From Thermoleophilia bacterium (GTDB lineage Bacteria > Actinomycetota > Thermoleophilia > RBG-16-64-13): a stretch of DNA of 64,000 nt. The stretch covers positions 13,333 to 77,332 of the forward strand of contig JAXGIS010000005.1 in NCBI GenBank assembly GCA_040770645.1, written 5' to 3'. This document shows positions 1-64,000 of the stretch, piece after piece (position 1 is the first letter of the stretch; each line of letters begins with the position of its first letter). Made by a program: the position numbers and the translations under genes. The notes beneath the pieces are model-generated. The model was not told the origin of the DNA. It saw only the letters and a list, made by a program, of their open reading frames with translations, and did not search any database.

Positions 1-1962
1 CCTGCCTTTCCGTCACGAACCTCCTTCCCGCTTGTGCAGCGTGTCGGCTCTGAGGGTGGGAGAAGCGGCCACCATTAGGGTGCGTGTGCGCTCCTGCTCC
101 GTACGGCCTTCCCGCCGGCGGAACCTGCGCATTTTGGAAGCGCTCCTGGGCGATGATAGCGGCACGGTTCTTGCCGTCTGGTACAACCAGGCTTATCTGG
201 AAGACGTGTTTGCGGCGCGGCCGGAGCTTCTTGTTCGCGGCGTGATCACCCATCGCGCGGGCCCACCTCGCTTCATTGTCCAGTCTCATGAAGTCCTGTC
301 CGGGGGAGAGGAGGGCTTACATACGCTGGGATTAGTGCCGGTGTATCCGGCCACGGGAGAGGTGAGCGTGCGACTCATCCGCAGCACTGTGGCCAAAGCT
401 CGTGAGTTCACGGTGCATCTGGTGGATCCCCTCCCCGCCCGCTTGGTGGCCAAGCGGCGCTACCCCAGCCGTTGCGAGGCCGTGATGGCCAGCCATTTCC
501 CGCGCAACGAGTCGGACGCGCTGGCGGCCAGACGCCGACTGGCCTTTGAAGAGCTGCTCTTGCTACAGCTAGCCCTCCTGCAGCGGCGTGCGCGGCAGAA
601 GCGATCGCGTGTGCGGCCACTCCCCCCTCCGGGAGACCTGTGCGCCCGCTTTCTTGCCTCCCTGCCGTTCCAACCCACTCCGGCTCAGCGTCGAGTGATG
701 GCCGAGATCGACAGCGATTTGATGGCCAGCAGGCCCATGCTGCGACTGCTTCAGGGTGATGTGGGGTCAGGCAAGACGCTTGTGGCGGTCTATGCTTTGC
801 TTCGTGCCGTGGAGGCCGGTGGCCAAGCGGCGCTGATGGCTCCTACCGAGGTGCTGGTGGATCAGCATGCGTTGAGGTTGAGCCAGGCATTGAGCCCTCT
901 GGGCCTCGGCGTGGGCACGCTCAAGAGTTCCATGACCGCCGGTGAACGCAGGGCGGTTACGGGGCGTCTGGCGGCGGGAGAACTGCAGCTTGTGGTGGGA
1001 ACCCACGCCCTGATTCAGTCGGGGGTGCACTTTGCCGATCTGCGCGCCGCTGTGGTGGATGAGCAGCATCGTTTTGGGGTGCGGCAGCGTGATGCACTGG
1101 GTGGAGAAGCCAACGGGCGCCCTCACGTGTTGCACATGACGGCCACTCCCATTCCCCGGACGCTGTGCCTGACGCTGTACGGGGATCTCGATCTGAGCGT
1201 TCTTGACGAGCTCCCTCCGGGGCGCACGCCCGTGCGTACCTTCTGGTTCCACCTGTGCGCCAAGCGTCGGCTTGGAAGTTCGTGCGTGAGCGTGTGGATG
1301 AGGGTGAGCAGGCGTGTGTGGTGTGCCCGCTCATTGAAGAGAGCGCTACCGTTGACGAAGCTTCTGCTACGGCTGTGTACGCCGAACTCGCCGCCGGTGA
1401 ACTTAGCGGCTATCGAGTGGGCCTGCTTCACGGGAATCTGCCCTCCGCCCAGAAGCGTGAGGCCATGGCGGATTTTGCCGCGGGTCGGACCCAAGTGTTG
1501 GTCTCCACCACAGTGATTGAAGTGGGGGTGGATGTACCCAATGCCACGGTTATGCTCATATTGGGGGCACGTCGCTTCGGTCTGTCTCAGCTTCACCAGT
1601 TGCGAGGGCGCGTGGGGCGGGGGAGTCGGAGATCATACTGTCTGTTGTTCACAGACGAAGGGCAGGAGGATGCGGACGGGCGTTTGGGGTTGTTCGCTTC
1701 CACCAGTGATGGTTTTGAGCTTGCCGAGGCCGATCTACGTGTGCGAGGGGAAGGGCAGATGTTTGGGGATCGCCAATCTGGATTCGGGGACCTGCGTGTG
1801 GCGAGACTGCTCCATGATCAAGATCTGCTCCAAGACGCCAGACGTGAGGCGCAACACCTGCTCGCCGCTGATCCTTTGTTGGAACGGACTGCAGGAGGGT
1901 TTCTGCGGGAAGAGGTCACGAATCGATTCGGCGGTCTGGAGCACTGGCTGGACCGGGCATGA
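1..1962 (+). CDS. recG: ATP-dependent DNA helicase RecG, partial (5' end outside the window). The frame is broken near 1250 and continues in the ORF at 1255..1962.
   Basis: Helicase motifs GDVGSGKT and DEQHRFGV are present. The C-terminal part VCPLIEES...VIEVGVDVPNATVMLI...QLHQLRGRVGRG is in a second frame. The break is a single frame shift. Confidence 0.85.
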
Positions 1963-2037
1963 CGCGGGCGGCGTCGAGTCCCAGGCGTGCGTGGCTGGCA
2001 GTATCGTGGATACCAGTATGAGGGTATTGTGGGCTTT

Positions 2038-2589
2038 CTGAGAATCGTGGGCGGTGAATACGGCGGGCGCAGGCTGCGTGTGCCTGCCACAACGGCCGTG
2101 CGCCCCACGTCCGATCGAGTGCGCGAGGCGATCTTCAATGCCTTGGGCGCCTTCGAGGGGGCGTCGGTGCTGGATCTGTTTGCCGGGTCGGGCGCCCTGG
2201 GCTTGGAGTCCCTGTCGCGAGGGGCGATATGGTGCACATTCGTGGAGGGGGATCGTAAGGTAGTATGGACACTGAAGGAAAACATCGCGTCACTCGGCCT
2301 GGAGCAGGTAACCGAGGTCATCGTGGCGAAGTACACTGCCGGCCTCAGTGTGGTCGAGAGGAAGGGGCGGCGGTATGATGTGGTGTTCCTGGATCCGCCG
2401 TATCACATGACGGAGCAGGTGCTGGAACGTGTCACGCCACGACTCGAGGCACTGGTGAATCCGGGAGGACTCGTGGTTGTGGAGACGAGGAAGAGTGGCG
2501 GGCTCGTTCCCGGCTGGGAGTCGGTATTTGCCCGCACCTACGGGGACACAGGCGTACGCATCTCTAGGAGGGGAGACGAGACCCAGTGA
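2038..2589 (+). CDS. rsmD: 16S rRNA (guanine966-N2)-methyltransferase RsmD. The start is uncertain and may be the CTG or GTG near 2038-2047.
   Basis: Conserved N-terminus LRIVGGEYGGRRL, SAM-binding motif VLDLFAGSGALGLESLSRGA and motif VFLDPPY. Confidence 0.8.
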   Translation: MRIVGGEYGGRRLRVPATTAVRPTSDRVREAIFNALGAFEGASVLDLFAGSGALGLESLSRGAIWCTFVEGDRKVVWTLKENIASLGLEQVTEVIVAKYTAGLSVVERKGRRYDVVFLDPPYHMTEQVLERVTPRLEALVNPGGLVVVETRKSGGLVPGWESVFARTYGDTGVRISRRGDETQ

Positions 2590-3077
2590 AGACCGCGCTC
2601 TGCCCGGGAACGTATGACCCGGTGACCAACGGGCATCTTGACATTATCTCGCGTGCCGCGGACAAGTTCGACAAGGTGGTCGTTGCCGTGGTGAAAAACC
2701 CACCACGCAAACAACTGTTGTTTTCATTGGAGGAGCGCCTGCAGTTCTTGCGTGAGGCCACCAAAGACCTGCCCAACGTGCTGGTGGCCGTTCTCGACGG
2801 CTTGGTGGTCGATTGCGCGCGGAAGCACGGTGCTGATGCCCTGGTGAAAGGGCTTCGCGCAGTGATGGACTTCGAGTATGAGTTCCAGATGGCTCAACTC
2901 AACAAAGTTCTGGCCCCAGAGCTCGAAACCATCTACTTCATGGCTTCGGCAGGAGTTGGGTACGTCAGTTCAAGCGGCGTCAAAGAGATCGCCATGTTCG
3001 GGGGCGGCGTGGACGGATTGGTGCCCGACATGGTGGCCAAACGCTTCGCGGAAATCTACAGGTCCCTGGAGGCGTAG
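2586..3077 (+). CDS. coaD: Phosphopantetheine adenylyltransferase.
   Basis: MKTALCPGTYDPVTNGHLDII matches the CoaD nucleotidyltransferase motif. A GTGA start/stop overlap with rsmD suggests translational coupling. Confidence 0.9.
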   Translation: MKTALCPGTYDPVTNGHLDIISRAADKFDKVVVAVVKNPPRKQLLFSLEERLQFLREATKDLPNVLVAVLDGLVVDCARKHGADALVKGLRAVMDFEYEFQMAQLNKVLAPELETIYFMASAGVGYVSSSGVKEIAMFGGGVDGLVPDMVAKRFAEIYRSLEA

Positions 3078-3078
3078 C

Positions 3079-3537
3079 ATGGATGTCCTGGTCCTGATCG
3101 ACAAGCTCGATGATCTGGTGCACGGTGCCAGCACCTTCCCCATGACCGACAAGGTCATGATCGACCGAGAGCAGATCTACGAACTGCTCGACCAGATGCG
3201 GGCCACGATCCCGGAGGAGATCAAACAGGCCCGGTGGATCGTCAAAGAGCGCCAAGAGATGCTGCAGGAGGCGAAGGAGGAGTCTGAGCGCATCATTGCG
3301 GAAGCCCGGGAAGAAGGCGCTCGCCTAACCAGTGAGCAGGAAGTCGTCAAGCGGGCTGAACGAGAGGCTGAGGACATCATCCGTGATGCCGAGGCGCGTG
3401 GGCGCGAGATCCGTCTGGGCGCCGAAGACTACGCCGATGAGGTGCTGGCCACGCTCGAGACCAACCTCGACAAGTTCCTGGCAGCCGTTCAGCGCGGGCG
3501 CCAGCGCCTGCAGGGTGGGCGCGAGGACGCCCCTTAA
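3079..3537 (+). CDS. Hypothetical coiled-coil protein, rich in charged repeats of the EAREEGARL/EREAEDIIRDAEARGREI kind.
   Basis: ATG 2 nt after the coaD stop, with strong coding periodicity. I do not recognise a family. The composition resembles ATP-synthase-b-like or DivIVA-like coiled coils. Confidence 0.5.
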   Translation: MDVLVLIDKLDDLVHGASTFPMTDKVMIDREQIYELLDQMRATIPEEIKQARWIVKERQEMLQEAKEESERIIAEAREEGARLTSEQEVVKRAEREAEDIIRDAEARGREIRLGAEDYADEVLATLETNLDKFLAAVQRGRQRLQGGREDAP

Positions 3538-3567
3538 GCCGACTCCGCGCAACTACTGAGGTTCGCA

Positions 3568-4125
3568 TTGGCCAGGCGGTCCACCAGCATTGATCTGCGT
3601 GAGCTTGCGCTCAGCACGGGTCATCGTGTGGAGCGCGTCCTGGATGTGGATATCGCCCCTATCGTATTCGGTGGGCTGTCTTATCAAGTGGTGGTGGGCG
3701 CACAGGGCGTGCGGGTCACGGTCGATCGCGTGTCCGGGGGATTCCTTGTCCGCCTCTCCTTTGACGCCTCGGTATACGGTCCGTGCTTCCGTTGCCTGAA
3801 CGAGGCCAGTCTCGCTGTGCAGGCCAAGCAGGAGGAGTTCGTACCTCTTCATCCAGAGGAGTGGGGTCCGGGTGACGTGTCGCCCTTTGTGGACGATCTA
3901 GTGGTTGACGTGGAAGCGCTGGCGCGGGAGGCTTTGATCCTCGCGCTGCCGGGGAAGATCTTGTGCTCGGACGGGTGCCCCGGGGTGTGTCCTTCCTGTG
4001 GGCGCGAGGCGCACGAGGGTCCCTGCGAGGGTGTCGCCGACGAAACTGATCCGCGGTGGGCTTGTCTCCGTAACCTCGATTTGCCCTCTGAAGACACGTC
4101 CTCCTTGAAAACGGACGGTGAATGA
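3568..4125 (+). CDS. yceD: YceD/DUF177 family protein (the large-subunit rRNA accumulation protein).
   Basis: TTG start. C-terminal Cys cluster CSDGCPGVCPSCGREAHEGPCE. It sits immediately upstream of rpmF, as in the conserved yceD-rpmF pair. Confidence 0.8.
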   Translation: MARRSTSIDLRELALSTGHRVERVLDVDIAPIVFGGLSYQVVVGAQGVRVTVDRVSGGFLVRLSFDASVYGPCFRCLNEASLAVQAKQEEFVPLHPEEWGPGDVSPFVDDLVVDVEALAREALILALPGKILCSDGCPGVCPSCGREAHEGPCEGVADETDPRWACLRNLDLPSEDTSSLKTDGE

Positions 4126-4167
4126 GATATTAATCCTGGGCTTGCTACTACTAAGGAATGGTGAAAG

Positions 4168-4347
4168 TTGGCTGTACCCAAACACAAGACATCACGGTCA
4201 CGGCGGAACAAGCGTCGCGCCAACCACGGTGTGACCGCGCCCCACATCGTAGAGTGCCCGCAGTGCCACAGTCCCAAGCTGCCCCACACCGTCTGCCTCA
4301 ACTGCGGTACGTACCGCGGTCGGCAGATCATTGAGATCGAGGAATAG
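4168..4347 (+). CDS. rpmF: 50S ribosomal protein L32.
   Basis: Not in the ORF track because it starts with TTG. Translation LAVPKHKTSRSRRNKRRANHGVTAPHIVECPQCHSPKLPHTVCLNCGTYRGRQIIEIEE matches L32. An AAGGA RBS lies about 10 nt upstream. Confidence 0.85.
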   Translation: MAVPKHKTSRSRRNKRRANHGVTAPHIVECPQCHSPKLPHTVCLNCGTYRGRQIIEIEE

Positions 4348-4375
4348 CAGCCTCGGGAGGGGTGCCGGTTGCTCC

Positions 4376-4663
4376 ATGGGAGAGATCACCACATTTCGCT
4401 GTACAGACTGCGGATACGAGTCGGCGGCGATACGGTGGGGTGTCAGCGTCACTGATCCTCGACGCCGGTTCCTGCCCGCCCAGTGCCTGAGTTGTAAAGA
4501 GTACGTGGAGGTGGACCTGACCGGGGCCGATCTCCTCGTGGATGACTTCTTCTGTCCCACCTGCGGTGCACAGGTGTTCTTCGTGGAGAGGGCGGATGCG
4601 TACGCGTGCCCCAAGTGCGGTGGAACACACGTCGGTCCCCACCAAGGCCCCGCGTACTGGTAG
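4376..4663 (+). CDS. Small zinc-ribbon protein with four CxxC pairs.
   Basis: MGEITTFRCTDCGYE...CLSCKEY...CPTCGAQ...CPKCGG. The ATG follows the rpmF stop. Confidence 0.5.
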   Translation: MGEITTFRCTDCGYESAAIRWGVSVTDPRRRFLPAQCLSCKEYVEVDLTGADLLVDDFFCPTCGAQVFFVERADAYACPKCGGTHVGPHQGPAYW

Positions 4664-4697
4664 TACCTCATCCCCCGCTCACTGGAGGAAAAGTGCC

Positions 4698-4946
4698 ATG
4701 CAACTGATCGTCCAAGAGGGAAGGGCCATTGTCAGCCTCACGGTCCCCATTCGCGCGCACGACGAGGTGTTGCGTACCACCAGTTTCAGTGAGCTTACGG
4801 AAGAGGTGAAGGTCTTCTACCGTGATTTCGAGATCGTGCGAGTGGAGTTGCGCGGTGGAGATATTGAGGTGCTGCCACCGGCCATTGGAGGCATCTATTG
4901 GCTGGAGAAGGGGAGACGCTACCAGCTGAAGGTGGCAGTCGAGTAG
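4698..4946 (+). CDS. Hypothetical 82-aa protein.
   Basis: ATG preceded by a GGAGGAAAAG RBS. No family recognised. Confidence 0.4.
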   Translation: MQLIVQEGRAIVSLTVPIRAHDEVLRTTSFSELTEEVKVFYRDFEIVRVELRGGDIEVLPPAIGGIYWLEKGRRYQLKVAVE

Positions 4947-5111
4947 TTTGGGAGAAGCGCACCGCCACGCTCATTACGGTGCCCACAGGGACATTCATTT
5001 CGGGAGCCGCTTCGGCTAGAATACGATGCCTATGGCTGTCCTTGATACAACCACCCTTGACACAACCATTCATGTCGGCCTGCGGCTGACTGCGGAGACG
5101 AGGAGGAGCGC

Positions 5112-7197
5112 ATGGCGCTGGTAGACCCGGCCAAGATCAGAAACGCTGCCGTCGTGGGACACCGGGGTGCCGGTAAAACCTCACTCGTCGAGGCACTGCT
5201 CTTCACCAGTGGTGCCAAGAACCGCCTGGGCAACATCGTTGACGGCACCACCACCATGGATCACGATGAGGACGAGATCAAGCGGCAAATGACGATCTTG
5301 GCCGGTCTGGCTCATGTGGACTGGAACAAGGCCAAGATCAACCTCATAGACACGCCCGGTGAAGCATCCTTCATCAACGACACGTTGGGGGCGCTGAGCG
5401 TTGTCGAGAGTGTGATCATGGTGATCAACGCCGTGGCCAAGGTGGAGGTGCAGACGGAACGTCTGTGGAAGCGCGCTGTGGAGCTGGGTATCAGTCGCTT
5501 GGCCGTGATCAACATGATGGATCGGGAACGCGCCTATTTTGACGAAGCCGTCGATGCGCTTCGAAGTCGGCTGGGTTCCGGTGTGGTGGCGGTACACCTG
5601 CCCATTGGGGAAGAGGCAAACTTCAAAGGCGTCGTGGACCTTGTGGCCATGAAAGCCTACCTGTATACGGACAACTCGGGCACGGTAAGGAGTCTGATAT
5701 CCCGGCCGACCTCGCGGACGCCGTCGAGGCCGCGCGTGAGAAGCTGGTGGAGGCGGTCGCGGAGGTAGATGACGATCTCACCGAAAAATATCTGGAAGGG
5801 AGGAGATCACCCAAGAGGAGTTGGTCACCGCGCTCAAAAGCGGTGTGACCAGCGGTCTCATTTCTCCGGTCGTGGCGATGTCGTCCGCCAAGAACATCGG
5901 GACGGATCGTGTCTTGGCGGCCATTGTGGACTTCCTGCCGTCTCCGGCCTCTGCTCAGCCTCACACCGTTGGTCTGCTCGATGATTCCGGTGACGTGGAG
6001 CTCGCACCTGCCGCAGACGCCCCGGTGGCCATGTATGTGTTCAAGACGCTGAGCGACCAGTACTCAGGGCGCATCAACTTGGCCCGAATTTTCTCGGGGC
6101 GCATCGGCAGCGATTCGCAGGTGTTGAACGTCCGCACCGGCGAACGCGAGCGTACCGGCAACATCTTGACCATGCAGGGCAAGGAGACCAAGGGCATTGA
6201 CGAGGCCGCCGCAGGGGATATCGTGGCGCTGGCCAAACTCAAGGACACAGCCACGGGGGATACGCTGAGCGACGGGACACGTGTGGTGCGCTTCCCGCCT
6301 CAGGAGTTCCCGCCCGCCGCCATCTCGTTTGCCATCACCAGCAAGGCCAAGGGCGATGAGGAGAAGGTGTCCAACGCTCTGAAGAGGCTGAGCGAAGAAG
6401 ACCCGGCTATGCAACTGCGCTTTGATGCCCAGACCAAGGAGATGATCATCTCCGGCACCAGCCAGGTGCATGTGGAAGTCATCCTCGACAAGATGAAGCG
6501 GCGCTTTGGGGTGGAAGTGGAGCTACATCCGCCGCAGGTACCCTATCGCGAGACCATTCGGCGCAAAGCCCAAGCCCAAGGCCGCCACAAGAAACAAACC
6601 GGTGGCCGTGGCCAGTTCGGCGATTGCTGGATCGAGATTGAGCCACTCGCGCGTGGTGAAGGCTACCAGTTCGAGGATGCCATCTTCGGCGGCTCCATTC
6701 CCAGGAACTTCATTCCCGCGGTGGAAAAAGGCATAGTGGAAGCCATGGAGAACGGCGTGGTCGCCGGCTATCCCGTGGTGGACGTGAAAGTCAAGCTCTA
6801 CGATGGCTCGTATCACACCGTGGACTCGTCGGAGTTGGCGTTCAAGATCGCCGGCTCTCTCGGCTGGAACAAAGCCATGGGCTTGGCCGACCCTGTCTTG
6901 CTCGAGCCCATAATGAACGTTGAGGTTACTGCGCCCGAGGAAAACATGGGCGACATCATGGGTGATCTATCCAGCCGTCGCGGCCGCCCCCAGGGCAGCG
7001 AGACCGTAGGGGAAGTACAGGTCATTCGCGCTCAGGTTCCGTTGGTGGAGATGCTCTCCTACGCTCCACAGCTTCGCTCCATGACTGCCGGGCGCGGGTC
7101 CTACACCATGGAGTTTGATCATTATGAGGAAGTGCCCGTGCATCTGGCCCAGAAGGTGATCGAAGAGGCGGCTGCGCGCAAGAAGGAGGAGTCCTAA
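5112..7197 (+). CDS. Elongation factor G paralog (EF-G2-like translational GTPase). The reading frame is broken twice, near 5685 and near 5800.
   Basis: G-domain motifs [13 protein letters not shown] and DTPGEASF. Domains II-V (VVAMSSAKN..., [23 protein letters not shown]) continue in ORF 5821..7197. An intermediate frame reads [39 protein letters not shown] and bridges the two ORFs. Confidence 0.8.
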
Positions 7198-7233
7198 GCC
7201 GCCCGCCCGGGGCTCCGCCACCATCTGTGAATC

Positions 7234-7284
7234 CGGCCGCCCGGGTACCGCTTGAACGCGGTGCCCGGGCGGCCTCTTTTGTTG
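7234..7284 (+). terminator. Rho-independent terminator downstream of the EF-G paralog.
   Basis: GGCCGCCCGGGTACCG / loop CTTGAA / CGCGGTGCCCGGGCGGCC, followed by TCTTTTGTT. Confidence 0.6.
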
Positions 7285-7391
7285 CCGCCGTCTTCCGCGC
7301 TCCACCCAGAGGTTCCGTCCCGGCTGTGACGTATCGTGATGCCCCCGGCGCGTGGTTATGTTGCGTTCCGGGCAAAGGAGTGCTGCAACGG

Positions 7392-8302
7392 ATGTTGTAC
7401 AATACAGTTGATGCAATCTCGGTTCACATACGGGGCATGGCAGAGAGCGGCAAACCCAAACGAGTGAGCGACCTGCTCGAGCAGGGCTTTGATTCGTTCT
7501 CCCGCTCGCAGAAGGCCATAGCCAGATACATCATCGATCACGTCGATGAGATTGGGTATCTGAGCGCAGAGGAGCTTGCGCGCAAGGGGAACACGTCCAG
7601 CTCCACCGTGGTCAGGTTCGCACAGTCTCTGGGCTTCAGCGGCTATCCGGATCTACAGAAGGCGGCTCGTGACGAGTTCCGCTTGGGAACGAGCACGCGG
7701 CCGTTGGTGAGAGATGATCAGTTGCTTTTCGTGGTGGAAGAGGATCTTCTCACCCGCGCGCTGCGGACCGACATCTTGAGCTTGGAAGAGACTCTCGCTA
7801 AGAACTCTTTGGCCACATTCGACAGGGCAGTGGACATGTTGGTGGCCACGCGGGGTCTGCTGGTGGTAGGACTGCACGAGGCCTCTATCGTGGCGCGTCA
7901 TGCCGCGTACGTCTTCGAACTCCTGGGTATTCCCACAGCCGTCGTGGTCGACGGCTCAGAGGCCAATCTGGCTCGTCTGGTCCGCTTAGGCGGAGACGAT
8001 TCCCTGCTGGCCGTGGGCTTCCGTCGGGCCCACCCTCAGACGGTGGCCTATGTGAAGGCCGCGGCCTCCCAAGGAGCTCACACCATTGTCATCACCGACA
8101 ACTCACTGTCGGAACTGGCCGGCAAGGGGATATCACCCTTTTCGCAGACATCGATTCCACTTTTTTCGCCCACTCGCTGGTGGGTCCTCTCAGCCTCGTG
8201 AGCGCGCTCGCCGGAGGTGTATATGCGCGCGACAGAGAGGGGTTCGATGCTCGTCTCCGCGCCGTGCGTGAACAGGTTGACGAATCTGGTTGGCTGAAGT
8301 GA
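7392..8302 (+). CDS. RpiR-family transcriptional regulator (HTH_6 plus SIS domain). The frame is broken near 8160.
   Basis: The HTH region FSRSQKAIARYIIDHVDEIGYLSAEELARKGNTSSSTVVRFAQSLGFSGY, followed by an SIS domain. The C-terminus continues in another frame (SLVGPLSLVSALAGGVYAR...) after a TTTTTT run. Confidence 0.75.
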
Positions 8303-8451
8303 GCTGAGCACGGCCGCTGCGGGCCGGGTGGGCGCGGGGCTTGCTGTTGTGGGTGTGGTTGCTTTGACGGTTGTGTGGCCGGTTGTGCGTTGAAGGGCTA
8401 TGGAGGGTCCGCTAAACTCGTAGGATGAATGAGCGCGCGGAGGGGAGAGAC

Positions 8452-9336
8452 GTGAACGAAGCAGGCGCACTACGCGTTAGGTTTGGCTTGGCAGAGACAC
8501 TCAAGGGTGGCGTGATCATGGACGTGACCAACGCCGAGCAGGCCAAGATCGCTGAGGAAGCCGGTGCCTGCGCGGTCATGGCTCTGGAGCGGGTGCCAGC
8601 CGACATACGGGCGCAGGGCGGTGTGGCCCGCATGGCTGATCCCACCAAGATCGCCGAGATCCAGGAAGCGGTTGCCATCCCCGTCATGGCCAAGGTGCGC
8701 ATTGGGCACTTCGTGGAAGCGCAGATCTTGGAGGCGCTGAAGGTCGACTTCGTCGATGAATCCGAGGTGCTGACCCCGGCCGATGAGCATCATCACATCA
8801 ACAAGTGGCGCTTCACCGTGCCTTTCGTTTGTGGAGCGCGCAACCTGGGCGAGGCACTGCGGCGCATCGTCGAGGGCGCGGCCATGATCCGCACCAAAGG
8901 TGAAGCGGGTTCGGGCAATGTGGTCGAAGCTGTGCGCCACATGCGTACCGTACAGGACGAGATCCGACGCATGGCCAATATGGACACCGACGAGCTTTAT
9001 GCCGCCGCGAAAGAACTGGGCGCCCCTTACGAACTCGTGGCCTGGGTGGCCGAGCACGCTGCCCTGCCTGTGGTGAACTTCGCGGCGGGCGGCATAGCCA
9101 CGCCGGCTGATGCAGCCCTCATGATGCAGCTTGGCGCAGACGGCGTGTTTGTGGGGTCGGGCATCTTCAAGAGTGCAGACCCGGCTTCACGTGCGCTCGC
9201 CATCGTGAAGGCCACTGCCCACTACCGTGACGCTTCCGTTTTGGCCGAGGTATCCCGTGGGCTGGGCGAAGCCATGCCGGGTTTGGAGATTGCGAGTATT
9301 GCTCCCGAAGAGAGGTTGCAGGAGCGGGGCTGGTAA
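8452..9336 (+). CDS. pdxS: Pyridoxal 5'-phosphate synthase, lyase subunit PdxS.
   Basis: [37 protein letters not shown]...[17 protein letters not shown]. The start is either the GTG at 8452 after a GGAGGGGAGAGAC RBS, or the ATG at 8425. Confidence 0.9.
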
Positions 9337-9340
9337 ATCC

Positions 9341-9659
9341 ATGAGATCGCTCGTGGGCGTTCTCACGGTGTGGGGGCGTTCAACGAGCGTGGTTGCGCGT
9401 TGTGGTCACCGGGAGCCGGTGGGGGAGAAGTTCTTCTTCCTCGATATGGCGACGGTTGGGAAATACCGGCTGGGTTCGGAGGCGAGAGCACGAAGATGGG
9501 CAAGCCCGTCGACATCCACAGCCCAGTTTCGTGCCGGCGTCGGCCTTTCATTGGCAGGTGCTCTTTGAACGGGGGTTGCATGCCTTCGTCCTCGATATCG
9601 TCAAAGTCGGCGAAGGGCCCAGCGGTCTCTTCGCATTCGCGCTGATGGAGGTGTGAGCA
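9341..9659 (+). pseudogene. pdxT: pdxT (glutaminase subunit) remnant. It is about 320 bp where roughly 600 bp would be expected, and it is in multiple frames.
   Basis: Recognisable fragments MRSLVGVLTV, GAFNE..., LLPRYGDGWEIPAGFGGESTKMGKP (compare IIPGGESTTM) and C-terminal LHAFVLDIV (compare LFV.MV) are scattered over three frames. The middle of the protein is absent. Confidence 0.55.
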
Positions 9660-10412
9660 GTGTCTGGCCATTCGAAATGGGCTGGGATCAAACACAAGAA
9701 GGCGGCAGCCGATGCCAAGCGGGGGAAAGAGTTCGCGAAGCTGTCGCGCGCCATCACCGTTGCTGCCAAGGAGGGCGGGGGGGACCCCAGCCACAATGCC
9801 TCGCTTGTCCAGGCTATTCAGAAGGCCAAGGACGCCAACATGCCCAACGACAATATTGACCGCGCCATCAAGAAGGGCACGGGGGCCGGCAGCGAGGCGC
9901 AGGACTTCCTCCATCTCACGTATGAGGGGTATGGGCCCAACGGTGTCGCGGTACTCGTGACGGTGCTGACCGACAACAAGAATCGATCGGCAGCAGACAT
10001 CCGCCACATATTCGATCGTGCCGGCGGCAAGTTGGGGACGGACGGCTCTGTCGGTTGGCTGTTCGAGCGCAAAGGCGTGATCTTGATCGAAGATGCAACC
10101 CAAAGTGAGGACGACGTGATGATGGCGGCCATAGATGCGGGGGCCGAAGACGTATTGACCGAGGGCGATACCATCGAGATCCGGACCGACCCCAGCATGT
10201 TCATGGCCGTGCGTCAGGGATTGGAGGCGGCGAGCATCGCTTACACATCGGCCACGCTGACCATGATCCCCAAAGACACAGTGCCGCTCGATGAGAACGA
10301 TGCGCGTAAGACGCTCCGCCTGTTGGATGCGCTGGAAGACCATGACGACGTCCAAGAGGTGTTCGCCAACTTCGATATCCCCGACCACATCATGGAAGCC
10401 TTGATGGGTTAG
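9660..10412 (+). CDS. yebC: YebC/PmpR family DNA-binding transcriptional regulator.
   Basis: GTG start. MSGHSKWAGIKHKKAAADAKRGKEFAKLSR is the canonical YebC N-terminus. Confidence 0.9.
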   Translation: MSGHSKWAGIKHKKAAADAKRGKEFAKLSRAITVAAKEGGGDPSHNASLVQAIQKAKDANMPNDNIDRAIKKGTGAGSEAQDFLHLTYEGYGPNGVAVLVTVLTDNKNRSAADIRHIFDRAGGKLGTDGSVGWLFERKGVILIEDATQSEDDVMMAAIDAGAEDVLTEGDTIEIRTDPSMFMAVRQGLEAASIAYTSATLTMIPKDTVPLDENDARKTLRLLDALEDHDDVQEVFANFDIPDHIMEALMG

Positions 10413-10437
10413 GTCGAAGATCGCTCCGTCGCCACAG

Positions 10438-10998
10438 ATCATCCTCGGTCTAGACCCCGGCTCAGGGCTCATGGGATACGGGGTGGTGGAGGTGCGGGGC
10501 AGCGTGCTGTGCGCCGCCGAGTACGGTGCGGTGAGCACTCCGCCCGGTTTGGCATTGGCCAAGCGTCTGCTCCTCATCTTCAACGAGTTGACCGACATCA
10601 TCGCCCGCACCGAGCCACAGGCCGTTGCCATCGAATCGCTGTTCTTCAATGCCAATGCCCGCACCGCATTGGCCGTGGGGCAGGCGCGGGGCGTGGCGTT
10701 GCTGGCGTGTGCCCAGTCTGGGCGCGATGTAGTCGAGTACACGCCGCAACAGGTCAAGCAAGGAGTGGCCGGTTATGGGCGGGCGGACAAAAGACAGGTG
10801 CAGGAGATGGTCAGGTTGCTTCTGGGTCTAGACGACATACCGCGCCCCGACGATGCGGCAGATGCACTGGGAGTAGCCATCTGTCACGCCAATTCGCTTG
10901 GTTTGCGCTCCAGGCTGGCGGCCGCCGGCGTGGACGCCGGTTGCAGCAATACACATGGAGCTGCGCCGGCGAGGCGCACACGGAGGAAACCGCAGTGA
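10438..10998 (+). CDS. ruvC: Crossover junction endodeoxyribonuclease RuvC.
   Basis: The first canonical start is the ATG at 10471. The conserved catalytic N-terminus IILGLDPGSGLMGYGVV begins upstream, in frame, with no ATG/GTG/TTG. This suggests a non-canonical start or an upstream indel. Confidence 0.8.
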   Translation: MILGLDPGSGLMGYGVVEVRGSVLCAAEYGAVSTPPGLALAKRLLLIFNELTDIIARTEPQAVAIESLFFNANARTALAVGQARGVALLACAQSGRDVVEYTPQQVKQGVAGYGRADKRQVQEMVRLLLGLDDIPRPDDAADALGVAICHANSLGLRSRLAAAGVDAGCSNTHGAAPARRTRRKPQ

Positions 10999-11602
10999 TC
11001 GACCGCTTGACGGGCATTGTGCTCCAGAAGTCGGGCGAAGGCGTGGTGATCGACGTGGGCGGCGTCGGTTTCCGGTGGGAGGTACCGGCGCTGAGCCTGC
11101 GTGCACTGACGGGCGAGGGCCAGAAGGCGACACTGTTCACATATCTCAATGTGAAAGAAGACGCGTTACAACTCTATGGCTTTGCCACAGAGGAAGAGCG
11201 TGAGATCTTCACCCTGCTCCTCACGGTTAGCCGGGTGGGACCCAAGCTGGGGCTGGCCGTGTTGTCGAGTTTCCGGCCCGCCGAAGTGGTGCGGGCATTG
11301 GTCACGAGCGACGTGCGCGGTTTGTCATCTGTGCCTGGTCTGGGGCGCAAGACCGCCGAGCGTCTCGTGTTGGAGTTGAAGGATAAGGTATCTGCAACAT
11401 GGGCAGAGGCAGGGGCCACGGATAGCGCAACCCCGGCGCACAGCCCGACACGTCCTGGGAGCCTGATACTATCTCCTTGGCGAAACTAGCGCTCCAGGAG
11501 TTGGGAATGAGCACGGCTGAAGCCGACTACGCCCTGCGGGACGCCTCTGGTGAGGAGCCCGTGCCGGTACTTGTTCGTCGCGCGCTGACCCGTAGGGAAT
11601 AG
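10995..11602 (+). CDS. ruvA: Holliday junction DNA helicase subunit RuvA. The frame is broken near 11450.
   Basis: The GTG overlaps the ruvC stop. VIDRLTGIVLQKSGEGVVIDVGGVGFRWEVP. C-terminal domain III is in another frame (LAKLALQELGMSTAEADYALRDASGEEPVPVLVRRALTRRE). Confidence 0.8.
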
Positions 11603-11665
11603 TGCAGACGGGAAGCGGCGGCCCCAGAGAATAGTGCCGGATGAAGCCATGGTGATATCAACGGC

Positions 11666-12721
11666 ATGAGCAAAGATATCGATAGAAAAGCAGCCAGAAG
11701 CGACTTGGCGGATCCTGTTCGTCTACCCGAGGAACAGGAGTTGGAAGGCTCCCTGCGCCCTCGTACGCTCGAGGCCTTCATCGGCCAGGACCGCCTGCGC
11801 GAACAGCTCTCCATCTTCATTCAGGCAGCCCTCACCCGTAGCGAACCGCTCGACCACGTGCTGCTAGCGGGGCCTCCCGGGCTTGGGAAGACCACACTGG
11901 CATCCATCATCGCCCACGAGATGGGAGTATCCATCTCCACCACATCGGGTCCGGCACTCGAACGCAAGGCGGATATGGCGGCCATCCTGACCTCGCTGGG
12001 CGAGGGGGATGTCCTGTTCATTGACGAGATACATCGTCTCAACCGCGCCATCGAAGAGATCCTCTATCCGGCCATGGAGGACTTCCAGATCGATATCGTG
12101 ATAGGCCAAGGGCCGAGCGCCCGCACCATCCGTTTGGATCTGCCGCATTTCACTTTGATCGGCGCCACAACGCGCTCTGGTCTCATCACCACTCCACTGC
12201 GTGATCGTTTCGGCCTGTCACACAGGCTTGAGCACTATCCGGTGGAGCATCTGATGCAGATTGTAGCCAGATCGGCGGGCCTCCTCGCCGTGGGCCTGGA
12301 ACCCGATGGAGCCATGGAGTTGGCGCGCCGTTCGCGGGGTACACCACGCATTGCCAATCGCCTGCTCAAGCGTGTACGAGACTACGCTCAAGTCCGTTAC
12401 GAAGGGCATATCACCGCTCCCATCGCCCGCGAAGCACTGGAGTTGTTCCAGGTGGACGGGGAGGGTCTGGATCACATAGATCGCGAAATCCTCAACCTCA
12501 TCTTGAGGAACTTCGATGGGGGACCGGTAGGACTGTCAACCTTGGCTGTAGCTATTGGCGAGGAACCGGATACTATCGAAGACGTGTACGAACCGTATCT
12601 ACTGCAGCGCGGGTTTCTGAAGCGCACTCCTCGTGGGCGGGTACTGACCCGTTTGGGCTACCGGCACTGTGGTGTGGCGATGCCGGCAGAATCTCCCCGC
12701 CTCTTCACCGATGGACCTTGA
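11666..12721 (+). CDS. ruvB: Holliday junction DNA helicase RuvB.
   Basis: Walker [15 protein letters not shown]. RuvB N/C-domain motifs. Intact at 351 aa. Confidence 0.9.
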
Positions 12722-13301
12722 GGGCTCGTCGCAGTTGACACCGGCGGCCGGTTGCCGGTCCGAGCGCAGTGCGCTGTTGCTCCATATCTGTTGCGGCCCG
12801 TGCGCTACGGCTACAGAGGAGTTCTGGACGGCGCAGGGCTACGAGACGGTCGGCCTCTTCTATAACCCGAATGTGCAGCCTCTCCTGGAATTCCGTCGCA
12901 GGTTGGAGGGGGCGCGCCTCCTGGCCGGAGCGCGAGCTTTCACCTTGCTTGAGGACTTGGCATATAACCCGATCGAGTGGTTCCGCGCCGTGGGACTGCA
13001 CGAGGGACGCGAGCGCTGCCGTGCCTGTATTGCCATGCGCCTCGACGTGACCGCGGCGCACGCCAAGCGCACCGGTTGCTTCGCGTTCACCACCAGTCTG
13101 GCCATTAGCCCCTGGCAGGATCACGAGGCCATTCAGGACGGCGGCGAAGCAGCGGCAGCCAAACACGGCGTCTCCTTCCTGTACGAGGATCTCCGGTCCC
13201 GCTACAGGGATTCCCGCCGCCAAGCGCGCGTTCTCGATCTGTATCGCCAACAGTATTGCGGTTGTGTCGTCTCAGAATGGGAGCGCTACCGTTACGCTTG
13301 A
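12711..13301 (+). CDS. queH: Epoxyqueuosine reductase QueH (DUF208).
   Basis: [13 protein letters not shown] near the N-terminus and [11 protein letters not shown] near the C-terminus are the DUF208 cysteine motifs. Confidence 0.8.
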
Positions 13302-13305
13302 GCGG

Positions 13306-13515
13306 TTGGGCAAAGGACTGCTGATAGCCGGTGCGGCCCTGGCGCTGACCGGCGCTGTGTTGTGGGCTCTCTCGCGCTTGGGCTGGCAGCGGTTACCCGG
13401 AGACCTCGTGTGGCGAAGCAAGGGTGGCGTCACGGTCTTCATACCATTAGGGTTCAGTGTGTTGTTGAGCGTCATCCTGACCGTGGTGCTGAATCTCATC
13501 TTCCGGCGGCGGTAA
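13306..13515 (+). CDS. DUF2905-like small membrane protein.
   Basis: TTG directly after the queH stop. Two hydrophobic helices (LLIAGAALALTGAVLWAL, FSVLLSVILTVVLNLIF). Confidence 0.55.
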   Translation: MGKGLLIAGAALALTGAVLWALSRLGWQRLPGDLVWRSKGGVTVFIPLGFSVLLSVILTVVLNLIFRRR

Positions 13516-13521
13516 CCTCAC

Positions 13522-14616
13522 TTGCTACTTGAGGAACTGGACTTCGACTTCCCGGGGGAATTGATCGCGCAGCACCCTGTGGTGCCGAGGGATGCTTGTC
13601 GCCTCTTGGTGCTGCCCCGCTGCGGATCGATGGAACACACTCGTTTTCGGGAGGTGACACGTCTCCTTCTCCCCGGGGATGTACTGGTGATCAACGACTC
13701 CCGTGTGCTTTCAGCCCGCCTGTTCGCCCGCAAGGAGACGGGAGGGGAGGTGGAACTTCTCTTCCTTCACCCGCTTTCTCAATCCGGCGACGTGTGGGAA
13801 GCACTGGCCCGTCCCTCTCGGCGACTCCGCGAAGGCATGGAACTGGTTGTGGACGACAGGCGGCTGGCCTTGCGAGGGCGAAGGGGAGAAGGACGGTGGG
13901 CGGTTGCATCGAGCACCGGCGAACCGCTGGCCCGTCTGATGGAAGACAAAGGCAGGCTTCCGCTTCCTCCTTACGTCCACACGTACCCTTCTGACCCCGA
14001 GTCCTATCAGACAGTGTATGCCGACGCTCCAGGTTCGGCAGCCGCGCCCACGGCCGGACTGCACTTCACGCCGGGATTGATGGTTGCCGCAGAGGAACTC
14101 GGCTGCCGTTTCGCACGGGTGACGTTGCATGTGGGTCTCGATACCTTCCGGCCGATCACTGAAGCACGTATCGACGATCACCGCATCCACCGCGAGTGGT
14201 TCAGCGTCGCTCGGGAATCCTTGGCCACTATCGATATGTGCAGGGCGAGTGGGGGGCGGGTGATCGCCGTGGGCACCACGTCGGTCAGGGTGCTCGAGTC
14301 ATTGTATGGTTCACCCGGTCACGTGGAGCGAGCGCAGTCGAGCAACGGCACCATATGCGGCACCACGGGTTTGTACATCACGCCCGGCTATTGCTTCAAG
14401 GCCGTCGATGCCCTCATCACCAACTTCCATTTGCCGCGGACCTCTCTGCTGGCACTGGTGATGGCCTTCGGCGGTGTGGACCGTGTGCGAGACGCGTATG
14501 CCGAGGCGATCAGACGGCGGTATCGTTTCTTCAGTTTCGGGGACGCCATGTTCCTGGAGGCGCCGAGCGCAAATGGCGTGCCAGAGCGCAGGCAAGGGGG
14601 GAATGACCTGAGATGA
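13522..14616 (+). CDS. queA: S-adenosylmethionine:tRNA ribosyltransferase-isomerase.
   Basis: LDFDFPGELIAQHP...PTAGLHFTPGL...VGTTSVRVLES. Confidence 0.9.
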   Translation: MLLEELDFDFPGELIAQHPVVPRDACRLLVLPRCGSMEHTRFREVTRLLLPGDVLVINDSRVLSARLFARKETGGEVELLFLHPLSQSGDVWEALARPSRRLREGMELVVDDRRLALRGRRGEGRWAVASSTGEPLARLMEDKGRLPLPPYVHTYPSDPESYQTVYADAPGSAAAPTAGLHFTPGLMVAAEELGCRFARVTLHVGLDTFRPITEARIDDHRIHREWFSVARESLATIDMCRASGGRVIAVGTTSVRVLESLYGSPGHVERAQSSNGTICGTTGLYITPGYCFKAVDALITNFHLPRTSLLALVMAFGGVDRVRDAYAEAIRRRYRFFSFGDAMFLEAPSANGVPERRQGGNDLR

Positions 14617-15740
14617 CCGCCATACCGCGTTTCCCGTTTCGCGTTACTCATACAGACGGCGCTGCGCGAGCCGGTATCCTTGAGACCCCACGCGGCACAG
14701 TCGCCACGCCGTGTTTCATGCCCGTAGGCACCAAAGGCACCGTCAAAGGGGTCGCCCCTGAGCGCCTCGCCGCAGCCGGGGCCCAGATCGTGTTGGCAAA
14801 CACGTATCATCTGTCACTGCGCCCGGGGTCATCGACAGTGCGCGACCTTGGGGGGCTGCATCGTTTCATGGGCTGGCAGGGCCCCATCCTCACCGATAGC
14901 GGGGGCTTCCAAGTCTTCAGCCTTATGGACACGGCTCGCGTGGACGACGACGGCGTCACCTTCCGTTCCGTTTACGATGGTTCGTTGCAACGTTTCAGCC
15001 CAGAACGGTCTATCGAGGAGCAGCAACGCCTGGGGGCAGACATAATCATGTGCTTCGATGAGTGCCCCCCGGCCACGGCGTCGGTGGACGCCGTGGCGGC
15101 GGCGGTGCGCCGCACCACCGCCTGGGCCGCCCGTTGCCGGAAGGCCCACGCGGAGGCCGGGGGTCTCGGTAGTGACGGACCGCAGATGCTTCTGGGGATC
15201 GTGCAGGGCGGTGTCGATGCCGCTCTTCGCCGCGAGAGCGCCCTGGCCCTTTTGGAACTGGATTTCCCCGGTTACGCCATCGGTGGTCTGTCCGTGGGCG
15301 AAGAGCGGGGGCCCATGCTGGAGACCACCGCCGCCACAGCTGCGTTGCTCCCCGAAGAGCGCGTGCGCTACTTCATGGGTATCGGCGACCCTCAGGGTGT
15401 GCTGGATGTCATTGAGCGAGGAGTTGATCTATTCGATTGCGTGCTGCCCACGCGCACCGCACGCATGGGAACCGCCTTCACTCCCCAAGGTAGGCTCAAC
15501 CTACGCAACTCCCAACACACCCTCTCCGACGAGCCCTTAGACCCCGAGTGCCCGTGCACGGCGTGCCGGACCTTCTCGCGCGGGGTATTGAGGCATCTCG
15601 TCACCCAGAAGGAGATGCTGGGGCTACAGTTGTTGAGCGAACACAACCTGACTTTCTTGAGCCGGTTGGTGGCTGGGGCTCGAGGAGCTATACAGATGAA
15701 TTCGTTTGCAGCTTTTAGAAAGCAGTGGATTGGAGCGTGA
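14613..15740 (+). CDS. tgt: Queuine tRNA-ribosyltransferase.
   Basis: ATGA overlap with queA. GILETPRGTVATPCFMPVGTKGTVKGV. Zn site CPCTACRTFSRGVLRHL. Confidence 0.9.
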   Translation: MTAIPRFPFRVTHTDGAARAGILETPRGTVATPCFMPVGTKGTVKGVAPERLAAAGAQIVLANTYHLSLRPGSSTVRDLGGLHRFMGWQGPILTDSGGFQVFSLMDTARVDDDGVTFRSVYDGSLQRFSPERSIEEQQRLGADIIMCFDECPPATASVDAVAAAVRRTTAWAARCRKAHAEAGGLGSDGPQMLLGIVQGGVDAALRRESALALLELDFPGYAIGGLSVGEERGPMLETTAATAALLPEERVRYFMGIGDPQGVLDVIERGVDLFDCVLPTRTARMGTAFTPQGRLNLRNSQHTLSDEPLDPECPCTACRTFSRGVLRHLVTQKEMLGLQLLSEHNLTFLSRLVAGARGAIQMNSFAAFRKQWIGA

Positions 15741-15835
15741 TAAGATACGCCGTATGTGGCGAATCAGTCACAGATCACGCGCACGCGTAGCGGAACCGGG
15801 TTGGTTGCGCGCAGGGCACCTATGAGGAGGCGAGA

Positions 15836-16246
15836 TTGAACAACATCGGACTGCTGGCCATATACGTGGTTGGCTTCATCGCCATTTTTTACTTCTTGGC
15901 GGTGAGGCCTCAGCAGAAACAACGGAAGGCTCACGAACAGCTGATCAACTCGGTGAAGCGTGGAGACCGGATTGTCACCATCGGAGGGGTTTTCGGCACC
16001 GTCAAACGGGTCGAAGAAGGGCTCGTAGTGGTCGAGATCGACAAAGGCGTCAACATCAAGGTTGCGCGTCGCGCGATTGCGGAGATTGCCAGCGCCGAGC
16101 AGAAGGCCACGGCCGCCAAAGTCCTGGATAAGCCGGTCAAGGACGAGGACGTCGAAGAGATAGAACCGGTGGAGGCTGAGGCAGTGGAGGAAGTCGATGC
16201 GGACGCCACCGAGCCTCCCGCCGATGTAGAGGAAGAGAAGAAATAG
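15836..16246 (+). CDS. yajC: Preprotein translocase subunit YajC, with an acidic C-terminal tail.
   Basis: TTG start after a GAGGAGG RBS. TM segment plus RPQQKQRKAHEQLINSVKRGDRIVTIGGVFGTV. Confidence 0.85.
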   Translation: MNNIGLLAIYVVGFIAIFYFLAVRPQQKQRKAHEQLINSVKRGDRIVTIGGVFGTVKRVEEGLVVVEIDKGVNIKVARRAIAEIASAEQKATAAKVLDKPVKDEDVEEIEPVEAEAVEEVDADATEPPADVEEEKK

Positions 16247-16302
16247 GGTCATACCACGGCGCACGACGCTGCGCTGCGCCCCCACCTGCACGCGCGCCCA
16301 TC

Positions 16303-16337
16303 ATTGACAGCAGGACAGGTGGTGTCTTATGCTGCGT
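16303..16337 (+). promoter_or_regulatory. Putative sigma-70-type promoter upstream of secD.
   Basis: TTGACA, a 17-nt spacer, then a TTATGC/TATGCT-like -10, inside the 157-bp yajC-secD gap. Confidence 0.3.
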
Positions 16338-16403
16338 CGACTCTCGGGGGTGTGGCGTCCTTGTTGATGCCTTGGCGTAATTACGGCTTTAGGGAAGGTA
16401 GCT

Positions 16404-17740
16404 GTGTCCTCAACCCAGCGTAGTATCGTGTTCTTGGTGGTCGTTGCTATTCTGCTGGCTCCGGCCTTGTACTTCATCATTCCGCCGTCTCAGAAGACGA
16501 AGTTAGGCCTGGATCTCCAGGGCGGCTTGGCCGTCATCTTGGAGGCGCAGGACAGCGTGCGGGCTCCTCGCACAGAAGAAGGCATGAACAAGGCCATCGG
16601 CATCATCGTGGAGCGCATCGACCGCCTGGGTGTGGCTGAGGCTGAGATCCAACGTCAGGGTGACTGGAAGGTTAGTGTGCAACTCCCCGGCATCAGCAAC
16701 CCGGAGCAGGCACTGGCCGTAATAGGGCGCACCGCCGTCTTGGAGATGTACGACGTCACCAAGCAGTTTGACAAGTCGTTCGCCTCTGAGGCCGAGGCGC
16801 TGGCTGCCGCTGGAGTGGACAATGCCGGTCAGCTACCAACGGACAAGCGTCTTGTGTTCTGGCCGGAATCCAAGAGCGGCCGCCCGGACGCGTGGATGTT
16901 GATCACAACTCCACCTCCCATCACGGGCTCAGACCTCAAGGAAGCCCAGGTGGGTTTCGACCGCAACAACAGACCCAAGGTCGATTTTCAGCTCAAAAGC
17001 GAAGGCGCCACCAAATTGCCGCACTAACGGATGAGCTGTCCAAGCGCGGTCAGATCACAGGGCAGGATCAGCTTCTCGCCATCGTTCTTGACGGGAAGGT
17101 GGAGTCCGCACCTCGGGTGCTCGAGCGCATCGATGGGGGCCGGGTGGAGATTACCGGCAACTTCACACTGCAGGAAGCCAAAGATCTGCAGGTGGTGCTG
17201 CAAACCGGCGCTCTGCCCATCGAACTGGAAGTCGTCGGCCAGAGGTCCATCGGGGCCACGTTGGGCAAGGAATCGCTGCAGCAAGCGTTGGTGGCCGGTG
17301 GTATCGGCCTCATTTTGGTTCTCATCTTCATGGTGGCCTATTACAGGATGTTGGGCTTGGTGGCCGATATTGCGTTGCTGGTCTACGGAGTCCTATTCTG
17401 GGGCCTCCTCAACGTCATAGGTGTCACCCTCACGCTTCCCGGCATTGCCGGCGTCATTCTCACCCTGGGCATGGCTGTTGACGCCAACGTGATCATCTTC
17501 GCCAGGGTGAGAGAGGAAGTGGCGGCCGGCAAGACGTTGCGCACGGCCATCGAGACGGGATTCCGCAAAGCCTTCACGGCCATCGTTGACGCCAACGTCA
17601 CTACGGTCATCACGGCGGTGGTGCTGTTCTTCACTGCCACCGGCGGGGTGCGCGGCTTCGCCTTCACCCTGGGCTTGACCACCCTGATCGACCTGCCATC
17701 CTCGTCACCCGGTCCTTGCTTGTGGTTCTGGGGGGACTGA
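16404..17740 (+). CDS. secD: Protein translocase subunit SecD. The frame is broken near 17005 and near 17700.
   Basis: LGLDLQGGLAVILEA. Continues in ORF 16892.. (AALTDELSKRGQITGQDQLLAIVLDGKVESAP). The first shift is a missing T in an AAATTT run. The C-terminus AILVTRSLLVVLGGLRVF is in a third frame. Confidence 0.85.
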
Positions 17741-17798
17741 GAGTATTTCGAAATCTGTCCATGCTGGGGCTCAAGGCCAAGGTCGCGGAGAAGAGCGC

Positions 17799-18689
17799 AT
17801 GAAGATCTACCCTTTCATGAGATATAAGTACTGGCTCGTCGGGCTGCTCGGCGCCGTGACCGCCTTCGCACTCATAGCCATCTTTGTGGTGGGTCTTCAT
17901 CTGGGGATCGAGTTCAAAGGAGGTGTGAAGGCCGAAGTCAGGCTTACGGAGGCCTCCACCTCACTCGAAGTGCGCGAAGCGTTCACCGCCGCAGGCATTC
18001 AAGAACCTATTGTCCAATCGGTGGGCAACGACACTTTCGTGATCACGGCGCCGGAGATGTCGGACGAGCAGTTCAAACAGGGTATCCAGAACCTGTCCGC
18101 CTTGGGTGCGCAGGAAGCCACCGCGGGACTGGAGCGGATAGGGCCGTCTTTCGGCAAGGAGACCGCCAACCGCGCGATGTTGGCCGTGGGCATCTCCATC
18201 CTGTTCATGATCGGGTACATAGGATGGAGGTTCGACTTCAAGTTTGCGCTGCCGGCCATCGCGTCTCTGGTGCACGATGTCGCCCTCATGTTGGGTATCT
18301 ACGCCGTAGCGGGTAGGCTTGTCACCACGGCCACGGTGGCAGCGACTCTCACCATTCTCGGCTACTCCATCAACGATACCATCATCGTCTTCGACCGCAT
18401 TCGCGAGAATCAGGGCTTCATGAAGACCGAGACGTACGGAGACATGGTGGATAAGTCCATTCGCCAGGTCATCGTCCGCTCGATCAACACATCGGTGACC
18501 ACGCTGCTCCCACTGTTGGCCATCCTCCTATTCGGAGGGGAGACGCTGAAGGACTTCGCTCTCGCCCTGTTCATCGGGATCACGTCGGGAACTTACTCGT
18601 CGATCTTCGTGGCCGCGCCACTCCTCGTTTTGTGGAAAGAAAGAGAGCCGAAGTATCGCCGGCGTTTGGCCGCGGCCAAAGGAGCCTGA
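17799..18689 (+). CDS. secF: Protein translocase subunit SecF.
   Basis: LHLGIEFKGGVKAEV...SINDTIIVFDRIREN. Confidence 0.9.
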   Translation: MKIYPFMRYKYWLVGLLGAVTAFALIAIFVVGLHLGIEFKGGVKAEVRLTEASTSLEVREAFTAAGIQEPIVQSVGNDTFVITAPEMSDEQFKQGIQNLSALGAQEATAGLERIGPSFGKETANRAMLAVGISILFMIGYIGWRFDFKFALPAIASLVHDVALMLGIYAVAGRLVTTATVAATLTILGYSINDTIIVFDRIRENQGFMKTETYGDMVDKSIRQVIVRSINTSVTTLLPLLAILLFGGETLKDFALALFIGITSGTYSSIFVAAPLLVLWKEREPKYRRRLAAAKGA

Positions 18690-18821
18690 CGCGTACTCGC
18701 CTCCGGGCGGCGTTGTTGCCGCTCTAGTTGCAAGGGCCACCGGTTAGGCCGGCCGTCTTGTTTGTGCGCCTTCCGCGGCGGGAAACACACACTACAGGCC
18801 ACCCTCACAAGCGGGGAGCGC

Positions 18822-19160
18822 ATGAGTGAGTTCAAACCCTGGGAGGAGAGAGAAGGCGAGCCTAGCCTCAGCGCTCGGGATCTGATCGAGACGATCTTCC
18901 TGGTCGGCGTGGGCGCCGCGGCCCTTGCGCGGGAACGGCTTGGCGCCGTAATGGATGACTTGGCAACGCGTGGGCGGCTGAACGGAGAAGCCGCACAGGC
19001 CGTGTGGGAACGTGTCGCCGGGGGCGGCCGCCATAAGGCCGCAACCGGAACGGACCAGATCGATGTACGCGACATCGATTTCCGCCTGCGACAGATCGAG
19101 CATCGGCTACGGTTGCTCGAATCCCGTGTAGACCGGTGTACAGAAGACAAGGATTCCTGA
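18822..19160 (+). CDS. Phasin-like / PHA-granule-associated-like small protein.
   Basis: MSEFKPWEE...DLIETIFLVGVGAAALARERL...RLRQIEHRLRLLESRV. Typically found upstream of UbiB-family kinases. Confidence 0.5.
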   Translation: MSEFKPWEEREGEPSLSARDLIETIFLVGVGAAALARERLGAVMDDLATRGRLNGEAAQAVWERVAGGGRHKAATGTDQIDVRDIDFRLRQIEHRLRLLESRVDRCTEDKDS

Positions 19161-20807
19161 CCCGCGTCCGCAACTTGGAGACGGTACGTCACGTCTCCGA
19201 GGTTGCCATTCGCCACGGGTTCGGCTACTTCTTCGAACGCCACAATCTATGGGATCTAGTGCCGGGACGAAAGCGTTCCACCACGCCCGTGCCCTCCCAG
19301 TTGGGGCGACATCTGCGGGAGATGCTCGAAGAACTTGGGCCCACCTATGTCAAATCGGCCAGGTCCTGAGCACGCGGCCGGATGTTGTGCCGCCGGAGAT
19401 GATCCAAGAACTAGCTCGGCTTCAGGACCAGGTGACGCCTATACCCTTTTCCACGGTGCGGACCGTGATCGAAGAGGACTTGGGACTGACGGTGGAGCGG
19501 CTCTTCGAGTGGATCGAGGAGGCGCCTCTGGCCTCGGCCTCGATCGGTCAAGTTCACAGAGCGGGGCTGCCGGGGGAGATGTCGTTGCCGTGAAGGTGCA
19601 ACGCCCCGGAGTACGAGAGCAAATCAAGCGCGATATCGATCTCTTTTACCAACTGGCCGGCATGTTGGCCAAGCGGACGGGACGCAGCCTTCTGGTGGAC
19701 CCCATTCAACTGGTCGATGAGTTCGCTGCCGCCATTACTCGCGAGACCGACTATCTGCTGGAGGCACGCAACGCTGAGAGGTTCGCCCGCAATCTGGCAG
19801 GGGACGCGGATTTCTTCATTCCAGCGGTTCACAGGCGCCTGTGCAGCCGTCGGGTGATAACGCTGGAGTTCGTATCGGGAGTCACGTTGAACGCGCTGGA
19901 TCTGGAGGGCATGGACTTCGGGGAGCGGATGCGCCTCGCCAATCTGCTGGCGGATCTCTGGTTCAAGATGGTGCTGCGCGACGGCTTCTTCCACGGTGAT
20001 CCGCATCCGGCAAATGTGGTGTTGGTCCCTGATGGACGTGTGGGGTTGCTTGATTTCGGGAGCGCGGGGGCACTGGCTCCAGACGACTTGATGAACGGCG
20101 CCCGGCTCTTCCGTCACGTGGTCAGCCAAGATCTGCGTGGCGTCAAGCGTGCGCTCAGGAGATTGGGATTGCGCTGGAGCAACCAAGATGAAGGGCAGGT
20201 GGATGAGGCACTTGAGGGCCTTTTCAATCGCTACTACGGTCTCGGGCTGGCTGAGATCGAATCCGGAGCATTGGTGAAGGACGTGTTTGAGGTGGCCTAC
20301 GCGCTTCGTCTGCGGTTGCCGGCCCGCTTCGTTCTGCTCGAGAGGGCCATTGTCGTTCTGGAGGGTGTGGTCGGCCGGGTGTACCCTGAGTTCAATGTGT
20401 TCGACCTGGCTCGAACTTACGTGCAGCAGTCGGCGGTGGAGAGAGGCCTGCCGGCTGCACTGGCGGCCAGGTTGGGTAGATCCGCGCGCGATTATGCCGA
20501 AGCATTGGAGAACTACCCTCTGCAATTGCGTGACATCTTCGAACTCATCACGCGGGGGGAACTGAGAATCAACTTCGTCCATTCGGGGCTCGAAGACCTT
20601 ATTCACCGGCTTGATGTCATCACCAACCGCTTGGTCGTGGCGCTGGTTGCCGCCTCTTTGGCGTTGGCCAGTTCAATCATCACCACCTTCGTCGAACGCG
20701 GCCCGCACGTGTTGGGAGTATCTTTGTGGGGCATCCCCGGCTTCCTCGTGGCGCTGTTCTTCGGGGTCTGGTTGCTCTGGGCTATTTTCCGCTCGGGGCG
20801 CCTATAG
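19136..20807 (+). CDS. ABC1/UbiB-family atypical protein kinase. The frame is broken near 19350 and near 19590.
   Basis: Three consecutive ORFs carry LGPTYVK|GQVLSTRPDVVPPEMIQELARLQDQV|...ASIGQVHRA...VAVKVQRPGV...FFHGDPHPANV. C-terminal TM helices are present. Confidence 0.8.
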
Positions 20808-20888
20808 GCGAGACGTCCAGATACGAGCGTATACTTTCAGTGAGAATGCGATGATGTGCCGGCCCGGCGGCCGGCAGGTGGAGAGGCT

Positions 20889-23414
20889 GTGCAAATATCA
20901 ACGGCGTGGGACATACGGCCGTTTCGCTGGGACGTGGCCGAGGGCATTTCGCGGGAGCTGAATCTGCCCCTGCTTGTGGGAGTGGTCATGGCCCGCCGGG
21001 GATTCAGCGGGCCTGAGGAAGCGCACAACTTTCTCTATCCGGACGGGATCGTACCCAGCCCCTTCCTGCTTGGTGGCGTGACTGAAGCCGTGGACCGTAT
21101 TGCCGCGCATATGGATGCAGGTTCGCGGGTGGTTGTCTACGGCGACTATGATGTAGATGGCATTTCCGCCGGTGCCCTGATGGTTCTGGGCTTGAGAGAG
21201 CTGGGCATGAAACCGGAATGCATCCTTCCCAATCGGTTTGAGCACGGCTACGGATTGTCGGCGGGAGCCGTTCATCAGTTGGCCGCCGGGGGTCCTGGTT
21301 TGCTGATCACGGTGGACTGCGGGGTGAACTACCCGGAAGAAGTGGCGTTGGCCCAAAGCCTGGGCATGGAGGTGGTGGTGACGGACCACCACACCCTGGG
21401 GGAAACGATGCCTCGGGCCGTAGTGGTACATCCTCGCATCCGTGAGTATCCGGGGTCTGATCTGTGCGGCGTGGGGGTGGCGTTCAAGCTGCTGCATGGG
21501 CTGCACGTGCGATTGCGGAGGGAGCTCGAGGATCGAGTACCTCCCTCACTGCAGTCTTTGCTGGATCTGGTCGCTCTCGGCACCATCGCGGATATCGTGC
21601 CCCTTATAGGAGAAAACCGCTATTACGTGAAAGAAGGATTGCGGCGCATGGCTTGGGGCGCGCGGCCGGGGTTGCGCGCGCTCATGGATGTCTCCAACTG
21701 TGTTCCGGAATCGATCGATACGGCGGCTGTCGCCTACAGGATAGCGCCGCGGCTCAACGCTCCCGGACGGTTGGACAGCCCCGACCTTCCGCTGAAACTG
21801 CTTCTCACTCAGGATATAGAAGAGGCTCGCGTCATAGCGGCGCGCCTCAACGACATGAATCGTGAGCGTCAAGAGGTGGAAGCCGCGATTCTCAAAGAGG
21901 CGCTTGCGCTTGCGGAGAAAGAGGATCCGGCGTCGCCCGCCCTCGTGCTGGCGGGGGAGGGCTGGCATGAAGGAGTCGTTGGTATCGTGGCGTCGCGCCT
22001 GGTGGAGAAGTTCTACCGGCCTGTTGTCCTCTTGGCCCTTGCCGGAGACAGGGCGAAGGGGTCGGGAAGGAGCATACCGGCTTACGACCTGATTTCCGGC
22101 CTTACCGAGGCGTCACATCTCCTCGACGTATATGGGGGCCACAAACAGGCCGCGGGTCTCACACTACATCGCGCGCGGGTGGATGAGTTGCGTACCGCGC
22201 TGGTGGCGGATGCGGCGGCTTCGCTGACTCAGGCCGATCTCACCCCGGTCTATACACCGGACGCCATCGTCTCCGGCACGGAGTTGACCCTCGATACCGC
22301 TGAAGCGCTCGGGCTTCTGGGGCCGTTCGGTGCTGGAAACCCCCAGGTTCGGCTTCTGGCCTTGGGGGCGGAGTTCGACAACGTGGCGTGTACCAGGAAC
22401 GGTGATCATCTACTCTGCGCTCTGGCCTTGGACGGCCTGCGTATCCGAGGCATCGGCTTTGGCCTGGCGAAGACCCTCTCCGCAGCCGGGCTGCAGGACT
22501 CGAGAAGGCATGCGGCGCTTCGGCTGGAGGCCAATCGGTGGAACGACATCGTTCGGCCCGAGGTGGTCATCCACTCCCTGTTTGACGTGAACGAATTTGG
22601 TGAGGATGCGCTTGGCTGCGCTCCCGACTGTCCCTACCTCGATGATCTTCTCGCGCCGCCGGCTTGCGCTCACTGCTCAGAGCCGCTCGCCGGACTCGAC
22701 ACTGTCCACGACGTCACAGAGGTGCCGGGTAGGGACCTGCGCGGCGCGGGCATGCAGCTCTCCACTATTGCACAGGTGGTGTCGGCGGGAGAGCCCACCG
22801 CCATCGTGGCCTGTTCAGTAGCGCCGCGTCTGGGGCAGGTGGCCGGTCGAATCCCCTTTGATCGTTTGGGAGTACCGGGCGTCGACTGTGTGGGTCGGCT
22901 GTGTTGGCGCACACGCCTCGCCGGGTTGCGGTCGAACTCTCTGTTGTTCGTCGATTGGACGGCCGCCGGGCGGCGGGCTGATCTGCTGAAGGGACGCCGC
23001 CACATCATCGTGCTCGATCCCCCGTACCACGCGAGCCACACGGCGCTGCTGCACCTGTGCTCTGATGCGGGTGCAACGATCCATCTCTGCTACGGCCCGG
23101 AAGAACGTGAGTTCACAGAGCGTTTCTTGCGGGCATCTACGCACCCTCGCACGTGGATGGTGCCCCTGTACAGGGCGCTTCGTGGAGGCGCAGGCCGTGA
23201 CGAAGCTCTGCGTATCGTCGCTCGAGAGGCGTGGGACTCCGGATCCATCCCGCCGTCGGGGTATGAACTTCAGCGGGCGTGGAGAATACTGGCGGCGCTG
23301 GGGCTGACCGAATCCAGCCAGGCATCCCTCCCTCTGGATCCCTCAGCTATTCCTGAGTACGCAGAGGGCGAGGCCGAGTATGAGGAAGCGGTGAGGCTAT
23401 GCCGGACGCTGTGA
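20889..23414 (+). CDS. recJ: Single-stranded-DNA-specific exonuclease RecJ, with a roughly 250-aa C-terminal extension.
   Basis: DHH motifs VVYGDYDVDGISAGA and VVTDHHT. DHHA1 GGHKQAAGL. The GTG start follows a GGAGAGG RBS. Confidence 0.85.
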   Translation: MQISTAWDIRPFRWDVAEGISRELNLPLLVGVVMARRGFSGPEEAHNFLYPDGIVPSPFLLGGVTEAVDRIAAHMDAGSRVVVYGDYDVDGISAGALMVLGLRELGMKPECILPNRFEHGYGLSAGAVHQLAAGGPGLLITVDCGVNYPEEVALAQSLGMEVVVTDHHTLGETMPRAVVVHPRIREYPGSDLCGVGVAFKLLHGLHVRLRRELEDRVPPSLQSLLDLVALGTIADIVPLIGENRYYVKEGLRRMAWGARPGLRALMDVSNCVPESIDTAAVAYRIAPRLNAPGRLDSPDLPLKLLLTQDIEEARVIAARLNDMNRERQEVEAAILKEALALAEKEDPASPALVLAGEGWHEGVVGIVASRLVEKFYRPVVLLALAGDRAKGSGRSIPAYDLISGLTEASHLLDVYGGHKQAAGLTLHRARVDELRTALVADAAASLTQADLTPVYTPDAIVSGTELTLDTAEALGLLGPFGAGNPQVRLLALGAEFDNVACTRNGDHLLCALALDGLRIRGIGFGLAKTLSAAGLQDSRRHAALRLEANRWNDIVRPEVVIHSLFDVNEFGEDALGCAPDCPYLDDLLAPPACAHCSEPLAGLDTVHDVTEVPGRDLRGAGMQLSTIAQVVSAGEPTAIVACSVAPRLGQVAGRIPFDRLGVPGVDCVGRLCWRTRLAGLRSNSLLFVDWTAAGRRADLLKGRRHIIVLDPPYHASHTALLHLCSDAGATIHLCYGPEEREFTERFLRASTHPRTWMVPLYRALRGGAGRDEALRIVAREAWDSGSIPPSGYELQRAWRILAALGLTESSQASLPLDPSAIPEYAEGEAEYEEAVRLCRTL

Positions 23415-25652
23415 AGAAGGCACCCGCCGTGGGGAATCCGGCCATTGCCACCAAGATCACCCAAGAGGATCGGTTGTTATTGGACGAGCTGTTTCGGCAG
23501 ATCGTCCGCTACAACCCCAATTTCGACCGCGACCTGGTGACACGGGCCTTCGGGGTGGCCGTCTCACAGCATCGGCATCAGCTGAGGGCCAGCGGAGAGG
23601 ATTACATACACCATCCGCTCGGAGTGGCCATCATCTGTGCCCAACTGCGGCTGGACTCGGCCACCATCGCTGCGGCGCTTCTCCACGACGTGGTTGAAGA
23701 CACCGACGTAGGCCTCGACCGCATCAAAGAGGAATTCGGCGACGAAACGGCATTGCTGGTTGACGGTGTCACCAAACTGAGTCAGATGTCCTTCCGGAGC
23801 GTGGAAGAGGAACAGGCCGAGAATTTCCGGAAGATGATCGTGGCCATGGCCAAAGACATCCGCGTGATTCTGATCAAACTCGCGGACCGTCTTCACAACA
23901 TGCGCACTTTGAGCTATCTGGGCAGAGAGAAGCAGATCCAGAAGGCCAAAGAGACGCTGGGCATCTATGCACCACTTGCGCACCGGCTCGGTATTGAGTC
24001 GATCAGATGGGAACTGGAGGACCTTGCCTTCCAGACGTTGCATCCGCGCAAGTACGCGGAAATCGAGCAAATGGTGAATCAACGCCGGACCGATCGCCAG
24101 GCATACATCGAAGAGGCGCGCAGCATACTCAAGAGCGAGTTGGATCGAGCCAGGATCGATGCCGACATCGTTGGACGAGCCAAGCACTTCTACTCCATAT
24201 ACGACAAGATGACCCGCAGGGGCAAGGAGTTCAACGAGATCTACGATCTGGTGGCTATGCGCGCCGTAGTGGCCTCCGTGCGTGACTGTTACGCCACGCT
24301 GGGGATCATCCACTCGCTGTGGAAACCCCTACCCGGCCGTTTCAAAGACTACATCGCCATGCCCAAGTTCAACATGTACCAGTCCTTGCACACCACGGTC
24401 ATCGGGCCGCAGGGCAAACCGCTCGAGATTCAGGTGCGAACGCGCGAGATGCATGAGACATCGGAATACGGCATTGCCGCGCACTGGATATACAAGGAGA
24501 AGGGCAAGGACACCGCTCGGGCGCAGGAGCCACTCAACAAATTCACGTGGCTGCGTCAGGTCATGGAGTGGCAGTCGGAGACCCTCGATGCGGGCGAGTT
24601 CATGGAGTCGCTGCGCGTGGACCTTTTCCAAGATGAGGTCTACGTCTTCACGCCCAAAGGCGAGGTGAAGGCGCTGCCGCTTGGGTCTACGCCGGTTGAC
24701 TTCGCCTACGCCATTCACACAGATGTGGGCCACCATTGCGTCGGAGCCAAGGCCAATGGGCGGATTGTGCCCCTGACCCATCGATTGCAGTCGGGCGACA
24801 TCGTGGAGATCCTGACCTCCAAGACCTCGGCCGGACCTTCACGGGACTGGCTGAGCTTCGTCAAGAGTTCATTCGGCCCGCAACAAGATCCGTCAGTGGT
24901 TCCGGCGCGAGCGCCGCGACGACACTGAGCACCAGGGCAAAGAGCTTCTGCTGGAGTCCTTCCGCAAACAGGGCCTTCCCGCACAGAAACTGCTCCGCTC
25001 GGAAGCGGTGGGGGAGATCATCAAGGAGCTGGGTTTCCAGAAGCGGGAAGACTTCTTCGTGGCGGTCGCCGGCGGCAAGGTCCCTTTGGGTCAGGTTCTC
25101 AGCCGGGTGATGCAGCGGATGGACAAGAGCTCCGTGGCGGAGAAAGCGGGGTTGCCTGCTGCCCCCATTGCCAAGCGGACTCAGCGGCGTGCCTCCTCCG
25201 AAGCTGCGGGGCTGCGTGTGGAGGGCGTGGAGGATGTGGCCATTCGCATCCCGGAGTGCTGCCGTCCGGTTCCGGGGGACGACGTGGTGGGCTACATCTC
25301 GTTGGGCCGGGGGATCACCGTACACAGGCGGGACTGCCCCAACCTCAAAGCCTTGGAACGCAATGCGGAGCGGCTGGTCCCCGTTGCCTGGGACACACGC
25401 ACGGCGGGGCCGTATCGCGTCGAGATTCAGATTGAGGCGTACGACCGCAGCCGTCTCCTGGAGGACATCTCGCGGACTCTGAGCGAGAGCGGAGTGAACA
25501 TCGTAGCGGCGCATATTCAGACCACCGACGACCGACGTGTCAAGGACAGATTCGTGTTCGAGGTGGCGGACGTGGAGTTCCTCGATGGCATCCTGGAGCG
25601 CATCAGGCGCATAGACACCGTCTACGATGCCTACCGGGTCACGCCACAGTAA
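23399..25652 (+). CDS. relA: Bifunctional (p)ppGpp synthetase/hydrolase RelA/SpoT. The frame is broken near 24868.
   Basis: HD domain HHPLGVAIICAQL...HDVVEDT. Synthetase domain RAKHFYSIYDKM...IYDLVAMR. TGS domain. The ACT domain is in ORF 25008... The bridging frame reads SARNKIRQWFRRERRDDTEHQGKELL. Confidence 0.85.
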
Positions 25653-25754
25653 GCGTCTTGGTAGAATGTGCGGCGGCATAGCCTTTTTCTGAAGCCGCCG
25701 GCGCCTGTGCCGGCCGGCTTCATGGCGACTACGAGAATCCACCCCGGAGGTTCC

Positions 25755-26390
25755 ATGAAGATCGTATGCGCGCCGGTGGGCCCACTTCAGGCCAACTGCT
25801 ACCTCGTGAGTGATGACGAGGGTGTCACGTGTGTAATCGACCCGGGCGGTGAGGCCGAGAGGCTCGTGCAGATCATGGAAAAGCGTGGCCTGGTTTGCCG
25901 GCAAATCCTCCTCACGCACGGCCACTTCGATCACATGGGTGGAGCTGCGGATCTCGCCCGTCTAACGGGCGCCCCCATCGCCTGCTCGCCGGATATGGCG
26001 CCCATGCTCCGCGATCCGGATCGATACATCCCCTTCCCGGGCTTTGAAGGTACCCCCGGGCGTGAGTTGGATCAGGCTCTCCATGAAGACGACGTGATAG
26101 CCGTGGGCCGGTTGCAGGTAACCGCCATAGAAACACCCGGCCATTCTCCAGGGGATATGACTTTCGAGATCGGGGGAAATCTGTTCTGTGGCGACCTGCT
26201 CTTCCGCCGCTCCGTGGGTCGTACGGACTTCCCAGGCGGGGATTTCGACACGCTACTCGCCTCCGTGGCCAAACTCATGCGGCGCTACCCTCCCGAGACA
26301 CCGGTTCATCCCGGTCACATGGAGTCCACCACCTTGGGAGAGGAGTTGCAGTTCAATCCCTTCTTGCGGGGGCTGGCGGGCCGTGTCTGA
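25755..26390 (+). CDS. MBL-fold metallo-hydrolase (glyoxalase-II-like).
   Basis: LLTHGHFDHMGG...GHSPGD motifs. Its position between relA and hisS is conserved. Confidence 0.8.
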   Translation: MKIVCAPVGPLQANCYLVSDDEGVTCVIDPGGEAERLVQIMEKRGLVCRQILLTHGHFDHMGGAADLARLTGAPIACSPDMAPMLRDPDRYIPFPGFEGTPGRELDQALHEDDVIAVGRLQVTAIETPGHSPGDMTFEIGGNLFCGDLLFRRSVGRTDFPGGDFDTLLASVAKLMRRYPPETPVHPGHMESTTLGEELQFNPFLRGLAGRV

Positions 26391-27671
26391 GGCCTCTGCC
26401 GAGCCCATCCTGGCACCCAAGGGCACGTACGACATCCTCCCCGAGGACCAGCCGGCGCGACGTTGGTTGCTTCGCACAGCCGAAGAGGTGTTTCATCGTT
26501 ACGGGTACGGCAGGTTGGACACCCCCGTCTTCGAGGAGACACGGCTCTTCAACCGTGGAGTGGGGAGTCCACGGATATCGTGCGCAAAGAGATGTACACC
26601 TTCCTCGATCACGGCGATAGGAGCATGACGCTGCGCCCTGAAGGGACCGCACCTGCGGCCAGGGCCTTCGTGGAGCACGGGATGCACACGCGGCCGTTGC
26701 CGGTCAAGCTTTGGTATCACTGGCCCATGTTCCGTTATGAAAGCCCGCAGAGTGGCCGCTACCGACAGCATCATCAGTTGGGCGTGGAGGCTTTTGGATC
26801 CGACTCGCCTGAGCTCGATGCAGAAGTCATAGGGGTTCTGGCCACGCTCTACGATGAGCTGGGACTGAGCGGCATCGAGCTGCGGTTGAACTCCATGGGT
26901 TGTCGTGTCTGCCGCGGACCCTACACGGGGAGACTACGGGCTTTCTTGCGCGCACATCAGGCTGAGATGTGCGGCGAATGCAATGAGAGATTGGAACTCA
27001 ATCCTCTGCGCTCGTTTGACTGCAAAGTGCCGTATTGCTGCGAGGTGATGGAGGGGGCGCCGCGGTTGGTTGAAGATCTGTGCCCCGCTTGTGCCGACCA
27101 TCACGCTGCGGTGACCCGGTACGTGGGGTTGCAGGGGATTTCGTTCGTGACCGACCATCGTCTGGTTCGGGGCATGGACTACTATACGCGCACCACTTTC
27201 GAGTTCGTTTCGGCGGATCTGGGGGCGCAGTCCGGTGTGGGCGGAGGAGGCCGCTACGACAACCTGGTGGAAGCCATAGGTGGTCCACCCACCCCGGGTG
27301 TGGGGTGGGGCACAGGAGTGGAGCGCATCCTTCTGGCCCTTAGCCGCACCCGCGATGACCTGCCGCGGCCGGTACCACCGGGCGTGTATGTGGTGGCGTT
27401 CTCTGGCGCGGCCCGCGAGACGGCTTTCGTACTGGCGCATCGACTGAGACGGCAGGGTGTGGCCGCAGAACTGGACTTCCAGGGCCGGAGTCCAAAAGGC
27501 CAGATGAAACAGGCCAACCGTAGTGGGGCGCACTTCGCATTCATCATCGGGGACGAGGAACTGGCTGCGAACCGAGTGACAGTGCGGGATCTGTACACCG
27601 GCGAAGAGCGACTCATAACAAGCGACGACGCCGTGGAGGCGGTCCTCAACGCGGAAGAGAGCGGTCGATGA
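26383..27671 (+). CDS. hisS: Histidine--tRNA ligase. The frame is broken near 26565.
   Basis: The GTG overlaps the MBL stop. PKGTYDILPEDQ...RYGYGRLDTPVFEETRLF | ...DIVRKEMYTFLDHGDRSMTLRPEGTA... Confidence 0.85.
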
Positions 27672-29421
27672 GCTACAGGACGAATTGGTGCGGCGAAGTG
27701 ACTGAGGCCATGGTGGACGACCTTGTGCAGCTGGCCGGCTGGGTGCACCGGCGACGTGACCATGGGAATCTGGTCTTCATCGATCTGCGTGACCGGACGG
27801 GTCTGGTGCAGTTGGTATTCGACCCCGCTCGGGCTGCAGCGGCCCACGCCACTTCTCATGTACTGCGCAACGAGTTCGTCATCTCGGCAACGGGAACGGT
27901 GGTGCGCAGGGATGACGACCGCATCAATCCGAATCTTCCTACAGGTACGGTGGAGGTGGCCGTCGACGAGCTGCACATATTGGCGGAGGCCAAGACCCCT
28001 CCTTTCCTGCCGGATGATCACGGGGAAGTGGACGAGACGGTGCGTCTCAAATACCGTTACCTTGATCTGAGGCGCCCGCGCATGCAACGCAATCTGCGTC
28101 TGCGCGACCGCGCGGCGCAGTCGGTGCGCCGCAGCCTCGAGACCCAGGGCTTTCTGGAAATAGAGACCCCCATTCTCACCAAGAGCACACCGGAAGGGGC
28201 CCGCGACTTCCTGGTGCCGAGTCGCCTTCAGCTGGGGCAGTTCTATGCTCTGCCGCAGTCACCCCAGCTGTTCAAGCAGTTGCTGATGATGGCCGGTTAC
28301 GAACGCTACTACCAGCTCGCCCGCGCCTTCCGTGATGAAGACCTGCGGGCCGACCGTCAACCCGAGCACACGCAGATCGATCTCGAGATGAGCTTCGTGC
28401 AGGAAGAAGACATCCAAGATGTGGTAGAGGAGATGATCTGTGCCGTGTTCGCCGAAGCCTTGGGGATAGACGTGGGGCGTCCTTTCCCTCGGATGACCTA
28501 CGCGGAAGCCATGAGGCGCTTCGGTAGTGACAAGCCGGACATGCGGTTCGCTATGGAGATCGTAGACGTGTCGGACTTGGCGGCAGGCAGCGAGTTTCGT
28601 GTGTTCAGTGAGACTCTGGCCTCCGGAGGAGTGGTACGCGGGCTGCGGGCGGCGGAGGCCGGGGCCTTCTCGCGCAAGGATGTCGATGATCTGGCCGCGG
28701 TTGCCGGCCCGTTTGGCGTGAAAGGCCTGGCCCCGATCTGGGTGGAGGAGGGGGAGTTCGCTCTCCCATCGCCAAGTTCTTGTCTCAGGACACTCTGGCT
28801 GCTCTACTGGATCGGATGGAGGCAGTACCGGGAGATCTGCTTCTCTTCGTGGCCGACCAGGAGAGTGTGGCGGCCGCCGGGCTGGGCGCCCTCCGTGTGC
28901 ATCTGGCCGAGCGGCTCGGCATCGCACGTTCCGGCTGGGCGTTTCTCTGGGTGCTCGACTTTCCCATGTTCGAATGGGATGCAAAAGAAGCGCGGTTCAA
29001 AGCCCAGCATCACCCGTTCACTCGACCACGTGTGCAGGATCCGGCCGAGTTACGCGAGCGCCCGGCGGAGTTGGGTACCTACGCCTATGACCTGGTGCTG
29101 AACGGGGTGGAGTTGGGCAGCGGTTCGTTGCGCGTGTCCGACCCGGTTCTGCAGAAGGCCATTTTCGAGACGCTTGGTCTCACCGACGAAGATATCAAGG
29201 CCAAGTTCGGCTTCCTGGTGGAGGCCATGGACTATGGAGTGCCCCCGCACGGAGGGTTCGCTCTGGGGCTCGATCGCCTGATCATGCTCATGGCAGGCGA
29301 GAACTCAATTCGAGAGGTTATCGCCTTCCCCAAAACCCAAAGCGGGTCTTGTCCGTTAACAGGAGCGCCGTCTTCAGTGTCGAACGATCAGCTGAAGGAG
29401 CTCAGGATCAAGACAATCTAG
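27668..29421 (+). CDS. aspS: Aspartate--tRNA ligase. The frame is broken near 28755.
   Basis: ATGA overlap with hisS. GWVHRRRDHGNLVFIDLRDRTG...QSPQLFKQLLMMAG. The C-terminus GGFALGLDRLIMLMAG is in ORF 28780... Confidence 0.85.
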
Positions 29422-29693
29422 GGTGGAGCCGGTGGCGTCAGGTGACCGTTTGCCGGCGGTGTGGTTTGGTTCGTTGTTGGCTACGAAAGGCTGTGATACA
29501 GTTGTTGTGCTCGACCTTGTGCGTGATCTGCTCTCATCTTGAGCCAACACACCATGATCGGGAGGCAGGTTTGTCCGGTCGGCGTACACCTTGCGGGGTG
29601 TGTCCTCCGGGGGCTGCCACCCACCTGCTTCGGCAGGTTCAAGCGCCTGTCAGACACGGCAAGGTGGAGCATTTTTATTTAGGAAGGGAAGCG

Positions 29694-30196
29694 ATGTCTG
29701 GACGAATTAGACACCAGTTTGGCGTCCTGCTCCTGGTTGTCGTTGTGGCACTCTTCGCCTTGGGTTGCATGGGCGGAGAGAAGACGACCACCACGACCAG
29801 CATTCGAGATGCCACCACAGCCCCTTCCGGGCACAAATCAGGTGCGGCCCGGTGGGCGAGCAGTTGGTTGCCTCCGACAACACGCCGGTCGAGTTGGCCC
29901 AAGCTCTCACCACTAAGAACCCCGTGGTGATCCTCATCTACGTAGCCGGCGGCTCTTCAGATGAGCTGGTGCGCCAGTCGCTCACCAAGATCGCTCCCAA
30001 ATTCCCCGATGTGACCTTCCTCATGTACAACTACAACAACCCCAAGGAGTACGGTGATATCGTCGGCTCCCTCGGGGTGCATTACCCTCCGTTCGCTGCG
30101 TTCGTGGACAAGGGCAACGTGGTGCGCTACCTCACCACAGGTTTCGTGGATGAGGGCGTGCTCAACCAGTACGTAGTCAACATTCGCCAGCTCTGA
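29694..30196 (+). CDS. Putative secreted lipoprotein with a thioredoxin-fold-like C-terminal half and no CxxC. The frame is broken near 29835.
   Basis: Signal peptide plus lipobox LLLVVVVALFALGC. A threonine-rich linker. The remainder is in ORF 29765... Confidence 0.5.
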
Positions 30197-30293
30197 CCGG
30201 CGAACGCCTCGCCTCACGCCTCACCTCGTAAGTCGGCTTGTGACGGGTGCCGCCCCCCTGATATCGCGCCCGCATAGTCGGGGCCGTCCCAGT

Positions 30294-31352
30294 GTGTTGG
30301 TTGGACTGAGTGGGGGGGTGGACAGTGCTGTGGCGGCACTTGTACTCCTAGAAGCCGGGTATCGGGTTCACGGTGTGACCTTCTCGCTTTGGACCGATCC
30401 ATCCTTGTCGGCTGAGAATCGATGCTGCTCGGCACACGCGCTGTGCAGCGCCAGGCAGACGGCGGAACGACTCGGGATCCCCCATGACGTAGTCGACTTG
30501 GCCGACCCGTTCTACCGCGTCGTGGTAGAGCCCTTCGTTGCCGCTTACGCAGGGGGCATGACTCCCAACCCGTGCGTGGCCTGCAATGCTCGACTCCGGA
30601 TGCCCATGCTGCTCCGGTTGGCGGGGCAGTGGGGTTTGGATGGGATCGCTACAGGCCACTACGCGCGCCTGGTTGGCGTTCCCCCCCGGCTTCACAGGGC
30701 GCGGGCAAAGGACAAAGATCAATCCTACGTACTTGCCCGCGTGGACCCCCAGGTGCTGGAGAGCGCACACTTTCCCTTGGGAGAGCTGGACAAGGCCGAA
30801 GTACGGGCGAGGGCCAAGCGGGCGGGGTTGGATGTGCACGGGCGCGCGGAGAGTCAGGAGATCTGTTTCATTCCAGACAACGATCATCGTCGGTTTCTCT
30901 CAGAACGCCTCGAGCACCGGCCGGGGCCCATATGCGATCTCAACGGTCGGCAAATTGGGCACCATGCGGGGATTCACCGTTTCACCATTGGTCAACGCAA
31001 GGGTCTGGGGATAGCCGCCGCACAGCCTTTGTATGTGGTGGCGATCAGGGGGCAGGACAACGCCGTGATCGTGGGGCCGGCTGCGGCCCTCGAAGTGCGG
31101 GAGCTCGAGGTGCGGGATATCACCTGGCACGAGCCCGCGTTGTTGGAACAGCCTTTGCGCGTCCAGATCAGGTCAACAGGAAGACCGGCGGCGGCGGAGG
31201 TGCTAGCATGGGAAGGGGATGGACTTCGGCTGGGGCTGCGTGGGAGCGAACGTGCCGCAGCGCCGGGGCAGACCGCCGTCATCTACCACGAGGACCAAGT
31301 GGTGTGCGGCGGAGTGATCGTTTCATCCTGGTCCGGTTTGCGGCCGAGTTGA
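30294..31352 (+). CDS. mnmA: tRNA-specific 2-thiouridylase MnmA.
   Basis: PP-loop VLVGLSGGVDSAVAA. Catalytic cysteines. The ORF opens at 30240. The GTG at 30294 gives the usual N-terminus. Confidence 0.85.
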   Translation: MLVGLSGGVDSAVAALVLLEAGYRVHGVTFSLWTDPSLSAENRCCSAHALCSARQTAERLGIPHDVVDLADPFYRVVVEPFVAAYAGGMTPNPCVACNARLRMPMLLRLAGQWGLDGIATGHYARLVGVPPRLHRARAKDKDQSYVLARVDPQVLESAHFPLGELDKAEVRARAKRAGLDVHGRAESQEICFIPDNDHRRFLSERLEHRPGPICDLNGRQIGHHAGIHRFTIGQRKGLGIAAAQPLYVVAIRGQDNAVIVGPAAALEVRELEVRDITWHEPALLEQPLRVQIRSTGRPAAAEVLAWEGDGLRLGLRGSERAAAPGQTAVIYHEDQVVCGGVIVSSWSGLRPS

Positions 31353-31437
31353 GCTGTATTCAGCTATACTGAGATTTGAACTGCGAATTAACCACGGCTG
31401 TCCGTGCGGTACTGTTTTGGTGTGACACGGAAAGGAG

Positions 31438-31815
31438 ATGGGAGTGGATGCCGGTGACTTCATGAGGATCGCCATTGGGGTCTTCTTCTTGCTATTCGGC
31501 GTCGGCCTTCTGGTTATGCTCCTTCGCCTGGCCGGTGTTTTCGGCGCCGCCTCCTCTATGGTGCAGGACGTTGACAGGGAAATCGTGCCGGTGCTGAATC
31601 GCTTACAGACGACGATGGACGCCGTCAACGCGGAACTGGGTACTGTCGGCACCATGACCGAGAGCCTCTCCACTGCAGCCGGTGCGGTGGAGCACACTAC
31701 GGTTGCCGTGACTCGGGCGATTGGCGGCCCCATCAAAGCGCTCTCGGGGGTGTCGGCCGGGGTGGCTCGAGCCGTTGCTACTATGTTCCAACCCAAGCAT
31801 AAGGAGGTCTCCTAG
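31438..31815 (+). CDS. DUF948-family membrane protein.
   Basis: N-terminal TM helix, then a coiled region VQDVDREIVPVLNRLQTTMDAVNAELGTVG. Confidence 0.6.
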   Translation: MGVDAGDFMRIAIGVFFLLFGVGLLVMLLRLAGVFGAASSMVQDVDREIVPVLNRLQTTMDAVNAELGTVGTMTESLSTAAGAVEHTTVAVTRAIGGPIKALSGVSAGVARAVATMFQPKHKEVS

Positions 31816-32058
31816 ATGCTCCGCAAACTGATCTGGCTTCTGCTGGGCATAGCGGTGGGTGGCGCAGTGTATCTTGCGCAGCGACGGGCAAAGGAGACGG
31901 GCCGCGGGTTTCTGGAAGTCATGCCTGAGGTGCCGGCTGATGCGCGCCGTCTGTTCGATGGAGTTGTGGCTCGTGCCAAAGAGGCGATTGAGGCCGGGCG
32001 TGAGGCTGCGGGCGAGAAGCAGGCAGAAATCCAGTCCATTTTGAACGGGAATCCCTAA
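31816..32058 (+). CDS. YtxH-like small membrane protein.
   Basis: TM helix LIWLLLGIAVGGAVYLA followed by a charged helix. The start is adjacent to the DUF948 stop. Confidence 0.5.
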   Translation: MLRKLIWLLLGIAVGGAVYLAQRRAKETGRGFLEVMPEVPADARRLFDGVVARAKEAIEAGREAAGEKQAEIQSILNGNP

Positions 32059-32095
32059 GTGTAACGCCGACCGACCGCCGGGGAGGGGGAAGGTC

Positions 32096-32500
32096 ATGAA
32101 CGTAGACACGGTCAGCATCACCATCCCCGACAGGGACCAATTCATCCCGCTCCTGCGCTTGGTGCTGGGCGGTATAGCTATGCGCAAGAACGTTTGTTTC
32201 GATGATTTGGATGACGTGCAGTTGGCCGTGGACGATCTGCTTGCCAACCGGGTGCCCAATGGCGGACAGATCTCAATGGTGGTTCGTGTGGGCGGGGCCT
32301 CGCTCGACATCATCGTGGAGGCGAAGGTAGACGAGGATCTCTGCCGGCGGCTGAAGACGCCGCCGGAGAGCGCCGGAGAGGATCCAGAAACAGCGGTGCT
32401 CGATACGTGCAGGTTACTTCGATCTCTCATGGACGATTACGAAGTGCAGGATCTTCCGGCCGGACGCTTCTCCATCAGGATGACCAAGGAGTGCCGGTGA
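32096..32500 (+). CDS. Anti-sigma factor (RsbW-like serine kinase / HATPase_c).
   Basis: IPLLRLVLGGIAMRKNVCFDDLDDVQLAVDDLLAN resembles the RsbW N-terminus. The stop overlaps the start of the following sigma factor. Confidence 0.6.
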   Translation: MNVDTVSITIPDRDQFIPLLRLVLGGIAMRKNVCFDDLDDVQLAVDDLLANRVPNGGQISMVVRVGGASLDIIVEAKVDEDLCRRLKTPPESAGEDPETAVLDTCRLLRSLMDDYEVQDLPAGRFSIRMTKECR

Positions 32501-33330
32501 GGCGGACGCCCCAGAGCCCTTCTGCTGTCAAAGCGAGGCGGGATCCGCTTCTGCCGCCTTTGAGCGACCTCACCGAGAAAGAATTGCTGCGGCGGATCCA
32601 CGTCGAGGGCGATCAAGATGCGCGCGAGGAGTTGATCACTCGGTGCCTGCCGCTGGTTAGAGGCCTCGCCCGTCGTTTCGCATCGCGGGGGCAACCGGTG
32701 GAGGACTTGGTGCAGGTTGGGTCCATCGGGCTGATCAAAGCCATCGATCGGTTTGATGCCACACGCGGCGTGGAGCTGTCTACCTACGCCACACCCACCA
32801 TTATGGGGGAGATCAAGCGTTATTTCCGTGACAAAGGCTGGGCGGTGAAAGTGCCTCGGGCTTTGCAGGATCTCAACGTGAGATTGAACAAGGTGATCGA
32901 GCAACTGACCGCGGAATTGAACCGCTCCCCAACCATCGCCGACATGGCCATAGCTTGCGGGGTGAGTGAGGAAGAAGTGCTGGAGGCACTCGAGAACGGA
33001 AGGGCCTATAATTCCCTGTCGCTCTACGGCAGCGGCTCAGGAGAAGAGGATGATTCGTTCGAGATCCTGGACTGCTTGGGCGACGAGGAAGGGGCCTATG
33101 AGGTGGTTGAGCAGCGCCGTTTTCTAGCGCCGGCCATGGAACGGCTGGAGGAACGCGAGCGGCTGATACTGCACCTGCGCTTTTTTGAGGGCATGACGCA
33201 GACGCAGATTGCGGCGCGAGTCGGCATCTCGCAGATGCACGTTTCGCGCCTGATTCGCAAGGCCATCGATGTCTTGCGGCAGGAGATGGTGCCGGGTGCC
33301 GGCCGCTCCTCCGGTGGGGCCGCCGCGTAG
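32497..33330 (+). CDS. SigB/SigF-family alternative sigma factor.
   Basis: Region 2 LVQVGSIGLIKAIDRFDATRGVELSTYATPTIMGEIKRYFRD. Region 4 MTQTQIAARVGISQMHVSRLIRKA. Confidence 0.8.
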   Translation: MRRTPQSPSAVKARRDPLLPPLSDLTEKELLRRIHVEGDQDAREELITRCLPLVRGLARRFASRGQPVEDLVQVGSIGLIKAIDRFDATRGVELSTYATPTIMGEIKRYFRDKGWAVKVPRALQDLNVRLNKVIEQLTAELNRSPTIADMAIACGVSEEEVLEALENGRAYNSLSLYGSGSGEEDDSFEILDCLGDEEGAYEVVEQRRFLAPAMERLEERERLILHLRFFEGMTQTQIAARVGISQMHVSRLIRKAIDVLRQEMVPGAGRSSGGAAA

Positions 33331-33402
33331 CCGGCGGTGCCTGCCGTAGCACTCCCCTTCCCAAGTAACTGCAGATCGGTTGTCGGTGAGAGGACACATG
33401 CA

Positions 33403-36097
33403 TTGAAGACATCTGAACTTCGCAAGCTCTTCCTGGACTATTTCGCTTCCCAGGGCCATACGATCATCCCCAGCTCTTCGCTGGTTCCCGTCCGCGATCC
33501 TTCGGTTCTCCTCACCACTGCGGGCATGCAACAACTCAAACCGTTCTTCCTGGGAGTGGCGGAGCCACCCTCACGTAGATTGACCAGTGTCCAGAAGTGC
33601 TTTCGCACCACCGACATCGATCATGTGGGCCACACCAGTCGCCACTGCACTTTCTTTGAAATGCTGGGGAATTTCTCCGTGGGTGATTACTTCAAAGAAG
33701 GCGCCGTCCGTTTTGCGCTGGAGTTCTCCACACTCCACTTGGGGTTCCAGAAAGACAGACTATGGATCTCGTATTTCATGGGAGATGACCAGGTTCCCGC
33801 CGACGAAGAAGCCATGGTTGCGTGGGAGGCCGTCGGTATCCCGCGCGAGCGCATGATCGGCCTGCCGCGCAGCGACAACTTCTGGGGCCCTACCGGCGCG
33901 TCCGGCCCTTGCGGTCCCTGTTCGGAGCTCTACTACGATCAGGGAGAAGCGCATGGCTGCGGCCGGCCGGAGTGCCGGCCCGGCTGTGAGTGCGATCGGT
34001 TCCTCGAATACTGGAATCTGGTCTTCATGCAGTACAACCGCACCCAGCCCGACCCGGAGCACAGCGGCCAGTGGGACGAGCCGCTGCCCGCCACCGGCGT
34101 GGATACAGGCGCGGGGCTGGAGCGCGTCGTCAGCGCGGTGCAGGGCGCTGGCACGAACTATGAGACTGACCTGTTCATGCCGATCATCGCCCGCGTGCAG
34201 GAATTGACCGGCCACTCCGACGCCGAGCGCGACGCCAACATCATCCCCTACCGCGTCATTGCCGACCACATGCGCGCCGCGACTTTCCTCATCTCCGACG
34301 GTGTGCGCCCCGGCGCGACCGGGCGCGATTACGTCTGCCGCATGGTCATCCGCCGCGCAGTGCGCTTCGGCAGCAAGCTCGACTTCAGCGGCCCCTTCCG
34401 GGCCGAGGTCGCGGACGCCGTGAGTGACACCATGCGCAGCGCCTACCCGGAGCTGGACGAGGCCCGCGAGCCCATCCGCCGCACCATCACCAGCGAAGAG
34501 GTGCGCTTCCGCCGGGCGATGGATCGCGCCCTGGATGAGCTGGACGCCATGCTCGCCGAACTTGCTGAGAGCGCCAAGCAGACGCTCAACGACCTGCTCG
34601 CGCCGATGTTCGGCGGCGGCAGGCCCGCCCCCGCTGCCGAGCCGGGCGACGGCGACTTCGCCGCGCAGATCGCCCAGATTGACCGGATGCTCGCTGCCTC
34701 CGGCGCGCAGACCGTGCTGGGCGGCCTGGTTGACCGGCTGGGCCAGGACGTGAAGCTGAGCGACATCATTGATGCGCTCGCCCCCGGCAGCGACCTGCGC
34801 GACACGCTGACTCTGGCCGGGCAGCTTCCCGGCGACCAGGCCTTCCGCCTGCACGCCGAGAAGGGCCTGCCGCTGGAGATCACCCGCGACATCGCCCGCG
34901 AGCGCGGCTTCACGGTGGACGAGGTCGGCTTCCGCGCGGCGCAGAAGGCGCACGAGGCGATCAGTCGCGGCACAGAGGGCGGCGCGTTCGGCGCGATTGA
35001 CATGGGCACCGGACGCGCCGGGTGCTGGATGTTCAACAGCACGGAGAGGTGCAGGCTCCTGGTACGTGTGCTCGAAGGGACTATCGAAGAGGGAACGCGT
35101 ATCAAGGCGGCCATATCCACCACGCACCGCCATTCGGTTGCAGCCAACCACACCGGCACATCTCCTTCAGTACGGCCTCCAGAGTGTTCTCGGCAAGGAT
35201 GTGCACCAGGCCGGTTCATCGGTGCGGGCCGACAAGTTCCGTTTTGACTTTGCCTACATGGAGCCCGTGGGGGCGGAACGGCTGGCAGTGGTGGAAGAGA
35301 TTGTGAACCGTAAGATAGTGGAGGACCACCCGGTACGGACTTTCACCACCACCATCGATCACGCACGCGAGCTGGGCGCCACAGCCCTCTTTGATGAGAA
35401 GTACGGGGATTTCGTGCGCGTGGTCGAGATCGACGAGTTCAGCCGGGAGCTCTGTGGTGGCACTCACGTGGGCCGCACCAGCGAGATAGGGCTGTTCAAG
35501 ATCTTGTCTGAAACCAGTGTGGGAGCCAACGTGCGTCGCATAGAGGCCGTCACAGGGCGGCAGGCCGTTGAGTATTACCGCAAGCGGGACGGATTGCTGA
35601 GGGAAGCCGCCCAAGTGCTGCAGGTGAGCCAAGAGGACCAATTGCTGACGGGCATTCGCAGGCTGCAGAACCAGGTGACCGCGCTGAGCGATGAGATACG
35701 AGAGCTTCGCTCGGGCAAAACCGGCGACTTGGTCAAGGAGTTGATGAGGGAGGCGGAACGCACCAACGGGGTGGCAGTGGTGGCCGCCTCCACCTCGGTT
35801 CGTGATATGGATCAGCTCATGGGCCTCGTTGATCAAGTACGTGACGGCCTTGCTCCGGCAGTGGTGGCGCTCGGCGCCGAAGTCCAGGGCAAGGCCCTGA
35901 TTGTGGTGTCGGCCAGTCGGCAGATAGGGGAACGAGTTCACGCCGGCAACTTGGTGAAGGCTGCGGCAGCGGTCATGGGCGCCCGAGGTGGCGGCAGCCC
36001 CACGCTGGGGAGGGCCGGTGGGGGAGACCCGGCTGCGCTGAATGGGGCGCTGGAACACGTGCGTACGGCGGCCCAGGCTGCTCTGGCGGGTGCCTGA
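33403..36097 (+). CDS. alaS: Alanine--tRNA ligase. The frame is disrupted around 35000-35160, and the middle region is shorter than expected.
   Basis: TTG start after a GAGAGGA RBS gives MKTSELRKLFLDYFASQGH. Catalytic core, then ...NHT(G)THLLQYGLQSVLG...FDFAYMEP...CGGTHV. The C-terminal DHHA1 domain is present. Confidence 0.85.
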
Positions 36098-36112
36098 GGC
36101 GAGGCCGGTGAC

Positions 36113-36502
36113 TTGGGGCGAGTCTTGGGAGTGGATGTCGGTTCCAAGAGAACCGGATTCGCGGTGTCCGACCAACTCGGCATTACGTGTCGACCGCTCA
36201 AAGTCGTGCGCGTCAATACGGTGGACGACACGGTGAGCGCCATCATCTCCACGGTTGAAGAGCAACAGGCCGAGACCATCGTGGTGGGAATCCCGCGACC
36301 TCTGAGGGGCGGGCACAGTGATCAGACCGACCACACGCTGGCCGTGGTTCGGTCGCTGTCTGAACGCTCACACGTGCCCGTCGTTTCGTGGGATGAACGT
36401 TTCACCACTAAGCTGGCCCGTGAAGTCACGAGCAGCGAGAAAGAGTTGGATGCCGTGGCGGCGGCCTTCATTTTGCAAAACTATCTGGATGCACAGAAAT
36501 GA
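36113..36502 (+). CDS. ruvX: Holliday-junction-resolvase-like protein RuvX/YqgF.
   Basis: TTG start. LGVDVGSKRTGFAVSD. Confidence 0.85.
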   Translation: MGRVLGVDVGSKRTGFAVSDQLGITCRPLKVVRVNTVDDTVSAIISTVEEQQAETIVVGIPRPLRGGHSDQTDHTLAVVRSLSERSHVPVVSWDERFTTKLAREVTSSEKELDAVAAAFILQNYLDAQK

Positions 36503-36509
36503 GGACTGC

Positions 36510-37547
36510 ATGAGACGCCGCCAACGCATCCTGGTGTTAGTGGGATTCGTGGTGGTGGCAGCGGCCGCTGTTGTGGTGGGTTTGACGCTCATGTCGGCCG
36601 GCGGTCGCTCAGGTGCCACAACTACCGTGGACCTTGGGCCGGTGGAAGTGGTGGTGCGGGCCGGAGCATCCGCCGACAAGATCGCAGCGCAGCTTCAGGA
36701 GGCAGGGGTTATTACCTCTGCCAAGGCCTTCTTGAGTGAAGTGCGGAGCCGTGGCGTGGAAACCGCTCTCAAACCCGGCACGTATGAGTTTGCACGTGGA
36801 GAGCCGTTTGAATCCATACTCAACAAGTTGACCAAGGGGCTCCAGTCGGGCGCGGGCAAAATCACCATACCTGAAGGCTTGTCCATAGATCAGGTGGCAG
36901 GTCGTCTCGACAAGTCGGGTTCCATCGACGGCACTGAGTACGACCAACTCGCCCGCTCACCCTCGCGGTTCACGGTGCCGCCCATCGGTGGCCATACGGT
37001 GTCGGTCAAGGATCTCGAGGGACTGCTCTTCCCCAGCACTTACTTCCTACCGGCGCAGCACAAGGCGGAGGGGCTCATAAAAGCCCAACTGGAGGCCTTC
37101 GCCCAACAGACCGCCGATCTTCCGTGGGCGAATGCCGCTGAACTCAACCTAACCCACTACGAGATCGTCATCATCGCCTCTATGATCGAAAAAGAGACGG
37201 CCATCCCCGAAGAGCGGCCGTTGGTGGCGGCGGTAATCTACAATCGGCTCAAGAAAGACATGCGGTTGGACATCGATGCCACCGTACGCTTCGCTCTCAA
37301 AAAATGGACGGGCGATCTCACCAAGACCGACCTTGCCGTCGACTCTCCGTACAACACGCGTAAGGTCAAGGGCATCCCGCCGGGGCCGATCTCCAGTCCC
37401 GGGCTGGCCGCCCTGCAGGCGGCTCTGAAGCCGACCCAAGTGGATTACTTGTACTACGTGCTCACGCCCAACAACGGCCGGCATTTCTTCACCGCCTCCT
37501 ACGAGGAGTTCCTAGAGGCCAGCAAGAACGTTCCTTCCCAGGATTAA
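36510..37547 (+). CDS. mltG: Endolytic murein transglycosylase MltG (YceG family).
   Basis: N-terminal TM segment. ASMIEKETAIPEERPLVAAVIYNRL...DSPYNTRKVKGIPPGPISSPG. Confidence 0.85.
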   Translation: MRRRQRILVLVGFVVVAAAAVVVGLTLMSAGGRSGATTTVDLGPVEVVVRAGASADKIAAQLQEAGVITSAKAFLSEVRSRGVETALKPGTYEFARGEPFESILNKLTKGLQSGAGKITIPEGLSIDQVAGRLDKSGSIDGTEYDQLARSPSRFTVPPIGGHTVSVKDLEGLLFPSTYFLPAQHKAEGLIKAQLEAFAQQTADLPWANAAELNLTHYEIVIIASMIEKETAIPEERPLVAAVIYNRLKKDMRLDIDATVRFALKKWTGDLTKTDLAVDSPYNTRKVKGIPPGPISSPGLAALQAALKPTQVDYLYYVLTPNNGRHFFTASYEEFLEASKNVPSQD

Positions 37548-37652
37548 CTCGTCCACCTCCCTGCAACCGAAGGCCTATGGGCGGTCGCAGCGCGAACTGC
37601 TAGGCTCGTGAGTAGGGAGGGAATCAGACGTCGGCTGCGGCCGGGGAGGGAG

Positions 37653-38495
37653 ATGGCGGCCATGGAAATCGATGCTGAGACCAAGCTGATCCTGTTGTTG
37701 GGGCATCCCGTACGGCATTCCGTCTCACCGTTGATGCACAACCGTGTGTTCGAAGAACTGGGCCTTCCGCTCGTGTACCTTGCTGCCGACGTGGAACCCG
37801 ATCTACTTGCGCCCGCCGTGGAGGGACTGCGCGCACTCGGGGTGATAGGGGCCAACGTCACGCTTCCGCATAAGGTGAGGGTGATGACATTGTTGGACGC
37901 TGTGGATGAGTACGCGGCCCGTATCGGGGCAGTCAACACCATCGTTAACAGTCACGGTCGCCTACTCGGATACAACACCGACGCCCAGGGTTTCATGTCG
38001 GCGTTGGAGGCTCAGTGGGGAGGAGATGTGGCGTCGGCATCCATCCTGCTGTTGGGGGCAGGTGGCGCGGCCCGTGCAGTGGCAGCGGTGCTGGCTCAAC
38101 GGCGAGTCAAAGAGTTGCGCATCTGGAATCGGACCCCGGCAAAGGCGCATTCGCTGTGTCGTGACGCTCTCGACTGGGGAGCCGTTAGGTGCGTTGTGGT
38201 GGATATCCATGAACCTAGTTGGTTGAAGGATGTGGACGTAGTGGTTCAGGCCACTTCCTCGGGCTTGACGGATGCGGTTAAGGAACCCCTGATACCTGTC
38301 GATATTCTTCGCGAAGACACCTTTGTAATGGACCTGCAGTATGGCGGCAGCCCACTGGTGGCCGCGGCCGTAGCGCGGGGATTGCGTTCTGAGGATGGGC
38401 TGGAGATGCTGGTGCGGCAGGCTTCGCTTTCGTTTCGACTGTGGACAGGTCTCTCTGCTCCCGAGCACGCCATGCGTGCGGCAGCGGCGGGCTGA
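37653..38495 (+). CDS. aroE: Shikimate dehydrogenase.
   Basis: LLLGHPVRHSVSPLMHN...GANVTLPHK...YNTDAQGF...LLLGAGGAARAV. Confidence 0.85.
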   Translation: MAAMEIDAETKLILLLGHPVRHSVSPLMHNRVFEELGLPLVYLAADVEPDLLAPAVEGLRALGVIGANVTLPHKVRVMTLLDAVDEYAARIGAVNTIVNSHGRLLGYNTDAQGFMSALEAQWGGDVASASILLLGAGGAARAVAAVLAQRRVKELRIWNRTPAKAHSLCRDALDWGAVRCVVVDIHEPSWLKDVDVVVQATSSGLTDAVKEPLIPVDILREDTFVMDLQYGGSPLVAAAVARGLRSEDGLEMLVRQASLSFRLWTGLSAPEHAMRAAAAG

Positions 38496-38510
38496 GTGAG
38501 CGATCGCCCT

Positions 38511-40241
38511 ATGATGCAACTGCCGCACGAAGACGTAGTCATTCGCAACAAACCCAGCAAGAAACGCACGGGCGAGATCCTGGTGGAGATGGGGCTCATC
38601 ACCCCTGAACAGCTCTCGGAGGCGCTGGAAGAGCAGAAATCCACGCATCGGCGACTAGGTGAGATCTTGGTGGCCCGGAATTTCATCAGTGGCCCGGAGC
38701 TCGCCGAGGCACTTGGTCGCCGCCTGGGGGTGCGCTACATCGATCTTCACGAGACGCGGATCGATCCTTCGGCCACCAATTTGATCACGGAGAAGGATGC
38801 GCGCCGGTACGCCGCACTGCCCGTGAGTTTCTTGGATGATCACACTGTGTTGGTGGCAATGGTTGATCCCGCCAACATTTTCGCTATCGACGACCTGCGT
38901 ATTCTCACCGGCTACGACATCGAGCCGGGGATTGCCACGGAAGAAGATGTCTTCGAGGCCATCGCCAAACTCAGCAAGCTCGAGGACAAAGTTGGTGGCA
39001 ACATCGAGGATCCTACGATCACCGACCAACGTGCCACTGCCGAGGAAGTGAGGGACATCCTCGAGCAGGTGGACGAAGCACCGGTTGTGAAGTTGGTCAA
39101 CGGCATCATCGCCCAAGCCGTGGAGGACAGCGCATCCGACATCCACTTCGAGCCGCAGGCCAAAGAGATGATCGTGCGGTTTCGGCACGATGGTGTGCTT
39201 CACGAGGTCATGTCCATCCCGCGGCGTATGCAGGCAGGCGTCCTCTCTCGGGTGAAGATCATGGCCGATCTCGATATTGCCGAGCGGCGCATCCCCCAAG
39301 ACGGCCGTATCGGTCTCATGGTGGGCGGTAAACCCATTGATATGCGCGTGGCGTCGTTGCCCACAGTGTACGGCGAGAAGATCGTTATACGCCTGCTGGA
39401 TCGTTCCAACGTCATGATCGAGTTGAAGGATCTCGGCTTCTCACCCAAAGCGCTGGCGAGGTACCAGAAATCGTTCAGCAAACCTTACGGCGCCATCCTG
39501 GTAACCGGTCCCACCGGGTCCGGCAAGTCGACCACCCTCTACGCCACTCTGAACATCCTCAACTCCACCGAGAAGAACATCATCACGGTGGAAGATCCCG
39601 TCGAATACCGGCTCAACGGCATCAATCAGGTGCAGGCCAACGTGAAGACAGGGCTTACGTTCGCGGCAGGCCTCCGCTCTATCCTGCGGTGCGACCCCGA
39701 CATCGTCATGATCGGAGAAATCCGAGATCGTGAGACGGCTCAGATCGCCATTGAGTCGGCTCTCACCGGCCACTTGGTGCTGTCAACGCTGCACACCAAC
39801 GATGCCCCGGGCGCGCTGTCACGCCTCACCGAGATGGGTATCGAGCCGTTCCTCACCGCTTCGGCCGTAGATTGCGTTCTGGCTCAACGCTTGACCAGAC
39901 GCCTCTGTGAGCATTGCAAGGAGCCTTACAAGCCAACGCAAGAGATGTTGCGCCGCAACGACTTCCCACCGGAGGCGGTGGAGAACTGGGAGTCCGTCAC
40001 GCTGTACCGCGCCGTGGGATGCCGGCGCTGCAACAACACCGGATATCGGGGGCGCATGGGCATCTACGAGGTCATGCTGGTGACGGAGGCCATCGAGCGA
40101 CTAACGGTTGAGCGCAAGAGTGCCGATGAAATAGGGAGAGTGGCGCAGGCGGAAGGCATGAAGACTCTGCGCGACGACGGCATCGACAAGGTGCTTGTGG
40201 GTCTGACGAGCATCGAGGAGATCGCTCGGGTTATCGTCTGA
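38511..40241 (+). CDS. pilB: Type IV pilus assembly ATPase PilB (GspE family).
   Basis: N-terminal T2SSE_N region GEILVEMGLITPEQLSEALEEQ. Walker A VTGPTGSGKSTTL. Tetracysteine CEHCKEP...CRRCNNTGY. The ORF opens at the GTG at 38496. Confidence 0.9.
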   Translation: MMQLPHEDVVIRNKPSKKRTGEILVEMGLITPEQLSEALEEQKSTHRRLGEILVARNFISGPELAEALGRRLGVRYIDLHETRIDPSATNLITEKDARRYAALPVSFLDDHTVLVAMVDPANIFAIDDLRILTGYDIEPGIATEEDVFEAIAKLSKLEDKVGGNIEDPTITDQRATAEEVRDILEQVDEAPVVKLVNGIIAQAVEDSASDIHFEPQAKEMIVRFRHDGVLHEVMSIPRRMQAGVLSRVKIMADLDIAERRIPQDGRIGLMVGGKPIDMRVASLPTVYGEKIVIRLLDRSNVMIELKDLGFSPKALARYQKSFSKPYGAILVTGPTGSGKSTTLYATLNILNSTEKNIITVEDPVEYRLNGINQVQANVKTGLTFAAGLRSILRCDPDIVMIGEIRDRETAQIAIESALTGHLVLSTLHTNDAPGALSRLTEMGIEPFLTASAVDCVLAQRLTRRLCEHCKEPYKPTQEMLRRNDFPPEAVENWESVTLYRAVGCRRCNNTGYRGRMGIYEVMLVTEAIERLTVERKSADEIGRVAQAEGMKTLRDDGIDKVLVGLTSIEEIARVIV

Positions 40242-40263
40242 GCGTTCGGTACGGAGGCAACTC

Positions 40264-41343
40264 GTGGATCTAGTGGACATCCTGGTGCAGGTTCTGGAAA
40301 TGGGGGCTTCGGACCTTCATCTCACTGTTGGTCGTCCCCCGGTGGCGAGAGTGCACGGCAGGCTCGTGGAGCTCGAGTATCCACCGCTGAAGGGGGTGGA
40401 GACCAGAGACCTCATCTACAGCGTTCTGACCCAAGATCAGCGTCAGCGTCTGGAGACCGACTGGGAGATCGATTTCTCTTACTCCGTTCCTGCGCGGGCC
40501 CGCTTCCGTGTCAACGCTTACTTTCAGAGGAACAGCCTCGGAGCCGCGTTTCGGCTGGTGCCCTTGAACGTGATGACCATCGATCAGCTCAACCTCCCTC
40601 GGGTTGTTCACACTTTCTGCCAGAAACCGCGGGGTTTCGTTCTTGTCACCGGCCCGACCGGATCGGGAAAGTCCACCACACTCGCGGCCATCATAGACGA
40701 AGTGAACGAGACGAGGTCGGAGCACATCATGACGGTGGAGGATCCCATAGAGTTCCTCCATCAACATAAGAACTGCGTGGTGAATCAACGGGAAGTCGGG
40801 ACCGACACCAAATCTTTCAATCGAGCCCTGAAGTCCGTTCTGCGCCAGGACCCCGACGTGATTCTGGTGGGTGAGATCCGTGACGTGGAGACGGCGCGCA
40901 TCGCGATCCAGGCGGCCCTCACCGGTCACTTCGTGCTGTCGACCATCCACGCCACCGATGCCACCAGCGCCCTGCACCGCTTCTTGGACATGGGCATCGA
41001 GTCGTTCCTCCTGGCGTCGTCAGCAGGAACAGATTCGCGTGCAGATTGCCGCCTCCATCCAGGGCATCATGACTCAGCAACTTCTACCGCGGGCCGGCGG
41101 GGAGGGGCGGGTGGTGGCGTGCGAGGTTTGATCCCCACGCCGGCGGTGAGGAACCTGATCCGTGAGGGCAAGACCCACCAGATCTACACTATTATGCAGA
41201 CAGGCGCAAAGTATGGCATGCAAACTATGGACTGGGCGCTGGCCGATTTGGTGCGGCGACGGTTGATCACGCGTGAACTTGCCGAAGCGCGCTCGTCCAA
41301 TCCCGAGGATTTGAACCGTCTCATCACCAGTGGGGCAGCGTGA
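40264..41343 (+). CDS. pilT: Twitching-motility retraction ATPase PilT. The frame is broken near 41017 and near 41125.
   Basis: ASDLHLTVGRPP...VTGPTGSGKSTTLAAII...GEIRD. The interrupted stretch QQEQIRVQIAASIQGIMTQQLLPRAGGEGRVVACEV is in another frame, then LIPTPAVRNLIREGK returns to the first. Both shifts fit 1-nt homopolymer deletions. Confidence 0.85.
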   Translation: MDLVDILVQVLEMGASDLHLTVGRPPVARVHGRLVELEYPPLKGVETRDLIYSVLTQDQRQRLETDWEIDFSYSVPARARFRVNAYFQRNSLGAAFRLVPLNVMTIDQLNLPRVVHTFCQKPRGFVLVTGPTGSGKSTTLAAIIDEVNETRSEHIMTVEDPIEFLHQHKNCVVNQREVGTDTKSFNRALKSVLRQDPDVILVGEIRDVETARIAIQAALTGHFVLSTIHATDATSALHRFLDMGIESFLLASSAGTDSRADCRLHPGHHDSATSTAGRRGGAGGGVRGLIPTPAVRNLIREGKTHQIYTIMQTGAKYGMQTMDWALADLVRRRLITRELAEARSSNPEDLNRLITSGAA

Positions 41344-41368
41344 TGCAAGTAGTGGGGAGAAGAGGGGT

Positions 41369-42589
41369 ATGAGCACGTACGTCTACACCGCAAGGCCTCA
41401 GCGTGGTGCTCCGGTCAAGGGTGAGATCACGGGGGCGTCCAAAATGGCCGTCGCTGCTGAACTGCGCCGGAGTGGCCTGACGGTCCTGTCGCTCGATGAG
41501 AAAAAGACGGGGTTCTTGGCGACACTGGACCAACAATTGCAGGAAATGGGCCGTATCAAGTTGCGCGACAAGGTGGTGTTCACGCGGCAGTTTGCCACTA
41601 TGATCGCAGCCGGATTGGCCATTCTTCGTGCTCTGCATGTGTTGGAGATGCAGACGTCAAATCAGCGATTCAAGCGCGTGATCAGTCAAGTGCGGGGTGA
41701 TGTGGAGGCGGGCATGCCGATCTCTGACGCCATGGAGAAGCACCCAGTGGCGTTCGATCGGCTCTATGTATCGATGGCACGCGCCGGGGAGATGGGTGGG
41801 GTGCTCGACACGGCGCTCGACCGTCTGGCTACGCAACTCGAAAAGCAAGACAGCCTGCGTCGCTCTGTCAAGTCGGCCATGACCTATCCCATCCTTATCG
41901 GCGTCTTCGCGGTGCTCGTGCTTTTCGGCATGATCCTTTTCGTGATCCCGATATTCAGCGGCATGTACGCCGACCTGGGCGGAACCTTGCCGCTACTCAC
42001 CCGCATCATGGTCGGTATAAGCAACGCGTTGCGCAAGTGGTGGTATGTGATAATCCCGGCTCTGGTTGGGCTCGTGATTGCGCTGCGCGCCCTGAAACGC
42101 AGTCCGCAGGGCACGCGGGGCTGGGATCGTTTCAAACTTATGATCCCCATGCGTATCGGCGACATCGTGAAGAAGATCGCGGTGGCCCGCTTCAGCCGCA
42201 CTCTGGCCACGTTGTTCAGTTCCGGCGTTCCCATACTCCAAGCCCTCGACATCACGGGCAAGACCGCCGGCAATACCGTTATTGAAGAGGCGATGGAGCG
42301 GACGAAGACCGAGATTCGGGGTGGCGAATCCATTGCCAAACCGCTGGAGCAGGCGGCAGTGTTCCCGCCGATGGTGACGCAGATGATCGCGATCGGTGAG
42401 GAGACAGGCGCCTTGGACACGATGCTGCACAAGATCGCGGACTTCTACGAGGATGAAGTAGATGCGGCCGTGAAGCAGCTCACTTCGATCCTGGAGCCGG
42501 TCATGATGATCTTCGTGGGCGGATTGGTGGGCCTCATCGTGATCTCGATGTATCTGCCCATGTTCAACATGTTCAACCTGATCAATTAG
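41369..42589 (+). CDS. pilC: Type IV pilus inner-membrane platform protein PilC (GspF family).
   Basis: Two T2SSF repeats (FTRQFATMIAAGLAILRAL... and FSRTLATLFSSGVPILQAL...) and three TM segments. Confidence 0.9.
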   Translation: MSTYVYTARPQRGAPVKGEITGASKMAVAAELRRSGLTVLSLDEKKTGFLATLDQQLQEMGRIKLRDKVVFTRQFATMIAAGLAILRALHVLEMQTSNQRFKRVISQVRGDVEAGMPISDAMEKHPVAFDRLYVSMARAGEMGGVLDTALDRLATQLEKQDSLRRSVKSAMTYPILIGVFAVLVLFGMILFVIPIFSGMYADLGGTLPLLTRIMVGISNALRKWWYVIIPALVGLVIALRALKRSPQGTRGWDRFKLMIPMRIGDIVKKIAVARFSRTLATLFSSGVPILQALDITGKTAGNTVIEEAMERTKTEIRGGESIAKPLEQAAVFPPMVTQMIAIGEETGALDTMLHKIADFYEDEVDAAVKQLTSILEPVMMIFVGGLVGLIVISMYLPMFNMFNLIN

Positions 42590-42596
42590 GTTCATC

Positions 42597-43526
42597 ATGA
42601 TGAACCCGGTGTCGGTTCAGGCCACGTATCCCGCCGGGCCGCCGAGCAGAGGCTCTGTCGCAGATGCTGTGGTGGGAGGGGACGCACCGGGGGAGATGTC
42701 ACGCCCCCGGGTGGTTGGGCAGGGCGGGCAGGATGTCCTCCCAACCACGCCGGAGTGCTGCATTCGCTTGGCGGGCGGCGAGACGCCGTCCAACGAAGAA
42801 CTCGTCCTCTGCCATCAGCGGCTGGGTTGCTCCGGGTGCCTGGATGAACTCCTAGCACGAAACACAAAACTTCTTCATCACGTGCTCAAGCGCTTCGTGC
42901 ACAGCCGCGAGCCGTACGAAGATCTTCTGCAAGTGGCGTATCTGGGCTTGGTGAAAGCGATCCAGCGGTTCGATCCGTGGCGTGGCATCGTCTTCAGTAC
43001 TTATGCGGTAGCAGTGGTGGACGGAGAGGTGCGCCATTACCTGCGGGACAGCGTTTTGATGCGCCAACCACGCTGGGCCCGGACGGCATACCGCAAAATT
43101 GAAGAAGCACAGTCCGCGTTCTACGCCGAACACAAAAGATTCCCTTCGTTTACCGAACTGGCTGAGCTGGTCAACATCACGCCGGAAGGTGTTCTGGAAG
43201 TAATCCGGGGATGCTCACAGCCGGAGTTGCAGTCGCTGGATGATCCCGACGGTGCTGCGGCGAACCCAAGGCGCTTACGGGACGCGTCATACGGTCTTTG
43301 CGACACGAGAGTTTCACGCTGCTCTTTGGAGGACCGGATAGCCTTGTATCAGGCCATGGCCACGTTGTCGGCTGCACAGAAACGACTCATTTATCTGTTG
43401 TTCTTCCGGGAGTTGACACAGCAGGAAGTGGCCGACGAGTTGGGCATGACGCAACGCACGGTTTCCCGTGAGCAGCACCGAGCTTTGGCCAAGCTCAAAG
43501 CGGTGCTCACCAAGAAGATCTTCTAG
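42597..43526 (+). CDS. Sigma-70-family (group 3, FliA/SigF-like) sigma factor encoded immediately downstream of pilC. It carries a roughly 70-aa low-complexity N-terminal extension.
   Basis: Region 2 DLLQVAYLGLVKAIQRFDPWRGIVFSTYAVAVVDGEVRHYLRD. Region 4 LTQQEVADELGMTQRTVSREQHRALAKL. Confidence 0.75.
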   Translation: MMNPVSVQATYPAGPPSRGSVADAVVGGDAPGEMSRPRVVGQGGQDVLPTTPECCIRLAGGETPSNEELVLCHQRLGCSGCLDELLARNTKLLHHVLKRFVHSREPYEDLLQVAYLGLVKAIQRFDPWRGIVFSTYAVAVVDGEVRHYLRDSVLMRQPRWARTAYRKIEEAQSAFYAEHKRFPSFTELAELVNITPEGVLEVIRGCSQPELQSLDDPDGAAANPRRLRDASYGLCDTRVSRCSLEDRIALYQAMATLSAAQKRLIYLLFFRELTQQEVADELGMTQRTVSREQHRALAKLKAVLTKKIF

Positions 43527-43867
43527 TCCAGCTTCCGCTTGTTCATCTTGCATTGTGCGTGCACCACCAGCATCGCGGCCAGCGTGTCGAACTTGTAATG
43601 CACGATAATCTACATTATGTCAAGTTCATGAACGAGAAACGGGGGTTGGAGGACGGCTTGGAGGTTGGGAACACTCGGCGTCGGCCACGTATCGCACTTG
43701 CGATGCTCCTCCCCACCGGGTACAGTGTTGTCAAGCGTCAGAAAGGAGGTGGTCCAGATCGATACATTGCCTTGTAGACGCAGTGGCTATAGGACCGGGG
43801 TGGTGTTCGCCTCTAGCCGCAAGATACCCGGAGGACGCGCACTTGCGGCGCCCCGGAAGCCACGTCG

Positions 43868-43900
43868 TCTGATCACAGCGCTGAGGGCCGCCACATTGGG
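43868..43900. terminator. GC-rich 13-bp inverted repeat GCTGAGGGCCGCC-ACATT-GGGCGGCCCCTCAGC, between convergent genes.
   Basis: A near-perfect hairpin 18 nt downstream of the minus-strand MerR-like stop. There is no U-tract, which is common in high-GC genomes. Confidence 0.4.
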
Positions 43901-43917
43901 CGGCCCCTCAGCGTCTC

Positions 43918-44673
43918 TCAGCGCACGAGTGCCCGCATATCCTTCAGGAGCAGTAACTGGAAGAGGCTCGAGATCAGCGCGCCCAGATCAAGCACCTGAC
44001 GTTCGCCCTGTTCGCGCCGTTCGGGATGCGGTGAGCGCAAAGCGGGTGCAGTGGCCTGTTCGATGACGGCTGCTTCTCTCTCCACTGCGGAACGTGTCAT
44101 GCGCAGGTTGCGAGGTTCGACCCCGAACCGCCGCAGAAGACCACAGATACGGGCGGCTTCGACATCGCTCTCTGTGAAGACAGCCGTCCCGGCCTCCCCC
44201 ACCCGGCGATCAACCAATCGGAACTCGACTGAGTTGACGCATGAAGTCCTCGTCGACGCCGCTGACCTCGAGCGCTTCATCCCAGGGAATCAGTCTTTCT
44301 TCGCGGCGAAGTCCGGCGGTGCGATCCAGGCCTTGCGGAGATGTAACCGGCGTACCCGATGCCTGCGGCGATGGTACGCCTCGCGCCAAGCGCTCCCGAA
44401 TGACATCCAGCGGCAGGAACTCGTCCTGCTGCATAGCTCAGGATGGTGCGAAGCCGGCGCGCGTCGGCCTGGGCGTAGGTGCGATATCCCCCTGGGGTGC
44501 GTTGCGGAGCAATCAGCCCCTCGTTCTTCGAGGTAACGTACCTTGCTAATACTTAGGTCGGAACCAGTATGCAACGAGTCCACGAGTTGGCCGATCTTCG
44601 AGATCGAGATGTCCGGGAACTCGTCGACCAGGATCTTCAAGACCTGGCCGATGCTGCGCCGATCCGGTGGCAT
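43918..44673 (-). CDS. MerR-family regulator of the actinobacterial Rv1828/FtsR type. The frame is broken twice.
   Basis: Three consecutive minus-strand ORFs carry the pieces: MerR HTH SIGQVLKILVDEFPDISISKI...VRYLEERG, a middle piece LPLDVIRERL, and a C-terminal piece FRLVDRRVGEAGTAVFTESDVEAARICGLLRRFGVEPRNLR. Confidence 0.7.
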
Positions 44674-45153
44674 CTAGTCCTGCCCGGCCGCGTCCACCAG
44701 ATAGACCATGCGGAACTTGCCGATCTGGACCTCGTCGCCGTTACGCAGATGCCGGCGCTCGACGCGGCGGCGGTTCACGTAGGTACCGTTGAGGCTGTTC
44801 AGGTCTTCGATCGCAAAACCGCTGGCATCGCGCACCACCCGGGAGTGGTGACGGCTGACGGTGATATCGTCCAGGAACAAGTCACTATCCGGATTGCGGC
44901 CGATGGTGACAACATCGCCCTCCAGCAACATCTCCTCTCCTTCACGACCGCCGCCGGCTCGGATCACGAAGCCCGGCGCCAAGATGGACTCCTGTGCCGT
45001 CTCCAGTGTGGTGTCGAACTCGCCCGCTTCACCCCGGTCGTAAACGGCGGTCACATCGGCCGCATTCTGTACGGCCATGCGAGTACCACAATGACTGCAG
45101 AAGTTCGCGTCCTCGATATTCTCAAAACCACACTTGGGACAAGCAGCACTCAT
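44674..45153 (-). CDS. FHA-domain protein with an N-terminal zinc ribbon (GarA/OdhI-like position).
   Basis: CPKCGFENIEDANFCSHCG, then FHA GDVVTIGRNPDSDLFLDDITVSRHHSRVV...NSLNGTYVNRRRV. Confidence 0.8.
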   Translation of the reverse strand: MSAACPKCGFENIEDANFCSHCGTRMAVQNAADVTAVYDRGEAGEFDTTLETAQESILAPGFVIRAGGGREGEEMLLEGDVVTIGRNPDSDLFLDDITVSRHHSRVVRDASGFAIEDLNSLNGTYVNRRRVERRHLRNGDEVQIGKFRMVYLVDAAGQD

Positions 45154-45174
45154 GAGTCGCTCCGTATTCCGGCG

Positions 45175-45540
45175 CTAGTCGCGGCCCTCGATCTTCTTGA
45201 CCGGGGCGTAGTCCACGGTGTACGCGTAGCGCCGTCCTGCCAGTTGATCTTCTATGCCTCTGACAATGGTGGGGTTTTCAACCAGTCTGGCGCGCATGTG
45301 CGGTGTTGTGTGATTGACGACGTAATGCTCCTGCATAATGTCGTCATAAGGCTTGCCCTTCCGCATTTCGTTCATGATGTAGCGAATGACTCGCTCTTCG
45401 CGGACACCCGCAGTGGCGTTGAACACGAGTGAACGAAACGCTCCAACCAGACGATTCAGCGCACCAGCCACTAGTCTCCCCCCGTTCGGCTCATATGCTC
45501 GACCGCTACACAGAGAGTACCCGGCGACGGGACACGTCAA
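45175..45540 (-). CDS. Hypothetical 121-aa protein. No family recognised.
   Basis: The ATG overlaps the upstream stop as ATGA. Clear codon periodicity. Motif IMNEMRKGKPYDDIMQEHYVVNHTTPHMRARLVENPTIVRGIEDQL. Confidence 0.45.
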   Translation of the reverse strand: MTCPVAGYSLCSGRAYEPNGGRLVAGALNRLVGAFRSLVFNATAGVREERVIRYIMNEMRKGKPYDDIMQEHYVVNHTTPHMRARLVENPTIVRGIEDQLAGRRYAYTVDYAPVKKIEGRD

Positions 45541-45827
45541 TCCTGCGACAGGCTGTCCTCCACCGCCCCGGGTCTACCACTTAGAATGGCGCTCAGAGAG
45601 TCGATGTCCTCCTCTCGAAACAACCCATCGCCGGTTTTATGCTTGTCTCTCAGCCTACGAACGATCTCGGCGCGGATGATGTCGAGCTTCCCGTGAATGA
45701 TTCTCCGTTCGCGGGAGATCTCGCGTTCCTCGCGCTGCAACCTCTCTGACAGCTCCCTCAACTCGTCGTCCGAATAGGACCTTATGTTCACGAGAACGTC
45801 AAAGGAGTCCTTGCTCACGTTCATCAT
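45537..45827 (-). CDS. Hypothetical 96-aa coiled-coil protein. No family recognised.
   Basis: MMNVSKDSFDVLVNIRSYSDDELRELSERLQREEREISRERRIIHGKLDIIRAEIVRRL. The ATG overlaps the gcvH stop as ATGA. Confidence 0.5.
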   Translation of the reverse strand: MMNVSKDSFDVLVNIRSYSDDELRELSERLQREEREISRERRIIHGKLDIIRAEIVRRLRDKHKTGDGLFREEDIDSLSAILSGRPGAVEDSLSQD

Positions 45828-46210
45828 TCCTCGTTCTGGCTCAACATGGCCTCGTATTCTTCGATGGTCATGAGAGCCTCCAACTCGGCGGCGTCTGCCA
45901 ACCTGACGCGCACCAACCACCCATCTTCGTAGGGGCTCTGGTTGATGAGTTCTGGAGCGTCGATGACCTCTTGGTTGACTTGCACCACCGTCCCACTCAC
46001 CGGTGCGTAGACGTCGGAGACGGCCTTGACCGACTCGATCTCCGCATACGGTTCACCGGCAGTCAGAACAGTCTCTTCCGCCGGCAGTTCCACGTACACG
46101 ATGTCACCCAGGGTCTTCTGTGCATAATCGGTGATCCCGAACACGGCAATCGCTCCGTCCATTCTGACCCAATCGTGTTCTTCGTGGAACCTGAACTCCT
46201 TCAAGTTCAC
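45824..46210 (-). CDS. gcvH: Glycine cleavage system H protein.
   Basis: Lipoyl-lysine motif AEIESVKAVSDVYAPVSG. HEEHDWVRMDGAIAVFGITDYAQ. Confidence 0.85.
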   Translation of the reverse strand: MNLKEFRFHEEHDWVRMDGAIAVFGITDYAQKTLGDIVYVELPAEETVLTAGEPYAEIESVKAVSDVYAPVSGTVVQVNQEVIDAPELINQSPYEDGWLVRVRLADAAELEALMTIEEYEAMLSQNEE

Positions 46211-46270
46211 AACCGCTCCTTTCCCGCCCTATAGGCCAAAATCATCATAACACAGGGTTCTAGAGCTCCC

Positions 46271-46633
46271 TTAAGTTGAAGCAGAGGTTTGCATGTGGGC
46301 CGCCTGCAGCAGCAAAGCATCAAGCCTGCGCGTGATCTCGGTTCCTCGGGGCATGGGTGTTCCGGCCTCTTCCCTTGCCTCTGTGGTGGTACTCAGATCA
46401 TCTTGGGAGTGGAAAGTGAACTCACCGCTGGAGTTCCGCAGGAGCAGGAAGAAGGCGTCTTCGCCGGCCTGTCCCCCCTCTGTGCCGGCTCGGACCGGTG
46501 CTCCAGCTTCAAGGTGGATTTCACCCTGCGCGCAATCACCAGAGATCCGCACAATCCCCGATGCACGGCGCAGACTCAGGACCTGTAGCACATCGCCGAG
46601 CGCGAAGCAGTCCAACCTACCGTTTACCGCCAC
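46271..46633 (-). CDS. PATAN/DUF4388-domain protein. This family of regulators is linked to motility.
   Basis: LDCFALGDVLQVLSLRRASGIVRISGDCAQGEIHLEAGAPVRA fits the DUF4388 signature (L.DF.L.DVLQ....R.TG.L.....G.I....G). Confidence 0.6.
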   Translation of the reverse strand: MAVNGRLDCFALGDVLQVLSLRRASGIVRISGDCAQGEIHLEAGAPVRAGTEGGQAGEDAFFLLLRNSSGEFTFHSQDDLSTTTEAREEAGTPMPRGTEITRRLDALLLQAAHMQTSAST

Positions 46634-46746
46634 CGTTAGCCGCCTGGTTCGTTTAACTCTCGGAATCTGGATTCTAGCATTGTGGGTCAGGCAAAGCGGC
46701 TATACTGGCCCAAGGTGTCCCGTCACTCACCCGTGAGGAGAGGTAT

Positions 46747-47238
46747 TTGGCTCCACGAAGAGGCCTGATCATCAGCAGCGACCAGATGCGGGTGGTGGAC
46801 ACCATCCTGCAACAGCTACGAGAGGTATCCGGGGTTCGTTTCATTGCGGTAGTGTCCACGAGCGGCCAGCCGATAACCTCGAGCCCCACCGACCATCACC
46901 CGGACATGCTCTCCCTCGCTTCTTTGGCCGCCAGTTCGTTTGCAGCGACCCAGCAACTAGCCGGCATACTCAGTGAGAAGGAGTTCACGCTGCTCTTCCA
47001 CGAAGGTCGTGAACTCAACCTTCACGTAGCTCAAGTATCGGACAAAGTACTGCTGGTTATTGCGTTTGGGCACGATACCCAGGTGGGAAAGGTCCGACTG
47101 TACACCGGTCGGGCTGTTGCCGCTCTGGCACCGGTATTCGCGGAACCCAACGGAGCAGACACGCCTGCCGTGGTCGATGCAGCGTACACGGCCCAGGCGA
47201 GTGAGGCCATCGAAGACCTGTTCACGGGTCAGGAGTGA
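46747..47238 (+). CDS. mglB: Roadblock/LC7-domain protein MglB (GAP for MglA).
   Basis: GVRFIAVVSTSGQPITSS...SLASLAASSFAATQQLAGIL...LLFHEGRELNLHVAQVSDKVLLVIAFG. TTG start after a GAGGAGAGG RBS. The stop overlaps the mglA RBS. Confidence 0.75.
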   Translation: MAPRRGLIISSDQMRVVDTILQQLREVSGVRFIAVVSTSGQPITSSPTDHHPDMLSLASLAASSFAATQQLAGILSEKEFTLLFHEGRELNLHVAQVSDKVLLVIAFGHDTQVGKVRLYTGRAVAALAPVFAEPNGADTPAVVDAAYTAQASEAIEDLFTGQE

Positions 47239-47244
47239 TCGACA

Positions 47245-47829
47245 TTGCCCCTGATCAACTTCGCTGCGCGCGAGATCAACTACAAGATCGTCTACTACGG
47301 ATGTGGTCTTTGTGGCAAGACCACCAACATCCAGTACATCCATCGCAAGGTGAACCCGAACACGCGGGGCAAACTCGTCAGCATCGCCACCGAAGAAGAA
47401 CGCACGCTCTATTTTGACTTCCTACCCCTTTCCCTTGGTTCAGTCAAAGGCATGAAGACACGGTTTCATCTGTACACGGTACCGGGTCAATCCCACTACA
47501 ATGCCTCACGCAAGCTCGTGTTGCAGGGCGTTGACGGCATCGTGTTCGTGGTGGACAGCCAAATCAGCCGGCTTGACGAGAATGTGGAGAGCTATCTCAA
47601 CCTGTGGGACAACCTGTTCGAACAGGGAGACGATCTTTCACGCATGGCCCTCGTACTGCAGATGAACAAACGTGACCTGACAGAGGTGTTCTCGGTGCCA
47701 GATCTGGTGGAGTTGTTGAATCAAATCAGGTCACCGGTATTCGAAGCTTCGGCGCTCACCGGCATTGGGGTGTTCGAGACGCTCAAATCCGTTTGCAAGC
47801 AGGTCATTGCGCGCACGGCTCAGCCGTAG
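47245..47829 (+). CDS. mglA: Ras-like small GTPase MglA.
   Basis: Near-identical to the Myxococcus/Thermus MglA signature: [29 protein letters not shown], intrinsic Arg-finger RTLYFDFLP, switch II YTVPGQ, and G4 NKRDL. TTG start after an AGGAG RBS. Confidence 0.85.
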
Positions 47830-47881
47830 GAGCCTCGGGTAAGAGCCTCAGAGTCCTCGGGAGCCAAGGGCGCGGACGGCC

Positions 47882-49649
47882 TCATCCACCCACCCGCACG
47901 ATCCAGTCCTTCGGTTGGTAGACGCTCTCGAACTCGTCTGTGAACAGCAGCTGCCCGTCCGGTCCATGGACTGAGCGCCGCACGCTCACGGAGCGCCCCT
48001 CGATGCCGGGTTCAAGTTCGTCACGCTGGCCCGGCGCGAGCGCAGGATCCACGAGAATCCGCGGATAGGTGGGACTACTGCGTGGCGGGACTACGTCGCG
48101 GATGGGGCTCGTGGAGAGTTCCACGCGGCGTGCGAAGGCTACCCCCGACAGCTTCACTTCCACGAAGTCATCGGCGGCCACTACATTCAGGAGAAGCACC
48201 GAATCGCTGTCGTTGCGGAACCTGAAGTCCTGCGACCCATACGACACCGTGGCGTCGCGCCCCACTGGGTAGCGTTCCAGGAACAAGGCGTGAGGCCAAC
48301 GCTCCACCACGGGCAGACCGGCGAGCAGTACGGCGTTGAAGAGCGTGGTCGAGACCTGGCAAATCCCCCCTCCCCACCCCGGGAACGAGAACGCCGTTGT
48401 CTATGACGGGCGCTTCGTCATAGCCGGCTGCCTGGGTCCGAGGGCCCACCGCCTCGTTGAACGAAAAGGTCTCTCCCGGCCGGATCACGCGACCGTCGAG
48501 CGTGGCGGCCACTTGGGCGATATTGTTGACACGGGCCCGATTGGCCGGGGAGAAGTACGTGGTGAAACTGGCGATAACACTTCGCGACTGCAGCATCTCC
48601 GCGTCCAGGGTGGTGAGTCGTGGCGCCCAGGTTTCCGTGGGGACGGCTACGTGCCGCGGGGCCGAACGGAGTGCCGCCTGGTCGATGAGACGCAGTAGGG
48701 TGTCCCAGTTGACCCGCACCCCGTCCTTGCTGGCAATCACGGAGTAAGAGCGACCATCGACGGCCGGCACGATCTCGGCATCCACCGGAGGCGTTTCGAT
48801 GGCCGCCAATCGCTGCTCCACCAGTTCCCGTCCGGTTGTACTGTCCACCGTGAGCGGCCGCCCCGCGTCAACGCCCTCAGGGAAGAATTGCGCCATCTGT
48901 GCCAGATCGTCCGGCGTCAGGTCCGCAACCCAATCGCGGTAAGTGAGCCTCACGGGAGCCGAGAAGAAGATCGACGCGTCTTCCAATGCTTTGAGGGCTT
49001 TCTCGGTGGTGAGTTTGGGAGCGATGGCATCCACGGGAACCTGTAAGTCTTGGGTTACTTGTAAGTCTCGGGTTCCGCCGGCCACGGCATCCATCAACAG
49101 ATGTTTGAGCGCCTCACGATTGAGTCTTGCCCCCTTCCGAGCGGCGATGACCTTCGGTTCCCCGCCGTTCACCACTAGTTCCGCATCCACCGGCAGGTGT
49201 TCCACCACGATGCTGAGCACATCTGCGACGGACAGGAAGGGCGCATCATCAATCGTAATCGGTGTCGCGATGTCTCGTGGAGAGATCCACAGGCGCATCC
49301 GCTCGATCAAACGGGCGAAGAGCGAACCCGATCTGCCCACCTCCATCGCCCGCACGGCCGTGGTGGCGACATCTATGTGCACCCCGGCGTCTGCCGCAGT
49401 GATGATGGTCGTGAAGGCGGGTGCTGCGTCGCCGCCGACGAGTGTCAGTCTCCGGTTGAGACGCCGGGCTGCTTCCTGGGAAAGCCGCGTCTCGGCCTCG
49501 ACGGGGGCGAGCCCGCCCAGTTGGACGCCGAGGGCGGTGACTCCCCTGTGAATCCGGCCTCGACTGATGAATGCGTCCACCCCCACTGCCGATAATGCCA
49601 GCAACACGAGGAGGCCTACTATGATGGAGGCCTGTCTGCCCCTGCTCAC
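47882..49649 (-). CDS. VanW-family protein, anchored by an N-terminal TM segment. The frame is broken near 48340.
   Basis: N-terminal helix IIVGLLVLLALSAV. A large extracytoplasmic region. The C-terminal VanW domain VERWPHALFLERYPVGRDATVSYG is in ORF 47882..48310. The shift lies at a C-rich homopolymer. Confidence 0.75.
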
Positions 49650-49709
49650 GGGCTTGGTGTCCTCACGGTAACCCCACCCGCCCCTTCAGAACGGCCTCGC
49701 AGGTTCGGC

Positions 49710-50453
49710 TCATTCTGCCGGCTTTGCGTATTCGAAGACCCGAGGCCCATCCCTACGCGGCGGGATCTCAATCTCCACATTCACGCCCGCGTGTGCGTGC
49801 ACACCGGGGACCTGTGCCAGGGTCGACACCAGTCCTCCGGGAACGTTCAGAGCCGATAGCAGGGACTGGGGCTCACCAATGGCGGCAAACGCGTATGGTG
49901 GCAGCAAAGGCGTCCCATCACAGGTTAGAGCCCCTGTGCTGCCGCCGAACCAGGAATCGAGAGCCAGCCGTCTGTTGTTGATTGAAATGGCTTGAGCTCC
50001 AGCGGCTCGCAATTCGTTGAGAGCGAGTGTGAGTTCATAGACGGACAGGCGGCCTTCGCCATCCTCGATGTCCAGCTGTATACCGGAACCATGTACGGGG
50101 ACCGTGCCCGAGGCTTGGGCCAGAATCTCGAGGGTCTCCTGTGTGCGCGCGGCGGCCTCCTCCAGGGACTGGGAGTTGGAGCGGCCGTCGATCGACCGAA
50201 TGTGCAACTCGGTGTCCTCCTGTTGTAGTTGAGCGATCTCCCGGCTCAATGCGCCGACCATACGCCCGAGCTCGTCTACACCGCGCAGATACAAATCCGA
50301 GTGTGAGCCCTCCTGCGTTCGCATTTGAGCCGCCAACAAGAAGCCCGTGATGGCCAATACCAAGAACACTGCGAACGCCACCGCGCGGCCTTTGCCGCCG
50401 CGGCGGGGAGGTCGTGAGGTGGTGCGCAGTATGTCGATGACTTGCGGAGCCAT
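49710..50453 (-). CDS. DUF881-domain protein (Rv1825/YlxW-like).
   Basis: N-terminal TM AVAFAVFLVLAITGFLLAA, then the DUF881 core GSGIQLDIEDGEGRL...LNELRAAGAQAISINNRRL. Confidence 0.7.
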   Translation of the reverse strand: MAPQVIDILRTTSRPPRRGGKGRAVAFAVFLVLAITGFLLAAQMRTQEGSHSDLYLRGVDELGRMVGALSREIAQLQQEDTELHIRSIDGRSNSQSLEEAAARTQETLEILAQASGTVPVHGSGIQLDIEDGEGRLSVYELTLALNELRAAGAQAISINNRRLALDSWFGGSTGALTCDGTPLLPPYAFAAIGEPQSLLSALNVPGGLVSTLAQVPGVHAHAGVNVEIEIPPRRDGPRVFEYAKPAE

Positions 50454-50457
50454 GTTT

Positions 50458-50796
50458 CTACTTGACAGTGATACGGCGAAGGGTGGCCAAGTTGTGAAAA
50501 ACGCGCACACTCAAAGCCACGGCGGCCGCAAGGTATAGGTTGACGCCGAGTCGGTCGCCCAGAAAGGTGATGAGCGTGGCCAGCGCAGTGTTCAGCAATA
50601 AGCCCCCCAAGAACACCCGGAGCGCAAAGGAACGCCCGAGGAAGGCCCGCAGCCCGCCCAAGCCGGAGTTGAGAACGGCTAGAACGGCAATCGATAGATA
50701 TCGGGCGTAAGAGGCGGGCACATGGAACTTGAAGATCAAGCCCAAACTCACACCCACCAGCAGTCCGAGCAGAGGGATAGCGAGTCGGCGATTCAT
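50458..50796 (-). CDS. sbp: Small basic membrane protein Sbp (DUF1290).
   Basis: 112 aa, all-helical and hydrophobic. Flanked by two DUF881 genes, as in the Rv1823-1825 / ylxW-sbp-ylxX arrangement. ATGA overlap with the upstream gene. Confidence 0.7.
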   Translation of the reverse strand: MNRRLAIPLLGLLVGVSLGLIFKFHVPASYARYLSIAVLAVLNSGLGGLRAFLGRSFALRVFLGGLLLNTALATLITFLGDRLGVNLYLAAAVALSVRVFHNLATLRRITVK

Positions 50797-51611
50797 GGGG
50801 CCTCATCTCGACGCAACGCTGATGGTGCTGTGCTGCCTGCGCCCCCAGGCAGTCTCAGATTTTGCATCTCTTCCATCTTGAGCAAAAGACCGAAACGCTC
50901 TACATGCTCATTTATCAGGGAGCGGCTGTCATCGTCGTCTTGCAACGCTTGAGCCAGGGAGGTGGTGTGGCCCACCGCCTCGATTCGGAAAGGCGAAGCC
51001 AGCCGTGTGTTGTTCACGAGCACCGTGGGGCCCACACAGCGAACAGCCGAGAGTTGTGTGAGTCTCTCATCGTTGACGGCTATCGCCTCAGCACCACCGG
51101 ACCACAGTGCATTGATCAATGCGCGGAGATCGTAATCGTGGACGAGGGCACCTTCCAGGTCTGAGGGGAATCCCTGGGGTCGAGGGTTATCGGCGATGGT
51201 GATGCGCAAACCCGGCCCGTGAACGGGCAGCATGGCCGTGAGCATGCTCAGGTCACGGATTTGCTGAGAGTGTTCTTCCAACACTTCTCTCCAGGTGACG
51301 TGGTGGGCTTCGAGGGCGCTGATCTCGAGGCGGCGCACAGCGAGGCTCATCTCCAGTTCATCTCTGCGCGCTTCGAGTTCATGCACTACCTGAATCAGAT
51401 CTTCTCGGCGGTCGCCGATGCCGGCGACCGCCAACACCTGTGGGGCATTGCGGACCGCAGCCACGAGGAGGAAGCCCACCACCATCGTGGCGATTGCAAA
51501 GAGCAGGTGGTCTCCCCGGCGGCTCTTGGAGCGAGCCGAAGACCGGGTTCTCAGCGTACTCTCATTCGTCCGACGACCGCTCGGCAATGAGCGCCTCCAG
51601 TCTCTGCGCAT
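50793..51611 (-). CDS. DUF881-domain protein (Rv1823/YlxX-like).
   Basis: [20 protein letters not shown], then [13 protein letters not shown]...[20 protein letters not shown]. Confidence 0.7.
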
Positions 51612-54057
51612 GAGTCTGAGCCAAGGTCGCGGCGCCCTCCTCGCTCTGCGCTTCCGCGTACACGTGAAATAGGGGGGTCATCGGCGTCAGGGAGTATTTG
51701 TACCCAGGTTCGGGGGCCCAAAGGTGACCTTCACTCCGTCCACCAGCGAGACACTCCTCGTTTCGGTAGTGCTCCACCGTCAAGCGCATCACGGTACCCT
51801 TGAGGTTCCAGGGACACTCCACAGGTACATGTGCCACATGAGACGGGGATCTCTGCCACCAACTCTGAGAGGCGCTCCACACCGCTCGACACCAACTCCA
51901 AGACCTTACCGAACGCGTAAACGGCGTCCATGCTGGGTGAGAAGCGCGGAAGATGACTCCCCCCGCGGCGTCGCCCGCGAAGATGATGTCGGGCCTGGCT
52001 GCCTCTTCCATCAATGCGGCCGGAGCCACTTTGGTCCGCACCACCCGTGATCCGCTCTCCATGACCAGGTCCGCCACCTGATCCGTAACGTTCAACGGCA
52101 GGGCCACCACTCCCGGACCCAGTTCCCGGCACGCCTGCACGGCAAGGAGAGCCAGCAATACGTCCGGACGTACCACCCGGCCTTGTTCGTCCAGCACCGT
52201 CAGTCTCTCAGCTCCGGCATCGAACATGATGCCGAGGTCGGCTTCCATAGATCTAACCTGGCGGGCGGTGTGCTCGAGCGCGTCACCTGATTCTATGCCG
52301 GCGGTCTTGCGGCGGCTGACCACCAACGCCTCGATCTCGAGTTGGTCTATGAGACTGGAGAGCACGGCACCCGCGGCGGACTGGGCGTAGTCGACGGCCA
52401 CTCGAAGACCGCGTCGGTTGAGGTCGCCCACGCGCCAGCCCTGGAGGCATGCGGCCCGATAACCCTCAACGAGGCGTGCCGGATAGGAGATGGCACCAAT
52501 CTCGTCCAGGAAGGCTCTGCGGAAGTCCTCCCTGTGATAGTAATTCTCGATACTCCGCTCGCGTTTGTTGCTTATGGGCACGCCGGGTGGCTCTGAAAAC
52601 AGGATCTCAACAGCTTCCGCATCCTCCGGACACATGCGCACGTGGATACCCCCAGCCGCATTGCCTCCCTGCAGCATGAAGCGGTTGACGGCCACGGGTA
52701 CTACTTCGAGGTCAAGGACTGAGATGCCCGCCGAGTTCAATCCTGCAATCACGGATCTTTTGAGCACCCTACTGGCGGGGTGACTGTCACGGCTGGTGGC
52801 CACAAAGGACCCCTTGGTCAGGATGGTCCCGTACGACATGGCCAACCGCATGGCCATCTCGGGCGTGATGTCGACATTGACCAGACCCCGCACACCATTC
52901 TGGCCGAATAGAGCACTGGCGCCCTTGGTCTCCCAGATGAGGCTGGAGTTGACGGTGGACCCGGGATCGATAGTCTTGTGGGGGTAGACCTTGACCGCGT
53001 TGCCCACCATCGCGTTCTCGCCGACAGAGCACCGGTCGCCAATGACCGCTCCCTCGGCCACCACAGCATTCTGCCGTATGTCGACCGAGGTACCCAGGAC
53101 GGCGCCGCTCACTCGAGCGCCGGCCGCCACGTACGAGTTGTCGCCGATGACCGAGCCCATCACCGTGGCTCCGCGCTTCACCACCACGTTGTTGCCGAGT
53201 ACGACATGCGGTCCCAGCACCGCACCCGATTCCACACGCGCGTAATTCCCGATCAGGGCCGGCCCGGTGACTTCATCGAGTGAATCCAGCGCTACGCCCT
53301 CCCCCACCCAGATGTTGCCGCGCAGCCTCACGCCGGGGAGTTGGAGTCTGATATGACCGTCGAGAGCATCACGGTTGGCCTGCAGGAACTGCTCCAGACT
53401 GCCGATGTCCTGCCAGTAGCCATCGAGGACGCAGCCGTAGAGAGGCTTGCGCATCTCGAAGAGTTTGGGGAAGAGTTCGTGACTGAAGTCGTAAGGGACG
53501 CCCGCTGGTATGTGGTCCAGCACCTCGGGCTCCATGACGTAGATGCCGGTGTTGATGGTGTCGGAGAAGACCTGGCCCCATCCCGGTTTTTCCAGGAAGC
53601 GCTCGATGCGCCCGTCCTCGTCCACTATGACTACACCGAACTCCAGTGGGTTGTCCACGCTCTTGAGTGCAATGGTGACCATGGCTTCGCGTTGCCGATG
53701 GAAATCGATCACAGTGGAGAGATCGAAGTCGGTCAACGAGTCGCCGGAGATGATCACGAAAGTGTCGTCGAGAACGGAGGCAGCGTTCTTGACCGAGCCC
53801 GCAGTGCCGAGCGGGCTCTCTTCAACGGCATATTCGATGCTCATGCCCAAGGCCGACCCGTCCCCAAAGTGCGCCCGGATCACTTCGGACATGAAGGCGA
53901 CGGTCATGACCACATGTTCAATTCCGTGTCGATGGAGAAGATCGAGTATGTGTTCGGCCGTGGGCTTATTGCCCACGGCCACCATCGGTTTGGGAACGTT
54001 GGAGGTAAGTGGACGGAGTCTCGTCCCCTGACCTCCAGCCATGACGACGGCTTTCAC
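51562..54057 (-). CDS. Bifunctional sugar-1-phosphate nucleotidyltransferase / phosphomannomutase (ManC-like N-terminus, left-handed beta-helix, PGM/PMM C-terminal domains). The frame is broken in the last third.
   Basis: [25 protein letters not shown]. Hexapeptide repeats. PGM active-site region [12 protein letters not shown]. The C-terminal pieces are in two other frames, around 52130-51730. Confidence 0.8.
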
Positions 54058-54289
54058 TCCGCCCTCCCCTCTCGCGGCACCCTTACTTGACTACTCCTCA
54101 GATTACCCGACTTGGGCGCCGGGGGACACAACCTCGAGGCCGGAAGAGGCAGAAGGCCGGTTCTGACGCCGGCCGGAAGGGCTTGCGGCACGCAAGAACC
54201 ACACATGGAGACACGGTTGGGAACCGTCCGGCGGAGGCGGGTCAGGATGCGGATACAAACAAAGCCCCGCATTTGCAGGGCTTTTCAAG

Positions 54290-54363
54290 TCGGGACGGCC
54301 GGATTTGAACCGGCGACCTTCCGGCCCCCAGCCGGATGCGCTACCAGGCTACGCCACGTCCCG
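54290..54363 (-). tRNA. tRNA-Pro with anticodon GGG. No CCA end is encoded.
   Basis: Folded by hand. Acceptor CGGGACG/CGTCCCG. D-arm GCGT-AGCCTGGTA-GCGC. Anticodon arm TCCGG-CTGGGGG-CCGGA. T-arm GCCGG-TTCAAAT-CCGGC. Discriminator A73. Confidence 0.8.
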
Positions 54364-54450
54364 ACGCAGTGCGCAGTATAGCACGCCGTTGCTCCATTTC
54401 TGGGTGGCGTGTGGCGGGTGGCCGGTTTGCGGTCTTGCCACCCACCCCGC

Positions 54451-55427
54451 TCACTCGGCTTTGGGCCGGCGGCCCATAAGGTCCTGCACGGCTTGGCGGA
54501 TCTCTTTACCCTCATAGATCAGGGCCACGACATTCTCCGTGATGGGCATGTCGCAACCCAGATCGCGGGCCAAGCCCCACACCGCCGGTGCGGCCGTCAA
54601 GCCTTCTGCAACCATGCCCATCTGCAACTCGATCTCACCTGGTGAGTGTCCCTTGGCCAAGAGCTCCCCGGCCAACCGATTGCGGGAGTGCCTCGAAGTG
54701 CACGTGGCCACGAGATCACCCATTCCGGCAAGCCCGGAGAAGGTGGCCTGATCTGCGCCCACCGCACCCCAGCCTGGCCATCTCGGCGAGACCACGGGTC
54801 ATGAGTGCTGCCCAGGTGTTATCTCCGAAACCGAGACCGTCGGCGGCTCCCGTGGCCCAGCGCAATCACGTTCTTGACCGATGCTGCGATCTCGACTCCC
54901 ACCAGGTCGGTGTTGACGTAGGCCCGGAACCGCTCGTCACTCACCAGCTCTTGCAGTTCACGCAAACTGGATGTCGCGCGAAGCCGCGACTGTGGCCGTG
55001 GGCATATCCAGCGATACCTCTTCTGCATGATTCGGCCCCGAGAGGACGGCCACCCTCGGGGATAAGCCCTCCATGCCTTCCTCCAACACCACGCTCAAGC
55101 GGCGCAGGGTTCCCGGTTCCAGACCTTTGGTGAGACTGAGTATGCCGACGCCGTGAGCGAGTCGAATCGCAGCGACTCCACGGTGGCGGCGTGGGCTCGG
55201 CTGGGTATCGCCAGCACCACGAGGTTGGACTGCGAGAAATCGAATGCATTATATGTATCGATGCGGAGCGATGGGGGCAGTGCCACTGTGCGGAGGTACT
55301 CCGGGTTGCGCCTCTGCACGGTCATGAGGTGCGCATGATCGCTTCGGCGCGAGAGCAGCGTGGTGGAGATACCCCGTAAAGCCAAATGGCGGGCGAACGC
55401 CGTCCCCCAACTGCCCGCTCCCACCAC
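54451..55427 (-). CDS. gpsA: Glycerol-3-phosphate dehydrogenase [NAD(P)+]. The frame is broken two or three times.
   Basis: The N-terminus [16 protein letters not shown], the middle [27 protein letters not shown] and the C-terminus [25 protein letters not shown] lie in three ORFs. Confidence 0.75.
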
Positions 55428-55590
55428 GCAACTCGCGTACGCCCCTCGGTCCCCTTCGGGGTGGGGGCGGCATTTAGCGTCAACTGGATCCCACGGGGTG
55501 CGACACGTTTGGATTCTCTCCTGGGCGCGGGGGTGGAGCGGGGTGGCGTACGGGGTGCGGGCGAACCGGTGGCAGAAGCCTGTGAGTCCG

Positions 55591-56304
55591 TCACTTCCGG
55601 CGGGGCCGTGTCCGGGGCGGGGGCATCCACCGTTGCGCGGTGGCATTGCCTGCCGCCCCCGAAGTCTCTTCGTTGTCTGCCCCGTCGCCAGGCCGTTTTG
55701 TCTTCCACGGCCACTCCAGCCGTGGCTCCTTACCTGTAACGATGCGCTTCAGGTTCCCGCGATGGGCATAGAAGATGATGATTGCAGCGCAGAATGATAA
55801 CGCCATGTACGGCCAAGGCTGCCTACCCACCAATGTGGTAGCCACGAACACCAGCGTGGCGAACAGCGATCCCACCGATACGATTCTGGTGAGGAGGATC
55901 ATCACGGTGAAGCCGAGGACGACGATCAGGCTGCTGACCGGCATGAGGCCGATGATGACGCCTGCAGTGGTGGCGATACCCTTCCCTCCCCTCCCCCGCA
56001 GGAAGACGGACCAGTTGTGGCCGACTATGGCTGCCAGGCCCACTCCCACGCTGGCCAGAGGGCCGAAAGCGAGCCAGCGGCACACCAGGATGGGAAGCAA
56101 CCCCTTCAGTATGTCGCTCACAAGCACAACGATTCCCAGCTTCACGCCCAGCACGCGGAAGGCATTCGTGGTGCCGGGGTTGCCGCTGCCGTGCTCACGA
56201 ACGTCAATATGCCTGACGAGCTTGCCCAGGAAGACGCTGGGTGAGACTGAGCCAAGGAGGTAGGAGCCAACCACGACGCCCGCGATCAGCCACGGATTCG
56301 CCAT
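55591..56304 (-). CDS. plsY: Glycerol-3-phosphate acyltransferase PlsY.
   Basis: GSGNPGTTNAFRVLG...IVGHNWSVFLRGRGGKG. The 3' end of the ORF probably runs past the true stop. Confidence 0.85.
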   Translation of the reverse strand: MANPWLIAGVVVGSYLLGSVSPSVFLGKLVRHIDVREHGSGNPGTTNAFRVLGVKLGIVVLVSDILKGLLPILVCRWLAFGPLASVGVGLAAIVGHNWSVFLRGRGGKGIATTAGVIIGLMPVSSLIVVLGFTVMILLTRIVSVGSLFATLVFVATTLVGRQPWPYMALSFCAAIIIFYAHRGNLKRIVTGKEPRLEWPWKTKRPGDGADNEETSGAAGNATAQRWMPPPRTRPRRK

Positions 56305-57620
56305 GAGTATCGCTCCTCCTTCCCCTGGAAATCAACGATCACAGGAATCCCGGCAAGCCCGAACTCTTGGCGGAGCCGGTTCTCAAAATAATACGCGAAT
56401 GACCGCGTGATAAGGGCGCGGCTGTTGACCATGGCTTTGAAACGTGGAGGGCAAGCGTCGTACTGGACCACGTAGAAGACCTTGAGGCTCTTGCCGGACC
56501 GCTGTGGGAATGCCGTCCGCGATCGAAGGGCTCGTAGCCACTGGTTCAGAGCCGGGGTGGGAATCCGCATGCTGTAGCGCTCATAGAGGTCCATGACCAG
56601 GGGAAGCACACGAGCGAGGTTCTTCCCCGTGAGGCAGGATATGGTCAGGCAGGGCGGGCGCATCTGCACCTTGGTCGCCACTCGCTCGATGGCCTTCTCC
56701 AGATCCATGTCGGCCACGTCCCATTTATTGAAGAGCATCGCTGTGGCGCAACCTGCACGTTGCACCTCATAGGCCACTTGAAGATCGAGATCCACAAGTC
56801 CCTCCGAGGCATCCACCATCACCAACGCTACGTCCGATCGCCGAAGAGCGTTCATGGTGCGCACGGAACTGTAGTACTCGAGAGACTCGCCTGTGCGCCG
56901 CGACGGGCGGCGGAGGCCGGCAGTGTCGACCAAGTTGATGGGTCGGCCTCGGAAGAGCAACGATGTGTCGATGGCATCGCGCGTGGTGCCCGGGATGGGC
57001 GAGACGATGACGCGCTCACTGCCCAAGAGCGCGTTCAGCAACGAACTCTTGCCTACGTTGGGTCTTCCCACGATGGCCACGTTTATAGGTTCCTGGGTGG
57101 GGGCGGCTTGTTCCGAGGCCTCGGGAAGAGCCGCGACCACCAGATCCAGAAGATCGCCCAGTCCAAGCCCGTGTTCGGCCGAAATGGCGAGGGGCTCACC
57201 TAGGCCCAGCTCCCAGAACTCGTGGATACGCTCGGCGGCCGAATGGGCATCTATCTTGTTGACGGCCAGCACCACGGGGGTGGACGTGCGCCGCAGAGTC
57301 TTGGCGATCTCGACTTCATCCGGGCCCACCCCAATACGACCATCTACGAGGAACACCACCACGTCTGCTTCGTCTATGGCGGCGGCCGCTTGCGCGCGCA
57401 CAAGATCAGCCATAAGCTCAGTTGAGCGCGTGTCTATGCCGCCGGTGTCCACCACGAGGAACTCGCGTCCACCCCATTCAGCCACACCTTCTTTGCGGTC
57501 ACGTGTCACCCCGGACTCGGGAGCCACCACGGCTTCTCTGGTTCCGGTGAGGCGATTGAAGAGTGTGGACTTCCCTACGTTGGGATAACCTGCGATGACG
57601 ACTCGAGGCAGCGTTGTCAT
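56286..57620 (-). CDS. der: Ribosome-biogenesis GTPase Der (EngA).
   Basis: Two G domains (GYPNVGKSTL, GRPNVGKSSL) and a KH-like C-terminus. Confidence 0.9.
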   Translation of the reverse strand: MTTLPRVVIAGYPNVGKSTLFNRLTGTREAVVAPESGVTRDRKEGVAEWGGREFLVVDTGGIDTRSTELMADLVRAQAAAAIDEADVVVFLVDGRIGVGPDEVEIAKTLRRTSTPVVLAVNKIDAHSAAERIHEFWELGLGEPLAISAEHGLGLGDLLDLVVAALPEASEQAAPTQEPINVAIVGRPNVGKSSLLNALLGSERVIVSPIPGTTRDAIDTSLLFRGRPINLVDTAGLRRPSRRTGESLEYYSSVRTMNALRRSDVALVMVDASEGLVDLDLQVAYEVQRAGCATAMLFNKWDVADMDLEKAIERVATKVQMRPPCLTISCLTGKNLARVLPLVMDLYERYSMRIPTPALNQWLRALRSRTAFPQRSGKSLKVFYVVQYDACPPRFKAMVNSRALITRSFAYYFENRLRQEFGLAGIPVIVDFQGKEERYSWRIRG

Positions 57621-58525
57621 GTGCCGGGCTTTCTTGGGGCGTCATGATCCGACTGCTGGGCGATTTGGCGGATGCGCGCCGCAACAGCCTCAATTTGATC
57701 CGGTGGCGTAGACGCTCCCGCAGTAATGCCTACCGAGTTGGCGTTATGCAGCCACTCCGCTTGGATCTCCGCTGCAGCTTCCACGTGGAAGGTGCGCGGT
57801 TGGACCGCAGCGCACAGTTCAGCCAGGCGGGTGGTGTTGCCGGAATTGCGGCCGCCGATCACAATGACTACGTCTACGGACTTGGCAGTGGAGACGGCGG
57901 AGGTCTGACGTTGCTCGGTGGCGCTGCAAATGGTGTTGAACACCTGTAACTCGCGCACGCGCGGGGCAAGCGCGGCTACGAGCGCCGCCAAGCGCTCGGG
58001 GGGTTGTGTGGTCTGTACCACCACCCCCACCTTGGACCGTACGATCTCCGCCGGTAGGTCCTCGGGGCCCTCCACCACCAAAGCATCGCGGCCCGCGTAT
58101 GAGCGGATGCCCATGACTTCCGGATGTTCCGGCTCCCCCAAGATGACAACGAGGTAGCCCTGGTCACGTAATCGCTTGGCCTTCTCCTGTGCCGACTTGA
58201 CGAAGGTGCACGTTGCGTCTACCAGATTCACCGCCCGGGCAGCCAGAGCATCGGTTACTTCGTGTTCGACACCGTGCGAACGAATGATGACAGTTCCCCC
58301 GTTTACTTCCGCCGGGTTGTCGATCACGGCGATCCCCTGGCGGGCGAGGTCTTCGATGACGCCGGGGTTGTGGATCAGCGGCCCCAGACTGCGCACCGGC
58401 GCCGGCGCGGACTCCGCCGCGCGCCGTGCGATCTCGAGTGCCCTCTCGACACCCCAGCAGAAGCCGGCATGCTCGGATACTCTGATGTCCACGGACTTCA
58501 CCTGCTCTGCCCCCGGATCGCTCAT
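57617..58525 (-). CDS. ispH: 4-hydroxy-3-methylbut-2-enyl diphosphate reductase.
   Basis: HAGFCWGVERAL. Cys ligands CTFV and ICSAT. The ATG at 58525 overlaps the plsC stop as ATGA. The ORF-track N-terminal 140 aa is read-through. Confidence 0.85.
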   Translation of the reverse strand: MSDPGAEQVKSVDIRVSEHAGFCWGVERALEIARRAAESAPAPVRSLGPLIHNPGVIEDLARQGIAVIDNPAEVNGGTVIIRSHGVEHEVTDALAARAVNLVDATCTFVKSAQEKAKRLRDQGYLVVILGEPEHPEVMGIRSYAGRDALVVEGPEDLPAEIVRSKVGVVVQTTQPPERLAALVAALAPRVRELQVFNTICSATEQRQTSAVSTAKSVDVVIVIGGRNSGNTTRLAELCAAVQPRTFHVEAAAEIQAEWLHNANSVGITAGASTPPDQIEAVAARIRQIAQQSDHDAPRKPGT

Positions 58526-59169
58526 CGCCCGGACTCCAGCGGTTGCCATTCCTGTCCCAACAGGGAAGCGAGGGCGAGCATGATCCGCCGGCTGATGACG
58601 CGGTTGCGCTCTGATTTGGTCACTCCTGCCACGTCGGTGCTGACGGGAGGCCCGAATTTCACTGTGACGCGGGGGAAGAGACGTCGTTGGGGTCCGGACA
58701 GGCGGTTGGTCCCCGTGATGACCACCGGAATGGTCACCACGCCGGGGCGGGAGGAGAACAACCCCACCCCGGGTGCGGGTTGCCCCAGTCTGCCGCTGCG
58801 CTGACGATGACCCTCGGGGAAGATGCCCAACACAGCGCCCGAGTCCAGGATGTTCAGCCCGGCTCGAACCGATTCCCTGTCCGCCTCGCCTCGTCGCACC
58901 GGGAAGGCTCCCAGCCGCTCCACCAATCGCCCCAGCAGCCTGCTCTTCCAAAGCTCCGATTTTGCCATCCAGTGTATCTGTCTGGGGCAGGCCGCTCCCA
59001 CGAAGATGGGATCCACGTTTGACATGTGGTTACTGGCCACCACCACCGGCCCTTCAGGGGGCACGTGCTCGGTACCTTCCACTTTCATGCCGAAGAGCAT
59101 CCGCAACAATGCGGGCAACCAGAAGCGTATGAAGCGGTAGGCTGGGGTATCCAACGGAGATCTCAGCAC
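58522..59169 (-). CDS. plsC: 1-acyl-sn-glycerol-3-phosphate acyltransferase.
   Basis: The NHxxxxD motif appears as VASNHMSNVDP, and FPEG follows. The start is probably the GTG at 59169, overlapping the cmk stop. Confidence 0.8.
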   Translation of the reverse strand: MLRSPLDTPAYRFIRFWLPALLRMLFGMKVEGTEHVPPEGPVVVASNHMSNVDPIFVGAACPRQIHWMAKSELWKSRLLGRLVERLGAFPVRRGEADRESVRAGLNILDSGAVLGIFPEGHRQRSGRLGQPAPGVGLFSSRPGVVTIPVVITGTNRLSGPQRRLFPRVTVKFGPPVSTDVAGVTKSERNRVISRRIMLALASLLGQEWQPLESGR

Positions 59170-59844
59170 CGCGCTCCCGCCTTTGCTGCCAGCGCACACA
59201 CCCTGCTCACTACCTCATCGATCGTCAGGGCTGTGGTATCGATCTCCCAAGCATCCTGGGCCTTGAGCAACGGCGCCTGCGCGCGCGACGAGTCCAGCGC
59301 GTCGCGGCGCTCTATGTCGCGCTCCACTTCGTCGGGTGCGAGGTTGATGCCCTGTTGTACCAATTGCCCTCGACGCCGTTTGGCCCGCTCCGTCACGGAC
59401 GCGGTGAGAAACACCTTGGTCTCCGCTTGGGGGAACACCACTGTGCCGATATCCCTGCCCTCGAGTACGGCATCGCGACCGTCGGCGGAAGGCGTTGGAT
59501 GGCGGTCATGGCTTGGCGCACCTGGGGATGAGCGGACACCGCAGATACGGCATCGGTCACGGATACAGTGCGTATGTCCTCGCTGGCATCTCGGCCGTCC
59601 ATTTGTACGCGGCTGGCTCTGACCCGTGGGTTCGCCGGCCGGCATCCAGCTGGAGGTTCAGGGAACGAGCCAACTCACCCAAGGTTGAACCGTCGGTGAT
59701 GTCCACGCCTCGCTCCAGGGCGGCGAGCGTAACGGCGCGGTACATGGCCCCGGTATCGATGTAGGTGAACCCGAGGCGCTCAGCAACCAATCTGGCAACC
59801 GTGCTCTTACCTGAACCGGCCGGGCCGTCGATGGCAATGACCAA
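59163..59844 (-). CDS. cmk: Cytidylate kinase. The frame is broken near 59600.
   Basis: TTG start after an AAGGGGTGA RBS gives [17 protein letters not shown]. The C-terminus is in ORF 59163..59645. Confidence 0.8.
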
Positions 59845-59876
59845 CTTTTCACCCCTTCTCGCCGTGCAGCAACGCC

Positions 59877-61200
59877 TCAATGGTAGCAGTGAAGTCCGGA
59901 TAGGAAACCGCCATGCAGGCCGTGTCGTCGATGCTCACCCCCGAACGGGAGGCCAGCCCGGCAACGGCTCCACCATAGCGAGTCGGTGATCGCCTTGTAG
60001 AAGACCTCGGCCGCCCTCCCACGGCTCAGGCGACCATGGATGTCGAGACCGTCCTCGTGTTCCACTACCCTCACGCCCAAAGTACGCAGCAGTTGGGCGG
60101 TGGCGGCCAAGCGGTCACTCTCTTTCACGCAACTCCGCGGCACCGCGCAGCCGGATCGCGCCTTCGGCTCGGGCGGCGGCCAAAGCCCAGACGGGGATCT
60201 CGTCGATCGGTAGCGGGACACGATCGGCAGTGATGTCGGCGGCAGTGAGCAGTCCGTGTGTGGCCGTGATGCTGCCGATGGGCTCGGCGGAGGGGCGCCC
60301 GTCAGCGCACGGACAAATCCGCTCCCATATCCACAGCGCAGAGCATCGAGCAGGCCGGTGCGGGTTGGGTTCAACCCCACGCCCGTCACGGTGAGCTGAG
60401 AGCCGGGGACTAGTAGCGCGGCCACGAGCAGGAACGCCGCCGAGCTGATATCTCCCGGTATAGAAATGGAATCAAAGCACAGGTCTGTGGAAAGAGGAGT
60501 GACGTGGATCACTCCCGGACCCAGCGAGTTCCCTTCGCGTTCTATCTTTCCGCCGGCGAAGCGCACTATCGTCTCGGTGTGGTCGCGGGAAGGACCAGGC
60601 TCCTCTATGAACGTATGGCCATCGGCACGAAGCCCGGCCAAGATGATGCAGGATTTGACCTGCGCCGAGGCCACCTCCATGCGATAGCGAATCCACTTTC
60701 AACCTTCCCCCCTTGATAACCATGGGCGGCAGGCGATCGCCATCGCGACCGGATACGTGGGCTCCCATGAGTCTCAGCGGCTCAATCACGCGGGCCATGG
60801 GCCGACGACGTATGCTCGCGTCTCCAGTGAGTATAGAGAAAGGGACAAGAGGCTAGGATTCCCGGCAGCAGCCGGATCAAAGTCCCCGCATTGGCCACAT
60901 CCACAACGTCCTCGGGCTCACGGAGCCCATCCCAACCCACGCCGTTACCACGAGGCGTTCGTTGGTCGATACCAGCTCTTCAACCGTCACGCCCAGCGCT
61001 CGTACCGCATGGACTGTGGCCATGGTGTCGGCAGAGCGCAGGAAGCCATCCACCACCACGCACCCGCGGCCAGGGCGCCGAGGTATTGCCCGGTGCGACA
61101 CCGGTTGTCCCCCGGAACCCGAACGGTGCCGCGGAGGGCTGAAGGCGCGGGTGCAAATAACCCCTGCCCCTCCGCGCTGGGCGAGGAGGAGCTCGGTCTC
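59877..61200 (-). CDS. aroA: 3-phosphoshikimate 1-carboxyvinyltransferase (EPSP synthase). Several frame breaks.
   Basis: Fragments [46 protein letters not shown] and [28 protein letters not shown] lie in three ORFs. The 5' boundary is approximate. Confidence 0.7.
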
Positions 61201-61212
61201 GGTGCGACCCCA

Positions 61213-62313
61213 TCAATCCACCGCCTGTGCGGCGGGTACGGTGACCGCGGGGAACCCCATGGTCTCCAGAAGGCCGGTCGCGGTGGCTGCGGTAACCTCG
61301 CCGGTGACGTACAAGACCAGATCGCCACCCGCCTTTCTGCTGTAGTGGTGCAGAGTGAGATCCTCGATGTTGATGTCGGCGTTGCCCAGCGTCGTCATGA
61401 CTCGTGAGAGCAGGCCAGGTTCGTCGGGGATGCGAACCGTGATCTGATACAGGGCCGCCGGTTCGCGGTCACCCTTCTGCAACAATTCCTGGCGGTAGGC
61501 CGCTGCCGTGAAAATGGATTCTGCCACGCCCGACTCGTCCTGTCGCTCCAAATCATCGCAAAACTGCTGTATATCGCCCGCAATGGCGCGGAGCGCATCC
61601 ACGAGCGCTTCCCGATTCTCCAGGAAGATCTCGCCCCACATGACCGGATTTGCCCCGGCCACCCGAGTAAGGTCGCGGAAGCTGGGCCCGGCGCAGTACA
61701 AAGCTCGCCTTCCACGATGTTGGAAGCCGCCCACCTCGGACATCATCGCATTGGCCAACACGTGGGGCACGTGACTGATCAGAGCCATGATGCGGTCATG
61801 GGTCTCCGGTTCGATGGTTATGGGTCTGGCACCCAATCGCGAGACGAAGCCGTGCATGATCTCGAATAAGGGGCCGGGCAATTCGGCGGGCGGTGAGAGG
61901 AAGTAAGTGGCTCCCTCGAAGAGGTTGGCGCGCGCGTATCGTACTCCGGCGGTTTCCCCACCACACATGGGATGTCCACCTATGAACCTGGTGCGCGCCT
62001 CCGGGTCCAGCAGGCGCATCACCTGGGTTTTGGTGCTTCCGAGATCCGTGATGAGACGGGGAGTCACCTCGGCGGCCATGCACTCCTTGACCAGCTGAGG
62101 GATACTACGGACGGGTGTGGAGATAACCACCAGGTCGGAACCACTGGCGGCGGCGCTGGCGCTGTCCGCGGCTTCGGTAAGCACGCCGCGGCTCAGGGCT
62201 TCCTCCAGCGCCTGAGGATCGCTGTCGTAGCCCACCACCGTTACTTCCGGCCACTCCTTGTGGGCGGCCAGAGCCAGGCTTCCGCCCATTAGACCTACAC
62301 CGATGACGGCCAG
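61213..62313 (-). CDS. tyrA: Prephenate dehydrogenase TyrA with a C-terminal ACT domain. The start codon is unclear.
   Basis: The Rossmann motif LAVIGVGLMGGSLALA lies upstream of the first ATG (62289), with no in-frame ATG/GTG/TTG before the stop at 62347. The ACT domain is ITVRIPDEPGLLSRV. Confidence 0.8.
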   Translation of the reverse strand: MAVIGVGLMGGSLALAAHKEWPEVTVVGYDSDPQALEEALSRGVLTEAADSASAAASGSDLVVISTPVRSIPQLVKECMAAEVTPRLITDLGSTKTQVMRLLDPEARTRFIGGHPMCGGETAGVRYARANLFEGATYFLSPPAELPGPLFEIMHGFVSRLGARPITIEPETHDRIMALISHVPHVLANAMMSEVGGFQHRGRRALYCAGPSFRDLTRVAGANPVMWGEIFLENREALVDALRAIAGDIQQFCDDLERQDESGVAESIFTAAAYRQELLQKGDREPAALYQITVRIPDEPGLLSRVMTTLGNADINIEDLTLHHYSRKAGGDLVLYVTGEVTAATATGLLETMGFPAVTVPAAQAVD

Positions 62314-62352
62314 GCGGCGGATGGCCGCCGGCCTCTGCTTCTGTCCTCATGG

Positions 62353-63369
62353 CTATCCCAGCGTCTTTCCCACCCAGGCCACCATCTCGGCGATGCGGGC
62401 GGCCGTGCGGGCGAATCCGGCCGGGTTCAATGACTGAGCGCCATCACACAACGCGGTCTCAGGTGCCGGATGGGCTTCGATGATGAGGCCGTCGGCGCCC
62501 GCGGCGATGGCGGCGAGCGATAGTGGCTCGATCAGCTCCACTCTCCCCGAGGCGTGACTGGGATCTACGATCACGGGTAAGTGCGACCTGGCTTTGATGA
62601 TGGGCACGGCCGCGATGTCGAGGGTGTTGCGGGTTGCCGTCTCGAAAGTGCGGATGCCCCGTTCGCACAGTATGACCTGCGGATTGCCCGCCCGTACCAC
62701 GTACTCGGCGGCCATGAGCAGTTCCTCGATGGTGGCGGACAGCCCCCGCTTCAGGAGCACGGGCAGTCCCGCCTCCCCCACTGCGGCCAACAGGTGGAAG
62801 TTCTGCATGTTGCGGGCACCGATTTGAATGACATCCGCGTAGCGCAGCACCAGATCCAGATGGCGAGGGTCCATGAGTTCAGTCACAACCGGAAGTCCGG
62901 TCTCCTCTCTCGCTTCCGCCAGGTACTGCAAAGCCTCCTCACCCAGACCTTGGAAGGCGTAGGGAGAGGTGCGCGGCTTGAATGCGCCGCCACGTACACC
63001 AGTAGCTCCCGAAGCCTTGACGAAGCGGGCGGCCTCGAGCGTCTGTTCGCGGCTTTCGACCGAGCATGGGCCGGCTATGAGCCCGAAGTGGCCGCCTCCC
63101 AGCTGAGTGGCCCCCAAGGGCACCACCGTGTCACTGCGCCGGAACTCGCGACTGACCAGCTTGTAAGGCCTGAGGAGTGTGACCACCCGGTCAACACCGG
63201 GCAGGGCTTCCAGAGGAAGCCCTGCCACCATTTCGCGATCTCCCTCAATGGCGATGGTGGTTACGGTCTCGCTGCAGTATATGTGGGCTTCTGCACCGGC
63301 CCCGCGCAATCGCTCCACAACAAGGTCTATCTCTGTGGGCGTGGCGCCCTCGTTCATGATGATCATCAT
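62353..63369 (-). CDS. 3-deoxy-7-phosphoheptulonate synthase (type I-beta) with an N-terminal regulatory domain.
   Basis: GPCSVES...[13 protein letters not shown]...IGARNMQN. N-terminal ferredoxin-like/ACT-like extension. Confidence 0.85.
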
Positions 63370-63438
63370 GGGAATGTATCCTCCCGAGTTGCAAATCCCG
63401 ACATGCTCACTGTCTAGCCGGGAAGGGCTGAACGACGA

Positions 63439-64000
63439 CTACGGATGCGCCTGAGAGAGGATGGCGAAAGCCTCCAGGAAACGGTCGTTCTCCTCAACCG
63501 TTCCGAGGGTTACGCGCACCCACCCCGGGCAATCCATAAAATAGCCTGACCGCGTCATTACCCCTCGGGCGAGAAGCAGACGCGGTACCTCCTCTCCGGG
63601 CACGCTGAGCCCTTCGACGTTCACAAGGAGGAAGTTGGCTTGACTCGGGACATACGCTCTGCCCATCCTTGAGAGCGCCTGGGCCACGCGTTCACGCTCG
63701 CGGGCGACGTGCTCACGACGGGCATGCATGCGGTTGGGATGTCTCAATGCTTCACTCGCGGCAACCTGAGCGAGCGTATTCACGTTGTACGGCTGACGCA
63801 ACTTGTCAATGGCCTGTACCACGGACGCATGGGCAATGCCGTAGCCCACTCGGAGGCCGGCAAGACCGTAGATCTTGGAGAAGGTACGTAAGATGACCAG
63901 ATTGGGGAACTCCGATATCCAAGATGAGGTGTCCTGGTGGCGGGCCGTGACGTACTCAACGTATGCTTCATCCAGGACCACCAACACATTCGGCGGCATG
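63439..64000 (-). CDS. hisC: Histidinol-phosphate / aromatic aminotransferase (class II), C-terminal part. The gene continues past the window end.
   Basis: PLP-lysine motif TFSKIYGLAGLRVGY. Confidence 0.7.
   Translation of the reverse strand, partial: MPPNVLVVLDEAYVEYVTARHQDTSSWISEFPNLVILRTFSKIYGLAGLRVGYGIAHASVVQAIDKLRQPYNVNTLAQVAASEALRHPNRMHARREHVARERERVAQALSRMGRAYVPSQANFLLVNVEGLSVPGEEVPRLLLARGVMTRSGYFMDCPGWVRVTLGTVEENDRFLEAFAILSQAHP

What the first reader, a model, noticed from the sequence alone, without database searches (positions are those of the whole stretch)
42597..43526. A dedicated group-3 sigma factor with a long N-terminal extension directly downstream of pilC
An ECF-unrelated sigma factor of the sigma-70 family (regions 2 and 4 are clear) starts 8 nt after the pilC stop. 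It is therefore probably co-transcribed with pilBTC. The first 70 or so residues are low-complexity, rich in Pro, Gly and Ala, and contain a CC-x...-C-x...-CSGC cysteine cluster (ECCIRLAGG...LCHQRLGCSGC). That cluster might be a redox- or metal-sensing N-terminal appendage. A pilus-motor operon carrying its own sigma factor is unusual.
Basis: partly seen in the sequence, partly recalled or inferred. Interest (0 to 1): 0.55.

Follow-up and report, generated by a model that had tools for sequence, protein, structure and literature searches.

The report
Pilus-operon sigma factor with cysteine motif
The gene after the pilus-motor genes encodes a real alternative sigma factor that holds this position in dozens of related uncultured actinobacteria, probably switches on the pilin gene, and in this lineage carries a disordered tail and a conserved four-cysteine motif.

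Summary
ORF 42597-43526 (+, 309 aa) starts 7 nt after the pilC stop and has sigma-70 regions 2, 3 and 4. It scores best with SigB/SigF/SigG models but falls below every curated cut-off.

The arrangement is not unusual. aroE-pilB-pilT-pilC-sigma is conserved in all 59 assessable Thermoleophilia-type loci. In about 40 of them the major pilin gene follows the sigma gene. That pilin gene is preceded by a conserved sigmaB/F-like promoter (GTCTAG-N13-GGGTA) and a c-di-GMP-I riboswitch.

The most likely role is a pilus-dedicated sigma factor that is translationally coupled to pilC and drives pilA. Cyanobacterial SigF does the same for pilA1. The window itself holds no pilin gene and no copy of the promoter motif.

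The 65-residue N-terminal tail is coding in the window's subclade but is unconserved and predicted to be disordered. The larger clade lacks it.

A four-cysteine motif (C55/56-x16-C72-x5-C78-x2-C81) recurs in the closest relatives. It spans the tail and the first helices of the conserved core. A metal or redox role is plausible but untested.

The window's copy has a compensated frameshift over codons 221-243. This is probably an assembly error.

The parts
38496..40241 (+). pilB (type IV pilus extension ATPase)
   Evidence: ORF. The orthologue in L001 carries Pfam MshEN + T2SSE. Synteny shown.
40264..41343 (+). pilT (retraction ATPase). The window copy has a mosaic, frame-shifted patch at about 40880-41126.
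41330..42589 (+). pilC (platform protein, T2SSF). The orthologous gene call is 406 aa, so the true start is probably near 41369.
42590..42596 (+). 7-nt pilC-sigma spacer with no Shine-Dalgarno sequence. This is a termination-reinitiation type junction.
42597..43526 (+). pilC-linked group-3 sigma factor (309 aa)
42597..42791 (+). N-terminal extension, codons 1-65. It is Pro/Gly/Ala-rich, and residues 1-50 are predicted to be disordered.
42756..42839 (+). Cysteine motif C54/C55-x16/17-C72-x5-C78-x2-C81. It spans the end of the tail, helix 66-76, the turn, and the start of helix 79-88.
42852..43049 (+). Sigma region 2 (residues 86-151), including the invariant GE-x-RH-x-LRD
43092..43223 (+). Sigma region 3 (residues 166-209)
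43257..43323 (+). Segment read out of frame relative to three other assemblies of the species (1-nt deletion followed by a 1-nt insertion). It lies in the region 3.2/4.1 linker.
43353..43499 (+). Sigma region 4 (residues 253-301), with the invariant G-x-x-Q-x-x-VSRE
45537..45920 (-). Single-motif RsiG-like protein, a homologue of the c-di-GMP-dependent anti-sigma factor. It is a possible partner but the link is unproven. The likely real start is the internal Met at about 45827.
   Evidence: Pfam PF22802, 48 bits. PDB 7lq2_B, Rubrobacter RsiG, E 2e-7.
46271..47829 (.). PATAN/DUF4388 (46271-46633, -), MglB-like (46747-47238, +) and MglA-like GTPase (47245-47829, +). This is a polarity and motility module syntenic with the sigma in this subclade.
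32407..33330 (+). Second, canonical SigB/SigF/SigG sigma factor. It is a rival reader of the GTCTA/GGGTA promoter.
   Evidence: TIGR02980 at 293 bits, above the cut-off. 31% identical to the pilC-linked sigma.

Best explanation
The gene encodes a type IV pilus-dedicated alternative sigma factor. It belongs to group 3 and forms a divergent branch of the SigB/SigF/SigG family.

It is the last gene of an aroE-pilB-pilT-pilC-sigma transcription unit. In this lineage its translation is coupled to termination of pilC. The amount of sigma factor should therefore follow expression of the pilus motor and platform genes.

Bound to core RNA polymerase, it is predicted to read promoters of the form GTCTA(G/A)-N13/14-GGGTA. 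[quoted passage not shown] In the window's organism pilA has moved elsewhere in the genome. Here the sigma factor has acquired a roughly 65-residue disordered N-terminal tail. It has also acquired a four-cysteine motif that links the end of the tail to the first two helices of the conserved core. I infer that this motif binds a metal or acts as a thiol switch that modulates sigma activity.

What is shown:
- the domain composition;
- the conserved synteny;
- that the tail is coding;
- that the cysteine motif is conserved;
- the conserved promoter-plus-riboswitch cassette in relatives.

What is inferred:
- that this sigma factor is the one that reads that promoter;
- co-transcription and translational coupling;
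- any function of the cysteines.
For: 1. Domains. Regions 2, 3 and 4 are present. The best families are SigB/F/G at 167 bits and an NCBIfam SigF model (NF005644) at 147 bits. The closest solved chains are SigF (1l0o_C, E 1e-26) and S. aureus SigB (8x6g_H). Foldseek top hits are SigB, SigD and WhiG.

2. Synteny. pilC lies directly upstream of the sigma gene in all 59 Thermoleophilia-type loci that include upstream DNA (L004-L065). Homologues in Armatimonadota, Vulcanimicrobiota and other phyla also sit beside pilB, pilT or pilC.

3. Pilin genes. Major pilin genes (GFTLIELL...) follow the sigma gene on the same strand in about 40 loci.

4. Promoter motif.
- A conserved GTGTCTAG-N13-GGGTA/GGGCA/AGGCA element lies a few bases upstream of a c-di-GMP-I riboswitch and pilA.
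- In 1.33 Mb of loci the pattern hits only the + strand. In the Thermoleophilia-type loci all 41 hits lie downstream of the sigma gene, in front of pilA or a further pilin paralogue.
- GTCTAA-N13/14-GGGTAT or GGGAAT also precedes pilA next to the sigma homologue in AT-rich genomes L068, L078 and L071.
- In L074, L075, L081, L082 and L084, GTCTA-N14-GGGTAC plus a c-di-GMP-I-GGC riboswitch lie 250-270 nt upstream of the start codon of the sigma homologue itself. This pattern fits autoregulation. In L070 the same pair precedes the gene, but no start codon could be placed.

5. Precedent. Synechocystis SigF, also group 3, specifically reads the pilA1 promoter (TAGGC at -32, GGGTAA at -12) and autoregulates (PMC2532724).

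6. Recognition residues. The residues in regions 2.4, 3.0 and 4.2 are invariant across 119 homologues. The window protein should therefore share their promoter specificity.

7. Translational coupling. Subclade junctions are stop-N6/7-ATG or overlapping GTGA, with no Shine-Dalgarno sequence. The tail-less clade has GGAGG followed by GTG.

8. The tail is coding and is predicted to be disordered, with pLDDT 40-48 for residues 1-50.

9. Cysteine motif. C72, C78 and C81 occur together in 11 of 119 homologues. Nine of those 11 also have a cysteine within 25 residues upstream, eight of them at position 55/56, against 6 of 108 others (Fisher p = 3e-8; the sequences are not phylogenetically independent). 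A further partial homologue, P0122, has the same four positions.
Against: - No pilin gene, no GTCTA/GGGTA site and no c-di-GMP riboswitch occur anywhere in the 64-kb window or in the flanks of the subclade loci. The proposed target is therefore unverified for this organism.
- The promoter resembles the general sigmaB/sigmaF consensus, so the canonical SigB/F/G sigma at 32407-33330 could read it instead.
- The cross-phylum homologues are only modestly closer to the pilC-linked sigma (156-167 bits) than to the canonical one (129-146 bits). L068 is ambiguous.
- pilA in relatives also carries a sigma28/WhiG-type promoter in 28 of 41 sites. Another sigma factor therefore certainly contributes.
- The protein scores below the curated cut-off of every named subfamily.
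- The window's own copy has a frame-shifted linker.
- No metal-binding or redox evidence exists. I could not inspect the distances between the cysteines in the model.
Confidence: 0.6

Rival explanations
1. The protein is the local partner of the neighbouring RsiG-like anti-sigma factor. It would be a WhiG-type sigma held inactive by (RsiG)2-(c-di-GMP)2, as in Rubrobacter, and it would read the sigma28-like TAAAG-N16-GCCGA promoter found upstream of pilA.
For: - A single-motif RsiG homologue lies 2 kb downstream, with the motif E-x3-S-x2-R-x3-H-x3-D.
- It is syntenic with the sigma gene throughout the window's subclade.
- The RsiG-WhiG switch controls type IV pilus genes in Rubrobacter (PMC8325347).
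- A sigma28-like element precedes pilA at 28 of 41 sites in relatives.
Against: - The FliA/WhiG model scores 90 bits (cut-off 189.6), against 167 bits for SigB/F/G.
- Rubrobacter WhiG (7lq4_A) matches at only 31 bits, E 2e-6. S. venezuelae WhiG matches at 57 bits, against 97 bits for SigF.
- RsiG sits inside the ftsR-garA-gcvH block on the opposite strand.
- RsiG is absent from the 10-kb flanks in the larger, tail-less clade.
Confidence: 0.12
2. The protein is a general or stress-type SigB/SigF paralogue whose regulon is not centred on pili. Its position after pilC would be a frozen accident of an ancient gene order, and the pilA promoter would be read by the canonical SigB/F/G sigma factor.
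For: - The promoter GTCTA-N13/14-GGGTA is close to the generic sigmaB/sigmaF consensus (established knowledge).
- A canonical SigB/F/G sigma factor is encoded 9 kb upstream.
- No target site is present in the window.
Against: - The gene order is kept across about 57 species-level genomes at 44-60% protein identity and recurs in other phyla.
- In most loci the gene sits between pilC and pilA.
- The same promoter precedes the sigma homologue itself in several phyla.
Confidence: 0.2
3. The N-terminal extension is an annotation artefact. Translation would really start at Met34 (42696) or Leu58 (TTG, 42768), and the upstream cysteines would be irrelevant.
For: - No Shine-Dalgarno sequence precedes ATG 42597.
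- Residues 1-50 are predicted to be disordered.
- More than 30 of 119 homologues have no extension.
- The GC periodicity of the extension is weak.
Against: - The sigma frame has 1 stop in 548 codons across 11 loci, against 15 and 8 in the other frames.
- An in-frame start lies -4 to +7 nt from the pilC stop in 8 of 11 loci.
- A cysteine conserved at position 55/56 co-occurs with C72. This excludes a start at Leu58 but does not exclude Met34.
- Met34 has GGGGGAG immediately abutting the ATG, which is an unsuitable spacing.
Confidence: 0.12
4. The window's copy is a damaged or inactive allele, and the local pilus genes are decaying.
For: - There is a compensated frameshift over codons 221-243, with loss of the invariant P243 and the nearly invariant F240 and L242.
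- pilT carries a foreign PilB-like patch plus out-of-frame codons.
- The FtsR-like gene is split.
Against: - The essential alaS gene is also split in the same 10-kb stretch. The flanking regions have no indels at all against the same reference contigs. This pattern points to local assembly or consensus errors.
- Three other assemblies encode the intact protein P0001.
Confidence: 0.1

Closest known systems
Cyanobacterial SigF (Synechocystis sp. PCC 6803; PMC2532724)
   Same: It is a group-3 sigma factor of the SigB/F/G branch. It specifically drives the major pilin gene from a non-sigma70 promoter with a GGGTA(A) -10/-12 element and a TAGG-containing upstream element, and it autoregulates. The NCBIfam SigF model NF005644 is the second-best hit at 147 bits. 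My recollection that this model is the cyanobacterial one was not checked here.
   Different: - The score is below that model's cut-off of 261.
- The gene is embedded in the pilBTC operon and translationally coupled to pilC.
- The predicted upstream element is GTCTAG.
- Target leaders carry c-di-GMP-I riboswitches.
- The window lineage adds a disordered tail and a Cys4 motif.
- Orthology with SigF was not tested by phylogeny.
Bacillus/Staphylococcus SigB, Bacillus SigF and Mycobacterium SigF (partner-switching sigma factors)
   Same: They give the best sequence and fold matches (1l0o_C, 8x6g_H). Their promoter type is similar (GTTT-N12-15-GGGTAT; established knowledge).
   Different: No RsbW/SpoIIAB-type anti-sigma kinase or STAS anti-anti-sigma gene is seen among the Pfam-annotated neighbours. 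The TIGR02980 score is below its cut-off.
WhiG-RsiG-(c-di-GMP) switch of Actinobacteria (PMC8325347)
   Same: It is an actinobacterial alternative sigma factor that controls type IV pilus genes in the sister class Rubrobacteria. An RsiG homologue is encoded nearby. Sigma28-like promoters precede pilA in relatives.
   Different: This protein is not a WhiG orthologue by HMM score or PDB similarity. Interaction with RsiG is untested.
Zinc-binding anti-sigma (ZAS) motif H-x3-C-x2-C (e.g. RsrA) and cysteine-rich ECF sigma factors such as CorE (recalled from memory, not tested)
   Same: Both have a cluster of Cys ligands that includes a C-x2-C at a helix start. That cluster lets a sigma or anti-sigma system respond to thiol oxidation or metals.
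   Different: Here the motif is C-x16-C-x5-C-x2-C, and it sits in the sigma factor itself, at region 1.2/2.1 of a group-3 sigma. The spacing does not fit the ZAS signature. No metal or redox data exist.

Membership tests
Sigma-70 family, group 3 | Regions 2, 3 and 4 are present, and region 1.1 is absent | tested here: met
   Pfam r2, r3 and r4 all score above their cut-offs. There is no r1_1 or r1_2 hit. The AlphaFold model is helical from residue 66, with pLDDT above 90.
SigB/SigF/SigG subfamily (TIGR02980) | Score at or above the curated cut-off of 234.35 bits | tested here: not met
   167.4 bits over profile positions 6-224 of 227. This is the best-matching subfamily, but the protein is a divergent branch.
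SigB/SigF/SigG subfamily | An adjacent partner-switching module (RsbW/SpoIIAB kinase plus a STAS antagonist) | tested here: not met
   No HATPase or STAS family appears among the precomputed Pfam hits for genes within 10 kb in L001-L005, nor in the small ORFs tested in the window. The rest of the genome is not available.
FliA/WhiG (sigma28) subfamily (TIGR02479) | Score at or above the curated cut-off of 189.6 bits | tested here: not met
   90.1 bits. Rubrobacter WhiG 7lq4_A matches at only 30.7 bits.
FliA/WhiG (WhiG2 clade) | c-di-GMP-dependent binding by RsiG | not testable with these tools
   An RsiG homologue is present at 45537-45920.
Cyanobacterial-type SigF (NF005644) | Score at or above the curated cut-off of 261 bits | tested here: not met
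   147 bits.
Cyanobacterial-type SigF (function) | Drives the major pilin gene from a GGGTA-type promoter and autoregulates | tested here: inconclusive
   A conserved GTCTA-N13/14-GGGTA element lies upstream of pilA next to the sigma gene in about 40 loci, and upstream of the sigma homologue itself in 5-6 loci of other phyla. No site is present in the window. No biochemical data exist.
ECF (group 4) sigma factors | Only regions 2 and 4, with no region 3 | tested here: not met
   Region 3 is present. The Sigma70_ECF hit covers region 4 only.
ZAS-type zinc/redox motif | The H-x3-C-x2-C signature | tested here: not met
   The sequence is C72-H73-x4-C78-x2-C81. H73 is Tyr in most relatives. The conserved pattern is C-x5-C-x2-C plus a cysteine 16-17 residues upstream.

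The most novel reading that the evidence does not exclude
A group-3 sigma factor carries its own sensor. The four-cysteine site would be formed between a disordered N-terminal tail and the region 1.2/2.1 helices. It would bind Zn or an Fe-S cluster, or form a disulfide, and so make pilin transcription respond directly to redox state or metal supply without a separate anti-sigma factor.

This sigma factor would be the transcriptional arm of a cassette widespread in Terrabacteria. In that cassette its GTCTA-N13/14-GGGTA promoters are paired with c-di-GMP-I riboswitches in front of pilin genes and of the sigma gene itself.
Probability: 0.2. Interest if true: 0.7.

Novelty: new variant of a known kind. 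Interest (0 to 1): 0.5.

Why it matters
Control of type IV pili in deep-branching Actinomycetota has so far been attributed to the WhiG-RsiG-c-di-GMP switch.

The comparative data here point to a second, undescribed layer with three parts:
- a SigF-like sigma factor fixed inside the pilBTC operon in the Thermoleophilia-type genomes sampled here;
- a recognisable cognate promoter;
- a c-di-GMP-I riboswitch.

This gives a concrete and testable regulon signature for organisms known only from metagenomes. It also extends the cyanobacterial SigF-pilA1 arrangement to other Terrabacteria.

The built-in Cys4 motif, if it is functional, would be an unusual way of regulating a sigma factor.

For annotation, these genes are currently labelled 'sigma-F', 'sigma-B' or 'sigma-70 family'. 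They could be given a specific name.

Tried and rejected
- Pilin genes in the window. A six-frame search for the class III signal motif found none.
- Promoter scans of the window and of the subclade loci. I used a 32-column weight matrix built from 33 pilA-upstream sites. The best window score was 14.0, against training sites of 15-45 and a best shuffle score of 15.3. Relaxed regular expressions gave one intragenic hit at 58217 and nothing upstream of pilB, the sigma gene or mglBA.
- Sigma28/WhiG-type promoters in the window. Only relaxed or intragenic matches were found.
- Rfam search of the whole window. It found only a 6S RNA and a tRNA.
- Permissive Rfam search of the 390-nt spacer after the sigma gene. 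It gave only a sub-threshold sRNA hit, so there is no riboswitch remnant.
- Sigma70-type promoter and terminator scan of 38000-44500. Nothing was found at the pilC-sigma junction. Terminator-like hits numbered 6, against 3.9 +/- 1.9 expected, and all were intragenic.
- A second homologue search with the N-terminal 108 residues returned only 7 fragments. One of them added a further Cys4 example.
- An anti-sigma partner next to the upstream canonical sigma. The small ORFs there have no RsbW or STAS domains.
- The idea that the protein is the WhiG orthologue was considered and rejected on HMM and PDB scores.
- Literature searches found no description of a pilC-linked sigma factor in Thermoleophilia or other Actinobacteria. 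The library is limited to open-access papers.
Full report
**1. What is in the sequence**

ORF 42597-43526 on the + strand encodes 309 residues. The upstream ORF 41330-42589 is pilC. It ends with TAG at 42587-42589, so seven bases (gttcatc) separate the two genes. pilB (38496-40241) and pilT (40264-41343) lie just before pilC on the same strand.

Pfam finds sigma-70 region 2 (residues 86-151), region 3 (166-209) and region 4 (253-301). It finds no region 1.1 or 1.2. In NCBIfam the best model is SigB/SigF/SigG (TIGR02980, 167 bits, cut-off 234). Next comes a SigF model (NF005644, 147 bits, cut-off 261). FliA/WhiG scores 90 bits (cut-off 190).

The closest solved chains are Geobacillus SigF (1l0o_C, E 1e-26) and S. 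aureus SigB (8x6g_H). S. venezuelae WhiG is much weaker (E 2e-14), and Rubrobacter WhiG is barely detected (E 2e-6).

An AlphaFold model built from 119 homologues has pLDDT above 90 from residue 61 onwards. Its best fold matches are SigB, SigD and WhiG.

The protein is therefore a genuine group-3 sigma factor. It is a divergent member of the SigB/F/G branch that meets no curated subfamily threshold.

**2. The window's copy is imperfect**

The window is 98-99% identical to contigs from three other assemblies of the same species (L001-L003, labelled 'Actinobacteria bacterium ADurb.Bin444' and others). All three encode one protein, P0001.

Relative to them, the window has a 1-nt deletion near 43257 and a 1-nt insertion near 43323. 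Codons 221-243 therefore read AANPRRLRDASYGLCDTRVSRCS instead of AGEPKALTGRVIRSLRHESFTLP. This removes the invariant P243 and the nearly invariant D228, F240 and L242.

The same 10-kb stretch (34988-44595) contains other damage:
- a split alaS;
- a mosaic, frame-shifted patch in pilT;
- a split FtsR/MerR-like gene.

The flanking alignments contain no indel at all. Because alaS is essential, local assembly or consensus error is the likeliest cause. I used P0001 as the reference protein.

**3. The gene order is the rule, not an oddity**

I scanned one genome per GTDB species with the family profile. It returned 80 loci out of 525 confirmed relatives.

In every Thermoleophilia-type locus that includes upstream DNA, the order is aroE-pilB-pilT-pilC-sigma. 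That is 59 loci, L004-L065, at 44-61% identity. Three further loci begin at the sigma gene and cannot be assessed. More distant homologues (35-43% identity) in Armatimonadota, Vulcanimicrobiota and unclassified bacteria also sit beside pilB, pilT or pilC.

The window belongs to a subclade (L001-L013, L018, L042, L063). In this subclade the sigma gene is followed, on the opposite strand, by an FtsR/MerR-like gene, an FHA (OdhI/GarA-like) gene, a small hypothetical gene, an RsiG-like gene, gcvH and a PATAN/DUF4388 gene. MglB and MglA then follow on the same strand as the sigma gene.

**4. What the neighbours say about function**

In about 40 loci of the other clades the sigma gene is followed on the same strand, after 300-2500 nt, by one or more major pilin genes (leader ...K/R-G|FTLIELLIVIIIIGILAAIAIP...).

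The spacer in front of the first pilin gene is strikingly conserved. It contains:
- a motif GTGTCTAG-N13-GGGTA (with GGGCA or AGGCA variants);
- a few bases later, a c-di-GMP-I riboswitch, confirmed above Rfam gathering scores in seven loci (RF01051/RF03167);
- a terminator-like hairpin.

The motif has the architecture of sigmaB/sigmaF promoters (GTTT-N12-15-GGGTAT; established knowledge). It also resembles the SigF-dependent pilA1 promoter of Synechocystis, which has TAGGC at -32 and GGGTAA at -12 (PMC2532724).

A simple pattern for the motif hits only the + strand across 1.33 Mb of loci. In the Thermoleophilia-type loci all 41 hits lie downstream of the sigma gene, in front of pilA or a further pilin paralogue.

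The same element, GTCTAA-N13/14-GGGTAT or GGGAAT, precedes pilA next to the sigma homologue in three AT-rich genomes of other phyla (L068, L078, L071). There it stands out from the AT-rich background.

In L074, L075, L081, L082 and L084, GTCTA-N14-GGGTAC and a c-di-GMP-I-GGC riboswitch lie 250-270 nt upstream of the start codon of the sigma homologue itself. L070 has the same pair, but no start codon could be placed. Further copies of the promoter-riboswitch pair occur elsewhere in those loci. This is the pattern expected of an autoregulated sigma factor.

The DNA-recognition segments are invariant across 119 homologues: GE-x-RH-x-LRD, RQPRW and G-x-x-Q-x-x-VSRE. The window protein should therefore share this specificity.

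**5. Limits of that inference**

The window contains no pilin signature, no copy of the motif and no riboswitch. The best weight-matrix score was 14.0, against 15-45 for real sites and 15.3 for the best shuffle. In this organism pilA must lie elsewhere in the genome.

The motif resembles the generic sigmaB/F consensus, and a canonical SigB/F/G sigma factor is encoded at 32407-33330 (293 bits). That protein could read the promoter instead.

The cross-phylum homologues are only moderately closer to the pilC-linked protein (156-167 bits) than to the canonical one (129-146 bits), and L068 is ambiguous.

In 28 of 41 sites the pilA leader also has a sigma28/WhiG-like TAAAG-N16-GCCGA element, either 5-7 nt or 34-40 nt upstream of the motif, with one site at 63 nt. 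This agrees with the published control of pilus genes by WhiG in Rubrobacter (PMC8325347). pilA therefore appears to have two promoters, and the assignment of sigma factors to them rests on linkage.

**6. The N-terminal extension**

The conserved core begins at N66 (N-E-x-L-V). In the larger clade the protein is 246 aa long. It starts with GTG two residues before that Asn, 13-24 nt after the pilC stop, behind a GGAGG ribosome-binding site.

In the window's subclade, 99-202 nt separate the pilC stop from the core. Several findings show that this stretch is coding:
- Across 11 loci it contains 1 stop codon in the sigma frame, against 15 and 8 in the other two frames (548 codons).
- In 8 of the 11 loci an in-frame start lies within -4 to +7 nt of the pilC stop. 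The forms are TAG-N6/7-ATG or an overlapping GTGA, with no Shine-Dalgarno sequence.

This is the signature of termination-reinitiation coupling. The extension is therefore real, and the start at 42597/42600 is the best call. Met34 cannot be formally excluded. Leu58 is excluded by the conserved cysteine upstream of it.

The tail itself varies in length from 32 to 66 residues. It cannot be aligned between genera. In the window it is 38% Pro+Gly+Ala, and it is predicted to be disordered (pLDDT 40-48 for residues 1-50 and 63 for 51-60).

**7. The cysteines**

C72, C78 and C81 belong to the core. C72 is in helix 66-76, C78 is in the turn, and C81 is in the first turn of helix 79-88.

Among 119 homologues, 91 have none of these cysteines and no cysteine within 25 residues upstream of the core. 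Five have only C78 and C81, and 11 have all three. Nine of the 11 also have a cysteine within 25 residues upstream of N66, and eight of those are at position 55/56. Examples are ...CCRNDDPAGST|N...RCRNDNLADTT|N and ...ECCIRLAGGETPS|N. Only 6 of the 108 other sequences have such an upstream cysteine (Fisher p = 3e-8; the sequences are related, so this overstates independence).

An additional partial homologue at 70% identity, P0122, has the same four positions. A strain variant, P0121, keeps the cysteines although neighbouring residues differ.

The pattern C-x16-C-x5-C-x2-C at fixed spacing is typical of a metal site or a redox-active cluster. It does not fit the ZAS signature H-x3-C-x2-C. No tool available here could test metal binding or report Cys-Cys distances.

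**8. The RsiG neighbour**

ORF 45537-45920 (-) carries the RsiG-like domain (48 bits, cut-off 27). It aligns with Rubrobacter RsiG (7lq2_B, E 2e-7). It keeps the c-di-GMP motif with His in place of Gln.

RsiG is the c-di-GMP-armed anti-sigma factor of WhiG. The pilC-linked sigma factor is not a WhiG orthologue by score, and RsiG is not linked to it in the tail-less clade. I therefore rate a partnership as possible but unlikely (0.12).

**9. Verdict**

The best explanation is a pilus-dedicated SigF-like sigma factor. It would be co-expressed with the pilus motor and platform genes and translationally coupled to pilC, and it would direct pilin transcription from GTCTA-N13/14-GGGTA promoters. In relatives those promoters are paired with c-di-GMP riboswitches (confidence 0.6).

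The lineage-specific disordered tail and Cys4 motif are real features of unknown function. I found no published description of this operon-embedded sigma factor. The kind of system, an alternative sigma factor for pilin genes, is known from cyanobacteria. I therefore class it as a new variant of a known kind and score its interest as moderate.

Noticed in passing
L014-L064 (e.g. L022 10854-11130, L016 10876-11136, L051 10807-11025): In related Thermoleophilia the major pilin gene directly downstream of the sigma gene carries a c-di-GMP-I riboswitch (Rfam RF01051/RF03167, above gathering score) and a terminator-like hairpin in its leader. This is preceded by the GTCTAG-N13-GGGTA element and, in 28 of 41 sites, by a sigma28/WhiG-like TAAAG-N16-GCCGA element.
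   Followed up: yes
L070 7078-7282, L074 7707-7898, L075 9635-9825, L081 9604-9790, L082 9583-9789, L084 9598-9789: In Armatimonadota-type genomes the sigma homologue itself is preceded by GTCTA-N14-GGGTAC and a c-di-GMP-I-GGC variant riboswitch. Further promoter-riboswitch pairs lie about 5 kb upstream in the same loci. The promoter and riboswitch seem to travel together as a cassette.
   Followed up: partly
window 40880-41126 (pilT): Relative to three other assemblies of the species, about 165 nt of pilT are replaced by a PilB/GspE-like sequence ([51 protein letters not shown]), followed by about 40 out-of-frame codons. This is either an assembly chimera or a gene conversion from a paralogue.
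   Followed up: partly
window 33337-36097 (alaS) and 43918-44673 (FtsR/MerR-like): Both genes are split into two ORFs by indels that are absent from the reference contigs. All indels against those contigs fall within 34988-44595, and the flanks have none. This suggests a locally poor consensus.
   Followed up: partly
window 45537-45920 (-): This is a single-motif RsiG homologue (a c-di-GMP-dependent anti-sigma factor). Its motif is E-x3-S-x2-R-x3-H-x3-D, with His where Gln is usual. It sits between an FHA (OdhI/GarA-like) gene and gcvH.
   Followed up: partly
window 46271-47829: A PATAN/DUF4388 gene lies divergent from an MglB-like (Roadblock) and MglA-like small GTPase pair. This is a cell-polarity module known from pilus-driven motility in other phyla. 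It is syntenic with the pilBTC-sigma block in this subclade only.
   Followed up: no
window 32407-33330 (+): A second, canonical SigB/SigF/SigG sigma factor (293 bits) lies just upstream of alaS. Its likely start is downstream of 32407. The small ORFs in front of it show no RsbW or STAS domains.
   Followed up: partly
window 29506-29674 (+) and 54290-54363 (-): A 6S RNA (74 bits) and a tRNA gene.
   Followed up: no
window 43527-43917: The 390-nt spacer between the convergent sigma and FtsR-like genes folds more stably than shuffled sequences (z = -3.35). It ends in a strong GC-rich hairpin at about 43880-43915. No Rfam family matches it above threshold.
   Followed up: partly

Follow-up and report, generated by a model that had tools for sequence, protein, structure and literature searches.

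The window analysed here is a stretch of 64,000 nt from a Thermoleophilia bacterium. Its 3.4-kb segment at positions 46271-49649 lies between a DUF881 block and gcvH and consists of a PATAN gene, mglB, mglA, and a gene for a VanW-domain protein. The gene content and coordinates proposed for this segment in an initial annotation are confirmed. That annotation left out two genes of the left flank, which encode an RsiG-like protein (45537-45824) and a conserved 98-aa ORF (45175-45471). The features of the locus are the following:

38496..42589, plus strand: pilB-pilT-pilC, which encode the motor ATPases and the platform protein of type IV pili and lie at a distance of 4-8 kb from mglBA (Pfam T2SSE+MshEN, T2SSE, T2SSF)
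43918-44673, minus strand: ftsR, an Rv1828-like MerR gene, frameshifted in the window
44674-45153, minus strand: garA (Pfam FHA and zinc ribbon), forming the garA/ftsR pair at 43918..45153
45175-45471: conserved 98-aa ORF between gcvH and garA
45537..45824, minus strand: single-motif RsiG-like protein of the c-di-GMP-dependent anti-sigma family (Pfam RsiG E=8e-13)
45824..46210, minus strand: gcvH, the left junction gene (Pfam GCV_H E=7e-44)
46243..46256, minus strand: promoter-like extended -10 element (CCTGTGTTATGATG) preceding gcvH, within the 60 nt that separate PATAN and gcvH
46271..46633, minus strand: stand-alone PATAN protein (DUF4388) of 120 aa, encoded divergently from mglB (Pfam PF14332 E=2e-11, 44 bits, cut-off 25)
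46701..46706, plus strand: TATACT, a promoter-like -10 box 40 nt ahead of the start of mglB
46747..47238, plus strand: mglB, Roadblock/LC7 GTPase-activating protein, 163 aa (Pfam Robl_LC7 E=1.5e-12)
47245..47829, plus strand: mglA, Ras-like polarity GTPase, 194 aa (homology to Myxococcus xanthus and Thermus MglA)
47882..49649, minus strand: VanW-domain/PG_binding_4 protein, convergent with mglA (Pfam PG_binding_4 E=2e-22; VanW E=2e-15 and 4.5e-11 on two pieces)
49710..51587, minus strand: DUF881-sbp (DUF1290)-DUF881 block, the right junction (Pfam E=1e-25, 2e-28, 5e-38)

With M. xanthus MglA, the MglA of the window shares 58% identity, and it matches the structure of that protein (PDB 6hjh) over residues 1-189 with E=6e-72; the match to Thermus MglA (3t12) has E=2e-65. 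The alignment retains the P-loop, an arginine finger aligned with R53, and a catalytic glutamine aligned with Q82 (M. xanthus numbering). Hence, the protein has the hallmarks of a group 1 MglA, being a single-domain Ras-like GTPase of ~195 aa with full-length similarity to characterised MglA and with a cognate partner: the co-oriented mglB stops 6 nt short of the start codon of mglA, an arrangement seen in 13 of 13 relatives. MglB is of the Roadblock/LC7 type and matches the solved MglB structures of Thermus and Myxococcus in the PDB with E=3e-15. With the NCBIfam Thermus-type MglB equivalog it reaches 74 bits, short of the cut-off of 200, and, judged by its sequence, it is a divergent member of the family. 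The PATAN protein shows no second domain match in Pfam and is, thus, devoid of the C-terminal receiver domain seen in PatA.

The VanW gene runs co-directionally with the flanking array. In the window, one extra C within a C-run at 48372 shifts its frame and breaks it in two; the copy of locus L001 is intact and encodes 588 aa. Both the VanW and the MerR gene look like pseudogenes because of 1-nt indels that set the window apart from an assembly 98% identical to it; the intact ftsR copy of L001 reaches 201 bits with the NCBIfam FtsR equivalog (cut-off 150). A role of the VanW protein in glycopeptide resistance finds no backing, with 71 bits against an NCBIfam equivalog cut-off of 365 and no van genes nearby. 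By its domain content, it is simply a VanW-domain and PG_binding_4 protein.

The pgsA...garA-ftsR locus is conserved in Actinobacteria. In Nocardioides dongkuii, the gene order is pgsA-DUF881-sbp-DUF881-gcvH-garA-ftsR, which agrees with the contiguous order DUF881-sbp-DUF881-gcvH-garA-merR given in the initial annotation and serves as the actinomycete baseline. Cellulomonas has the same order minus gcvH. The profile search with sbp returned mostly Micrococcales and Propionibacteriales and was used for this baseline only, and a scan of genome contigs with an sbp alignment and narrow patterns gave 21 loci, of which six were relevant and the others showed DUF881-sbp alone in Symbiobacteriaceae and other Bacillota. 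Because the order is contiguous in Nocardioides, the block is split in the window. All six genes from DUF881 to ftsR are present with order and orientation kept, and both halves are found apart as had been claimed, the DUF881 side at 49710-51587 and the gcvH...garA-MerR/FtsR side at 43918-46210, both on the minus strand. The contiguity is lost at two points: DUF881 and gcvH are 3.4 kb apart, and gcvH is separated from garA by rsiG and the 98-aa gene. Variability among Actinobacteria has been described for the region upstream of odhI/garA (PMC6683498). A literature search for DUF881, Rv1825-Rv1828, or MglA in Thermoleophilia yielded nothing relevant.

The mglB-mglA pair occupies the identical slot with the same orientation in 13 relatives, between rsiG/gcvH on one side and vanW/manCB on the other. 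MglA is 76-98% identical between these loci, and the gene order is unchanged in every relative whose MglA is 79-100% identical to that of the window. The frame proteins of the 13 loci are on average 49-58% identical, and the distances of MglA and MglB track those of the frame genes (Spearman 0.52 and 0.70; Mantel p ~0.0015). An order kept across 13 divergent relatives contradicts a recent or strain-level event. Three types of loci can be distinguished: type A contains the full gene set, type B is without vanW and the DUF881 block, and type C is without gcvH and the DUF881 block. Between types A/B and C, the identity of MglA is 77-86%. PATAN occurs in five of the 13 loci, one of them type C; its orthologues, in matching position and orientation, are found in L007, L013, and L015 (39-40% identity) and in L105, a locus of type C (199 aa, E=9e-19). 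It is missing from L008, L010, L012, and L033, where the spacers measure just 154-225 nt. The VanW-domain peptidoglycan-binding gene is confined to loci that carry mglBA. Hence, mglBA is the constant element of this neighbourhood, and PATAN, VanW, gcvH, and the DUF881 block are its variable parts.

An empty slot is found in Rubrobacter-like and in high-GC soil relatives, in which manCB or pgsA is directly followed by rsiG-garA-ftsR; the order in the Rubrobacter-like loci is manCB>rsiG>garA. The labels of the empty-slot groups (Rubrobacter-like, Solirubrobacterales-like) are based on RsiG identity and GC content. In 69 metagenome loci anchored on RsiG, the upstream neighbour could be determined: it is pgsA in 53, manCB in 15, and mglB in one. 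A search with a 45-aa fragment of Rubrobacter radiotolerans RsiG gave one match, an 874-nt contig with the order manCB>rsiG>garA.

The gene rsiG accompanies mglB at a distance of at most ~1.3 kb in 13 of 13 mglBA loci and is its immediate divergent neighbour in L034 and L035, both of type C. The RsiG-like protein of the window matches R. radiotolerans RsiG (PDB 7lq2) with E=2e-7, and in most copies of the clade the glutamine of the RsiG motif is replaced by histidine. Relatives of types A and B show pilB, pilT, and pilC in collinear order; none of the three lies near the type C loci. Neither of the window's sigma factors, one of them at 42597-43526, is a clear WhiG, and a search for WhiG/FliA-type promoters (TAAA-N14-17-GCCGATAA, up to two mismatches) gave six matches against 5.6 expected, none of them near mglBA.

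Upstream of mglB, a (TG)nTATACT box recurs at a similar distance in most of the 12 lineages compared, with L034 showing GATACT only. This promoter-like box is a putative promoter element of mglB. The box of gcvH is found in the same or a closely variant form (TGTGTTATGAT, TGTGCTATAGT, TGCTATCAT, and similar), together with the ribosome-binding site GAAAGGAGCGG, in nine of 10 lineages, irrespective of PATAN. A generic sigma-70 scan called one promoter-like match, which lies inside gcvH, and did not call the TATACT box. The terminator scan found none, and the fold of the convergent mglA/vanW spacer is no better than that of shuffled sequences (z=+0.99).

The initial annotation regarded the segment as less GC-rich than its flanks and, therefore, as bearing the signature of an insertion. 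The first point fails, with a GC content of 0.610 for the segment against 0.595 and 0.608 for the flanks (window mean 0.616; 30th percentile of equal-sized windows). The VanW gene lies above average (0.64). The initial annotation attributed many AT-rich codons to mglA, mglB, and two small ORFs. The sole low-GC gene of the insert is mglA (0.542), but its GC3 is an ordinary 0.723 (window mean 0.718, sd 0.038), so the low GC stems from the amino-acid composition. GC3 of DUF4388 (0.636) and mglB (0.659) is within ~2 sd and similar to that of aroE, DUF881a, and ispH. In codon-usage fit, the insert genes show no difference from the remaining genes of the window (Mann-Whitney p=0.76). Measured in this way, no compositional difference exists, which by the annotation's own reasoning removes the signature. 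Its proposed check for short direct repeats at the junctions was run and found none; direct and inverted matches there are at chance level. No integrase or transposase is found among the annotated ORFs of the window, and its only tRNA, at 54289, is 4.6 kb off and beyond manCB. The patchy presence among close relatives that marks a recently inserted genomic island is not seen either, as mglBA occurs in 13 of 13 clade loci examined. What stands of the insertion reading is that extra genes part the DUF881 block and gcvH as compared with Actinomycetia, and that the empty-slot outgroups favour an acquisition. The segment as a whole does not behave as one insert: VanW is co-directional with the flanks, PATAN is patchy, and the clade adds manCB, rsiG, and the 98-aa gene, all three missing from this locus in actinomycetes.

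In a neighbour-joining tree of GarA and FtsR, a distance method applied to two short proteins of the locus itself from metagenome contigs, types A and B group with a bootstrap of 100, type C with 100, type C and the empty-slot group S with 83, and all four groups with 94. Monophyly of the mglBA carriers receives a bootstrap of 2, the carriers being paraphyletic to one empty-slot group, which implies that mglBA was gained once, early on, and lost later. Given the value of 83% at the node of C and S, a single gain with monophyletic carriers is possible.

We consider it probable that the 3.4-kb segment has long resided in the chromosome of a Thermoleophilia-like actinobacterial lineage and been inherited vertically, that it pre-dates the diversification of this lineage, and that it is no recent insertion. 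A phylum-wide frame of pgsA ... garA-ftsR would herein surround a slot whose content differs between classes. The ancestor of the clade would have gained a PATAN-mglB-mglA module in this slot; mglBA, with its putative own promoter, is the only unit read against an otherwise co-directional array. Afterwards, mglBA would have stayed fixed, with PATAN, VanW, gcvH, and DUF881-sbp-DUF881 lost or moved by sub-lineage, and mglBA itself would have been lost altogether in one high-GC soil sub-lineage. Given the empty-slot outgroup loci, an acquisition of mglBA is the most parsimonious origin. We infer its timing from these loci and the tree.

That a genomic islet entered a once intact DUF881-gcvH operon region by recent horizontal transfer is extremely improbable. 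The mixed gene orientations, the contiguity of the halves in actinomycetes, and the total GC of mglA, the lowest of any 585-nt window, would suit it, but GC3 and codon usage are normal, neither repeats nor integrase, transposase, or a close tRNA is found, and the arrangement is identical and co-diverging in 13 divergent lineages. Even less credit is due to an assembly artefact or chimeric join: the window contains many 1-2-nt indel errors, but six independent same-species assemblies and all more distant relatives show one order.

Two further readings concern the age and number of the gains. Carriers that are paraphyletic in the GarA and FtsR tree could reflect at least two independent acquisitions in one slot, separately in types A/B and type C. 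This is very unlikely, as A/B and C agree in orientation, divergent rsiG/gcvH pairing, -10 box, and relative position of PATAN, and the MglA identity between the types fits vertical descent. Alternatively, mglBA, with or without PATAN and VanW, may be older than the clade and go back to an ancestor shared by Rubrobacteria and Thermoleophilia, or by all Actinomycetota, with several losses and a derived contiguity in actinomycetes. In its favour, one loss or more already follows from the tree for the high-GC pgsA-rsiG group, genes in this slot are readily lost, and Rubrobacter xylanophilus retains an orphan MglB. We nevertheless regard this reading as unlikely, since extra independent losses would be needed in the Rubrobacter-like and actinomycete lineages, and a survey of 169 actinobacterial genomes reported no group 1 MglA (PMC4316618).

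The mglBA pair probably controls pilus polarity, as we infer from homology and gene neighbourhood: MglA is closely related to Myxococcus MglA, and pilB/pilT/pilC and an RsiG homologue are near, the link to pili being given by neighbourhood only. MglA would act as the GTP-bound polarity switch and MglB as its GTPase-activating protein, with the PATAN protein as a possible accessory partner. Jointly, they may govern the polarity of type IV pili or their activity, and the neighbouring single-motif RsiG could add c-di-GMP-dependent transcriptional control. On a tentative note, this may be the first documented group 1 MglA/MglB/PATAN module of Actinomycetota, fixed throughout a class-level monoderm lineage between RsiG with GarA/FtsR and envelope genes (VanW-domain, DUF881/sbp, ManCB, PgsA), with pilB/pilT/pilC close by. 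If this linkage is functional, Ras-like polarity control of type IV pili, division site, or poles would be coupled to c-di-GMP and to the FtsR/GarA circuit. To our knowledge, no such wiring has been described in any actinobacterium.

As an insertion event, the locus is ordinary, with no mobile element, no recent transfer, and no sequence anomaly. Its arrangement is real, ancient, and lineage-defining, and it is a phylum-level addition to the known MglAB system. The comparative value lies in a slot of the pgsA...garA-ftsR locus whose content depends on the class and which has held a Myxococcus-type MglA/MglB/PATAN switch since the start of one uncultured Thermoleophilia-like lineage. It also provides a concrete candidate regulator of type IV pilus polarity, beside an RsiG switch tied to pili in Rubrobacter.

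Compared with the actinomycete Rv1822-Rv1830-type locus (pgsA-DUF881-sbp-DUF881-gcvH-garA-ftsR-nuclease-merR), pgsA (in relatives), both DUF881 genes, sbp, gcvH, garA, and ftsR are shared in relative order and orientation. The order is, however, broken by manCB, vanW, mglBA, PATAN, rsiG, and the 98-aa gene, and neither the nuclease nor the second MerR gene follows downstream. Actinobacterial conservons consist of CvnA-D, in which CvnD is a group 2 MglA-like and CvnB an MglB-like protein; they, hence, also pair a Ras-like GTPase with a Roadblock protein in an actinobacterium. Neither a CvnA histidine kinase nor CvnC lies in the neighbourhood of mglBA, and the GTPase is far nearer to Myxococcus MglA than would be expected of a conservon GTPase.

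In Rubrobacter, a single-motif RsiG controls type IV pili together with WhiG in the (RsiG)2-(c-di-GMP)2-WhiG switch (PMC8325347). The locus shares the single-motif RsiG homologue and the type IV pilus genes in the neighbourhood, but differs by the motif histidine in most copies, by having no clear WhiG in the window, and by WhiG-type promoters that are not enriched; the Rubrobacter-like loci, in turn, are without mglBA. With MglA/MglB of M. xanthus and Thermus thermophilus, which are of group 1, it has in common a GTPase of ~195 aa and a Roadblock-type MglB directly upstream in one operon. Neighbourhoods of PATAN with MglA/MglB were already described as occasional ones, and R. xylanophilus was found to have an orphan MglB only (PMC4316618, Wuichet and Sogaard-Andersen 2014). 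In contrast to the Myxococcus and Thermus systems, no RomR, Frz, or SofG partner was noticed in the window, the host is a monoderm actinobacterial lineage, so group 1 MglA is extended to a phylum in which the 2014 survey had none, and the module is fixed in the pgsA...garA-ftsR cell-division/metabolism locus, beside rsiG.

The gene order of the locus, taken from an open reading frame (ORF) listing and Pfam/NCBIfam scans of the window, places a segment with the PATAN, mglB, mglA, and VanW genes between gcvH and a DUF881–sbp–DUF881 block. The coordinates and gene calls of the initial annotation are correct herein. Within an array that is otherwise co-directional, the pair mglBA alone runs the opposite way.

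Genes of the locus (window positions)
+ strand, ahead of pilB in the listed order: aroE
38496–40241, +: pilB
between pilB and pilC, +: pilT
to 42589, +: pilC
42597–43526, +: SigB/F/G-family sigma factor
43918–44673, −: ftsR, Rv1828-like MerR
44674–45153, −: garA
45175–45471, −: conserved 98-aa ORF between rsiG and garA
45537–45824, −: single-motif RsiG-like gene between gcvH and garA
45824–46210, −: gcvH
46271–46633, −: PATAN/DUF4388
46747–47238, +: mglB
47245–47829, +: mglA
47882–49649, −: VanW-domain/PG_binding_4 gene
49710–50453, −: DUF881
50458–50796, −: sbp/DUF1290
50793–51587, −: second DUF881
51562–54057, −: manC/manB fusion
54289–54363: tRNA-Pro

An identical MglA within the same gene order is found in six other assemblies, where VanW (588 aa) and FtsR (247 aa) are unbroken. 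Compared with one of them, L001 (same species, 98% identical), the window shows ∼2% substitutions and many 1–2-nt indels, several within homopolymer runs; the break in VanW is an extra C at 48372. The intact genes and these indels indicate that the apparent pseudogenes of the window are almost certainly assembly errors. The indels lie at 40901–41127, 43258–44565, 48372, 51672–51948, and 54768–55640, break the reading frames of pilT, the sigma factor gene, ftsR, vanW, manCB, gpsA, and plsY, and probably reflect long-read consensus error, not pseudogenisation. alaS, aspS, and aroA appear split too, and elongation factor G is present as two neighboring ORFs (5112–7197, +; GTPase domain 5112–5768, domains II–V 5821–7197), a probable further frameshift artefact. 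At the 5′ end of ftsR (44596–44712), ∼117 nt are unalignable with L001 (98 nt there), and in their translation the start of the helix-turn-helix seems to be duplicated over a short internal stretch (ISISKIGQL...LSISKVRYLEE).

The contiguous DUF881–sbp–DUF881–gcvH–garA–merR order named in the initial annotation exists in actinomycetes: Nocardioides dongkuii has pgsA–DUF881–sbp–DUF881–gcvH–garA–ftsR–nuclease–merR–gcvP, and Cellulomonas the same without gcvH. The contiguous order corresponds to M. tuberculosis Rv1822–Rv1830. Both orders agree with the published description, according to which garA–ftsR–nuclease–merR is conserved in Actinobacteria and the region upstream of odhI/garA is variable (PMC6683498). 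In the window, the genes of this block and its split are both present. On a contig labeled "Mycobacterium leprae MAG73" (L020, JBLNEM010000340.1), the DUF881–sbp locus is of the Symbiobacteriaceae type, with sporulation-type sigma genes; its bin is probably contaminated or mislabeled.

The segment had been read as an insert less GC-rich than its flanks, which does not hold: its GC content is 0.610, compared with 0.595 and 0.608 for the flanks and a window mean of 0.616, and it ranks at the 30th percentile among equal-length windows. VanW lies above average (0.64). The total GC of mglA is low (0.542), yet its GC3 of 0.723 is close to the window mean of 0.718 (sd 0.038); hence, the deficit sits in codon positions 1 and 2 of a very conserved protein. 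GC3 is 0.636 for DUF4388 and 0.659 for mglB, and several housekeeping genes are equally low. Codon usage, compared as leave-one-out likelihood, is no different in the insert genes than in the 24 others (Mann–Whitney p = 0.76). Direct repeats were found at neither edge of the segment, and the annotated window contains no integrase or transposase. A mobile island is rejected on these grounds. The convergent mglA/vanW spacer contains no terminator-like hairpin.

The closest MglA homologs (78–100% identity) are metagenome-assembled proteins labeled Gaiellales, Thermoleophilia, or Actinobacteria. Three types can be told apart among the neighborhoods of 13 mglBA loci, including the window. In type A (window, L007, L008, L010, L012, L013, L015, and L033), the order is ftsR–garA–98aa–rsiG–gcvH–(PATAN)–mglB>mglA>–<vanW–DUF881–sbp–DUF881–manCB. 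Type B (L009 and L036) is ordered alike but has neither vanW nor the DUF881 block at this locus. In type C (L034, L035, and L105), which reads ftsR–garA–rsiG–(PATAN)–mglBA–vanW–manCB–pgsA, gcvH and the DUF881 block are missing from the locus and no pil genes are close by. The 98-aa ORF, which has no Pfam/NCBIfam matches, occurs in type A and B relatives at 35–78% identity and, in L036, seems to be joined to garA in a single gene call of 254 aa. PATAN is found in five of the 13 loci at constant position and orientation, one of them type C (199 aa, Pfam E = 9e-19), and is missing from L012, the nearest other species to the window. This pattern indicates an ancestral three-gene module from which PATAN was repeatedly lost.

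Mean pairwise identity amounts to 83% for MglA, 64% for MglB, and 49–58% for the frame proteins GarA, FtsR, and ManCB. MglA and MglB distances correlate with those of the frame genes (Spearman 0.52 and 0.70; Mantel p ∼0.0015), as would be expected from vertical descent. The arrangement is old and mglBA the most stable part of the neighborhood. In most lineages compared, mglB is preceded at ∼40 nt by a (TG)nTATACT box; upstream of gcvH lies a TGTGTTATGAT-like box with the ribosome-binding site GAAAGGAGCGG. Thus, mglBA is predicted to form a unit of its own, whose transcription diverges from that of gcvH or PATAN.

The slot is empty in other relatives. The order manCB>rsiG>garA, with a manCB–rsiG gap of 150 nt, is seen on a contig encoding an RsiG that shares 73% identity with the R. 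radiotolerans protein of solved structure. Scanning metagenomes with single-motif RsiG as the anchor gave 80 loci; as these were ranked by similarity to Rubrobacter-like RsiG, lineages from outside the clade of the window are over-represented. The upstream neighbor of rsiG, where readable, is pgsA (53 loci), manCB (15), or mglB (one, L105), and within the DNA retrieved per locus, all but L105 lack mglA, mglB, vanW, PATAN, gcvH, sbp, and DUF881. The ManCB fusion (831 aa; mannose-1-phosphate guanylyltransferase-like and phosphomannomutase-like domains) adjoins the slot in the window's clade and in Rubrobacter-like loci (L037, L038, L085, and L097), and is not at this site in actinomycetes or the high-GC pgsA–rsiG group (S).

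A neighbor-joining tree with Nocardioides as the root was built from 373 columns of GarA+FtsR, two short proteins of the locus itself, for 57 loci. It draws on metagenome contigs and gives bootstrap values of 100 each for Rubrobacter-like loci, types A+B, and type C, 83 for type C with S, and 94 for A+B+C+S, and only 2 for mglBA carriers as a monophyletic group. The simplest history, a moderately strong inference, would be one acquisition of PATAN–mglBA in the A+B+C+S ancestor, after the split from Rubrobacter-like lineages, with later loss of mglBA in S. A still earlier origin, followed by further losses, is possible; under either history, the event is ancient. The proposed insertion into an ancestral order is plausible as a gain of mglBA relative to actinomycetes, but it was neither recent nor a single cassette and bears no insertion signature.

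MglA shares 58% identity with its M. xanthus counterpart (E = 6e-72 to PDB 6hjh) and keeps the P-loop, arginine finger, and catalytic glutamine; MglB matches the solved MglB of Thermus and Myxococcus. PATAN beside MglA/MglB is a known association (PMC4316618). pilB, pilT, and pilC lie 4–8 kb from mglBA in types A and B, and RsiG is near mglB in all 13 mglBA loci; L034 and L035 have it as the immediate divergent neighbor. The Rubrobacter RsiG belongs to an anti-sigma complex, armed by c-di-GMP, through which type IV pilus genes are controlled (PMC8325347). From this homology and these neighbors, we infer that MglA/MglB would act as a GTPase/GAP polarity switch on type IV pili and that RsiG would supply its c-di-GMP input. 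This is weakened by the type C loci without nearby pil genes, by a promoter search in which WhiG-type promoters were not enriched, and by the two sigma factors of the window, which both score as SigB/F/G-type and neither as WhiG. The one at 42597–43526 (+), directly after pilC in the window and in relatives, is a divergent SigB/F/G type (167 bits, under cut-offs) and could be a partner of the RsiG-like protein. In the c-di-GMP motif of the latter, E-x3-S-x2-R-x3-H-x3-D, histidine replaces the canonical glutamine, as in most relatives; glutamine is retained in L035 and in Rubrobacter-like copies. VanW occurs in 11 of the 13 mglBA loci and was seen in mglBA-carrying loci only; it is a peptidoglycan-binding VanW-domain protein. 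A resistance accessory protein is rejected (71 bits versus a cut-off of 365).

A survey of 169 actinobacterial genomes in 2014 reported group 1 MglA in none of them; in R. xylanophilus it noted no more than an orphan MglB (PMC4316618). The literature searched does not link MglA with Thermoleophilia; database annotations already read "gliding-motility protein MglA." The module of the window is not a conservon and is a true group 1 MglA/MglB system; what is new is the phylum-level extension of this group, in a conserved and unusual neighborhood.
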